A program made the translations under genes and the position numbers. Below are positions 1 through 32,000 of a DNA stretch of 32,000 nucleotides, one piece after another. The notes beneath the pieces were generated by a model. That model made no database searches and had not been told where the DNA came from. It saw only the letters and a program-made list of their open reading frames with translations. Source of the stretch: Methanococcoides orientis (GTDB lineage Archaea; Halobacteriota; Methanosarcinia; Methanosarcinales; Methanosarcinaceae). Within the stretch, counting starts at the first letter, position 1. Every line of letters starts with the position of its first letter. The DNA lies in NCBI RefSeq assembly GCF_021184045.1, contig NZ_CP073710.1:970685-1002684 (forward strand), in the 5' to 3' direction.

Positions 1-1248
1 TCGGGAAATGGAGGATTTTCTTTCCTTTTAACTGAAGACACCATGTACCCCAGATTGCGCATAAAGCAACTCAAGGGGAAGACCTACAACGTAGAGTTCA
101 CTAAAGCACGAAGAAAATCCGTAAAAAAAGGTAACTTCAAGGGTCACTTTTTAGATGTACAGCACCTGGCTTGCATACTTACCGATAGTAAGTCGTTGTC
201 ACTTGAGAGTGCTTGTGAAATGTTTGACACGCAGATAAAGAAAAAAGCAGAAAAAGAACATGGCAAAGTAACACCAAGGTACATAGAATACAACATTAAA
301 GATGTGAAAGCAACCTACGAGGTATTCCAAAAAGTACGGGAAGAGTTCAATAAATATCAGCTGAACATCCCGATGACAAAGGTGTACTCAGCCGCCTCTC
401 TGGGTAAGCAGGCGTTGAGACAATGCAGTCTTAAATCATTTTCAGAACAAAACCCTAAATTTCCCAGAAAAATCATAGGTAATATCATGGGTGCATACTA
501 TGGGGGCAGATGTGAAGTAAAGGTACGCAAAACCCCGGTCAAAGTAACAGTACTTGACTTCTTTAGTATGTATCCTACTGTGATGCTTCTCCTGGGTCAC
601 TGGGAGTTTCTCATTGCAGCAAAAATGCGATACAAAACTGATACCAAAGCAGTACAGGAATTCATTGATAACTTAACATTGGAAAAAGCTTTAGACAAAG
701 ATTCCTGGAAGCAAATGAATGTACTTGTTGAATTGCAACCAGATGATGATATCTTTCCAGTACGAACCAATTATGCTAATCAAGATACACGCAATATAGG
801 GATAAATCATATCACATACAAAGATTCACTTTATTATTTCCTGCCAGACGTACTTGCTTCAAAGCTTCTCGCAGGAAAATCACCACGAATCAAGAAAGCA
901 ATCCGATTTATTCCGGAAGGTGTTCAGAAAGGCCTGACTGAAACACAGATTTATGGCATTAAGATAGATCCGAAAAAGGATAATCTCATCAAATGCTTGG
1001 TGGAACACAGACAGGAAATAAAAAATGAAATGAGAGAAGTTGCAATAGATTCACATGATTACGAGATATTAGACTCCCAGCAAAGAGCAGTAAAAATTGT
1101 TAATAACTCAACGTCATATGGGATTTACCTAGAAGTAAACCCAAAAGAGGATGTTGAAGAATTAGAAATATTTAGCAACGCCAATTTCGATTCAATTGGT
1201 AAATATGAGCCACCTGGAGTTTTTTTTCCACCCCATAATCGGTGCTAA
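1..1248 (+). pseudogene. Family B DNA polymerase (protein-primed-like), N-terminal/middle fragment; 5' end lies outside the window; frame lost in T8 run at 1220-1227
   Basis: Frame 1 is open from nt 1 (SGNGGFSFLLTEDT precedes the listed Met at 43). Exo III-like motif YNIKDVKATY. Motif A-like VLDFFSMYPTVM (~nt 551-590). Motif B-like KIVNNSTSYGIY (~nt 1093-1128). The ORF ends 20 nt after the T8 homopolymer. Confidence 0.85.
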
Positions 1249-2515
1249 TATAACTGCAGGGTCTCGCCTTCTGCTTGCAATTGCTGAAAGATTTGTTCTG
1301 GAAAAAGGAGAGCTTCACACATACATGGACACGGATTCAATCTTTGTTCCTCCGCATCTTGCAGAGGAATTGAGTCATCTGTTCGATTCCTTAAATCCCT
1401 ACGACTTTGATAAACCCATCCTTGAGATTGAAGACGGGATGGATGATATCTGGTTCTATGGAATCAGTTCAAAGAGGTACTGCTTGTTCCATAAGGATGG
1501 GAAAGAGATCGTCATTCCTGGTGGAAAGAAGCTGTTCTATAAACTGCATGGTTTAGGACATATCACAAATCCTTTCAGCAGAGAACTTTGCGAAAAAGAT
1601 CATTGGCACAAACAGATTTGGTTGGATATACTCAAAGTCTATTACAATCCCGAACTTTTGAGTGGAATATTGGAGAAATACGAGAACTATTCAGTAATAT
1701 CGAACCTTTCAATCACCACAGCAAACCTCCACCGCAGATTTGAAAAACTGAACGATGGAAAATCTTTTGACAAACAGATAAAGCCATTTAACTTTATGCT
1801 TGTAGGGCAGGGGACTGTATCAAATAAAAAAGGTAGATCAGCTGTGCAGATAAAACCTATTACACCATTCAGCAAAAATCCTCAAGAAATCGTTGAATTG
1901 CCTTTTATCGACTATAAAACAGGAGATATTCTCCAAGGGAGACATTACTGGAAACCGCTCAGCGATGTTTTTGATAAATATATAAGTCACCCTGAAACCA
2001 AATTCGAGGGCGACATTGGTGTGCTCAAAAGAAGGCATCTGAATCCCAAAGGATGCATATACGTTGGTAAGGAATCCAACAACATAGATATGCAATGTCT
2101 TGAACAGTCGCAACTAGAAACATTCTATGACCTGGAATCACTGCAGGAGTATATACTTAATTTAACTCCCTCAAAGGCTAAAGAAATAGGGGTTAGCAAG
2201 AGTACTCTATTTAGTATGAAAATGAGAATAAAATCCCAAAAACTAAATCTCAATACATCAGCGGTGAAGAAACTTCTGGAGCATTTCTACAATGAAACAG
2301 AGAGCGTCTGTCCAGAGAAAAGACTACTTCAATCAGGTTACGATATGAATGATGTGATTAACTATGTTCGCAATCTAACTCCGAAAGAGGCAAAATCAAT
2401 TGGGATAAAGTACAGGAGTACACTCCAAAATCTAAAGAAAAGGGCTGAGCAGGGACAATTAAACCTTAACACATCAATAATGGATAAAGTTGTCACGCAT
2501 CTTCTGAATTGTTGA
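1196..2515 (+). pseudogene. Family B DNA polymerase, C-terminal fragment (palm motif C, KxY, thumb) plus two C-terminal HTH-like repeats
   Basis: The frame-2 ORF continues the polymerase directly after the T run with HPIIGANITAGSRLLLA. Motif C is YMDTDSIFV and the KxY motif is SSKRYCLF. Removing one T from 1220-1227 joins both ORFs as ...PPGVFFHPIIGANITAG... The listed Met at 1196 is probably not a real start. Confidence 0.85.
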
Positions 2516-2822
2516 AAACTCATGCGAGTGGGTTTACAACAAAAAGGTGCTATCTCATTTTTCGTATGGGATGGACCTGTATACTTAATTTTTAAATTAT
2601 TTTATTAGCCTGATCCTTTTTTATGTTGATAGTTAGTTTAATATATTAAACGATACTTACTTTAATATACAGATTAGTTATTACTTTTCGGCTATAGATA
2701 AGATGGCCATGGAATTTAAATGAAAATTCATGAAAAGTAATGTATGAGAAACCTGAAATTCAAAAGAAGGTACGTCAATGTTCACAGATAAAATAGCACA
2801 CAGTAATTATGTGGTGATCTGA

Positions 2823-2963
2823 ATGCGTTCTAAAGTAACTACGCAGATAGACGCTGACATTAAGTTGCTCTTTGATTCCACAAAAAAAGTACATGGGAAA
2901 TCTTACAGTGAAGTGCTTGAAAATGGAATACAAGAAATGTTGCGTGAGATCAAACCCATATAG
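2823..2963 (+). CDS. Small ribbon-helix-helix (CopG/Arc-like) protein, 46 aa (not in ORF track, below its length cutoff)
   Basis: My own translation is MRSKVTTQIDADIKLLFDSTKKVHGKSYSEVLENGIQEMLREIKPI. It shows a short N-terminal beta-strand pattern (KVTTQID) followed by two amphipathic helices split by a Gly-containing turn. The stop at 2961-2963 lies 3 nt before the ATG of the next ORF. Fold assignment is by pattern only. Confidence 0.45.
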   Translation: MRSKVTTQIDADIKLLFDSTKKVHGKSYSEVLENGIQEMLREIKPI

Positions 2964-2966
2964 ATA

Positions 2967-3287
2967 ATGAAAACCGAAATATCATATCTTAAAAGTTTAA
3001 TCGGTTTAGAAGAAGATAAAAATCAATATTTAAAGGGAACTAAACTGCAAAAGAATGATGATTCAGATATAATAGATCGGATAGGACAATTGAAACAGCA
3101 GATAGAACATGAATTGGAAACAATGCGCTTCCGTCTGTTTAATCTTACAAAAGACTTGATGTTAAGTATTGTAAAGGATGATTCAACAGACTGGTATTTT
3201 TATGCTCGCATTTACTCCTTTGATTCAGGGAATAAGGCAAAAGAGTGGGTTGTTGATAAGCTGAAATCTGAAGGTATGCTTCAATAA
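2967..3287 (+). CDS. Hypothetical protein, 106 aa, no family recognised (coiled-coil-like N-half, aromatic-rich C-half)
   Basis: ORF tightly coupled to the upstream RHH-like ORF. It is convergent with cas3, whose stop lies 11 nt away. No motif I can name. Confidence 0.55.
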   Translation: MKTEISYLKSLIGLEEDKNQYLKGTKLQKNDDSDIIDRIGQLKQQIEHELETMRFRLFNLTKDLMLSIVKDDSTDWYFYARIYSFDSGNKAKEWVVDKLKSEGMLQ

Positions 3288-3298
3288 AGATAGTATTT

Positions 3299-5953
3299 TT
3301 AAATAATAACTCCAATCATTGGGTTTTTTATTTCTTCTTTCAATTTTTCTAATCGTAAGCCATCTGTAAATGAATAATATTGTAAAAACTTTGGAGTTGA
3401 TAAAATAATATCAAATTTTTCATCTTTCTCTATTAGCCCTTCAGTCATAAGATATCCCAATATATCTTGACCATGAGCTTTATTTTTTATATTGATTATT
3501 GAAATAATGAATTGGTTGAGGAGACTAGTAATTTTTCTTCTGAGATATATATCTTTAAACTTATCAGTTGATGTTATGATTTCTTTCCAGACTTTGTATA
3601 CATTCTCAGTTACTACTTTCCCATTGCATATGATTTTATATTTTTTTTCTAACTTCTGAATTTCTGAATCACTTATAATAGACTCAATGTTATATCTGTC
3701 ATATTCTGACAGAAACTCTAGTGGAATGTCCTCACATACAAAAATATCTATTTTATCTAATTTATCATCAATTACATTCAGCTCATTGTTTATCGTTTGA
3801 TAATGTAGATCATTTATTTCACGATTTATTTTTTCAAATGAATCCTTTGCTATTTTTTTTAATTCATCTGATAAAATATGATAGTATTCATCGAATCTTT
3901 TGCAGATTAATATTTCTTTCATGTCGTTTTGGCTAATTTTTCTGGGGCTCAATATTTTGTATCGTTCTTGATCGGAATATATCTTCTTAGAATCTGCAAC
4001 TTTGCCATCTTTGTATTTTATGACGAAGAGTTTTGAAATACTTGCTTTCTTTTCATTACATTCTCTATTTATTCGTCCAGATATCTGTTCGATGCTATCT
4101 ATTATAGAGTAATCTCTAATACCAAAGTCGCAATCAATATCAACGCCTGCTTCTATAGATTGAGTCGAAACGATTATTATTCGTTCTTCTCTAGATTTAT
4201 TCTTTAGTTCCTCGATTAGTTTCTTTCTTCGCAAATTCGAGATGGTGCTATTCAACAAACAAAAAGAAAAATCATTAAACATTATATCAGAGGTCAGTTC
4301 TTCATATACTTTTCTTGAAGTATCAACCACATTTAAAGTTACAAGAACTTTTACGCTCCCTGTTTGGTAATTTGTGTTAATTTCTTCGATTAACAATTGT
4401 TTAATGCCCTCCATATCATTAATATCTAGTCTAAAATGAATTTCATTTCTTTTAAACAATTGATGGTTGTAATATTTTTGGGGATTACTGATTACTTGTG
4501 GAATTGCAGCATCATCTAAAAAAGAATTCAAATTCGGAAGTGTTGCACTCATAACAATGTAATATATATTAAAATTTTTACTTGTTTCACTGATAAAATT
4601 ATAAAAAACTCTTATATTTTTATCACTTAAGGTTTGTATCTCATCAATAATAACTATACTGTTGCATAAGTTAGCTATTTTATAACGATTGGTGCCACCA
4701 GTTTTTATGAAACAGTTGAAAAAGTTTACATTTGTAATTACATTTACACAATTATTTAAAAAATTATCATCCCGAATTATCATCATCTGCTTTAATTTAG
4801 AAATTGAATCTTCATCACCCATATCACGATATTTATCGACATATGCTCGCGAGTATATGTCTGAAACAAGACCTACTTTGTGAGGGAAGAACGAGTTTTC
4901 GAATAATGCATCATTTATAGCTTTGTAGTTCTGTTCTATAATATTGATGTAAGGAAATACATAAAACAAGCGCTTAACATTTTGATCATAGTCGAGAATA
5001 TTTAACGCCATTTTCATAGAAATATTTGTCTTCCCACCACCTGTAGGAATTGCCAACATAAATATTTTATTTCCTTCTTTTAGAAGTTTATTTGTACTTT
5101 TGTTGCATTCAATTAATATTTCTCTTCGCAGTTCATTTATATCATTGCAACAAGAATAATTTTTAAATTCGATTTGATCAATATCTGAGTTGTATGGTAT
5201 CTTTGAATAAGATTTGATCATTTTTTCTCGGATGTCTTGGTTTATAGTGTTTAAGGAGTACATCTCGTTCAATGAGTATGTGTAATGTAACGTTGAATAA
5301 GAATCGCTGAGAACAAGCAATGAATAAAGGAGCTTTACCAAAAGGAAGATTTTACTCCACTCAAAATTGCTCTTGAAAAATTCTCTTTTATTATCTTCGA
5401 GGAGTACTAACTCTCCAACATCTACTAAATGAAGAATTTTTTGAATAAGTTCTTTTTCTTCACGTGATGTGTCATCATCTTTAACGTGAAAATTAGTTAA
5501 ACTACTATGATGGGACCTAATAATATTAGCAAGTAAGTAGATAATCCCATGAGAATTTGGAAATTTTTTTAGTAAAAAAGAAGTTAATATTTTTTCTGAA
5601 AAAAGACTGTGATAGCTATTTCCTGATATCTTATTTCCTTTTACTTTCGCTATTTGGAAATTTGGATTTAGTTTTCCAACATCATGATAATATATTCCAT
5701 AAAGTATAATCTGCTTGATTTTATTTTGTTGTTTTTCTCCAAAAAGGTCGGAAATTAATTCGTCAAGTATAGGCTCAAGTTCCAATTTATCGATTATATG
5801 TAAAAAATATTTACCACATAATTCCAAATGATCTTCCAGGAATTCCAGATTATCTCCTTGTCTGTGAGCAGAATAAAATTGGTTGCATGGAACTAAGCTC
5901 TTATCCAAGATTATGAATAATTCATTGAAAGTATCAGAAGACATAGTAGACAT
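3299..5953 (-). CDS. cas3: CRISPR-associated helicase/nuclease Cas3 (HD domain fused to SF2 helicase)
   Basis: HD motifs YYHDVGKLNPNFQ and SHHS. Helicase motif I PTGGGKT, motif II IIDEIQ, motif III MSATLP, motif VI QISGRINR. Last gene of the cas6-cas8b-cas7-cas5-cas3 string. Confidence 0.93.
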   Translation of the reverse strand: MSTMSSDTFNELFIILDKSLVPCNQFYSAHRQGDNLEFLEDHLELCGKYFLHIIDKLELEPILDELISDLFGEKQQNKIKQIILYGIYYHDVGKLNPNFQIAKVKGNKISGNSYHSLFSEKILTSFLLKKFPNSHGIIYLLANIIRSHHSSLTNFHVKDDDTSREEKELIQKILHLVDVGELVLLEDNKREFFKSNFEWSKIFLLVKLLYSLLVLSDSYSTLHYTYSLNEMYSLNTINQDIREKMIKSYSKIPYNSDIDQIEFKNYSCCNDINELRREILIECNKSTNKLLKEGNKIFMLAIPTGGGKTNISMKMALNILDYDQNVKRLFYVFPYINIIEQNYKAINDALFENSFFPHKVGLVSDIYSRAYVDKYRDMGDEDSISKLKQMMIIRDDNFLNNCVNVITNVNFFNCFIKTGGTNRYKIANLCNSIVIIDEIQTLSDKNIRVFYNFISETSKNFNIYYIVMSATLPNLNSFLDDAAIPQVISNPQKYYNHQLFKRNEIHFRLDINDMEGIKQLLIEEINTNYQTGSVKVLVTLNVVDTSRKVYEELTSDIMFNDFSFCLLNSTISNLRRKKLIEELKNKSREERIIIVSTQSIEAGVDIDCDFGIRDYSIIDSIEQISGRINRECNEKKASISKLFVIKYKDGKVADSKKIYSDQERYKILSPRKISQNDMKEILICKRFDEYYHILSDELKKIAKDSFEKINREINDLHYQTINNELNVIDDKLDKIDIFVCEDIPLEFLSEYDRYNIESIISDSEIQKLEKKYKIICNGKVVTENVYKVWKEIITSTDKFKDIYLRRKITSLLNQFIISIINIKNKAHGQDILGYLMTEGLIEKDEKFDIILSTPKFLQYYSFTDGLRLEKLKEEIKNPMIGVII

Positions 5954-6698
5954 TACCTTCCGACATAATGAAATTCTCTGGATTCTTCAATTGTACCTTG
6001 CATTCTTTTTGTGGTATTGCCATTAGGTTATAAGTATACTTGAAATTATCATCAAAATCTACTGGAAGCATTTCAAGTTTTATATTGCCATTACCTTCTT
6101 TTTCTAGCTCATAGAAGGGGAAGATACTAGAGCACACCGTTTCTTTTCTAGAATTTATCTCATAATCTTTTAATGAAATATATTGAATATTCGCAAAAAA
6201 TTCATTTTTACCGAGATATATGTGAAAAACACTACGGTTATTCTGAATATTTTTAATTATTACTTTATGCAGTTCATTACTTTCGTCCAGCAGTAAGCCA
6301 ATTTCGTAATCTGGGTATAAAATCACCTGTTCATTTATAATTACGTTTGGAGAATCGGTGTCTTTTCTATTGTTCAGGAAACTGTTCAAGCTGTTATAAT
6401 TCACCGTAAATTTTCTATCAGAAATATTGTTAGACTTAATGAAAACTTTCAAATCACCAATTTTAGAATAAAATTCAGGTTCAATGGTCCTGTTTTTATA
6501 TCCTCCAAGACCAGCAATTGAACCAATAAGTCCCAGTAACTGAGGTTTTGGAATGATGGAATACGTGTTCCTGAAGCGATTGCTTATGGGTTGATTAAAA
6601 TGAGCAAAATTTCCATACAATCTAAAAGTCAGGAGTTTATTTGATTTATTGCCAATCTTATATTCTCCTGATGAAGAGTATTCCAGCTTTTGAGTCAT
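5934..6698 (-). CDS. cas5: CRISPR-associated protein Cas5, type I-B
   Basis: N-terminal Cas5 signature LTFRLYGNFAHFNQP...PKPQLLGLIGSIAGLGG. The ORF track starts at a GTG at 6722. I prefer the ATG at 6698 (MTQKLEY), which is preceded by AGGTG. It overlaps the cas3 start by 20 nt. Confidence 0.88.
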   Translation of the reverse strand: MTQKLEYSSSGEYKIGNKSNKLLTFRLYGNFAHFNQPISNRFRNTYSIIPKPQLLGLIGSIAGLGGYKNRTIEPEFYSKIGDLKVFIKSNNISDRKFTVNYNSLNSFLNNRKDTDSPNVIINEQVILYPDYEIGLLLDESNELHKVIIKNIQNNRSVFHIYLGKNEFFANIQYISLKDYEINSRKETVCSSIFPFYELEKEGNGNIKLEMLPVDFDDNFKYTYNLMAIPQKECKVQLKNPENFIMSEGNVYYVF

Positions 6699-6718
6699 GT
6701 AAGCACCTGATAAATTAG

Positions 6719-7603
6719 TCACTTCTCACTCGATTCCAGGGAATAAATATTTTTGACTTTATTGCTGTATTGCTCAAGTGAATCGTCAATGATTTCCTCT
6801 TTTATAATATCTATAACCTTTGAGTAATCTACAATCATTTCACCCTCTGATTCATAGACATCTACCAATGAGTTTAGGTTGTTGAAAATCCGATCATTTT
6901 TGTTCTTAAACCAAAGCGTGCTTACCGTTTCACAGCCAAACATGGTGGTGGAAGTTATTTCTCCCACTGCATATTTCAATGCATTTTTAAGTTTTTTGAT
7001 ATCATCATCCGACACTTTAATTCCTTGTTTCTCTGCAGAATTCATGTTAAGGCAGATGTCATATACGTAGTAAACGTCGTCTGCTCTGGCTTCATTTCCT
7101 ATTGTTGTCTTCTGAGCATCCTGGCTTTTCTCATTTGGATTTCTATAAGGGGACAATATATCGGAAGAATATATATTGGATCCATCTAACCTGTTCACAC
7201 CATAATTGATCTGACAAGGGCCTGTCATAGAAATATTACGTGTATCATCGCCACTGATTGCAAATACAACTCCAAACAATCGAACATCTATGAAACCTTT
7301 GAGGTCGCTAATAATCTCACTTTCATCTTTAGGCAGGGCACCTTTGTCACATTTTTTGAAATAATTCTCTTTTAATGTAAGGTATCGTTCTACCACTTCA
7401 TCCTCATTGCTTTTTTTATGAAACTCCTTGGTTCTCTGAACGAACACAGGTTCTTTTTTTGAAAGATACTCTCTTAAGCAATACTTCAACGCTTTATCAG
7501 TAGCAAATATCCTCCCGCTAGGCAGCCTTCTAGGGAGACCATCAAAACCTGCATTGAAACTCGCATTCTTTGCGTTTACAACAACCAAACCATTGTAGTT
7601 CAT
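6719..7603 (-). CDS. cas7: CRISPR-associated protein Cas7 (type I-B backbone subunit, Csh2-like)
   Basis: 294 aa, located between cas8b and cas5. The N-terminus VVNAKNASFNAGFDGLPRR...ATDKALKYCLR resembles the Cas7 RAMP N-terminal region. Its start directly abuts the cas8b stop. Confidence 0.8.
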   Translation of the reverse strand: MNYNGLVVVNAKNASFNAGFDGLPRRLPSGRIFATDKALKYCLREYLSKKEPVFVQRTKEFHKKSNEDEVVERYLTLKENYFKKCDKGALPKDESEIISDLKGFIDVRLFGVVFAISGDDTRNISMTGPCQINYGVNRLDGSNIYSSDILSPYRNPNEKSQDAQKTTIGNEARADDVYYVYDICLNMNSAEKQGIKVSDDDIKKLKNALKYAVGEITSTTMFGCETVSTLWFKNKNDRIFNNLNSLVDVYESEGEMIVDYSKVIDIIKEEIIDDSLEQYSNKVKNIYSLESSEK

Positions 7604-9505
7604 TTAATTATCCTCCTGTTGTGTAGATTCACGTTCTTCTTTTTCTTTTGTGGAAGAATAGAGATAGTTATCATCAAAGTAGCCTGTGTACAGAGAAATC
7701 TTGTTGTCCTCATATGACTTTTTGAATTCGAATGCTAGGACATTTTTAGTCAGATTGTGAAATCTCCGATTATTGTCAAGATATTCGTTATGAGAATACT
7801 TTTCAAGTACTGAAATTAACTTCTTTTTTAGCATGTCCATATTATGAACATTCATAGTATATTTTGTGAAGAGGTTTAACTTGTTCTTTCCTTTGTATTC
7901 CTGAACTAAGTAGTAAAATGCTTGTCCCATGCAGTAACTCGCTTCGAAATCATTCTCTATTTCAAAAGAGTCATTATCTTTCATTTTTTCTTTTAAAGCC
8001 ATGTATTCTGTAATGGTTTCGCCCCCGTTAGGTTCTATGTTTAGATACTTGTAGTAGATTGTAAGGAAGAAGCGGATTTTGTTAGGTCCGATCTTCATGT
8101 CATCACGAAGACCTGAATTTGTGATTAACTCAGAAAGCATTTCTCTGAATAGCTTTGAATAAATACAATCCTCAAAAAGGGAAACATCTTGAAAATACAA
8201 AAAGTTCCTAATAATTGAGTTGTATTCTATAATTTTCAGTTTAAGGAAAGGATGAAGTGTATCTCTCAACTTTTTCGGATTCTTTTCAAACAAGGACCCT
8301 ATAAGATTATTGTTAAAAATCAAGTTTAATTCTCTCAAAAATATTGATTTATCCCTTTCATTTTGAATGTATCTGATTGCTCCCTTCTTATTTTTATCAG
8401 GAAGCTCCTTTAAAGTTGAGTGTATCGAGATATCTTTAATATTAATAGTTGGTTTTATATTTTGAAGGTAGTAATTGAAATTATTAACATATGTGAATTC
8501 TATATCCTCAAGTTTCGGATTGGCAATCATCATCACATAATCAAATTCCTGAGATCGATTCCTGTCGTACAAAGATTTTAACATTTTTAAGATTCCAATA
8601 GGATCAGAAGAATAATCTCTGTAATCACTTGTCTCAACTGTTACAGTTGTGGGAAACACGTATCTGTAAAACTTGTATTTCTTGATGTATTCAAAATAAT
8701 CATAAATTTGTTTGGAACATTTTTCACATAAATTGAAATTTTCCGAACTTTTTGATTTCAAGTTAGACTTAAATCTTGTAGGATGCCTAAGAAGAAATTT
8801 CCTGTCTTTGGCCAGATCAAATATATTTCCAAAAGTCAACATATAAAGCTGACCCAATTCTCCACAGCTATCACAGTTTCCTTCAAATGTATTATATTTC
8901 AGAATTTTTTGCAGGGTATACTCTTCGATAGTAGCAATATAACTATCAATATCAGATTCATTTACAAGGAAAACGATTAAGTCATTTTCCCGTAGACCAA
9001 AAGTATTTTCAGGGTTTCTTGTATCAAAATTTCTAAAAAAACTCTCAACTCTATCACAGAGATTTGGGAATTGATTATAATACTCAGTTTTCTTGACTGA
9101 ATCTCTAAAAGAATCAACTTTTTTAGAAGGGATTTTTATAACCACATTTCCGTTTGGATGCTGTCGATTTATATTATCTTCATTTTTATCGAAGAAAACA
9201 TTAGTAAGTTTATAATGAGTGGGTGAATGACTTAAAAGTGCAGAATTGCTTCCAATATTGTTACTTCCTTTACGAGTGGGTCGCACAAACTTACTAGTAA
9301 AATATACAAGAGGATATTTTTCTAACAGTAAGATATCGTTTACCTCTTCTTCAATATCTGATCCACTAATAACAAATGGTGAGTCGCTTAAATTCGGAGG
9401 TACAATCAAAATTTTGGTCGTTTCATTTTTGGGTTCGGATTCATCTTCATTCAATAAAGCGTTATAGTCTTCTTCAGTAAACAAATTTACAATAAAATTG
9501 TACAT
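7604..9505 (-). CDS. cas8b: CRISPR-associated large subunit Cas8b, type I-B
   Basis: ~633 aa ORF in the canonical large-subunit position between cas6 and cas7. Cys4 cluster CDSC...CEKC. I prefer the ATG at 9505 (MYNFIVN), preceded by GGAGG, over the listed start at 9529. No separate cas11 gene is present. Confidence 0.78.
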   Translation of the reverse strand: MYNFIVNLFTEEDYNALLNEDESEPKNETTKILIVPPNLSDSPFVISGSDIEEEVNDILLLEKYPLVYFTSKFVRPTRKGSNNIGSNSALLSHSPTHYKLTNVFFDKNEDNINRQHPNGNVVIKIPSKKVDSFRDSVKKTEYYNQFPNLCDRVESFFRNFDTRNPENTFGLRENDLIVFLVNESDIDSYIATIEEYTLQKILKYNTFEGNCDSCGELGQLYMLTFGNIFDLAKDRKFLLRHPTRFKSNLKSKSSENFNLCEKCSKQIYDYFEYIKKYKFYRYVFPTTVTVETSDYRDYSSDPIGILKMLKSLYDRNRSQEFDYVMMIANPKLEDIEFTYVNNFNYYLQNIKPTINIKDISIHSTLKELPDKNKKGAIRYIQNERDKSIFLRELNLIFNNNLIGSLFEKNPKKLRDTLHPFLKLKIIEYNSIIRNFLYFQDVSLFEDCIYSKLFREMLSELITNSGLRDDMKIGPNKIRFFLTIYYKYLNIEPNGGETITEYMALKEKMKDNDSFEIENDFEASYCMGQAFYYLVQEYKGKNKLNLFTKYTMNVHNMDMLKKKLISVLEKYSHNEYLDNNRRFHNLTKNVLAFEFKKSYEDNKISLYTGYFDDNYLYSSTKEKEERESTQQEDN

Positions 9506-9617
9506 ATTTCCTCCAAATCTACAACACACTATACCATTTCACTCTTCAAAACACTCTTGTGTATCATGACACCGTATCCTATGTACGCTTAAACATTTAC
9601 CAAGTAAGAGGAAATAT

Positions 9618-10340
9618 TCACACAACCTCCAAACATCCAAACCCCATGGCATTCTTCTCCCCTAACCCTGCATCATATGCAAACCTTACAATCTCAGGAC
9701 TAGCCTCAAGTTCCAGAGTCATCAAACTACATCTCCTGAAACTATTGCCTATCGAAACGCGTTTTGGCTTGAAGTTCTTCACTTCCAGCACTTCAAAATG
9801 ATCATGCTCAACCTTGTGACCGTAGTATTCCTCGTACCTTGACGTAAGGTTCGTATGGACATTTTCATAAAACTTCGAGTCCTTTGGATACAAATCAATT
9901 TCAACAAGTTTTCCGTCCTTCTTCCTCATCGTTTTTGCATATACAGGAGAGAGGGTTGTAAACTTGCAGGACTCAGACATCTCCAGCTGAGGTATTATTT
10001 CTATACGCTCAATTATGAAATTTGCTTTTTTGACTCTTCCAAGGAAGAACTCTGGCTCGAGAAGCAAACCTTCCGTGAAGCTGCGAATGAACTCCGAGTC
10101 TGGTGAGGATATGAAAAAGTGTGCTTTATTGAAATCCAAACCATGTTTGTTCGGAATCCTATCCTCGATTATGAGATTCGAAAATGTATAGAACTTGAAA
10201 CCCTGGTGACTATGTGTCTTGTCTGCTAAAGTGATATTTGCACTGGCAAGCCGTGCGTAGAGCATTGATGCTAAACCATACTGATAATCGTAATGAATAT
10301 GATTGTTCGTTGTTTTTTGTATGGTTACCTTGCATCGCAT
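9618..10340 (-). CDS. cas6: CRISPR repeat endoribonuclease Cas6
   Basis: 240 aa. The C-terminal glycine-rich loop GLGEKNAMGFGCLEVV is typical of Cas6. It is the first gene downstream of the array trailer on the minus strand. Confidence 0.9.
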   Translation of the reverse strand: MRCKVTIQKTTNNHIHYDYQYGLASMLYARLASANITLADKTHSHQGFKFYTFSNLIIEDRIPNKHGLDFNKAHFFISSPDSEFIRSFTEGLLLEPEFFLGRVKKANFIIERIEIIPQLEMSESCKFTTLSPVYAKTMRKKDGKLVEIDLYPKDSKFYENVHTNLTSRYEEYYGHKVEHDHFEVLEVKNFKPKRVSIGNSFRRCSLMTLELEASPEIVRFAYDAGLGEKNAMGFGCLEVV

Positions 10341-10443
10341 GGTATATGAAACAACTTAATATAATTTATATGTTTTGAAAATATTCGAGCGAAATCATCT
10401 CATAAATATAATCTGTTTTTACCAATTATATTGAGATTATGTT

Positions 10444-10473
10444 TGTTCAATCCCCGTAATGTTTGAGTATGAC
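10444..10473 (-). repeat. Strongly decayed extra CRISPR repeat beyond the trailer end (19/30 identities)
   Basis: TGTTCAATCCCCGTAATGTTTGAGTATGAC aligns to the repeat consensus and retains the TTCAATCCC core. It lies 37 bp (one spacer length) from the degenerate repeat at 10511. Confidence 0.5.
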
Positions 10474-10510
10474 ATTATACTTAAAGGTATTATATGTAAT
10501 CTATATAGGT

Positions 10511-12334
10511 ATACTTGTCCCTCTTTGGTCTGATTTTAACGCTTGACGAAACTCTCCTGAACGCTTTCACCTATCTTGATTTCAATCCCACAATGATCTG
10601 ATTTTAACGCACCGCCCTTATGGACACGTAATAAAGCTAACAAATTTCAATCCCACAATGGTCTGATTTTAACCAGTAATATTAATGTCATGCCCTCGCT
10701 TGCAACATGTTTTATTTCAATCCCACAATGGTCTGATTTTAACTGAATACACTCCAAGAACGAGATTAATATCAATTGAATTTCAATCCCACAATGGTCT
10801 GATTTTAACTCGTTTCCAACTTGCAGACGGAACAAATCTTGACCAAATTTCAATCCCACAATGGTCTGATTTTAACTATTCTTGTCTTCCTCGCTTCCCT
10901 CTTCACTTCCGCATTTCAATCCCACAATGGTCTGATTTTAACGAACAAAAGCACGTTTTGTAGATTGGTAGATAAGGCATTTCAATCCCACAATGGTCTG
11001 ATTTTAACATTTTATTGATAGTTAACATTAATTCGTTTCCTCCATTTCAATCCCACAATGGTCTGATTTTAACACCAAACGCAAAAACGACAGATGGAGT
11101 TTCAGCAGAATTTCAATCCCACAATGGTCTGATTTTAACATTATAGCCCCCCACAACTGCCGCGCTGGTTACTGCATTTCAATCCCACAATGGTCTGATT
11201 TTAACCCTGTACAAAACTGTACAAAGTTAGTATGAAACTTAATTTCAATCCCACAATGGTCTGATTTTAACCCGAATCTCAATATTAGGTGTAAGCTCGT
11301 TATCATATTTCAATCCCACAATGGTCTGATTTTAACAAAGATAAAGCCGATTCTATGAACGCTTTTAGAAATATTTCAATCCCACAATGGTCTGATTTTA
11401 ACTATTAATTTTGATTTCACAGCAAATGTTCATTATACATTTCAATCCCACAATGGTCTGATTTTAACACGAATCGATAAACATCCTCAGTTGAAATATC
11501 ATATCATTTCAATCCCACAATGGTCTGATTTTAACCTTTGATCCTGATGATACCCTGAAAACCTTTACATTAATTTCAATCCCACAATGGTCTGATTTTA
11601 ACGAGGAATTAATTCCTCTTAAATATTACATTCATCAATATTTCAATCCCACAATGGTCTGATTTTAACCCAAAACGGATCTTCCGGTTCAAATCTATCA
11701 ACTATATTTCAATCCCACAATGGTCTGATTTTAACAAAAATCCTTGTTTCTCATTAATATTTGATACAATATTTCAATCCCACAATGGTCTGATTTTAAC
11801 CGTCTTTAATGAAGTCACCCTGCTTGTTCTTGGCAGATTTCAATCCCACAATGGTCTGATTTTAACTCAAATGCCGAAGCTGTCCCGGTGCAAATTAACA
11901 ATATTTCAATCCCACAATGGTCTGATTTTAACCATTGCGGCAGTGACGAATAAACCGTTCTATTTCAAATTTCAATCCCACAATGGTCTGATTTTAACAA
12001 AATTGTCACCAACCACAGAAACCTGCTGAATGGTATTTCAATCCCACAATGGTCTGATTTTAACGTTCATGTTTGCCGTACGATCCGGCAGGATACTTCA
12101 TTTCAATCCCACAATGGTCTGATTTTAACGATGTCAGTGATTGTCGTCTGTGGTTCCTCGACTACTGATTTCAATCCCACAATGGTCTGATTTTAACATT
12201 AATATTTGTTGGTTTGGGCGGGAATGTATTGCATACAGATTTCAATCCCACAATGGTCTGATTTTAACGGGCTAATTATATCGCTATTGAAGAAACTATA
12301 TTATATTTCAATCCCACAATGGTCTGATTTTAAC
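10511..12334 (-). CRISPR. CRISPR array, 28 x 30-nt repeats, 27 unique spacers of 35-41 bp (modal 36); transcribed on the minus strand
   Basis: The repeat on the plus strand is ATTTCAATCCCACAATGGTCTGATTTTAAC, which reads GTTAAAATCAGACCATTGTGGGATTGAAAT in transcript sense. I located every repeat by hand. Starts are 10511(deg), 10579(1 mismatch), 10644, 10714, 10780, 10847, 10913, 10979, 11044, 11110, 11176, 11242, 11307, 11373, 11439, 11506, 11573, 11640, 11706, 11771, 11837, 11903, 11969, 12035, 12100, 12168, 12239 and 12305. Repeat decay at the low-coordinate end and the ATTGAAAT 3' end set the orientation. Confidence 0.97.
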
Positions 12335-12526
12335 CAAGCTCATTTGGCCATATTTTACCCAACAAATTTGATCTATTGAAAAGCATCTATGCATTTATAG
12401 ATGGCTTTTTTCACAACTAAAGTTCTATTTTCTATTATAAAAAAACGTTCATCGGAAGCAAAAATTAAAACTTGTTTTCGGGGATTCCTTATTTTGCGTC
12501 TCCTATATAAGCATCCACGAAAAGGA
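12335..12526 (-). promoter_or_regulatory. CRISPR leader (AT-rich, between the cas2 stop and the first perfect repeat)
   Basis: 192-bp AT-rich non-coding stretch abutting the perfect-repeat end of the array. On the minus strand it has TATA-like elements (TTATATAGG, complement of 12503-12512; TTTTTTTATAATAG). A 7-bp inverted repeat CATCTAT-N6-ATAGATG lies at 12384-12403. Confidence 0.6.
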
Positions 12527-12790
12527 TTAAATGATTGAGTCTATTTCAGCTGGTCTGGACCCTAATTCATCTAACATGAGATACTTTTTATCTCTGACAT
12601 GGTAGATGAAAACACTATCTTCCTCTTCATTGATTATCTTCTTTAATTGGGACTATACTCTCAGATACTCGGCTTTTGTGAGTTCTCCTTCAAGTACACT
12701 ATTTTGCACCCAGTTGAGATATTGTTTTAAGAAAACACGCACTTTGTTTAAGCGTTCTACGCCAACATCATAGACAACAATCACATACAT
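12527..12790 (-). pseudogene. cas2: CRISPR-associated endoribonuclease Cas2 with in-frame TAG at codon 46 (12653-12655); pseudogene or amber read-through/pyrrolysine candidate
   Basis: My translation is [86 protein letters not shown]. It shows canonical Cas2 hallmarks (VVVYDV, WVQNSV.EGE, DSV.IY) on both sides of the TAG, in the same frame. The start lies 1 nt after the cas1 stop. It is absent from the ORF track because each half is under 60 aa. Confidence 0.88.
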
Positions 12791-12791
12791 C

Positions 12792-13793
12792 TTACCACCA
12801 CATCACAAGTGGTTTGTATGCTTCATCATCAAGTACGTGTTTTGATAGCTTGTAAAGCTCCAGCCGAATCAGTCGTTTATATGAAACATTTCGCTTCAAA
12901 CCTTTATGTTTGATAGTAGTAGACAACTTAGCATTATATTCTTGCAAAAAGACTTTTTTACCTTTTTCACTCAATAGCATATCCCCGATCTCCCCCATGA
13001 AGCAACTATCATCTAGCATATTCTTGTTTACAAGTTTGAGTATGATTCTATCTATTATGATAGGTTTGAAAATCTCACTTACATCAAGAGCAAGAGAAAA
13101 ACGACGTTCAAAGGGTTCGTGAAGGTATGATATAGTTGGATTTAATTGGGTGTTATAGATCTCAGAGAGCACTGTAGTGTACATCAAAGAATTGCCGAAA
13201 CTTATGAGTGTATTCATTTTATTACTTGGGGGGCGTCTGGTCCTTGTTATAATCCGATAATCCTCAGGAAATATTTCATCCAATGCACTATAGTATATGT
13301 TTCGTATGCGTCCCTCGACATTCATCATACTCGATATCGAGTCTGCATTAGGTAGGCGAGTAAACTCCGATTCTATTGAATTTATATGTTCATCCAGACT
13401 ATCCTGAAGACCATCTTTGCTCCTTGAGTAGTACCTCAAATTTTTGAGAATATTACCACAGGCTCCCTCGATGAATTTCCCTGCCAAAAACATTCTTTTT
13501 TCAGTATCGAGGTAATGAGATGCTTGTTTAATGACGAGATCTCCACTGATTAGCGTCTCTCGCGGGTACATACTGCCTTCGTAGAAACCATAATAATTAA
13601 AAAAGTGTATGGGGATGCCATTCTTTGCAAGGTATGAGACTACTCCTGATGATAAAGACAATCTGCCGTATGCATAAATCGAATATATCTTATTTATAGG
13701 TAAGACCCGCTTTTCATCCTTGTTCACAAAATAGACCGTGTTTTCTTTTCGCTTTAAGGTACCATCCTGCAAGATGTAATAATCTGTTCGCAT
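12792..13793 (-). CDS. cas1: CRISPR-associated integrase Cas1
   Basis: 333 aa. Catalytic-region motifs [17 protein letters not shown] and [11 protein letters not shown]. The C-terminal KPLVMWW is typical of I-B-type Cas1. It is flanked by cas4 and cas2. Confidence 0.95.
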
Positions 13794-13835
13794 TCAAATT
13801 CCCCCATAATCAAATCTTGTAGCTAAAAAGTTATC

Positions 13836-14405
13836 TTAATCGTCATCGACTTCACCACAAAAACAGAACTCAAAATACGCACATTTCGAACAGATACGTA
13901 GGCGTTTAGGATGTGGCATCCTTCCTGTAACGATTTCTTCAATGTGTTCAATATCATTTTCTATTTTCTTTTCATCATCTTCTGTCAGTACAATTTCCTT
14001 GGTCTGGTTCAGCAGAGGGTAGTTCATAACACCCTGAGCATCAATTCCCCTCTGCTTAAGATAATAAATGTAGTAGAGCATTTGGCGTAAATGGGCATCT
14101 TCCATTTTTTTAGTTTTTTTGATATCGTGCAATTCTATGATGTCATTTCGCTTTTTCACAAAATCAATACTTATCGTATTGTCGATAGTAATATCTTTTT
14201 TATTTTTGCTATAGCGATCTTCATGGAGTAATTTTCCGATATTGACATTCTCGTCCTCACGTTCAAGAACAATGTTGTGGGAAAAAAGCCAGAGCTTGGT
14301 ATGACAGATGTGGTAATAGTTAATCTTGACACCTGTTATTTTTACGTAGGGTGTTAATGCAGTTGGTATGTCTTTAGATGTTGACAGACAATTTGAACCC
14401 ATCAA
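13836..14405 (-). CDS. cas4: CRISPR-associated exonuclease Cas4 (RecB-like, Fe-S)
   Basis: 189 aa. An N-terminal Cys (YHICHTKLW) plus the C-terminal CSKCAYFEFC cluster give the 4-Cys Fe-S pattern. QxxxY motif within LRQMLYYIYYL. Located upstream of cas1. Confidence 0.88.
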   Translation of the reverse strand: MMGSNCLSTSKDIPTALTPYVKITGVKINYYHICHTKLWLFSHNIVLEREDENVNIGKLLHEDRYSKNKKDITIDNTISIDFVKKRNDIIELHDIKKTKKMEDAHLRQMLYYIYYLKQRGIDAQGVMNYPLLNQTKEIVLTEDDEKKIENDIEHIEEIVTGRMPHPKRLRICSKCAYFEFCFCGEVDDD

Positions 14406-14650
14406 TATATAATTATATAAAACAATATTTAAATTATTTGCAAAGTTTTACCTAAAGATAGTACTGTTTGGATTAAATACGTATGGTCAAATATCTTAAA
14501 GAAGTAGAATCATTAACATTCTGATTTTTTTAGAGAATTTTATATATTATTGTATTTTTTAAAAAATATATTTAAAAAAAACAACTTCATAAAAATTTAA
14601 CGTACAAAAAAGTCCAATTTTTTTATTTCTTATATATCCCAAAAGAAAAG

Positions 14651-14735
14651 TGCGGGGGGAGGGATTCGAACCCTCGAAATCCTTCGATACCAGATCTTAA
14701 GTCTGGCGCCTTTGACCTAGCTGGGCGACCCCCGC
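14651..14735 (-). tRNA. tRNA-Leu (anticodon UAA), class II with long variable arm
   Basis: The reverse complement is GCGGGGGTCGCCCAGCTAGGTCAAAGGCGCCAGACTTAAGATCTGGTATCGAAGGATTTCGAGGGTTCGAATCCCTCCCCCCGCA. It folds by hand into a cloverleaf. The acceptor is GCGGGGG/CCCCCGC and the anticodon stem is CCAGA/TCTGG with loop CTTAAGA. The variable arm is TCGAA-GGA-TTCGA and the T arm is GAGGG-TTCGAAT-CCCTC. No CCA is encoded. Confidence 0.93.
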
Positions 14736-14816
14736 ATGAGAATTAGAACGGCTGCCTTATGCTCTTGGTCACCCCATAATTAAAGTTAAGTTACTTAAGC
14801 CTTATTCTAATGAAGC

Positions 14817-15563
14817 ATGAAGATAACATTTCTTGGAACAGGTGTGGCGATACCACAGAAAGACAGGGTTCAATCAGGACTACTTATGGAGATCAGTGAG
14901 AAGAAAGTCCTTTTCGACTGTGGAGGAGGTGTGCTGAACCGGATATTCGAGAGCGGGAACTTGCATACGGACATCGATACCATTGTGCTTTCACATCTGC
15001 ACCTGGACCATGTGGCTGATGTTATGTGCCTTCTCAAGGCAAACTGGCTGTGTGATAAGTTCGATTCCACCATTTATGGTCCGGCAGGTACGCGGGAGTG
15101 GCTTAACAGGGTCATGGACATCTATCCATACATGAAGGAAAAGGTCAGCGTCGATGTCGTGGAGGTTGCGCCGGGCGAGGAGTTCAAGCTCTTCGATGGA
15201 TGCGATGTGAAATGTGCCAGCGGGATACACAGTGTGCCATCACTAGCGTATCAGGTACGGCATGATGGGCAGACAGTAGTCTACTCAGGGGATACCGAGC
15301 CGTGTGAAGACATCATGGAACTGGCGCAGGGCTGTGATATGCTTATCCACGAGTGCTCTTTCCCGCTGAACTTTGAGATGACGAATCACACCACACCTGA
15401 CATGCTGAGACCTTACCTTAAAGATACAGGCATCAGGGGAGTTTATCTTACACACCTTTATCCCCACATGCAAGGGCATGAAGAAGAAGCTCTTGAATAC
15501 CTGAAAAAAGAGTTTGAGGGGGAGGTTCACATACCCTTCGACCTCATGGTTGTTGAGATCTGA
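14817..15563 (+). CDS. MBL-fold metallo-hydrolase (RNase Z/beta-lactamase superfamily)
   Basis: HxHxDH motif SHLHLDHVAD, N-terminal ITFLGTG, 248 aa. Confidence 0.8.
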   Translation: MKITFLGTGVAIPQKDRVQSGLLMEISEKKVLFDCGGGVLNRIFESGNLHTDIDTIVLSHLHLDHVADVMCLLKANWLCDKFDSTIYGPAGTREWLNRVMDIYPYMKEKVSVDVVEVAPGEEFKLFDGCDVKCASGIHSVPSLAYQVRHDGQTVVYSGDTEPCEDIMELAQGCDMLIHECSFPLNFEMTNHTTPDMLRPYLKDTGIRGVYLTHLYPHMQGHEEEALEYLKKEFEGEVHIPFDLMVVEI

Positions 15564-15617
15564 TCGACTCCGATCGGGAGGCGATCGATCTATTAAAGCT
15601 GGTCGAACCTATTGAGC

Positions 15618-16250
15618 TCAGTCCTCAAGGAAGACCACGCTTACATTATCTTCATCCAGCTCGATCAAAGCAGCATATCCCTGTGCTGCCATGCCGGGAT
15701 TTACAAGGAAAGTATCGCCTGATCTGGCGAATCCTCTTGCTTCATGGATATGCGCACAGATCACGAGCTTTGCACGGTTAAAGAACTTAGCCACGGCTGT
15801 GCTTCCCACATTCTCGCCTCCGACTTCATCCAGCAAGCCCCTGGGAGGAGTGTGGGAGAGGAGCACGACAGTGCCTTCAGCAGCTTCGAAAAGTGGCTCA
15901 AGGGTCTTTTCGATCTCATCCTCCTCAAGCTCGAAGGGTGTATTGAACGGGGTTGGGCAGGAACCTCCCATTCCTATGAACGTAAAGTCATCTATCTTCT
16001 TCACAGCATTATGCAGGTTTACCGCATCCGATGAATCGATCGCGTCCATGACATCCTTCGGGTCACAGTTTCCGGGAACTGCAAGGACAGGTACATCGAA
16101 CATCGAAAGCAATTTCTCAGCTCCACTGCCAGGACCGAACTGGGTCAGATCGCCGCTTATCACTGCCAGATCGACATCACCTGCTTTCTCCAGCAGGCCA
16201 TCGATATGGGAAGGATCACCATGTACATCCGCAAGGGCAAGTATTCTCAT
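15618..16250 (-). CDS. Metallophosphoesterase (calcineurin-like, YfcE/MJ0936-type)
   Basis: Motifs LALADVHGD, ISGDL, VPGNCD, SHTPP and CAHIHE. 210 aa. Confidence 0.85.
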   Translation of the reverse strand: MRILALADVHGDPSHIDGLLEKAGDVDLAVISGDLTQFGPGSGAEKLLSMFDVPVLAVPGNCDPKDVMDAIDSSDAVNLHNAVKKIDDFTFIGMGGSCPTPFNTPFELEEDEIEKTLEPLFEAAEGTVVLLSHTPPRGLLDEVGGENVGSTAVAKFFNRAKLVICAHIHEARGFARSGDTFLVNPGMAAQGYAALIELDEDNVSVVFLED

Positions 16251-16273
16251 TTTTCACACCTCGAAAAAGAACG

Positions 16274-17053
16274 TTAGAATTTCCTGTCACCACCGAGGAT
16301 GCCACCGAGTGCCGTTTCACCAATTCCCGATATGCCGCCTCGCTCTCCCCTGTTGGATTCCCCTGGACCGATGGCCGCAGCGATCCTGTCAGCAAGACGG
16401 GAGAACGGCAGGCTCTGGAGATACACTTTACCCGGTCCCTTGACCGTTGCCAGTACCATACCTTCGCCTCCGAAAAGTGCATTTTTGAAACCGCCTACGA
16501 ACTGGATGTCGTAATCAATACTCTCAGAAAATGCCACCAGGCATCCTGTGTCAACCCTAAGGGTCTCTCCCGGTGCAAGCTCCTTTTTCACAATTGTACC
16601 GCCTGCATGGACGAATGCAAGGCCGTCACCGTGAAGCCTCTGGAGAATGAAACCTTCCCCACCGAAAAGACCGGCCCCTATCCTCTTGGAAAAAGCGATC
16701 GTAATGTCGATACCATCAGCAGCACAAAGGAATGAGTCCTTCTGACAGAGGAAGCTACCACCCTCCTCTGTGAGGTCTATAGGCACGATCTTACCAGGAT
16801 ACGGAGCACCGAAAGCAACACTGCCCTTTCCATTGCCGGTCTGGGTGAATGAAGTGATAAAGAAGCTCTCACCGGAGAATGCTCTTTTAAGTCCTTTCAG
16901 GAGCCCGCCGCCTGTAGAGGTTTCCATCTTAATGCCATCCCCCATGAACATCATGGCTCCGGCCTCTGCCCTTACTGTTTCTCCTTTATCAAGGCCGATC
17001 TCCACCAGCTGCATCTCATTACCATGAATCTTATAATCGATCTCATCTGCCAT
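16274..17053 (-). CDS. TIGR00266/AIM24 (DUF124) family protein
   Basis: MADEIDYKIHGNEMQLVEIGLDKGETVRAEAGAMMFM... with a Gly-rich repetitive beta pattern typical of this family. I chose the ATG at 17053 because it is preceded by GAGGAG. The 68-codon upstream extension in the ORF track lies in AT-rich non-coding-looking sequence. Confidence 0.6.
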   Translation of the reverse strand: MADEIDYKIHGNEMQLVEIGLDKGETVRAEAGAMMFMGDGIKMETSTGGGLLKGLKRAFSGESFFITSFTQTGNGKGSVAFGAPYPGKIVPIDLTEEGGSFLCQKDSFLCAADGIDITIAFSKRIGAGLFGGEGFILQRLHGDGLAFVHAGGTIVKKELAPGETLRVDTGCLVAFSESIDYDIQFVGGFKNALFGGEGMVLATVKGPGKVYLQSLPFSRLADRIAAAIGPGESNRGERGGISGIGETALGGILGGDRKF

Positions 17054-17313
17054 TATTAGTACTCCTCTACGGGACAGCAATTTTACTTTGGAACGTCCCC
17101 TCTGCAGGAATATTGCATTTAAAGACAAATAAACATATTGTAGGCAGATACAAAGATCAATCTTTGCCGGGATAGTGGAACCATCAGCATCAGACGCATT
17201 CCAACAAACAAGATAATCAGCATCAGAAGACTTCAAATTGAACTGTAGCTTAAGCAACCGATATATAGGTACCAGACATAGTGTTATTTAGAGAACCAGG
17301 AGGTTATCAAATT

Positions 17314-17814
17314 ATGAACACACAAAAGATATTATCCATATTCATGATCTTTGCAGTACTTACAGGCACCATGCTGGCATTGGGCTGTACTGAAGCTGAC
17401 AATGAGAACGACGTCATTGAGACCGAACACGACGAAGAAACCATCATAGCCCTTGATGAGATCATCGACATCGAATGGCAATGGTCAGGACTGATCGAGA
17501 CACTTCCTGCAAGCCAATCCGTTGTTCCTGATCCGGAAAACTACACAATTACCTTCAGTGAGGATGGAACATACTCCATTAAAGCAGACTGCAACCGTGG
17601 CAGTGGAAGCTACACACTGGAAGACAACAAGATGACCATAGCACCGGGACCAATAACACTTGCTTACTGCGGCCCGGACTCACTCGACAGCCAGTACCTT
17701 TCCTTGCTGGGCAATGTGACAGCTGTCTCAATGGACGACGAGCAGCTTGTTCTCGAGATCGGTGAGAACGGTGACATGATGCTCTTCACAAAAGAAGAAA
17801 TTGTCGAACAATAA
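17314..17814 (+). CDS. META-domain (HslJ-like) lipoprotein
   Basis: Signal peptide plus lipobox LALGC. META pattern WQWSGL...YTITFSEDGTYSIKADCNRGSGSYTLEDNKMTIAPGPITLAYCG. The ATG at 17314 is preceded by GGAGG. Confidence 0.72.
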   Translation: MNTQKILSIFMIFAVLTGTMLALGCTEADNENDVIETEHDEETIIALDEIIDIEWQWSGLIETLPASQSVVPDPENYTITFSEDGTYSIKADCNRGSGSYTLEDNKMTIAPGPITLAYCGPDSLDSQYLSLLGNVTAVSMDDEQLVLEIGENGDMMLFTKEEIVEQ

Positions 17815-17924
17815 GATCACCATTTAACAACTTTTCTTTTTTCGGGAAGGAAGAGCCTCCGGGACCTTTCATCCCACCAAATTTATTTTATACTTAATTG
17901 CTCTTTCTCGTTTTAAGATATCCT

Positions 17925-18407
17925 ATGGATAGGGAAGAACACAAACTGACACTTGGGTGGAGAGAGTGGGTCACATTGCCGGAACTTGGCCTTCCTGCGA
18001 TCAAAGCAAAAGTGGATACAGGTGCAAAGACATCTGCAATACATGCATTCAATGTGGAGCATTACATCGAGAACGGCATTGAAATGGTCCGGTTCATGGT
18101 CCACCCCATACAAAATAACAAGGAACTGCAGGTAGAGTGTACAGCACCCTTGAAAGACCGCAGACAGGTGACAGATTCCGGCGGACACAGGGAAATGAGG
18201 TATGTCATCGAAACCGACATCATTATTGCATCCATTCGTTATCCGATAGAAATTACACTTACAGACCGCGATACCATGCGTTTCAGGATGCTTCTGGGAC
18301 GTCGTGCAATAGAGAATCGAGCATTTGTGGACCCTGCTGCATCCTACATGCATGGGAAGCTCGATGCACACAAGATATACAAATTAAAGACAGAGGTTGA
18401 CAAATGA
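17925..18407 (+). CDS. Retropepsin-like putative protease (PF05618 'ATP-dependent zinc protease'/RimB-like), RimK-associated
   Basis: [32 protein letters not shown] with the DTG-type motif, plus C-terminal LLGRRAI. Its stop overlaps the rimK start (ATGA at 18404-18407). I prefer the ATG at 17925 over the listed TTG at 17898. Confidence 0.7.
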
Positions 18408-19309
18408 AGATCGCCTTATTATCAAGAAACCGTAAGCTTTACTCATCCTGCCGCTTGATCGAAGCAGCCGAAGAAAGAGGACACGAAGTTCAGGTAATAG
18501 ATGTGTTAAGGGCTTATATGAACATCACATCCCACAAGCCAACCATTCACTACAAGGGTGAAGAGCTTGATGGATTTGATGCAGTTATCCCTCGCATAGG
18601 CGCATCCGTTACTTTCTATGGTACTGCAGTTCTCCGACAATTCGAAATGATGGGAGTTTACCCGTTGAACGAATCAGTTGCTATCACCCGATCCCGCGAT
18701 AAGCTCCGCTCCTTGCAGCTGCTTTCCCGCAAAGGAATAGGGCTGCCTGTAACAGGTTATGCCAGCAAGCCTGATGACATTAAAGACATGATCAAGATGG
18801 TAGGAGGTGCACCTCTTGTCGTCAAACTGCTGGAAGGTACACAGGGAATTGGTGTGGTACTGGCAGAGACTCAAAAGGCTGCTGAAAGTGTAATCGAAGG
18901 TTTCATGGGCGTAAAGGCAAACATCCTTGTCCAGGAATACATAAAAGAAGCAAGCGGAGCTGACATTCGCTGTTTCGTAATCGGTGGAAAAGTCGTTGCA
19001 GCCATGAAAAGGCAGGCACCATCAGGAGAGTTCAGGTCGAACATACACCGGGGAGGAACTGCGGAGATCATCAGGATCACACCGGAAGAGCGCTCTACCG
19101 CAGTACGTGCTGCAAAGATCATGGGGCTCAATGTTGCAGGTGTTGATCTTTTACGATCCAATCACGGACCTCTGGTAATGGAGGTAAATTCAAGCCCGGG
19201 TCTGGAAGGCATAGAAAAAGCAACTGGCAAGGATATTGCAGGTATGATCATAGACTATGTTGAGAAGAACTCTAAAACCGGCAAGACCAGAACACGTGGT
19301 AAAGGTTAA
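18404..19309 (+). CDS. rimK: RimK-family ATP-grasp alpha-L-glutamate ligase
   Basis: 301 aa. MKIALLSRN...[56 protein letters not shown] and [10 protein letters not shown]...[13 protein letters not shown] are characteristic of RimK/MptN/CofF-type ligases. Confidence 0.88.
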
Positions 19310-19312
19310 TCT

Positions 19313-20362
19313 ATGCAGGAACCGATAACAATTGCAGGTATAACAATTCAGCCGGGAACAAGGACATCCATTGAATTACCAATCCCCAGCTTTTATACAC
19401 ATACCTCAGCGTCAATGCCGATCCATGTTGTACATGGAAATAAACCGGGACCTTGTCTGTTGATCTGTGCTGCTATCCACGGAGATGAGATCAATGGTGT
19501 TGAGATCATACGCCGTATCCTCACACACAAAACGCTCAACAAAATAAAAGGTACACTTATTGCAATTCCAATTGTAAATGTGTTCGGCTTTGTTTCCCAG
19601 TCCCGCTATTTGCCTGACAGACGTGATCTGAACCGATCATTCCCCGGTTCAAGATCCGGTTCAATGGCATCCCGTCTGGCAAATATGCTTATGACAGAGA
19701 TAATCGACCATTGTACCCATGTTATAGATCTTCATACAGGAGCCATTGCTCGGGAAAATCTACCACAGATCCGTGCCTGTTTGAGAGGGGAACCAGAAAC
19801 CGAAGCTATTGCACGTGCTTTTGGTGTACCTGTAATTATTAATTCTGAACTACGCGATGGATCGTTGCGAGAAGCAGCTCGTGAACATAATAATATACCG
19901 GTCCTTTTGTATGAAGCAGGCGAAGCACTCCGATTTGACGAAGTCTCTATTAGAGCAGGAGTAAGAGGAATCCTCGGAGTCATGTCTTATTTGGGAATGA
20001 GACCAAAAAGCAGGAAGAAGAAAGAGTATGAGACTCTTATTTCCAGATCTACCCAATGGGTCAGAGCTCCGGAAAGTGGAATACTACGTTCAGTTATTCC
20101 TCTGGGAACTCTGGTTAAAAAAGGCGATATATTAGCCTACATAAATGACCCATTAGGGGAGATCGAAACGAACGTAACAAGCACAGTATCAGGGATCGTC
20201 ATCGGAAAAACGAACCTCCCACTTGCACATGAAGGTGAAGCTATTTTCCATATCGCAAAATTTGTGAAGGAAGAAGAAATCTCAAATTACATCGAAACAT
20301 ATCACGATGAACTTGACCCTCTAACTGATGAAGTAAAAAGTGAGCAAGTGCCTCTGGTGTAA
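19313..20362 (+). CDS. Succinylglutamate desuccinylase/aspartoacylase (AstE/AspA, M14-like) family zinc hydrolase
   Basis: Zinc-ligand pattern AAIHGDEINGVE plus downstream DLHTG. 349 aa. It starts 3 nt after the rimK stop. Confidence 0.75.
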   Translation: MQEPITIAGITIQPGTRTSIELPIPSFYTHTSASMPIHVVHGNKPGPCLLICAAIHGDEINGVEIIRRILTHKTLNKIKGTLIAIPIVNVFGFVSQSRYLPDRRDLNRSFPGSRSGSMASRLANMLMTEIIDHCTHVIDLHTGAIARENLPQIRACLRGEPETEAIARAFGVPVIINSELRDGSLREAAREHNNIPVLLYEAGEALRFDEVSIRAGVRGILGVMSYLGMRPKSRKKKEYETLISRSTQWVRAPESGILRSVIPLGTLVKKGDILAYINDPLGEIETNVTSTVSGIVIGKTNLPLAHEGEAIFHIAKFVKEEEISNYIETYHDELDPLTDEVKSEQVPLV

Positions 20363-20536
20363 ATTTCTGGATTGTAATGGCAGTAATAATGAACAGAACT
20401 ATAGCTCAAAAACTCCAGAAAGCACAATTATACATCAGAACAAGATTGAAGATATCCAATCATACAGAAATTGTTTTATTTCGTGCCCGCATATTATGAT
20501 TAACACTGTTTCATACACGGAGTGAATCACTTAATC

Positions 20537-21559
20537 ATGAATGATATCATTATCTGGTTACTTATTGTTCTTTGTCTGAGCCAATCAGCTCTGTTTTCGG
20601 GATTGACCATCGGTCTTTTTGGAGTAAGCCGCCTCAGGCTTGAGATCGAGGCCGAAGCTCACAACATACATGCAATAAAGGTCCTGAAGCTGAGGAAGGA
20701 CCCGCACTTGCTGCTTTCCACCCTTTTGTGGGGTAATGTGGGTGTCAACGTACTGCTCACCCTCTTAACGGACTCAGTAATGATAGGTAGCTCTGCTTTC
20801 ATCTTCTCCACTGTGTTTATCACCTGTTTCGGAGAGATCCTTCCACAGGCATATTTCACAAGAAATGCCCTGAAGATGGGAGCTTCACTGACACCCCTTG
20901 TCAGGTTCTACATAATGCTGTTGTATCCTGTCACAAAACCTTCCGCAATGGTGCTTGACAGATGGCTTGGTACGGAGAAACTTGAGTTCTTCAAGGAAAC
21001 ATCCCTGAGGATAATGCTGCAGAAGCACATCAGGGAGGATACCAGTGACATCGACAGGCTGGAAGGAGTTGGTGCCCTCAATTTCCTCTCACTGGATGAC
21101 CTCAGCATAAAGCAGGAAGGTTCCATTATAGACCAGAATTCCATAATTGAGATAGAATCATATAACAATCGACCGATCTTCCCCGAGATAGGGACCCCGG
21201 AGTTTGAGGAACTGCTACAGAAGATAGCCAAACCTGCCAAGAAGTGGATAATCGCTGTCGATGAAAACGATTATCCTGTCGTGGCCATCGATTCCACGTC
21301 GTTCATAAGGGATGCGATCTACAAAAGGCCATTCTACCCACTAAGATATTGCCATGTCCCTATAATCGTAAAAAGCCCTAAGGAAAAAATAGGGGATGTC
21401 ATCCATAAGCTGAAGGTATATCCTGTCGATTCAGAGGATGATGTCATCGATAACGACCTCATACTTTACTGGAACGACGAGGATCCAGAAAAGATCGTCA
21501 TAACAGGTTCTGACATCCTTGGTCGCCTGTTCAGGGGTATCGTGAACAGGATGCGATAA
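20537..21559 (+). CDS. DUF21/CNNM-domain membrane protein (CorC/HlyC-like transporter-associated)
   Basis: Four predicted TM helices with the DUF21 hallmark FGEILPQAYF, followed by a soluble C-terminal region that may be a degenerate CBS pair. I prefer the ATG at 20537 over the GTG at 20522. Confidence 0.68.
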   Translation: MNDIIIWLLIVLCLSQSALFSGLTIGLFGVSRLRLEIEAEAHNIHAIKVLKLRKDPHLLLSTLLWGNVGVNVLLTLLTDSVMIGSSAFIFSTVFITCFGEILPQAYFTRNALKMGASLTPLVRFYIMLLYPVTKPSAMVLDRWLGTEKLEFFKETSLRIMLQKHIREDTSDIDRLEGVGALNFLSLDDLSIKQEGSIIDQNSIIEIESYNNRPIFPEIGTPEFEELLQKIAKPAKKWIIAVDENDYPVVAIDSTSFIRDAIYKRPFYPLRYCHVPIIVKSPKEKIGDVIHKLKVYPVDSEDDVIDNDLILYWNDEDPEKIVITGSDILGRLFRGIVNRMR

Positions 21560-21565
21560 AGACCT

Positions 21566-21600
21566 TCATTTTTTGTTTTTATATTTGTCGTTATTTTTTA
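21566..21600 (+). terminator. Oligo-T tract cluster, candidate archaeal terminator after the DUF21 gene
   Basis: T6 at 21569-21574, T5 at 21576-21580 and T6 at 21594-21599, immediately after the stop codon at 21557-21559. Confidence 0.4.
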
Positions 21601-21814
21601 TAATTATGAGGATTCAACAAAATGAAATCTTTGAATAGGCATTATTTCAACTGAAGACGTTGATTAAAGCAGATATCTTTTTATCCTATATTCCTTATTA
21701 AGAATCATTCCGGATTACACATTAACTAAATAAAAAAAGTATTGTGTTATCTAAGGGTGCATTTAATCTAATAAAACATGGTTATCACCAAAAAACAAGA
21801 CAGGATACTAAAAT

Positions 21815-22423
21815 ATGCGAGATTTTGTGATAATTGCCCATAAAGCCTTGACAACAGGCGACTTTTCCCTCAATGACATGCCCGGAGCAGCCGGCCGCAT
21901 GGATATCCTTTGCAGATGCATAAACTCATCATTGTTCTTATCCCACGATCTGAGAAGGGACGTTCAGGTTCATCTGGTATTACTTGGAGAACCGGAGCCT
22001 GAAAAGATAGTCCGTTTTGACGGAGAGCACATAAGATACCTGAACCCGGATGAGAGAAGTGCAGGTTCACTTATAAAGAAAGCACTCCAGAAAACAGCAG
22101 GCGAATGGGAAACACGCTCCACACCCGGAGTGTTCATTAAAAATGGTGGTCTTGACACCCTCCTGGCCGAATTCAGAGAAGCAGGAAGAAAGTTTATCTA
22201 CCTGCATGAAGATGGCGAAGATATACGCGAAGTTTCCGACCTTACAGATGATGCTGTGTTCATTCTTGGTGACCATGTTGGTGTCACTGAAGAGGAAGAA
22301 CAAATGATAAATGAGCAGGGAGCACAGACCATCTCCCTTGGCCCAATACCACTACACGCAGACCATTGCATAATACTGATCAACAATGAGATAGACAGGA
22401 CAATGGCAGAGAAGGTCCAGTAA
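21815..22423 (+). CDS. trmY: tRNA (pseudouridine54-N1)-methyltransferase TrmY (SPOUT, DUF358)
   Basis: MRDFVIIAHKALTTGDFSLNDMPGAAGRMDILCRCINSSLFLSHDLRRDVQVHLVL matches the TrmY N-terminal signature. ~200 aa. Adjacent to pus10. Confidence 0.8.
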   Translation: MRDFVIIAHKALTTGDFSLNDMPGAAGRMDILCRCINSSLFLSHDLRRDVQVHLVLLGEPEPEKIVRFDGEHIRYLNPDERSAGSLIKKALQKTAGEWETRSTPGVFIKNGGLDTLLAEFREAGRKFIYLHEDGEDIREVSDLTDDAVFILGDHVGVTEEEEQMINEQGAQTISLGPIPLHADHCIILINNEIDRTMAEKVQ

Positions 22424-22453
22424 TTTAAGGAACAGGAAGAAGGAAGTGACCAG

Positions 22454-23746
22454 GTGAACATACTCGATACTGCAAAGAAGATCATCCAGGAAGGACCCAT
22501 TTGTGACCACTGTATGGGAAGACAGTTCGCAAAGCTCTCCACCGGATTGACCAATGATCAAAGAGGACGTGCCGTTAAGCTCGCACTCGCTATGGAAGGC
22601 GACCGCATTAGCAAGGATGAGGGTGACAAAGAGATACTGGAAGAGTTAAGCAGCTCAAGTATCAACGCCCGTAAATCATTGAGGAAAGAAGGCGAAGATG
22701 AAAAATGCTGGGTATGCCTGGGACTTTTCGAGAAACTTGATGATTGGGCCGAGAGGGCTGAGATCGCACTCAAGGATTACGAATATTCTACGTTCCTTGT
22801 CGGAACAAAGATGAGCGGACTCCTGAGCGAGAACGAGGAGATACTCTGGACAGAGTCCGAAGCCACCCACGCGGAGCAGTTCAAGTCCGAACTTAACCGA
22901 GAAGTAGGAAAGCTCATTGCAAAAAGGACAAATAAAGAAGTTGAGCTTGATACTCCCGATATACTGGTGACACTTGATCTTGCTAACGAAGAGGTCATTC
23001 TTCAGGTGCGCTCGGTCTATATCCTTGGAAGGTACAGGAAACTTGTGCGAACCATACCGCAGACACGCTGGCCATGTCGGTCATGCAAGGGCAGAGGATG
23101 CGAGGCATGCAACTTCACCGGAAAGCAATATCCAGAATCAGTTGATGAACTTACCAAGGACCCTGTTATCGAAGCACTGCGCTGCACTGATACGAAGTTC
23201 CATGGTGCAGGTCGTGAGGACATCGATGCCCTGATGCTCGGTACCGGAAGACCTTTCGTAGTAGAGGCTGTTGAACCACTGCTTCGTACATGCGATCTTA
23301 AGAAAGTTGAGAAAGAGATCAATGAACGAGCCGCCGGCAAGATCGAAGTAATTGGTCTTACTTTTACACCAAAGGCCACTGTCGAGGCTCTCAAGAGCTC
23401 AAAGGCGGATAAAGTTTATAACCTTAAAGTTACATTCAAAGAGCAAATTCCAGAGGAGAAACTCAGATCGGCCATCAATGAACTCATTGGTGCACAGATC
23501 GGCCAGAGAACACCACAGCGTGTATCTCACAGAAGGGCTGATCTGGTACGTAAGCGAACCGTCCATGACATGAAGCTTAACGAACTGACCGAGGACTATG
23601 CAATGATCGAAGTTCATTGCGAGGGCGGCCTCTATGTCAAGGAACTGATATCCAGCGACGAAGGAAGAACAGTGCCAAGCCTTACAGGGCTCATCGGCAC
23701 ACAGGCTACCGTTGCCGAGCTGGACGTCATCGGAGTCGACATATAA
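22454..23746 (+). CDS. pus10: tRNA pseudouridine(54/55) synthase Pus10
   Basis: N-terminal zinc ribbon CDHC...CWVC, THUMP-like middle region, and catalytic block [21 protein letters not shown]. 430 aa. GTG start. Confidence 0.9.
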
Positions 23747-23811
23747 GTCGGCTAACCATCAAATTTATCAAACATAGGTCTTATCCACGACCTGAACAAC
23801 GGAGGAAAATA

Positions 23812-24108
23812 ATGCCAACATCACACGGTGAAAGAAGCTGTACTAGGTACAAATTGAAGAAGACTGTTAGAGAAAGGGGACTCTCTCCTGTAAGCAAGGC
23901 AATCCAGGAATTCGATGACGGACAGATGGTCCACATCGATATCGATCCAAGCGTACAGAAGGGAATGCCAAACGCAAAGTTCCAGGGAAAGACTGGTAAG
24001 GTACTTGGACAGCGCGGAAGAGCTTACCTTTTACAGGTCAGGGACGGAAACTCTATGAAAGAGGTCATTTCCCTTCCACAGCACCTGAAACCACAGAAAT
24101 ACAACTAA
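23812..24108 (+). CDS. rpl21e: 50S ribosomal protein L21e
   Basis: [64 protein letters not shown]. The ATG at 23812 is preceded by GGAGG. The listed upstream extension overlaps the pus10 3' end. Confidence 0.92.
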
Positions 24109-24261
24109 GTTCATGTTCCAGACTAGCAATAGTCTGGACACTGACACATTCAGGTGTCGATAGATATATCTATAAAAACACCTATCTGAAAGATTACGTC
24201 CGCTACAACTGTGTGGCTCTCAAAACGGTAAACTATACTTAATTTCAAAGAGTGTATTTTA

Positions 24262-24615
24262 ATGATCGTCAAACAAGTTCAGAGTGAAGAGTTATTGACT
24301 GTTCCCGAAGTCAAGGAAATACTTAGCGAGATAATGGAAGAACGCACAGAACGCGGCGAAGAATTGGGATATGAGCTGCGCAAGGCTATCAACCATGCAG
24401 ACATGTTCGCAAAGATCAGTGCCGAAAAGTCCAGAGAACTTGTGAGCAAACTTCTTGAACTGGAGAAGATGAAACCTGAGATCGCAGTACATATTGCTGA
24501 TATCATACCTCAGAGCAGGGATGAGCTCAGGGCACTTTATGCAAAAGAGAGATTCACTTTGACCGAAGAAGAACTGGATACGATACTGAATCTGGTACTC
24601 GAGTCAATGGAATAA
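24262..24615 (+). CDS. rpoF: DNA-directed RNA polymerase subunit F (Rpo4/RpoF)
   Basis: 117 aa. Acidic helical protein with LTVPEVKEIL...ELRKAINHADMFAK. It sits in the conserved archaeal position between rpl21e and the DUF655 gene. Confidence 0.8.
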   Translation: MIVKQVQSEELLTVPEVKEILSEIMEERTERGEELGYELRKAINHADMFAKISAEKSRELVSKLLELEKMKPEIAVHIADIIPQSRDELRALYAKERFTLTEEELDTILNLVLESME

Positions 24616-24691
24616 TTTATATCTCATACTTTACTTTTTTTGATGGAGACAGTAAGTTTCATCACCGATGCACAACATACTGGAGGATACT

Positions 24692-25288
24692 ATGAGAAAG
24701 AGGGGAACACCACCTGAGAAAGAGGATTACGCATGGGTCCTTGATTACCTACCTTATGGCAGTACAACAGACAAGCGTCCGGCATACCAGAAGAAACCTC
24801 TGGTTCAGGCAGTTGGTGATAAACACTTTGTACTTATGGAGCTTGTTCCAAAAGAAGGAGCAAATCCACAGATACAGTCCCGCGTCTATATTGGTGACGG
24901 GGATAGAGATGAGATCGATCATGTAAAACACAGGATCCACTATCAGGAACTTAGCCATGGTGCACAGCTTGAAGTTCCTCATGTACTTGAGGAATGCGTC
25001 AGGCATCAGGAAGAGAAGTTCGTCAAGTTCTTCAACGAGGCACATCCCATAACAACAAGGCTGCATATGCTGGAGCTCCTACCTGGTATCGGCAAGAAGC
25101 TCATGTGGGCTATCATTGATGAGCGCAAGAAGGGCGAGTTCAAGAGCCTGAAGGACCTGCATGACCGTGTTGGCGGAGTACATACCCCTGAAAAGGTCAT
25201 TGTAAACCGTATTCTTGAAGAGCTTAAAGATGATAATATCAAATACAGGCTCTTTACAGTACCAATGCATCGTCCAAAAAATGATTAA
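24692..25288 (+). CDS. DUF655 domain protein (OB-fold + helix-hairpin-helix, putative RNA-binding)
   Basis: EDYAWVLDYLPYG N-terminal signature and LELLPGIGKKLMWAIIDERKKGEFKSLKDL HhH region. The ATG at 24692 is preceded by GGAGG. The ORF track starts at 24668. Confidence 0.75.
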   Translation: MRKRGTPPEKEDYAWVLDYLPYGSTTDKRPAYQKKPLVQAVGDKHFVLMELVPKEGANPQIQSRVYIGDGDRDEIDHVKHRIHYQELSHGAQLEVPHVLEECVRHQEEKFVKFFNEAHPITTRLHMLELLPGIGKKLMWAIIDERKKGEFKSLKDLHDRVGGVHTPEKVIVNRILEELKDDNIKYRLFTVPMHRPKND

Positions 25289-25305
25289 AGACAGGTGTCA
25301 TTGCC

Positions 25306-26118
25306 TTGGTAAGAAAAATTCTACAGAAATATGGCATCCAGGGCGGATGCCATGACCAACATTTTTTGATCGACGAACGAATTCTTGATTCTATTGCCGA
25401 AGAGGCAAACCTCTGCGAAGATGACGTTGTGCTTGAGATCGGAGGCGGCATCGGCAATCTTACAGAAAGGCTTTTGGAAAAAGCAGGAAAGGTCATAGTC
25501 ATAGAACTTGACCCCAGACTTGTAGAGGTCCTTAATGATCGTTTTTCCGATAATGACAAACTGGAGATCATCCCAGGCGATGTCCTGAAAACCGATCTTC
25601 CCAAATTCAATAAAGTTGTGGCAAACCTGCCATATTCGATATCCTCTCCAATCACATTCAAGCTCTTTGAGCATGAATTTGAACTGGGCGTACTGATGTA
25701 CCAGTATGAGTTCGCACAGCGTATGGTTGCAGAAGCCAATACCGAGGACTACAGCAGGCTCTCAGTTAACACACACTATTTTGCTGATACATCCATCATC
25801 ATGAAGATCCCCCCTTCAGCATTCTCACCACCTCCGGAAGTGTGGTCTGCCGTTGTGAAAGTTGTTCCTCGCCCATCACCATTCCAGGTTGATGAACCCG
25901 AATTTTTCCTGAACCTTGTTACCGCCGGGTTCCTTCAAAGGCGTAAAAAGCTCCGGAACGCAATTATCAAAGGTAATCATTTGTTAAAGGTCCCAAACAT
26001 CAAACAGATCGTTGATGAACTTCCAGAAGAGCAGATGAACAAGCGTGCTGAGAACCTTGAACCCCATGAACTTGCAGACATTGCCAATCACATCTGCAAA
26101 ATGAAGAACGCGATGTAA
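25306..26118 (+). CDS. rsmA: 16S rRNA (adenine-N6,N6)-dimethyltransferase RsmA/KsgA (Dim1)
   Basis: QHFLIDERIL, SAM motif VLEIGGGIGNLT and catalytic VANLPYSISSPI. TTG start in the ORF track. Confidence 0.9.
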   Translation: MVRKILQKYGIQGGCHDQHFLIDERILDSIAEEANLCEDDVVLEIGGGIGNLTERLLEKAGKVIVIELDPRLVEVLNDRFSDNDKLEIIPGDVLKTDLPKFNKVVANLPYSISSPITFKLFEHEFELGVLMYQYEFAQRMVAEANTEDYSRLSVNTHYFADTSIIMKIPPSAFSPPPEVWSAVVKVVPRPSPFQVDEPEFFLNLVTAGFLQRRKKLRNAIIKGNHLLKVPNIKQIVDELPEEQMNKRAENLEPHELADIANHICKMKNAM

Positions 26119-26123
26119 AGACC

Positions 26124-26741
26124 ATGGTAACGATCACCTACAGGAATGCGAACATAAATCTTGATGAGCAGGTCTACGACCCCGCTGAAGATTCCTATTT
26201 GCTTGCTGACGTTGCCATTGATAATGCAAAAGAAGGCATGAAAGTACTGGAGGTCGGTGCAGGTACCGGCTTTGTTTCAGCAGTCCTTCAGGAGAACGTC
26301 GATGTTGATCTTATTGCTACCGAGATCAGCCCGATTGCTGCCACCTGTGCAAGGGCGAGCGGTGTAGAGGTTATCAGGGCAAATATGTTCAATTGTTTTA
26401 AGCCCGGAAATATATTCGACCTCGTCCTTTTCAATCCACCCTACCTCCCCACATCAGAAGATGAGAAAGTTCCAGGATGGCTTAATTATGCTTTCGATGG
26501 CGGGCCTGATGGCAGGGATGCAGTAAATCGTTTCATTGATGAAGTTCCGGGATATCTCACCCGGAATGGAATTGTGCTTATTCTCATATCTTCACTTACA
26601 GGCATAGAGCAGGTAAAGGAACGCATGGTAGCATGTGGATTTGAAGTCGAGACCTGTGGCAGTGATAACTGCTTCTTTGAGGAACTGATAGTGGTTAAAG
26701 GCACTTTTCCGGACTCAGAAATTGATCTGCCAAAACTGTAA
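26124..26741 (+). CDS. HemK/PrmC-related SAM-dependent methyltransferase (putative release-factor Gln-N5 methyltransferase, Mtq2-like)
   Basis: SAM motif VLEVGAGTGFVS and substrate motif FNPPYLP. 205 aa. Confidence 0.75.
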   Translation: MVTITYRNANINLDEQVYDPAEDSYLLADVAIDNAKEGMKVLEVGAGTGFVSAVLQENVDVDLIATEISPIAATCARASGVEVIRANMFNCFKPGNIFDLVLFNPPYLPTSEDEKVPGWLNYAFDGGPDGRDAVNRFIDEVPGYLTRNGIVLILISSLTGIEQVKERMVACGFEVETCGSDNCFFEELIVVKGTFPDSEIDLPKL

Positions 26742-26890
26742 GTTAAATAATAGGTTTTGCACATATTGCACACAACTCTTATATACGATTCCAAACCATT
26801 TCTATTAGGGACAAGATCCCTGATTCATTTTATGATATAGCCTTCATGCAAAGAAGAGTCTGAGATTTGGAGTTAAAGGAGTGATAAAAG

Positions 26891-28810
26891 ATGCAATACA
26901 GCATGGGTATTGACGCAGGCGGTACTTACACCGATGCGGTAATAATACGGGATTCGGATGGCGAGATCGTTGATTCTACAAAAGCAAGAACAACTTATCC
27001 AGACCTGTTGATAGGCATTCAGAACGCTCTTGACGGATTAGATCAGAGTTACCTCAAAGACATAAAGCTGGTTTCCGTATCTACAACACTGTCCACTAAT
27101 ACAATTCTTGAAGGTACCGGATATCCCGTTGCACTTATCATGGCAGGAGATTATGTAATACCGGAAACTCATTCCATAAATAACTATATTGTTGTTGATG
27201 GTGGCCATGGTCCCAGCGGAGAAGAAATAAGAAAACTTGACATGGAAACTGTCAGGGAATTTATTCTCCGGAACAAAGATATAGTTTCAGCCTTTGCAAT
27301 TTCATCTTACTTCAGCATACGTAATCCTGAACATGAGCTTCAGATAAAAGAACTGATCAAAGAACTGACAGGGCTGCCAAGCGTTTGCGGACATGAGCTT
27401 TCCCAGGACCTTGGTGCATACAACCGTGGTATCACAGCATACCTTAACGCACAACTGATCCCAATAACTGATCATTTCATAGAGACCATCATAAATGAAA
27501 TGGACAGAAGGAACATAAAAGCACGACTTCTTATGCTCAAATGTGACGGTTCCGTGGTCGGTATCGATGAAGCAAAAGAAAAACCTATTGAATCAATTTT
27601 CTCAGGTCCCGCAGCAAGCCTTGTCGGAGCGGCATACCTTAGCAAAGCAAAGACCTGCACCGTCATTGATGTCGGAGGTACAAGTACAGATGTATCCATG
27701 ATAGAAAATGAACTGCCGGAACTCTGTGATGAAGGGGCAGTGGTCGGTGGCTGGCAGACAAAGGTCAAGGCCATTCGCATGGAAACCTCTGCAATGGGTG
27801 GAGATAGCCACATCTGGATCAAGAACCAGAAACCTAACATTGGCCCAAGAAGGGTAATACCACTATGTGTTGCTGCAACAAAGTATCCATCGCTGATAGA
27901 AAGGCTTAAAACGGCAAGAGTGCCCTCAAGAATGCTACTGAGCGATAATATACAGCCCACCAAATTCTTTATTCGATCAGGAAAGGAACCTACATCGGAA
28001 TTTTCCCCATCAGAAAAGGAGATCTATGACAGGATTGGAGATGAACCGGTCTCTATAAGTGGTATTTTCCTGGATAAACTTCCTTCACCGGTCTTTCTTG
28101 ACCTTCTCATTCAGAAAAGGCTCATACAAGCTATCGGATTCACTCCAACCGATGCACTACATGTGCTCGGGGACTACAATGAATGGAATGCTGAAGCCTC
28201 GAACATTGCCGCCACAATACTCGGACGCATGACGCACCAGAGCAAGGGTGAATTCTGCCAGCAGGTCAAAAATGAAGTAGCCAAGAATATGGCTATTTAC
28301 CTTATGTCCTATCTTCTGAAAGATGTACATCCCGAGGAGATTAGAAAAGTTATTGAAGGTGATCATCACACCAAGTTCAAACTTGACGTCCCTGTAGTAC
28401 TCCTGGGCGGACCTGTAAGGGCTTATGTGGAAGATGTCAGAAAGCTGATAGACGCAGATGTTATACTTCCCGAGCATTCCGAAGTTGGAAATGCAGCAGG
28501 AGCACTTGTAGGAAAAGGCATCAAAAGGATCGAGATACTTATCAAGAATGTAAGAAAGAAATCGAAGATAAGTAATATCGTGTTCGTGCAAGGCCAGCGT
28601 GAGATCTTTCAGACGCATCCGGAAGCTCTCAAATATGCAGATAAGATTGGAAGAGAACTTGTCCTGGGCTACATGAAGGAAGCAGGACTGGATGCAGAGG
28701 ATGTACGTATAGAAGTAACAAGGAACGACATCACAATGCATGGCGACAGCCTGCCACTGGAAACAAAACTTGTTTTCGTAGGTATCGGTACACCGAAAAG
28801 AGAGATATGA
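26891..28810 (+). CDS. Hydantoinase/oxoprolinase (HyuA-like, ASKHA ATPase) family protein, paralog 1
   Basis: N-terminal phosphate-1 motif MGIDAGGTYTDAV. Second ASKHA motif VIDVGGTSTDVS. 639 aa. Confidence 0.8.
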   Translation: MQYSMGIDAGGTYTDAVIIRDSDGEIVDSTKARTTYPDLLIGIQNALDGLDQSYLKDIKLVSVSTTLSTNTILEGTGYPVALIMAGDYVIPETHSINNYIVVDGGHGPSGEEIRKLDMETVREFILRNKDIVSAFAISSYFSIRNPEHELQIKELIKELTGLPSVCGHELSQDLGAYNRGITAYLNAQLIPITDHFIETIINEMDRRNIKARLLMLKCDGSVVGIDEAKEKPIESIFSGPAASLVGAAYLSKAKTCTVIDVGGTSTDVSMIENELPELCDEGAVVGGWQTKVKAIRMETSAMGGDSHIWIKNQKPNIGPRRVIPLCVAATKYPSLIERLKTARVPSRMLLSDNIQPTKFFIRSGKEPTSEFSPSEKEIYDRIGDEPVSISGIFLDKLPSPVFLDLLIQKRLIQAIGFTPTDALHVLGDYNEWNAEASNIAATILGRMTHQSKGEFCQQVKNEVAKNMAIYLMSYLLKDVHPEEIRKVIEGDHHTKFKLDVPVVLLGGPVRAYVEDVRKLIDADVILPEHSEVGNAAGALVGKGIKRIEILIKNVRKKSKISNIVFVQGQREIFQTHPEALKYADKIGRELVLGYMKEAGLDAEDVRIEVTRNDITMHGDSLPLETKLVFVGIGTPKREI

Positions 28811-29077
28811 AAATCAACAGGAATGGAAAAGTATCCACATATTTCCCGGACATCCTGTAACAAGCTGAAAGAAAGGACCTTAAGCAAGTTCGAGTAACAC
28901 CGAACTTCTTAAAGTCCATAACAAAATCCGAATGTTCATATAGTAGTAATTAATCAGCTACTTAGCTGACTAACGATTCTAATATTGATTAACACGTGGA
29001 AGCTAAGCTTTATGTGGTACTGGCAAGCAGACCACATTAAAAAACACAAAATAAATTCACAATAAAGGAATAAGATC

Positions 29078-31009
29078 ATGAAATATAGTCTTGGTATTGA
29101 TGCAGGAGGAACTTACACCGACGCCGTTCTCATCAGCGACGCGGACGGAAAGATCATTGATTCTACAAAAGCAAGGACTACCTATCCTGACCTTTTGCCA
29201 GGCATACAGAACGCTTTTGACGGACTTGACCAATCCATTCTAAAACAGGTCAAACTTGTATCAGTATCCACTACCCTGGCAACCAACACAATTCTGGAAA
29301 AGACCGGCTATCCCGTGGGACTTATCCTCGTAGGAAAAACAGACACCCCAAAGAATTCGGCAATTAAGTACTATATCTCTGTAAATGGAGGACACAGTTC
29401 CGGCGGCAATGAGGTCGAACCGTTAGACCTTGATTCGGTCGAAGAGTTCGTCGAGGCTGTAAAGAACAAAGTATCAGCATTTGCCGTTTCATCTTATTTC
29501 AGTGTGAGAAATCCCGAACACGAACTTAAGGTAAAAGAAATTATCACAGAGCTTACCGGAATGCCTGTGATCTGCGGACACGAGCTATCCCAGTCACTGG
29601 GTGCATATGACAGAGGAATAACAGCATTCCTGAACGCCCAGTTGCTTCCAATTGCCAACCAGTTCATGAAAACAGTCGCTTCTGAGGTTGAGCGCCGTGG
29701 AATAAATGCAAAACTCATGATGTTGAAATGTGATGGCTCCATCGTAGGAATGAATGAAGCCCTCAAGCACCCTATAGAATCAATATTTACAGGACCTGCC
29801 GCCAGTCTTGTGGGTGCAGCTTACCTGTCAAAGGAACCAAGCTGCGTGGTGATCGATGTAGGCGGTACGAGTACCGATGTTTCCCTGACGGTCAACGGAT
29901 TGCCACAGATATCTGATACTGGTGCCATTGTAGGCGGATGGCAGACCAAAGTAGAAGCCATTAAGATGGAAACCTCTGCAATGGGAGGAGACAGTCATGT
30001 CTGGGTCATGAACCATGTGCTCAGCATAGGACCAAGAAGGGTGGTTCCACTGTGTGTTGCAGCTACAAAATATCCAAGGATCATCAAGAAGCTGAAACAG
30101 GGACAATCAATTTCAAGACTAAAACTTGGTGAGAACGTCCAGCCAACGAAGTTCTTTGTCAGGACAGAGCAAAAACCTATAGAACTGACCAAAAGGGAAG
30201 AGGAACTTCTGAACAGGATAGGGGATGAACCACTTGCTGTCAGTGAAATATACCTGGAAAGAAGAATACTGCCTTCTCCAATGCTTCTTGACAGCCTGAT
30301 ACAGAAAAGACTTATACAGACCATCGGATTCACACCTACCGATGCATTGCATGTACTTGGAGATTACAACGAATGGAATACCGAAGCATCGATCCTCGGT
30401 GCAGAACAAATGTGTATCTTTGCAGATATGGAAGTAAAGGAGCTCTGTCTTGAGATCAAAAAGAAAGTTGCAAAGAACATGGCATTGAATCTCCTTTCCT
30501 ACCTGATGGAAACCGTGGATGCAAAAGAGATAGAAAAAGGTCTTGACGGGGATTTCTTCGCCGGATTCAAAGCCGATGTCCCGGTAGTACTTCTCGGTGG
30601 ACCTGTGCGTGCATATACCGAAGAAATAAAGAAGTTCGTGGATGCAAAGATACTGCTACCTGAACACGCGGAAGTAGGAAATGCAGTTGGAGCTCTTGCA
30701 GGAAAAGGTGTGAAAAGAATAGAGATCCTTATCAGGGTCACCTTCGGCGAATCCAAATACAATCTCAAGCCAACCTCCATATCCGTATTCTCCCCTCTTG
30801 GAAAGGATGAGATGAGCAACTACGATGAAGCAGTGGTCTATGCAGAAGAACTTGGCAACAAGCTGGTAATGGATTACATGCAGGATGCAGAACTTGAAGA
30901 TGGCAACATCAACATCGAAGTTACCAAAAAGGTGATCAATCCTTTAAATACAGGAGTACCACTGGAGACGAAATATGCTTTCCTGGGTATTGCTGAATTG
31001 AAGAAGTAA
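29078..31009 (+). CDS. Hydantoinase/oxoprolinase (HyuA-like, ASKHA ATPase) family protein, paralog 2
   Basis: LGIDAGGTYTDAV and VIDVGGTSTDVS. 643 aa. Collinear with paralog 1 over the full length, with long identical blocks such as IDSTKARTTYPDL, METSAMGGDSH, GFTPTDALHVLGDYNEWN and VPVVLLGGPVRAY. Confidence 0.8.
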   Translation: MKYSLGIDAGGTYTDAVLISDADGKIIDSTKARTTYPDLLPGIQNAFDGLDQSILKQVKLVSVSTTLATNTILEKTGYPVGLILVGKTDTPKNSAIKYYISVNGGHSSGGNEVEPLDLDSVEEFVEAVKNKVSAFAVSSYFSVRNPEHELKVKEIITELTGMPVICGHELSQSLGAYDRGITAFLNAQLLPIANQFMKTVASEVERRGINAKLMMLKCDGSIVGMNEALKHPIESIFTGPAASLVGAAYLSKEPSCVVIDVGGTSTDVSLTVNGLPQISDTGAIVGGWQTKVEAIKMETSAMGGDSHVWVMNHVLSIGPRRVVPLCVAATKYPRIIKKLKQGQSISRLKLGENVQPTKFFVRTEQKPIELTKREEELLNRIGDEPLAVSEIYLERRILPSPMLLDSLIQKRLIQTIGFTPTDALHVLGDYNEWNTEASILGAEQMCIFADMEVKELCLEIKKKVAKNMALNLLSYLMETVDAKEIEKGLDGDFFAGFKADVPVVLLGGPVRAYTEEIKKFVDAKILLPEHAEVGNAVGALAGKGVKRIEILIRVTFGESKYNLKPTSISVFSPLGKDEMSNYDEAVVYAEELGNKLVMDYMQDAELEDGNINIEVTKKVINPLNTGVPLETKYAFLGIAELKK

Positions 31010-31059
31010 GTTATACCCTTAAATATCAACATCCCGTATTCTAGTCTCGGGAATTTGAT

Positions 31060-31923
31060 ATGACACTAACAGGACATGCCTATGCACTCGGTGCAGGAAC
31101 CATCATTAATGCAATTGCAACATGGAAAGGAGCCGCTTTCGGAGTTGACCTGAAGACCTTTGCAGATGTTGAACTTACAAACAACAGCTCAAAAATAAGC
31201 GGCACCATTGAAAATGTGCCGCAGGGTGACACTACACTGATCGAAAGGTCAGTGGAACTTGTCCTTGAGCATTTTGATATTGAGATGGGAGGCAATGTCC
31301 ACACAAGCAGTGAAGTGCCGCTGGCAAGCGGACTGAAAAGCAGCAGTGCGGCTGCAAATGCAACCATTCTTGCAACCCTTGATGCCATTGGTGAAACAAT
31401 GGAACCCATGGATGCAGTACATCTTGGAGTAAGGGCAGCAAAGGATGCAGGCGTTACCATCACAGGTGCTCTTGATGATGCTTGTGCCTCTTTTTTTGGT
31501 GGGATCGTTGTCACGGACAACAGGAAGAACGAACTTATCAAACGCACCGAGAAAGAGATGGATGTAATTATCTTTGCACCCGACAGGCAGTCTTTCAGTT
31601 CACAGACCAATGTTCATAACTCTGAGCTTATTGCACCCTGGGTCGATATGGCTTATGAGCTTGCACTTGAAGAGGAATATGAAAAAGCCATGACGCTTAA
31701 CGGATTCCTCTATTGCGGAGCACTTGGGTTCAGTACTGATATAATGATGGAAGCCCTGAAGATCGGCGTAAAAGGAGTTAGTTTATCGGGCACAGGTCCC
31801 GCATATTCTGCACTTGTTGATAAAGGTCTGGCAAATGAACTTATAAAAATATGGGCAGAGTTTGGCACTACCGGAAAAGTGATAAATACCAAGATTAATA
31901 ATGAAGGTTTAATGAAACTTTAA
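31060..31923 (+). CDS. aroK: Shikimate kinase, archaeal GHMP-kinase type
   Basis: GHAYALGAGTIINAIATWKGAAFGVDL N-terminus and GHMP motif PLASGLKSSSAAANA. 287 aa. Followed by chorismate mutase. Confidence 0.82.
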   Translation: MTLTGHAYALGAGTIINAIATWKGAAFGVDLKTFADVELTNNSSKISGTIENVPQGDTTLIERSVELVLEHFDIEMGGNVHTSSEVPLASGLKSSSAAANATILATLDAIGETMEPMDAVHLGVRAAKDAGVTITGALDDACASFFGGIVVTDNRKNELIKRTEKEMDVIIFAPDRQSFSSQTNVHNSELIAPWVDMAYELALEEEYEKAMTLNGFLYCGALGFSTDIMMEALKIGVKGVSLSGTGPAYSALVDKGLANELIKIWAEFGTTGKVINTKINNEGLMKL

Positions 31924-31937
31924 TTTCGTGGGTAAAC

Positions 31938-32000
31938 ATGACCGCAATAGATGAAGTTCGCAGCAAGATCGAGAGGATCGATAACGAGATCATAAAACTG
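31938..32000 (+). CDS. Chorismate mutase (AroQ-type), N-terminal 21 codons only; continues beyond the window
   Basis: MTAIDEVRSKIERIDNEIIKL matches the AroQ helix-1 pattern (R..I..ID..I..L). Its position after aroK supports the call. The fragment is very short. Confidence 0.45.
   Translation, partial: MTAIDEVRSKIERIDNEIIKL

What the first reader, a model, noticed from the sequence alone, without database searches (positions are those of the whole stretch)
1..2515. Frameshifted protein-primed-type PolB next to a complete type I-B CRISPR-Cas locus
The two ORFs at 1-1248 and 1196-2515 are a single family B polymerase.
- The Exo III, A, B, C and KxY motifs all occur in the right order.
- About 170 aa separate motifs A and B, as in protein-primed PolBs with a TPR1 insertion.
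- The gene is split by one extra T in a T8 homopolymer (1220-1227). Deleting one T gives the continuous sequence ...PPGVFFHPIIGANITAGSRLL....
- Both halves otherwise look intact, with no additional stops.

The lesion is therefore a very recent mutation, a homopolymer sequencing error, or, less likely, a slippage-dependent expression switch.

Protein-primed PolBs in archaea mark self-synthesizing mobile elements such as casposons, pipolin-like elements, linear plasmids and viruses. Finding one convergent with cas3 brings to mind the casposon-origin scenario for CRISPR adaptation modules. It could also mark an MGE that carries, or landed next to, the I-B system.
Basis: partly seen in the sequence, partly recalled or inferred. 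Interest (0 to 1): 0.72.

Follow-up and report, generated by a model that had tools for sequence, protein, structure and literature searches.

The report
Broken casposon polymerase; CRISPR-Cas inside casposon
The split gene is the DNA polymerase of a decaying casposon (a Cas1-dependent self-replicating transposon) sitting at a tRNA-Leu gene, and the whole neighbouring type I-B CRISPR-Cas locus lies between that polymerase and the casposon's own terminal repeat, an arrangement I did not find described.

Summary
Window 1-2515 is one family B polymerase gene, split by one extra T in a T8 run (1220-1227). All motifs are in order and there is no other lesion.

The window comes from Methanococcoides orientis. 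The polymerase is not a virus or plasmid protein-primed PolB. It is the PolB of a family-2 casposon, and the conserved module (casposase, HTH/HEAT protein, RHH, 187-aa protein, HNH-like protein, PolB) is found in about ten related loci.

The main result lies outside the finding's coordinates. At 14608-14654 there is a casposase integration junction: terminal repeat ending 5'-TATATCCC, then the 14-bp target AAAAGAAAAGTGCG, which overlaps the last 4 bp of tRNA-Leu(UAA). Synteny with relatives and a GC step (about 34% to 45%) both break there. No other terminus or target copy occurs in 1-14,600. The I-B locus therefore sits inside casposon-derived DNA, in the arm where sister casposons carry defence cargo.

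M. methylutens has the same PolB-RHH-106aa-cas junction at a different chromosomal site.

The element looks immobilised: PolB is frameshifted, no intact casposase was found, and cas2 carries an in-frame TAG. The left border is outside the window and could not be read, so transposable cargo versus a composite island remains open.

The parts
1..1248 (+). Casposon PolB, N-terminal part (frame 1). The gene starts about 405 nt left of the window. Contains ExoIII (289-318), motif A (553-579) and motif B (1093-1122). Ends at a premature TAA at 1246-1248.
   Evidence: 100% identical to P0021 (J7W08_04820)
1220..1227 (+). T8 homopolymer holding the +1 insertion that splits PolB.
   Evidence: M. methylutens has TTTATTT, 7 nt
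1166..2515 (+). Casposon PolB, C-terminal part (frame 2). Contains motif C (1322-1339), KxY (1466-1480) and two C-terminal HTH repeats (2162-2221, 2375-2437).
   Evidence: HTH repeats resemble the casposase C-terminal HTH, z=11.9
2823..2963 (+). 46-aa RHH-like ORF (TAG stop), conserved with M. methylutens.
   Evidence: no family hit
2967..3287 (+). 106-aa orphan ORF (J7W08_04835). Homology with the M. methylutens element ends at its stop codon.
3299..5953 (-). cas3 (HD plus helicase), convergent with PolB.
5934..6722 (-). cas5 (Cas5h-like, I-B).
6719..7603 (-). cas7 (Csh2-like, I-B).
7604..9529 (-). cas8b large subunit, assigned by position and 65% identity to the M. burtonii I-B locus.
9618..10340 (-). 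cas6.
10446..12334 (-). CRISPR array. The repeat is GTTAAAATCAGACCATTGTGGGATTGAAAT on the - strand, with 27 identical copies plus degenerate trailer repeats at the cas6 end. 26 spacers were extracted.
12335..12526 (-). Leader between cas2 and the array, homologous to the M. burtonii leader region.
12527..12790 (-). cas2 with an in-frame TAG at codon 46.
12792..13793 (-). cas1 (I-B Cas1b). It is 26% identical to the casposase of the M. methylutens element.
13836..14405 (-). cas4.
14608..14640 (-). Casposon terminal inverted repeat. Read outside-in it is GGGATATATAAGAAATAAAAAAATTGGACTTTT; on the + strand it ends ...TATATCCC.
   Evidence: PMC6977970
14641..14654 (.). 14-bp casposase target / target-site-duplication copy AAAAGAAAAGTGCG (5'-CGCA... 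on the tRNA strand). It overlaps the last 4 bp of the tRNA gene.
   Evidence: PMC4779613, PMC6977970
14651..14735 (-). tRNA-Leu(UAA), the integration target. Syntenic chromosome begins here.

Best explanation
The gene at 1-2515 is the family B polymerase of a family-2 casposon integrated at the 3' end of tRNA-Leu(UAA) in Methanococcoides orientis.

**How such an element works (established for the family).** A Cas1-family casposase joins the element's 3' ends (5'-TATATCCC) to a 14-bp target beginning 5'-CGCA at the end of a tRNA-Leu gene, and this duplicates the target. The element's own PolB is thought to copy it.

**What is shown here.**
- The PolB-side arm of this copy, between PolB plus two small ORFs and the terminal repeat, holds a full type I-B CRISPR-Cas locus of about 11 kb. 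Sister casposons carry 1-3 kb of defence cargo in that arm.
- The island runs from left of the window to 14,640. It would be about 19-20 kb if the left arm matches the M. methylutens copy.

**What is inferred.**
- The CRISPR-Cas locus was captured into the casposon's cargo arm. Its gene order is a circular permutation of the canonical locus, so capture may have gone through a circular intermediate.
- The composite has since been immobilised. PolB took a +1 T in a T7 run, no intact cognate casposase is annotated in the genome, and cas2 has an amber codon.

The frameshift is most simply a recent slippage mutation in a decaying element, not a regulatory device.
For: **PolB identity**
- Pfam DNA_pol_B_2 and DNA_pol_B match.
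- The repaired protein is 87% identical to intact P0001.

**Casposon membership**
- In M. methylutens (L001) and in L002-L005, L009-L011 and L024, the PolB sits in the conserved module: casposase of about 400 aa (-), 272 aa (-), 51-aa RHH, 187 aa, 131 aa HNH-like, PolB.
- In M. orientis the 272-aa gene is J7W08_04800 and the 106-aa gene is J7W08_04835. Accessions run consecutively from UGV41608 to UGV41623, which fits that order.
- The PolB C-terminal HTH repeats resemble the casposase C-terminal HTH (z=11.9, 0 of 2000 shuffles). This is a family-2 hallmark (PMC4046053).

**Right border**
- 14608-14640 aligns with the terminal repeats of L002-L005, L011 and NM1.
- It ends TATATCCC and is followed by AAAAGAAAAGTGCG, which overlaps 4 bp of tRNA-Leu. 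This is the junction geometry described for M. mazei (PMC6977970, PMC4779613).
- Methanococcoides sp. NM1 uses the identical 14-mer at the orthologous tRNA, with a copy flanking each end of its casposon.

**Island limits**
- All 14 genes checked to the right of the tRNA are syntenic and intact against M. methylutens.
- GC is 28-39% left of the tRNA and 41-52% right of it.

**No internal border**
- There is one GGGATATA and one copy of the target (at most 2 mismatches) in the whole window.

**Cargo slot**
- L004 carries ApeA/HEPN and L005 a caspase-like protein between PolB and the terminal repeat. NM1 carries GmrSD plus HEPN next to its other terminal repeat.

**Linkage elsewhere**
- Window 1-3287 is 87% identical in DNA to L001 10409-13694, and there too it is followed directly by a I-B operon and an array with the same repeat.
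- That locus lies next to ABC1 kinase and cytochrome c genes, not at the tRNA-Leu/MBL site.

**Decay**
- The only M. orientis casposase in the protein database (P0304, 69% identical) has an accession close to the second PolB, P0009.
- cas2 carries TAG at codon 46.
Against: - The left end (left terminal repeat, second target copy, casposase) is outside the window. The M. orientis genome was in none of the DNA collections. An element bounded by two matching repeats is therefore not demonstrated.
- This tRNA-Leu site is a hot spot. It holds tandem elements (NM1) and old relics with solo terminal repeats (M. methylutens L028, MAG L034). The repeat at 14,640 could belong to a different, older insertion.
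- The M. methylutens copy has no recognisable termini, is flanked by two inverted arrays, and has a different effector subtype in the opposite orientation. This points to recombination rather than clean casposition of a fixed composite.
- The effector genes have lower GC (28-32%) than the casposon core (38-39%).
- Only two genomes show the association. None of 11 other casposon loci examined does.
- A homopolymer sequencing error cannot be excluded for the frameshift.
Confidence: 0.62

Rival explanations
1. Composite island built by separate events. The terminal repeat at 14,608-14,640 is left over from another casposon insertion at this hot spot. The CRISPR-Cas locus arrived by ordinary recombination between that relic and a second, PolB-bearing casposon, or internal borders were deleted. 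On this view CRISPR-Cas was never cargo that a casposase could move.
For: - Tandem casposons and solo-repeat relics exist at the orthologous tRNA-Leu site.
- CRISPR-Cas modules have clearly been shuffled. The effector subtype and orientation differ between M. orientis and M. methylutens, and the gene order is circularly permuted.
- GC content is heterogeneous within the island.
- The M. methylutens copy lacks termini.
Against: - No second terminus or target copy occurs anywhere in 1-14,600. In NM1 such junctions are perfectly preserved.
- cas4 starts only about 200 bp inside the terminal repeat, so whichever element owns that repeat had CRISPR-Cas at its tip.
- The PolB-RHH-106aa block abuts cas genes in two species at two non-orthologous sites.
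Confidence: 0.28
2. The frameshift is an assembly or sequencing artefact (true sequence T7), so PolB is intact and the casposon polymerase is functional.
For: - The lesion is a single base in an 8-nt homopolymer, the classic error context.
- Both halves are otherwise intact and 87% identical to an intact orthologue.
Against: - All 14 neighbouring chromosomal genes checked align end to end without frame breaks, so indel errors are not pervasive.
- Other lesions in the same island are not homopolymer errors: a CAG-to-TAG change in cas2, and no intact cognate casposase in the proteome.
Confidence: 0.2
3. The T8 run is a slippage-dependent expression switch. Transcriptional or +1 translational slippage would yield some full-length PolB.
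For: - A run of 8 U/T is long enough for some polymerase or ribosome slippage in general (own knowledge).
- The overlap of the two frames (1166-1248) is short and clean.
Against: - The run is not conserved. The closest orthologue has TTTATTT and a single open frame, and every other full-length homologue retrieved is a single ORF.
- No stimulatory structure or motif was looked for or noticed.
Confidence: 0.04
4. The polymerase is a protein-primed PolB of a virus, linear plasmid or pipolin-like element, not of a casposon.
For: - Pfam DNA_pol_B_2 match.
- 180 aa between motifs A and B.
- phi29 polymerase gives the best target-normalised TM-score (0.53-0.55).
Against: - Gene neighbourhood in about ten relatives is the casposon core with a casposase.
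- No tblastn hit in 50,697 phage or 72,556 plasmid records, nor in IMG/VR.
- Profile hits to solved structures are all RNA/DNA-primed PolBs.
- The KxY motif is standard (SSKRY). From my own recollection, unchecked here, piPolBs have KTRG at this position.
- No capsid, terminal-protein or tyrosine-recombinase gene was seen.
Confidence: 0.03

Closest known systems
Family-2 casposons of Methanosarcinales (MetMaz, Met2HT1A3 and MetBur-C1 to C3 elements; Krupovic et al. 2014 and 2016, Hickman et al. 2020)
   Same: - Core genes: casposase with C-terminal HTH, PolB with C-terminal HTH, HNH-like protein, HTH/HEAT protein.
- Terminal repeat of about 32 nt ending 5'-TATATCCC.
- 14-bp target beginning CGCA and overlapping the last 4 bp of a tRNA-Leu gene.
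- Either orientation, tandem insertions, and frequent inactivated copies with a broken polB.
   Different: - Described elements are 6-16 kb. [quoted passage not shown]
- Here about 11 kb of I-B CRISPR-Cas (cas1, cas2, cas4, cas3/5/6/7/8 and a 27-repeat array) lies between PolB and the terminal repeat.
- The left end was not seen.
Integrated mobile elements that carry type I-B CRISPR-Cas (thaumarchaeal cryptic integrated elements NitVie-E4 and NitEve-E4, PMC6563490; also prophage-, plasmid- and Tn7-borne systems)
   Same: A complete I-B locus with adaptation and effector modules, carried inside an integrated element at a tRNA-type site.
   Different: - Those carriers use tyrosine integrases or Tn7 machinery.
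- Here the carrier is a Cas1-dependent transposon, so the island would hold two Cas1-family integrase genes.
- There is no sign of RNA-guided transposition as in CASTs: cas3, cas1, cas2 and cas4 are all present.
Pipolins (piPolB elements) as defence-island platforms (PMC11551731)
   Same: A self-synthesising element with a PolB, integrated at a tRNA gene, whose variable arm collects defence systems.
   Different: - Different polymerase group and different integrase (tyrosine recombinase versus casposase).
- Bacterial rather than archaeal.
Koonin-Krupovic scenario for the origin of CRISPR adaptation (a casposon lands beside an effector locus, is immobilised and loses polB; PMC6452270)
   Same: A casposon physically fused to a Cascade-type effector operon, with signs of immobilisation and polB decay.
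   Different: - This is a secondary, recent association.
- The locus already has its own canonical Cas1-Cas2-Cas4 and array, 61-89% identical to the chromosomal M. burtonii system.
- The casposase is 26% identical to that Cas1.

Membership tests
Family B DNA polymerase | Exo I-III and polymerase motifs A (DxxSLYPS-like), B (KxxxNSxYG), C (DTDS) and KxY, in order; Pfam family match | tested here: met
   Motif coordinates. ExoI and ExoII are in the part left of the window (P0021). PF03175 matches at 1.5e-15 and PF00136 at 1.8e-7.
Protein-primed PolB (pPolB) | Sequence-family membership (Pfam DNA_pol_B_2, 'organellar and viral') | tested here: met
   57.5 bits against a cut-off of 25.8; 59.9 bits for P0001. 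The match covers only ExoIII to motif A.
Protein-primed PolB (pPolB) | TPR1 and TPR2 insertions; fold closer to phi29/PRD1-type than to RNA-primed PolBs | tested here: inconclusive
   The AlphaFold model (pLDDT 80.9) has a roughly 125-aa insertion between motif A and the fingers, and a beta-hairpin between motifs B and C. Foldseek gives Pol alpha at 3.7e-12, phi29 at 3.3e-11 (TMt 0.54) and archaeal PolB at about 1e-10. A profile search of the PDB finds only RNA/DNA-primed PolBs.
Protein-primed PolB (pPolB) | Terminal protein gene and a linear virus or plasmid context | tested here: not met
   The context is the casposon core. No phage, plasmid or IMG/VR relatives were found. No terminal-protein candidate was identified, although such proteins are hard to recognise.
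Family-2 casposon | Cas1-family casposase with C-terminal HTH, next to polB | not testable with these tools
   Met in the 87%-identical M. methylutens element (400-aa Cas1, L001 6560-7762) and in 8 further loci. In M. orientis the position is left of the window, and no intact casposase of that clade from this genome is in the protein database.
Family-2 casposon | PolB carries a C-terminal HTH like that of the casposase | tested here: met
   Two HTH repeats at 2162-2221 and 2375-2437. Local alignment to the casposase C-terminus scores 69 against a shuffle mean of 21 (z=11.9).
Family-2 casposon | Core accessory genes: HNH endonuclease and two HTH proteins, one with helical repeats | tested here: inconclusive
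   The 272-aa, 51-aa RHH, 187-aa and 131-aa genes are conserved across loci. The 272-aa orthologue is present in M. orientis (J7W08_04800). The 131-aa protein has a CxxC..HH..CxxCH pattern that aligns with the NM1 HNH protein, but not significantly (E=0.52), and it has no Pfam hit.
Family-2 casposon | Terminal inverted repeats ending 5'-TATATCCC | tested here: inconclusive
   The right repeat is present and aligns with those of six related elements. The left repeat is outside the window.
Family-2 casposon | 14-bp target-site duplication starting 5'-CGCA and overlapping the 3' end of a tRNA-Leu gene | tested here: inconclusive
   The tRNA-proximal copy is at 14641-14654 with exactly this geometry. 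The identical 14-mer flanks each end of the NM1 casposon at the orthologous tRNA. The distal copy in M. orientis was not seen.
Family-2 casposon | Insertion relative to related genomes (synteny break at the target) | tested here: met
   The right flank is syntenic with M. methylutens, NM1 and two MAG/metagenome contigs, and synteny ends at the tRNA. There is a GC step at the same point. The left-flank comparison was not possible.
Type I-B CRISPR-Cas | cas3, cas5, cas6, cas7 and cas8b, plus cas1, cas2 and cas4, plus an array with leader | tested here: met
   Pfam and NCBIfam hits. All genes are 61-89% identical to the canonical M. burtonii I-B locus. The array is shown. Caveats: cas2 has an in-frame TAG and the gene order is circularly permuted.
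Pipolin / piPolB | piPolB-type polymerase with a tyrosine recombinase | tested here: not met
   The KxY motif is standard (SSKRY), and the neighbours are casposon genes. That piPolBs carry an altered motif at this position is my own recollection and was not checked here.

The most novel reading that the evidence does not exclude
A casposon has captured a complete CRISPR-Cas system (adaptation module, effector module and array) as cargo and, at least until recently, moved it as one unit. The descendants of the transposon family credited with founding CRISPR adaptation would then also act as vehicles for whole CRISPR-Cas loci. Two Cas1-family integrases with different targets (14-bp tRNA site versus CRISPR leader-repeat) would coexist in one element. 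The presence of the same PolB-RHH-106aa-cas block at non-orthologous sites in M. orientis and M. methylutens would be the trace of that mobility.
Probability: 0.3. Interest if true: 0.8.

Novelty: new variant of a known kind. Interest (0 to 1): 0.62.

Why it matters
Casposons matter mainly as the proposed source of Cas1 and of CRISPR adaptation. In the literature I searched they are described as carrying no Cas2, and I found none described with effector genes or arrays.

A casposon-bounded island that encloses a full I-B system would have three consequences:
- It would add casposons to the list of vehicles that spread CRISPR-Cas among archaea.
- It would extend the 'self-synthesising element as defence-island platform' idea from bacterial pipolins to archaeal casposons. 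Sister elements here carry ApeA, caspase-like, GmrSD and HEPN cargo.
- It would offer a natural system for asking how a casposase and a CRISPR Cas1-Cas2 coexist without cross-integration.

It also gives a living example of the 'casposon next to Cascade, then immobilised, then polB decays' trajectory that the origin scenario postulates.

If the composite proves to be only a patchwork at a hot spot, the finding reduces to an ordinary, decaying casposon beside a CRISPR locus.

Tried and rejected
**Attempts to read the sequence left of the window (all failed)**
- Exact-protein look-ups of Cas3 and P0021 returned nothing on record.
- The genome-contig scan returned 26 relatives but neither M. orientis nor M. 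methylutens.
- An IMG/VR exact-pattern scan found nothing.

**Searches for more copies of the composite (none found)**
- 106-aa protein in metagenome contigs: none.
- Window terminal-repeat 27-mer in metagenomes: none.
- PolB in IMG/VR: none.
- Cluster look-ups: only M. orientis and M. methylutens.
- 1.84 billion protein representatives: one orthologue and one marginal hit.

**Sampling of other casposons**
- L002-L011, L024, L029, L031 and L032 were checked for cas effector genes or the CRISPR repeat. None had either.

**Search for internal casposon borders in 1-14,600**
- Relaxed terminus and target motifs gave only chance-level hits. One example is 2554-2567, with 4 of 14 mismatches in A-rich sequence. 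These were rejected.

**Search for a terminal repeat in M. methylutens L001**
- Nothing resembled either the consensus or the window's repeat.

**Spacer targets**
- No match to any fetched casposon locus.
- No match to phage or plasmid collections.
- No match for three spacers in IMG/VR.
- 'CRISPR aimed at rival casposons' therefore has no support.

**Other points**
- Left-flank orthologues of M. methylutens gave no M. orientis accession in the 90% clusters, so the island size could not be counted from annotation.
- The degenerate mini-array beside the M. methylutens casposase could be read as casposase-linked adaptation. I did not pursue this. The mini-array is more simply explained as the displaced trailer end of the main array after an inversion, and the far side of that locus could not be fetched.
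Full report
**1. The observation**

The window has a frame-1 reading frame open from base 1 to a TAA at 1246-1248. A frame-2 reading frame is open from 1166 (first start codon 1196) to a TGA at 2513-2515. The only T8 run in the region is at 1220-1227. Removing one T gives a continuous 837-codon frame.

- ExoIII at 289-318.
- Motif A at 553-579.
- Motif B at 1093-1122.
- Motif C at 1322-1339.
- KxY at 1466-1480.
- Motifs A and B are 180 residues apart.

Pfam gives DNA_pol_B_2 (1.5e-15) and DNA_pol_B (1.8e-7). The repaired protein is 87% identical along its full length to an intact 973-aa protein of Methanococcoides methylutens (P0001). The frame-1 product is 100% identical to an annotated 551-aa protein of Methanococcoides orientis (P0021, J7W08_04820). 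This identifies the source genome and shows that about 135 codons, with ExoI and ExoII, lie left of the window.

At the lesion M. methylutens reads GGAG-TTTATTTCC where the window reads GGAGTTTTTTTTCC.

**2. What the polymerase belongs to**

In M. methylutens (locus L001) the orthologous polB is preceded by a divergently oriented 400-aa Cas1 homologue and a 272-aa protein. It is also preceded by co-oriented 51-aa (RHH), 187-aa and 131-aa genes.

tblastn finds the same six-gene module in Methanolobus, other Methanosarcinales, Thermoplasmatota and Iainarchaeia loci, and two bacterial loci have a Cas1 homologue at the same position. Several loci hold two copies. The 400-aa Cas1 is 26% identical to the window's CRISPR Cas1, so it is a casposase.

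In L002 and L003 both ends of the element can be read:
- The terminal repeats follow the consensus GGGATATATAyAAcGnnAAAAAAGTGTACGC.
- They are flanked by 14-nt direct duplications.
- In L002, L004 and L011 they abut tRNA-Leu genes.

These are the published properties of family-2 casposons:
- A five-gene core with a C-terminal HTH on both Cas1 and PolB (PMC4046053).
- 14-bp duplications beginning CGCA, tRNA-Leu targets, both orientations, tandem insertions, and inactivated copies with a broken polB (PMC4779613).
- Casposon ends 5'-TATATCCC, with the last 4 bp of the tRNA lying inside the duplication (PMC6977970).

The window's PolB has two C-terminal HTH repeats that align with the casposase C-terminus far better than shuffled controls (z=11.9).

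Cluster look-ups place the M. orientis orthologue of the 272-aa gene at J7W08_04800, PolB-N at 04820 and the 106-aa ORF at 04835. Protein accessions run consecutively (UGV41608 to UGV41615), which leaves exactly the expected slots for the 51-, 187- and 131-aa genes and the second PolB half.

**3. Protein-primed or not**

The evidence is mixed.
- Pfam's 'organellar and viral' family is matched above threshold, but only over ExoIII to motif A.
- A profile of 40 homologues searched against all solved structures hits only RNA/DNA-primed enzymes, and only around motif B. The best hit is the Pyrobaculum calidifontis PolB 5MDN.
- An AlphaFold model of P0001 (pLDDT 80.9, pTM 0.80) shows a roughly 125-residue insertion between motif A and the finger helices. 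It also shows a hairpin between motifs B and C, at the positions of TPR1 and TPR2 in phi29.
- Foldseek ranks Pol alpha, engineered Thermococcus PolBs and phi29 polymerase within one order of magnitude of E-value. phi29 has the best target-normalised TM-score, 0.53-0.55.
- There is no tblastn similarity to any phage or plasmid record, nor to IMG/VR.

This agrees with Kazlauskas et al. (PMC7544198). They put the Aciduliprofundum casposon PolB in a divergent cluster related to both the main PolB group and the pPolBs. The priming mode is therefore undecided, and 'protein-primed-type' is not established.

**4. The surroundings: where the element ends**

The window contains a single tRNA, tRNA-Leu(UAA), at 14651-14735 on the minus strand. 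Immediately beside its 3' end the sequence reads ...AAAAGTCCAATTTTTTTATTTCTTATATATCCC | AAAAGAAAAGTGCG | GGGGGAGGG.

The stretch 14608-14640 aligns column for column with the terminal repeats of the Methanolobus and Methanococcoides casposons and ends in TATATCCC. The next 14 nt read 5'-CGCACTTTTCTTTT on the tRNA strand and overlap the last four bases of the tRNA gene. This is a casposase integration junction.

In Methanococcoides sp. NM1 a different casposon, in the opposite orientation and with GmrSD and HEPN cargo, sits at the orthologous tRNA. The identical 14-mer flanks each of its ends. On its left it abuts the terminal repeat of yet another element.

Several lines place the island boundary at the tRNA:
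- To the right, all 14 genes compared are syntenic and uninterrupted against M. methylutens. They have ordinary housekeeping functions.
- GC content steps from 28-39% to 41-52% at the tRNA.
- Inside 1-14,600 there is no other GGGATATA terminus and no other copy of the target, even with two mismatches. Relaxed searches give only chance-level hits.

**5. What lies between PolB and that terminus**

After PolB come a 46-aa RHH-like ORF (2823-2963) and a 106-aa orphan ORF (2967-3287). Eleven bases later the type I-B locus begins, all on the minus strand:
- cas3 (3299-5953), cas5, cas7, cas8b and cas6 (to 10340).
- An array at 10446-12334, with 27 identical 30-nt repeats and degenerate trailer repeats at the cas6 end.
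- A leader, then cas2 (12527-12790), cas1 (12792-13793) and cas4 (13836-14405).

Every protein is 61-89% identical to the canonical chromosomal I-B locus of M. burtonii, which uses the same repeat. The gene order, however, is a circular permutation: cas4-1-2-leader-array-cas6-8-7-5-3 instead of cas6-8-7-5-3-4-1-2-leader-array. cas2 carries an in-frame TAG at codon 46, where M. burtonii has Gln, and is otherwise conserved.

The arm between PolB and the terminal repeat is where sister casposons carry variable genes, some of them defence genes. L004 carries ApeA with a HEPN domain, and L005 a caspase-like protein. The CRISPR-Cas locus therefore occupies the casposon's cargo slot.

**6. The M. methylutens counterpart**

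Window 1-3287 is 87% identical in DNA to L001 10409-13694, and the similarity stops exactly at the stop codon of the 106-aa ORF. There, too, a I-B operon follows at once, but it differs in several ways:
- It is inverted, so cas6 comes first. That Cas6 is 72% identical in protein to the window's.
- It is of the Cst1/Cst2/Cas5t variant rather than the Csh2/Cas5h-like variant.
- It is followed by a long array of the same repeat.
- A degenerate seven-repeat array in the opposite orientation lies beyond the casposase.

No casposon terminus is present anywhere in the 22.9 kb. The locus is flanked on the left by ABC1 kinase and cytochrome c genes. Their M. orientis orthologues have distant accessions.

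The M. methylutens tRNA-Leu(UAA)/MBL site instead holds an old relic: casposase fragments and a solo repeat ending TATATACC. The same relic is present in a related MAG.

The casposon core and a I-B locus are therefore joined at the same point in two species, at non-orthologous chromosomal positions. The CRISPR part has been recombined heavily. Among the 13 casposon loci inspected, only these two show the association.

**7. State of the element**

- PolB is frameshifted.
- A profile search with casposase plus Cas1 recovered many Methanococcoides casposases 83-89% identical to the M. methylutens one. From M. orientis it recovered only a 69%-identical protein (P0304, UGV39822). That accession lies close to the genome's second casposon PolB (P0009, UGV39818). 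The cognate casposase is therefore absent or a pseudogene.
- cas2 has an amber codon. In a pyrrolysine-decoding methanogen this may be partly read through (own knowledge).

The frameshift fits a picture of recent decay. Because all 14 chromosomal genes compared are intact, pervasive indel error is unlikely. A single homopolymer error still cannot be excluded without reads.

**8. Interpretation and limits**

The best-supported reading is a family-2 casposon at tRNA-Leu(UAA) whose cargo arm contains a complete I-B CRISPR-Cas locus, now immobilised.

The robust part is that the CRISPR-Cas locus is embedded in casposon-derived DNA. The casposon core lies on one side, and a genuine casposase junction lies about 200 bp beyond cas4 on the other.

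The uncertain part is whether both belong to one element bounded by matching repeats. The left end is outside the window, and I could not obtain the genome from any collection. This tRNA site demonstrably accumulates tandem and relic casposons, which keeps a patchwork origin alive. The absence of any internal border argues against it.

Spacers gave no clue to function. They matched no casposon, phage, plasmid or IMG/VR sequence tested.

**9. Novelty**

The polymerase, its frameshift and the casposon are ordinary for this family; broken polB genes in tandem or relic casposons are described in PMC4779613. I did not find in the literature a casposon enclosing cas1-cas2-cas4, an effector operon and an array. 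[quoted passage not shown] MGE-borne I-B systems are known only for other kinds of carrier (PMC6563490).

I therefore class it as a new variant of a known kind. Interest is moderate to high, conditional on the unseen left border.

Noticed in passing
window 12527-12790 (- strand): cas2 has an in-frame TAG at codon 46, where M. burtonii Cas2 has Gln (CAG). The rest of the 87 codons is 77% identical with no further stops. It is either a fresh amber pseudogene or is read through as pyrrolysine in this Pyl-decoding methanogen.
   Followed up: partly
window 3299-14405 versus L030 2293-12825: The I-B locus is a circular permutation of the canonical M. burtonii order. The adaptation genes, leader and array now precede cas6-8-7-5-3 on the same strand. 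This would fit capture through a circular intermediate.
   Followed up: partly
L001 5741-6151 and 19935-22922: In M. methylutens MM1 the casposon core plus a Tneap-type I-B effector operon is flanked by two arrays of the same repeat in inverted orientation. The left array is degenerate and lies 400 bp from the casposase stop. No CRISPR-type Cas1 from this genome appeared among the top 120 Cas1-family hits.
   Followed up: partly
L029 361-420 and 9800-9840: Methanococcoides sp. NM1 has a casposon at the same tRNA-Leu(UAA), and the 14-mer AAAAGAAAAGTGCG flanks each of its ends. At its left end the terminal repeat of a second element abuts that 14-mer. The casposon carries GmrSD and HEPN genes next to the casposase-side repeat.
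   Followed up: yes
L028 5986-6305, 9709-9740 and 9870-9925; L034 4688-4753 and 5008-5039: M. methylutens and a related MAG share a relic at the same site. It consists of casposase fragments and a solo terminal repeat with a mutated end (TATATACC). In M. methylutens there is also a partial duplicate of the tRNA-Leu gene. HxlR, hydrolase, CofH and cupin genes lie between the Cas1 fragment and the solo repeat.
   Followed up: partly
L004 12591-13934; L005 12568-14277: Related Methanolobus casposons carry defence-type cargo between PolB and the terminal repeat: an ApeA (HEPN) protein in L004 and a caspase-domain protein in L005.
   Followed up: yes
window 2823-3287: A 46-aa RHH-like ORF and a 106-aa ORF form a tight pair, 3 nt apart, like a small regulator or toxin-antitoxin cassette. 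The 106-aa protein is an orphan, with one orthologue and one marginal hit among 1.84 billion representatives.
   Followed up: yes
window 19313-20362: An AstE/AspA-family (succinylglutamate desuccinylase/aspartoacylase) gene sits between rimK and the CNNM gene. It has no counterpart in the otherwise collinear M. methylutens block.
   Followed up: no
window 26891-28810 and 29078-31009: Two tandem paralogous hydantoinase/oxoprolinase-family genes (639 and 643 aa).
   Followed up: no

Follow-up and report, generated by a model that had tools for sequence, protein, structure and literature searches.

The family-2 casposons found at tRNA-Leu in M. mazei (e.g. MetMaz1FA1A3-C2; 6OPM) stand closest to E1, the element described here from a Methanococcoides chromosome. 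They share with it a close casposase homologue (E 1e-192) and a PolB, their tips end in TATATCCC-3′, and their 14-bp CGCA target-site duplication (TSD) overlaps tRNA-Leu by the final 4 nt of that gene. Solo terminal inverted repeats (TIRs) and tandem or hot-spot insertions are also known from these elements, as is the case here. E1 differs from them in size, with 19.8 kb compared to 10 kb for the MetMaz-C1 casposon (PMC10359463) and 8.7 kb for one related Methanococcoides casposon measured here, and in its TIRs of ~190 bp, as opposed to 31 bp in one of the shortest M. mazei TIRs. Moreover, unlike the M. mazei casposons, it harbours a full type I-B CRISPR-Cas system, in which cas1, cas2 and cas4 are accompanied by two arrays. 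According to a 2019 review, Cas2 was not encoded by the casposons then known (PMC6452270).

AciBoo-C1 of Aciduliprofundum boonei likewise belongs to the family-2 casposons and uses a tRNA 3′ end as its integration site, producing a TSD of 14-15 bp, but its description sets it apart through a different host, tRNA target (tRNA-Pro) and TIRs as well as the lack of CRISPR cargo. Complete type I-B systems with arrays do occur, as in E1, in the integrated archaeal mobile elements of the CIE class (PMC6563490). However, CIEs constitute a class of integrated elements separate from casposons (PMC6563490) and therefore combine an element with an immune system without involving paralogous Cas1-family integrases.

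Tn7-like CASTs resemble E1 in being terminal-repeat transposons that carry interference-type cas genes and have a short array beside one end, and the sister element of E1 discussed below shares with them the absence of cas1 and cas2. Yet, insertion of CASTs is guided by RNA and depends on TnsABC/TniQ together with nuclease-dead effectors, whereas E1 encodes a Cas3 of the HD-helicase type, a complete set of adaptation genes and a casposase whose tRNA target is fixed; there is no sign here that E1 transposes in a guided manner. Pipolins, for their part, have direct repeats at their boundaries and depend on a recombinase for movement, unlike elements with a casposase and TIRs. They are described as bacterial integrative elements with a primer-independent PolB and, like the casposons here, are PolB-encoding integrated platforms for exchangeable defence cargo (PMC11551731). 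A second casposon in the genome that contains E1 encodes a type I restriction-modification system together with SIR2 and RES genes.

Extent and base composition of the AT-rich block

The stretch of DNA analysed (32,000 nt, hereafter the window) begins inside an AT-rich block that is probably a single family-2 casposon, E1, harbouring a CRISPR-Cas system between its ends. E1 spans genome positions 965493-985324 (window -5192 to 14640; 19,832 bp) and is thus cut by the window edge: while the first-pass annotation correctly placed the right end of the block at tRNA-Leu, its left start lies another 5,192 bp leftward, at genome position 965493 and outside the window. Low-GC DNA further to the left (genome ~954-965 kb) consists of other remnants outside E1. 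From left to right, the element comprises TIR-L, array 2, the casposase, three conserved small genes, PolB and a small ORF, followed by cas3-cas5-cas7-cas8b-cas6, the 28-repeat array, cas2-cas1-cas4 and TIR-R.

An estimate by eye had put the end of the AT-rich block at the 3′ end of tRNA-Leu(UAA), and the computed profile bears this out. GC rises from ~34% to 45-52% near window position ~14.65 kb, with 1-kb values of 0.28-0.39 (1-14500), 0.445 (14501-15500), 0.51-0.52 (15001-17000) and 0.41-0.49 onward to 32000. The genome mean is 0.427 (SD 0.040 across 2-kb windows), compared to 0.344 for E1 overall, which falls into the lowest 0.24% among the genome's 20-kb windows; both this difference and the rarity of Cas8b in congeners support the foreignness of E1. 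Inside the element, GC is uneven, with 0.379 in the casposon core, 0.319 across cas3-cas6, 0.366 across cas2-cas1-cas4 and 0.19-0.22 in the TIRs. Together with the TIRs, the TSD and an unoccupied site in relatives, the GC step supports the earlier proposal that the PolB element and CRISPR-Cas were gained horizontally via tRNA-targeted insertion, possibly of a family-2 casposon. Where that proposal had allowed for one or more insertions, the single TIR/TSD-bounded unit is retained and several insertions are not.

Ends, target site and casposon core

TIR-R (14446-14640) ends in the tip ...CTTATATATCCC at 14640 and is an inverted match to TIR-L (genome 965493-685). The TIRs are ~190 bp long (189-195), with an inverted identity of 87.7-89.4% (E 5e-63) and identical outermost 55 nt. 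No further TIR copies were found in the genome beyond these two, nor an inner TIR pair or other long repeat inside E1. Both tips read 5′-TATATCCC-3′, the end sequence that was used for the structure of the M. mazei casposase (PMC6977970), and both directly adjoin a perfect 14-bp TSD, CGCACTTTTCTTTT (14/14), whose left copy lies at L001 14794-14807 and whose right copy lies at 14641-14654 (plus strand AAAAGAAAAGTGCG, equalling CGCACTTTTCTTTT in tRNA orientation). The target, tRNA-Leu(UAA), is located on the minus strand (14650-14735; ARAGORN, taa), its 3′ end pointing towards the block. The TSD opens with the final 4 nt of this tRNA, CGCA, after which follows a T-rich tail; the published M. mazei rule is a 14-bp TSD with CGCA from the tRNA-Leu end and then a T-rich/AT-rich tail (PMC4779613; PMC6977970). 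By our count, the TSD of E1 agrees at 12 of its 14 positions with tLEU2 (CGCACTTATTTTTT), an in vivo site of M. mazei (PMC10359463). The ends and TSD of E1 are the published hallmarks of M. mazei family-2 casposons.

All three checks proposed in the first-pass annotation gave positive results. Besides the GC step, a search for an upstream repeat of the tRNA 3′ segment located the 14-bp TSD 19.8 kb further left, as part of a direct repeat (25/25) and adjoining the ~190-bp TIRs, and comparison with related genomes found the same tRNA-Leu site without the block in nine congeners in total. In one of these (G004), the site reads ...GTTACCTATATCCC, then AAAAGAAAAGTGCG, then tRNA-Leu, with the identical 14-mer occurring once and no element present; in the eight others, the tRNA end is followed by a 14-mer and a solo-TIR-like stub, again without an element. 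DNA of the E1 left flank beyond the stub (TrmB, methyltransferase) is found in G004 ~119 kb from tRNA-Leu and in the opposite orientation. The left flank of E1 has therefore been rearranged, meaning that the unoccupied-site comparison extends no further than the tRNA side, the 14-mer and the stub of ~35 nt.

The casposase is a Cas1 homologue of 400 aa (Pfam Cas1, 3e-69), compared to 333 aa for the CRISPR-type Cas1 of the same element, to which it is a mere 27% identical. Its match to PDB 6OPM is ungapped over residues 1-397 (E 1.4e-192), and it has the C-terminal extension of ~60-70 aa (HTH) and the intact E/H/E triad (E162, H232 and E247) of family-2 casposases. The remaining family-2 features are a PolB, TIRs at both ends, a 14-bp CGCA TSD and a tRNA 3′-end site that is vacant in relatives, all of which E1 displays. 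Furthermore, the gene order casposase-orf272 / orf187-orf131-PolB is common to eight related Methanococcoides and Methanolobus casposon loci, and those with located ends have 14-bp TSDs of the CGCA type.

PolB is split into two plus-strand reading frames: a 5′ frame (1-1248; Pfam DNA_pol_B_2 and DNA_pol_B) of 551 aa as a whole, with its start upstream of the window at L001 19592, and a 3′ frame of 439 aa (1196-2515) entered via a +1 frameshift in the T8 run (1220-1227). The 5′ frame has 63% identity to the PolB of another casposon, E2, which is a single ORF, and 88% identity to that of the sister element; when the E2 protein was used as a tblastn query, it changed frame precisely at this T-run, where E1 has one extra T. 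In relatives, PolB is a single continuous ORF of 896-973 aa, with which the E1 PolB is collinear over its full length. The frameshift implies that E1 may now be immobile; the extra T could instead be a sequencing error. The last conserved core gene is a plus-strand pair of small ORFs (46 aa and 106 aa; 2823-3287), which would form a single 154-aa ORF if TAG were read as pyrrolysine. The pair shares 90% identity with its counterpart in the sister element, both have the TAG at codon 47, and a family search gave no match.

At the 3′ end of tRNA-Leu(UAA), a casposase tetramer would link both 3′-OH ends (...TATATCCC-3′) to the two target strands at a spacing of 14 bp. Repair of the gaps would then duplicate the 14 bp CGCACTTTTCTTTT, thereby restoring the tRNA, and replication of E1 would presumably be performed by PolB.

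The CRISPR-Cas cargo

PolB, cas3, cas5, cas7, cas8, cas6, the array, cas2, cas1 and cas4 were all confirmed as contents of the block. The interference genes lie on the minus strand, beginning with cas3 (HD nuclease and helicase; 3299-5953; Pfam Cas3_HD, DEAD and Cas3-like_C_2; NCBIfam cas3_core and cas3_HD) and a type I-B-like cas5 (5934-6722), for which the top NCBIfam match is Cas5b TIGR02592 (2.5e-22, under the curated cut-off) and the Pfam match to Cas_Cas5d is weak. These are followed by cas7 (6719-7603; Pfam Cas_Cas7, 2e-30), a cas8b-like large-subunit gene (7604-9529) and cas6 (9618-10340; Pfam Cas6_I-A and Cas_Cas6_C; TIGR01877 over the cut-off). The cas8b-like protein gave no Pfam or NCBIfam match and was called from its position between cas6 and cas7; homologues with 62-75% identity hold the equivalent position in other I-B loci. 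Cas8b is present in 1 of 12 congeners, and its top matches are from other families. Cas5b and Cas7/Csh2 models are among the top matches, both scoring under their curated cut-offs.

Array 1 (10511-12334, minus strand), identified by a fuzzy repeat scan, is the genome's only large array and contains 28 repeats of 30 nt (GTTAAAATCAGACCATTGTGGGATTGAAAT; 26/28 identical) and 27 spacers of 35-41 nt. Its leader, assigned by reading the sequence, lies on the right side (12335-12526, minus strand). The adaptation genes beyond it are also on the minus strand and comprise cas2 (87 codons; 12527-12790), the CRISPR-type cas1 (333 aa; 12792-13793; Pfam Cas_Cas1, 2.4e-88; top PDB match 7ei1, 4e-104) and cas4 (13836-14405; Pfam Cas_Cas4, 2.7e-54). 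In cas2, which matches TIGR01573 over the cut-off when read through, there is an in-frame TAG at 12653-12655, a position at which relatives have Arg. Array 2 is decayed, with 9-10 repeats, and begins 218 nt from the TIR-L tip.

The type I-B gene set (cas6, cas8b, cas7, cas5, HD-helicase cas3, cas4-cas1-cas2 and an array) is present in full with all genes open, and this complete locus with its two arrays is the sole CRISPR-Cas locus in the genome. Close homologues show the canonical I-B order cas6-8-7-5-3-4-1, which in E1 is permuted to cas4-1-2, array, cas6-8-7-5-3. A search for spacer targets found none. The cas genes and array 1 are presumably active.

Origin of the cargo and alternative readings

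A sister element in another species (G012) occupies a non-orthologous site, where it is bounded by TIRs of the E1 type and by a 14-bp TSD of its own, CGCATTTTAAGAAT. Its core is 86% identical to that of E1 at the nucleotide level across 7,469 bp, and both elements have a casposase-adjacent array, a cas6 (72% identity) and the same repeat family, with one spacer in common (33/35 positions). Because core, cas6, repeat family and a spacer are common to elements at different targets, the link between CRISPR and casposon appears to be older than both insertions. A remnant in G011 likewise has the same TIR and then a repeat, 211 nt from the tip (218 nt in E1). We infer that the CRISPR cargo was already aboard E1 at integration.

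It is unlikely that, instead, an ordinary ~8-kb casposon settled at tRNA-Leu first and that the CRISPR-Cas genes and arrays entered in place and never travelled. Such a history is difficult to reconcile with the sister element, which at a different target and with its own TSD already possesses the shared CRISPR features, as well as with the same TIR-to-repeat junction in the G011 remnant. In-place entry would also need two independent insertions, as array 2 and the cas genes lie on opposite sides of the core, while the cas module lacks a flanking IS element, repeat or other insertion scar. What it would account for is the circularly permuted cas order and the GC of the interference genes (0.32, compared to 0.38 in the core), a difference that points to separate origins. 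In addition, 13 of 13 other related casposase loci are without cas genes or arrays within 10 kb. The cas modules of E1 and G012 are mostly non-homologous as well, with only cas6, the repeats and one spacer in common, cas3 being 25% identical and the sister element lacking cas1, cas2 and cas4; the cargo has therefore been remodelled after the split, possibly in situ.

Very improbable is the reading that a casposon core recombined into a chromosomal CRISPR locus and that the inverted repeats are duplicated leader/promoter segments of this locus. TIR-L does lie immediately upstream of array 2, in leader position, cas4 has TIR-R upstream, and an inner ~45-nt TIR block is kept in E1-L, E1-R, G011 and partly in G012-R. 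Yet, the tips are canonical casposon ends at a canonical 14-bp CGCA TSD and target, the leader of array 1 has no similarity to the TIRs, and the outer TIR motif TTTTTTGTACG also occurs in ordinary casposon TIRs of relatives. Finally, a tRNA-targeted genomic island moved by a tyrosine or serine recombinase, with the direct repeat as attL/attR, is rejected: tRNA 3′ ends are frequent att sites and the 25/25 repeat flanking the block extends 8 nt into the tRNA 3′ end, but the repeat breaks down into 8 nt that stem from the casposon end of an older solo-TIR stub (TATATCCC), the TSD of 14 bp and 3 nt (GGG), is adjoined by long TIRs that are absent from integrase islands, and no recombinase is present in E1 or its flanks, the genome's sole tyrosine recombinase (PF00589) lying at 1.90 Mb. 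Of the two tRNA-targeting agents considered in the first-pass annotation, the casposase thus stands and the integrase does not.

A point against E1 as a mobile casposon with CRISPR-Cas cargo is that a search for a second copy of the element with exactly this cargo found none. E1 is presumably still able to move, with its PolB now carrying a one-base frameshift; indirect support for mobility comes from the sister element, which has its own TSD at a non-orthologous site. In the literature searched, we found no description of a casposon with a complete CRISPR-Cas system between its ends; in this organism, such cargo would constitute the host's sole adaptive immunity.

Limits and target site of the element

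A sliding GC profile bears out the AT-rich step that the first-pass annotation had estimated by eye at about 14.65 kb: GC lies at 0.28-0.39 over window positions 1-14500, at 0.445 next and at 0.51-0.52 by 15-17 kb, after which it stays at 0.41-0.49 to the window end (window, G000:C1:970685-1002684; the M. orientis genome, G000, is one contig of 2,494,162 bp with a GC of 0.427). The single tRNA that ARAGORN finds in the window, tRNA-Leu(UAA), occupies 14650-14735 of the minus strand; its 3′ end points to the AT-rich side, which together with the profile agrees with the claim that the block ends at the 3′ end of this gene. The block described for window 1-14735 was correctly observed, but its left limit there is merely where the window edge cuts it.

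A direct repeat of the tRNA 3′ segment and terminal inverted repeats (TIRs) were sought leftward beyond the window, and whole-genome BLAST and alignments located both the repeat and the inverted arm. The 195 bp directly left of the tRNA (window 14446-14640) recur once in the genome, inverted, at 965493-965685. The two arms, TIR-R and TIR-L, are 87.7-89.4% identical with identical outer 55 nt, and both begin GGGATATATAAG... in the alignment, their 3′ ends thus reading ...TATATCCC. Immediately beyond both lies a 25/25 direct repeat, within which an identical 14 nt flank the element on either side (AAAAGAAAAGTGCG on the plus strand, CGCACTTTTCTTTT in tRNA orientation). The other 8 + 3 nt of the 25-mer are accounted for by a left flank whose end, TATATCCC, is an older casposon stub's tip, and by GGG, with which the tRNA, and likewise the TIR, continues. 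Because the TIR arms and the flanking 14-nt duplication are placed there, the element, a family-2 casposon here termed E1, is genome 965493-985324 (19,832 bp); its GC is 0.344, and just 0.24% of 20-kb windows lie that low.

M. mazei casposons at tRNA-Leu carry a target-site duplication (TSD) of 14 bp with an AT-rich 3′ part and an invariant 5′-CGCA overlapping the final 4 bp of the tRNA, and their ends read 5′-TATATCCC (PMC4779613; PMC6977970); the in vivo tLEU2 site is CGCACTTATTTTTT (PMC10359463). E1 shares the TSD length, the CGCA overlap, the AT-rich 3′ part and the ends. The earlier proposal of a tRNA-targeted insertion therefore holds as to the insertion at the tRNA-Leu 3′ end. The reading as an integrase-driven island is contradicted by the absence of a nearby recombinase: a genome-wide search for integrases gave one tyrosine recombinase, at 1.90 Mb, and none near E1.

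The part of E1 to the left of the window, in locus L001, encodes a 400-aa Cas1-family protein, the casposase, which matches the M. mazei casposase structure 6OPM without gaps over residues 1-397 (E 1.4e-192) and retains the catalytic residues E162, H232 and E247. It is only 27% identical to the product of the 333-aa cas1 adjoining cas2 and cas4; that product has its best structural relatives among CRISPR Cas1 proteins. Three small conserved genes follow the casposase, and then PolB starts. PolB is a single ORF in relatives and is split in E1 by one extra T in a T8 run (window 1220-1227), for which a recent mutation, a slippery site or an error in sequencing may account; its 3′ frame ends in an internal duplication of ~55 aa. 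Related Methanococcoides and Methanolobus casposon loci have their core gene order in common with E1, and those with located ends carry 14-bp CGCA duplications of the same kind.

CRISPR-Cas cargo between the terminal repeats

The gene content first read from the block was recovered as well: Pfam finds PolB, cas3, cas5, cas7, cas6, cas1 and cas4, and a repeat scan finds the 28-repeat array beside cas2 (array 1). The cas genes lie in the region between PolB and the far TIR, and the genome has no large array and no CRISPR-type cas1 other than those of E1. In a self-BLAST of E1, the sole long inverted repeat in 19.8 kb was the outer TIR pair, with no inner TIR or insertion scar around the cas genes, which rules out a nested casposon within the CRISPR locus.

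A second, decayed array (array 2) of 9-10 diverged repeats lies on the plus strand between TIR-L and the casposase. From the tip of E1 to the start of the first of these repeats is 218 nt, and TIR-L is therefore in leader position. That the TIR might be a duplicated leader of array 1 is contradicted by a similarity not above that of shuffled controls. Between array 2 and the casposase stop lies a 520-bp AT-rich non-coding stretch (L001 15640-16157, genome 966325-966842) with repeated CGATATGG / GTATCCGTATAT-like motifs, 86% conserved in a related element of a congener, G012, described below.

The cas genes (window 3299-14405, minus strand) are ordered cas4-cas1-cas2, array, cas6-cas8-cas7-cas5-cas3. 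With respect to the canonical order, cas6-8-7-5-3-4-1-2-array, which the closest metagenomic relatives (L048-L050; Cas1 86%, Cas3 60% identical) show, this is a circular permutation. The cas2 frame of 87 codons has a single in-frame TAG, codon 46 (window 12653-12655), which aligns with Arg in three metagenomic Cas2 relatives. A preprint (10.1101/2024.09.30.615893) infers genome-wide recoding of TAG as pyrrolysine in a subset of archaea, with proteomics validation in M. burtonii; Methanococcoides is one of the genera for which it lists many genes with an in-frame TAG. Given this recoding and the aligned Arg, cas2 is probably intact. Elsewhere in E1, 46-aa and 106-aa ORFs at window 2823-3287 are separated by TAG-ATA-ATG alone, and TAG is also codon 47 in the G012 copy (90% identical); they may encode a single pyrrolysine protein of 154 aa or be two coupled genes, and a search for family matches gave none.

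As to the foreignness of the system, Cas8b was found in just one of the 12 congeners, where it is 65% identical and no casposase is near it, and its best matches are in other families. Searches for spacer targets returned no self-matches and none in relatives' casposons or in phage and plasmid collections, and viral contigs gave no exact match to three of the leader-proximal spacers.

Related sites and elements in the genus

The right flank of E1, with genes for an MBL hydrolase, a phosphoesterase, AIM24 and RimK, is conserved across all 12 congeners. Its first 2.5 kb (window 14817-17257), encoding the MBL-fold hydrolase, a metallophosphoesterase and the AIM24-family protein, have a GC of 0.50-0.52, above the genome mean. 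Comparison with relatives brought out the empty site: in nine congeners a 14-mer and then a ~35-nt stub adjoin the 3′ end of tRNA-Leu, without an element, and one of the congener genomes, G004, carries the exact E1 14-mer in single copy. The stub resembles the TIR of ordinary Methanococcoides casposons. In M. orientis a solo-TIR-like stub of ~35-45 nt (...AGAGTTCGGTTTTTTACACTTACCTATATCCC) lies beside the tRNA-Leu target at L001 14749-14793 (genome 965434-965478); similar stubs occur at the tRNA-Leu of most congeners (L018-L027), with several copies per genome in the genus.

To the left of the M. orientis stub lie TrmB-like and methyltransferase genes, whose G004 counterpart is ~119 kb from tRNA-Leu, in opposite orientation; the left flank of E1 has therefore been rearranged. 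The G004 counterpart adjoins another CGCA-type site, and the rearrangement plausibly arose by recombination between casposon ends. The unoccupied-site argument therefore covers the stub, the 14-mer and the tRNA only.

In the complete genome of the congener G012, a TIR search identified two copies in inverted orientation with 36.6 kb between them (G012:C1:1905367-1941969; L060 567 to L061 18369). This element is flanked by its own 14/14 TSD, CGCATTTTAAGAAT, beside a tRNA-like fragment, at a site not orthologous to that of E1; the corresponding M. orientis locus is without such an element, and the tRNA-Leu site of G012 is itself unoccupied. Its genes comprise two P-type ATPases, an ABC1 kinase, a small array, the casposon core, a cas6-cas8(CXXC)-cas7(DevR)-cas5-cas3 module, a ~47-repeat array and S-layer/DUF11 genes. 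The two elements are 86% identical at the nucleotide level over 7,469 bp, from the small-array side through casposase and PolB (intact in G012) to the small ORF. The G012 cas6 is 72% identical to that of E1 and inverted relative to it, the cas8-cas7-cas5-cas3 set is a different one, and the ~47-repeat array belongs to a repeat family common to E1. The last spacer of array 2 and one at the trailer end of the G012 array agree at 33/35 positions. This comparison shows a CRISPR-casposon association that is older than both the E1 and the G012 insertion. cas1, cas2 and cas4 are absent from G012, whose only Cas1-family gene is the casposase, and almost every repeat of its arrays differs in the central part. 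A remnant in a further congener, G011, has an E1-type TIR and then a single repeat 211 nt from the tip, compared with 218 nt in E1.

M. orientis carries a second casposon, E2 (G000:C1:1397735-1414613; L015, L016), of 16.9 kb with the 14-bp TSD CGCAGAATACTTCG, a casposase 68% identical to that of E1 and an intact PolB of 896 aa. Its cargo is a type I restriction-modification system (HsdM, HsdS, HsdR), a SIR2-like protein and a RES-domain protein. A further TIR and casposase fragments follow E2, making its site a tandem hot spot. About 10 casposase C-terminal fragments (50-87% identical to that of E1) are scattered through the genome; one (L001 12349-12819, genome 963033-963503) lies at a distance of 2 kb to the left of E1. 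Low-GC DNA at genome ~954-965 kb looks like the debris of older mobile elements.

Elements of the E1 type seem rare. The lineage-specific gene orf272 occurs at high identity in M. orientis and G012 only, among 177 Methanosarcinaceae genomes; a casposase scan of one genome per species for further copies yielded ordinary casposons only, and a metagenome Cas3 scan yielded canonical I-B loci without casposon genes. A k-mer chain scan, which recovers array 2 as a control (TRF misses it, and its result was set aside), found no CRISPR arrays in 13 related casposase loci or in E2.

History and significance

On the simplest reading, a rare Methanococcoides casposon lineage would have acquired a type I-B system and carried the arrays and cas6 through at least one transposition. 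Later remodelling of the cas cargo would have involved module replacement and inversion in one branch, with the adaptation genes lost or absent in the other, and E1 would have integrated with its present cargo. The main alternative, in which the cas genes were captured in place after the casposon had integrated, is in our view unlikely; the arrays, cas6 and spacer in common with the G012 element speak against it, the otherwise differing cas modules for it.

Casposons have been proposed as ancestors of the CRISPR adaptation module, the TIR or target giving rise to leader and repeat and the transposase to the spacer integrase. E1 bears on the idea of the TIR as leader because array 2 has a transposon end as its upstream region. 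Beyond travelling together, casposase and CRISPR machinery might be functionally coupled in this lineage: the long TIR may double as leader or promoter of the end-proximal array, the TIR at the other end may drive cas4-cas1-cas2, and the G012 casposase, which sits between two arrays and the cas6-8-7-5-3 module, may itself insert or maintain spacers. We regard such coupling as improbable, however, since the casposase-adjacent arrays and all G012 arrays have very heterogeneous repeats, resembling decay rather than recent acquisition, and E1 has its own ordinary cas1-cas2-cas4 beside a homogeneous array.

Casposons known in 2019 were stated to be without Cas2 (PMC6452270), and type I-B systems are known from archaeal integrated elements that are not casposons but form a different class, CIE (PMC6563490). 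The casposon literature searched describes none that carries CRISPR arrays or effector genes, though an earlier catalogue entry, including one of the G012 element, is possible. E1 is a casposon of the M. mazei type with casposase, Cas1-Cas2-Cas4, a Cascade/Cas3 effector and two arrays inside its ends, so that the host's only CRISPR system is its cargo and one array lies ~220 nt from the transposon tip. CRISPR-Cas could thus spread via the very class of transposon from which it is supposed to descend. The CRISPR-Cas system of E1 and the restriction-modification, SIR2 and RES cargo of E2 suggest that Methanococcoides casposons act as carriers of defence genes. Paralogous integrases with different targets, a transposase and a CRISPR integrase, share one mobile unit, which makes cross-talk between them testable, of the casposase with leader or repeats and of Cas1-Cas2 with TSD or TIRs. 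Functional coupling, if true, would amount to a living counterpart of the proposed transition from casposon to CRISPR, and the adaptation-less G012 element, with the casposase as its sole Cas1 homologue, is a natural test bed for that origin scenario.

Follow-up and report, generated by a model that had tools for sequence, protein, structure and literature searches.

The cas2 gene of an apparently type I-B-like CRISPR-Cas locus in Methanococcoides orientis is a complete reading frame interrupted by an in-frame amber (TAG) codon, and we consider its most probable explanation, at roughly 0.65, to be a neutral, lineage-specific change to TAG at a tolerant helix site that is decoded as pyrrolysine (Pyl), the 22nd amino acid and a lysine derivative, with full-length Cas2 being made. 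The DNA analyzed is a 32-kb stretch of the M. orientis genome, referred to as the window, and all positions are numbered from its first nucleotide.

Translation of the reverse complement places cas2 at 12790-12527 on the minus strand, where 87 codons are followed by a TAA at 12529-12527. A single internal TAG is found at codon 46 (12655-12653 on the minus strand, reading CTA on the plus strand), and the frame is otherwise undamaged, having neither a frameshift nor a second internal stop. Under the standard code (table 11) the frame is broken at codon 46 and is continuous only if TAG is a sense codon, and the list of open reading frames (ORFs) for the window shows only a 45-aa N-terminal piece (12653-12790), just as the first-pass annotation said when it reported that the ORF track misses this gene. 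Two family models recognize the whole frame: Pfam PF09827 (Cas2) matches with an E value of 6.1e-24 (84.4 bits against a cut-off of 23.8) over residues 1-71, and hence spans the TAG, and NCBIfam TIGR01573 (cas2) matches with an E value of 3.8e-13 (49.5 bits against a cut-off of 24.5). The closest homologues of the product are intact 87-aa Cas2 proteins that align with it over the full length without gaps at 77-85% identity; the top match has 85% identity across 100% of the length, and both halves flanking the TAG are homologous. Counted from the alignment, identity to one homologue (P0001) is ~93% in the N-terminal half and ~78% in the C-terminal half. Past the TAG lie 41 residues, among which I53, D58, Y63, D67, Y70, L71, E75, G77, I83, I86, and I87 are kept; these are all the invariant or near-invariant C-terminal columns of the alignment. 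D8, the conserved Asp at the end of beta-1, is invariant in the Cas2 alignment, and cas2 starts 1 nt past the cas1 stop, an arrangement shared by the relatives. The interrupted frame at 12527-12790 is a true Cas2, with similarity well beyond chance. Translation and both family models thereby bear out the earlier claim of an 87-codon cas2 with TAG at codon 46 between the leader and cas1, and the gapless alignment bears out its companion, that the frame is kept past the TAG to a natural stop at 12527-12529 with no other damage. In the protein collection, no entry matched the 45-aa fragment or the complete Cas2 with X or K at position 46. Because Cas6 (UGV41620) and Cas1 (UGV41621) carry consecutive protein IDs, cas2 appears to have been overlooked or deemed broken by annotators, and the public M. 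orientis record presumably gives it no protein product.

The genes around cas2 are all encoded on the minus strand. Intact cas4 (13836-14405; Pfam Cas_Cas4, E=3e-54) and cas1 (12792-13793; Pfam Cas1, E=2e-88) precede it; the Cas1 is 100% identical to UGV41621.1, and the NCBI label on this identical protein is "type I-B Cas1b." A leader of ~190 nt (12335-12526) separates the cas2 stop from the array (10511-12334), in which 28 repeats, each 30 nt long, alternate with 27 spacers of 35-41 nt. Twenty-six of the repeats are identical and two, at the distal end, are degenerate, and we placed the leader on the cas2 side because these two lie farthest from cas2. The far end decays stepwise, with one mismatch in the repeat at 10579-10608 and eight in the repeat at 10511-10540, and a weaker repeat-like remnant is seen near 10446, beyond the distal end. 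The spacers had no match elsewhere in the window or in the retrieved loci of relatives. Beyond the array are an intact cas6 (9618-10340; Pfam Cas6 and TIGR01877; exact match to UGV41620.1) and an interference module (3299-9529) whose genes are all open. It consists of a cas8b candidate (7604-9529) assigned by position alone, cas7 (6719-7603; best subtype model Csh2 [I-B], below cut-off), cas5b (5934-6722; best subtype model Cas5b [I-B], below cut-off), and cas3 (3299-5953; Cas3 core and HD domains above cut-offs). The 641-aa large-subunit candidate matched no Pfam or NCBIfam family at E≤1e-3, and the matches of Cas3 core, HD, Cas6, Cas4, and Cas1 all score above curated cut-offs. All cas genes other than cas2 are thus open and full length, and judged by these matches the locus appears to be type I-B-like, with a large subunit that has no family match and with Cas5 and Cas7 matches below cut-off.

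The GC content is 29-37% at ~2-14 kb, which covers the CRISPR-Cas genes, versus 42-48% in the neighboring housekeeping genes, and a tRNA-Leu(UAA) gene identified by ARAGORN (14650-14735, minus strand) marks the point where the low-GC CRISPR-Cas island gives way to core genes of higher GC content. The low GC content together with the end at a tRNA-Leu gene suggests that the CRISPR-Cas region may be a horizontally acquired island. Cas1 is 88-90% identical to proteins of M. burtonii, Methanolobus, ANME-2, and "Methanoperedens" MAG contigs. In the I-B locus of M. burtonii (CP000300.1, 1209171-1215434) cas3 is directly upstream of cas4-cas1-cas2, whereas in M. orientis the array separates the adaptation genes from cas6-cas8-cas7-cas5-cas3; despite this difference in gene order, the Cas6 proteins of the two species fall in one shared 90%-identity cluster.

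The TAG is lineage-specific among the sequences that we compared. These comprise 141 related cas2 loci, of which ~70 are located beside Cas1 relatives in species-representative genomes and 71 are metagenomic, as well as the best 120 protein matches, and no stop at column 46 was found in any of the ~70 genomic cas2 genes, the 71 metagenomic cas2 genes, or the 120 proteins. A search of metagenome contigs with a degenerate DNA pattern for NWVQNSV(L/F)EGELT... and TAG at codon 46 returned zero matches, a count that comes without a TAG-free denominator. The collections hold no near-identical second copy of the locus: the next Cas1 is 90% identical, and the nucleotide identity of cas2 to its nearest relatives is 73-77%. 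Because TAG is present in no orthologue, the change fits a plain substitution rather than a selected feature. The first-pass annotation had envisaged that orthologues might show a strain-specific TAG alongside other decay; the first half of this holds, since the column is sense in all relatives, and clear accompanying decay was not found.

Column 46 is among the most variable of the Cas2 family. In the 141 loci it is occupied by Lys (65), Arg (24), Met (14), Leu (8), and His, Gln, Thr, and Glu (5 each), plus others, and in the best 120 protein matches by Met (50) and Arg (42), with fewer Leu, His, Lys, Gln, Thr, Tyr, and Ile. Close relatives use CAT (His), TAT (Tyr), and CAG or CAA (Gln) as codon 46, and M. 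burtonii has CAA. From CAG a TAG is reached by one C-to-T transition, and from TAT by one third-position change. In an AlphaFold model (pLDDT 77) residue 46 is located in the middle of helix alpha-2, and the predicted strands (E) and helices (H) are E2-8, H11-22, E26-29, E32-36, H39-52, E59-65, and E70-76, where the helix H39-52 is broken at position 46, which was modeled as an unknown residue. The model thus contains a predicted ferredoxin-like beta-alpha-beta-beta-alpha-beta fold of the kind found in Cas2. Termination at codon 46 would, according to this model, remove half of alpha-2 together with beta-4 and beta-5, and the 45 residues left would not make up a Cas2. The closest solved structure is that of Pyrococcus furiosus Cas2 PF1117 (PDB 2i0x; also 4tno and 7ei1), which resembles the M. 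orientis protein in length and fold (E=8e-29, residues 1-85) but has an ordinary sense codon and a host that is not a Pyl decoder. Because the column is variable and a Lys in 2i0x is aligned with codon 46, long side chains seem to be tolerated here, and one derived from lysine is plausible.

M. orientis LMO-1 is a methylotrophic methanogen that has been cultured on 30 mM trimethylamine (TMA) (PMC11885431). Deletion mutants of M. acetivorans that lack pyl genes do not grow on TMA (PMC12626013), and M. burtonii carries pyl genes (PMC2933860, PMC3639795). From the growth on TMA, the requirement for Pyl on this substrate, and the pyl genes of M. burtonii, we strongly infer that M. orientis decodes UAG as Pyl, and its genome, given TMA growth and the example of M. 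burtonii, presumably contains the pyl genes. The suspicion raised from the letters alone, that the host is a Pyl-decoding member of the Methanosarcinales, was thus well placed: M. orientis belongs to this order, it grows on TMA, and the case for decoding is strong. Within the 32-kb window we found no pylT, pylS, or pylBCD, and the sole tRNA seen by ARAGORN is tRNA-Leu. Among 29 confident genes in the window, a sample corresponding to ~1% of the genome, 21 end in TAA, eight in TGA, and none in TAG, and the trinucleotide TAG/CTA occurs 542 times in the window, versus 1243 for TAA and 1438 for TGA, counting both strands. When other internal-TAG genes were sought in the window, only antisense shadow ORFs were found. 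An unannotated ORF of 106 aa (2967-3287, plus strand) would gain 46 codons upstream (2823-3287) if translation continued through an in-frame TAG; this 106-aa ORF has no family matches. Elsewhere in the window, a hydantoinase (exact match to UGV41638.1) shares 94-95% identity with proteins from Methanococcoides sp. AM1 and M. methylutens, and an MBL hydrolase is an exact match to M. orientis UGV41623.1.

Internal TAG codons outside methyltransferase genes have been surveyed by Kivenson et al. (bioRxiv 10.1101/2024.09.30.615893), who place Methanococcoides among the genera rich in internal-TAG genes. Of the 39 expressed TAG-containing proteins of the sister species M. burtonii, 27 were shown by proteomics to carry Pyl at the TAG, and no other residue was detected at TAG positions; the code proposed there ("Genetic Code 34") reads TAG always as Pyl. 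The authors describe Pyl observed in a Cas1 and predicted in Cas2, Cas4, Cas8e, and Cas10. They characterize nearly all nonmethyltransferase cases as single-genome or single-genus singletons that probably arose by neutral mutation, and they put the incidence of Pyl in Cas proteins at no more than random mutation would predict. Category 1 in this survey comprises genes that have >30% identity on each side of the TAG and extend >15 aa past it, and M. orientis cas2, with ~93% and ~78% identity and 41 aa past the TAG, belongs in this category. It shares with the singletons a Methanococcoides host, an internal TAG with homology on both sides, a lineage-restricted distribution, independence of a PYLIS element, and a role as a CRISPR adaptation gene. 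The TAG-bearing cas2 of M. orientis is therefore of a kind already described, Cas2 included, and the suggestion of the first-pass annotation that a Pyl-dependent Cas2 would be novel does not survive, such proteins having been reported in TAG-recoded archaea including Methanococcoides (bioRxiv 10.1101/2024.09.30.615893).

Other Pyl proteins resemble this Cas2 to differing degrees. The tRNA-His guanylyltransferase Thg1 of M. acetivorans is the classic precedent for neutral drift to Pyl (PMC2933860); there, as in cas2, a TAG was gained in one species, at a position where Pyl is dispensable for Thg1 activity, but Pyl incorporation and activity are experimental for Thg1 whereas for Cas2 both are inferred. 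In the sensor kinase RdmS of M. acetivorans an internal UAG leads to a long and a short product, according to Shalvarjian et al. (PMC12626013). Like cas2, the gene for RdmS does not encode a methyltransferase, has a UAG within its frame, and belongs to a Pyl decoder of the Methanosarcinaceae; it differs in that both the long (Pyl) and the short form have been shown, whereas the TAG of Methanococcoides is claimed to be fully reassigned. In the methylamine methyltransferases MtmB, MtbB, and MttB, UAG is decoded as Pyl by what would be the same machinery as for Cas2; in these, however, different taxa share the TAG, Pyl takes part in catalysis, and mtmB carries a PYLIS element, whereas in cas2 the TAG is found in one lineage, at a variable surface-helix position, and with no downstream structure.

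Of the three possibilities that the first-pass annotation had listed, Pyl insertion is now the best supported, and a recent nonsense mutation that disables adaptation persists as the main rival, which we judge unlikely. If cas2 were such a recent pseudogene, Cas2 would effectively end at residue 45, with read-through being too inefficient or Pyl46-Cas2 being inactive, and adaptation would have been lost while interference from the 27 existing spacers continued. The occurrence of TAG in no orthologue examined and the lack of a public cas2 protein entry agree with this, as do the half helix and two strands that a stop would cost and the finding that UAG can still act as a stop in a methanogen that decodes Pyl (PMC12626013). 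Some decay may also be present in the neighborhood: the gene for a protein-primed, family-B DNA polymerase (PolB; 43-2515, plus strand) is seemingly frameshifted. Its two parts are ORFs 43-1248 and 1196-2515, which overlap and differ in frame; the first has the DNA_pol_B_2 and DNA_pol_B matches, and within the overlap (1196-1248) the frame changes at a run of eight T (1220-1227). This change of frame may be genuine, may reflect a slippery site, or may stem from misassembly of the homopolymer, and PolB, located beside cas3 at the window edge, may be part of an upstream mobile element (casposon-like or provirus). In cas2 itself, no clear sign of decay was found, the TAG being the single lesion and all conserved C-terminal columns being kept. 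The residues unique to M. orientis Cas2 (K51, E56, M72, and L73) are conservative or at variable sites. Its C-terminal half has a mean of 11.4 differences from nine close relatives, within the 6.9-12.2 range of intact genes and below the most divergent, the intact cas2 of M. burtonii (12.2), in a comparison whose 41 codons give it low power. Relative-rate counts reveal a ~2:1 excess of lineage-specific changes in both halves that is not significant and has the direction of relaxed constraint; the modest excess in the C-terminal half is what a pseudogene reading can claim from it. Because synonymous sites are saturated (pS 0.63-0.95 versus the nearest relatives), dN/dS has no estimate for the C-terminal half. 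A decaying pseudogene would be recognized by multiple lesions or by clearly relaxed constraint past the stop, and cas2 displays neither. By comparison, a related cas2 on metagenome contig Ga0124853_1469210 (1762-1998) has three stops and a gap and is truly disrupted. Also counting against a pseudogene are the tolerance of site 46 for many residues, the intactness of all other cas genes, and the genome-wide reading of TAG as Pyl in the genus, as indicated by proteomics (bioRxiv 10.1101/2024.09.30.615893).

That the TAG is a sequencing or assembly error, the true codon being CAG, TAT, TAC, or AAG and cas2 being ordinary and intact, seems to us very improbable. TAG is one substitution from the codons of relatives, a single assembly of the species is on record with no independent copy, and the possible frameshift in the T8 homopolymer of PolB (1220-1227) hints at assembly errors. 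The lesion in cas2, however, is a substitution in a nonrepetitive context and not a homopolymer indel, and the isolate is a cultured one whose record consists of one 2.49-Mb contig. At normal coverage, substitution errors in a consensus are rare. Slightly less probable still is a selected regulatory Pyl, by which full-length Cas2 and spacer acquisition would scale with the supply of Pyl-tRNA, and thus with methylamines, or Pyl46 would have a role in the Cas1-Cas2 complex. It would draw on the pyl genes of M. acetivorans being induced at least 4-fold by TMA relative to methanol (PMC12626013), and on the aligned position being mostly Lys or Arg in the wider family, which would place a lysine-derived residue at a usually basic site. 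Against it, TAG is present in none of the >260 homologues nor in the metagenome scan, and no PYLIS-like structure was found 3' of the TAG, where 101 nt fold with -17.7 kcal/mol (z=-1.41) and 20 of 200 shuffled sequences are as stable. Special context is not needed for Pyl insertion in general (PMC12626013, PMC2933860). A regulatory role is further disfavored by the incidence of Pyl in Cas proteins, described as consistent with random mutation (bioRxiv 10.1101/2024.09.30.615893), and by the obligate methylotrophy of Methanococcoides, in which the Pyl machinery would be expected to be mostly on.

We therefore return to a neutral Pyl codon as the preferred explanation. A TMA-grown host, the absence of TAG among the 29 stop codons, the M. 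burtonii proteomics, and the Category 1 features of cas2 all support it, as do the variability of column 46, the one-step codons in relatives, and the lack of any other lesion. It is weakened by the lack of pyl genes and tRNA-Pyl in the window, by the missing public cas2 entry, and by the short product of RdmS (PMC12626013). Under this explanation a single-nucleotide substitution at a variable position in the middle of alpha-2 would have created the TAG, the most economical routes being CAG (Gln) to TAG or TAY (Tyr) to TAG. Ribosomes of a Pyl-decoding M. orientis would insert Pyl at the cas2 UAG and produce a full-length 87-residue Cas2 with Pyl46, possibly along with some 45-residue termination product. 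Pyl is likely to be inserted at codon 46, and Pyl46-Cas2 would probably be active. Pyl46 would then be a neutral passenger, as in M. acetivorans Thg1, and not a regulatory device; cas2 would go on serving adaptation as usual in a type I-B system that is intact in all other respects and whose adaptation module probably still works.

On its own, the TAG in cas2 matters little. Internal-TAG genes of Pyl-decoding archaea are dropped or pseudogenized by standard gene callers and annotation pipelines, and cas2 is one more example; the type I-B system of M. orientis would be wrongly scored as lacking Cas2 when its capacity for spacer acquisition is judged. With 87 residues, a nonessential function, and a cultured host, this cas2 is a small, convenient test case for how often Pyl insertion, as opposed to termination, occurs at a nonmethyltransferase UAG, and it is over this balance that the views of a fully reassigned TAG (Kivenson et al.) and of an ambiguous UAG (Shalvarjian et al.) differ.
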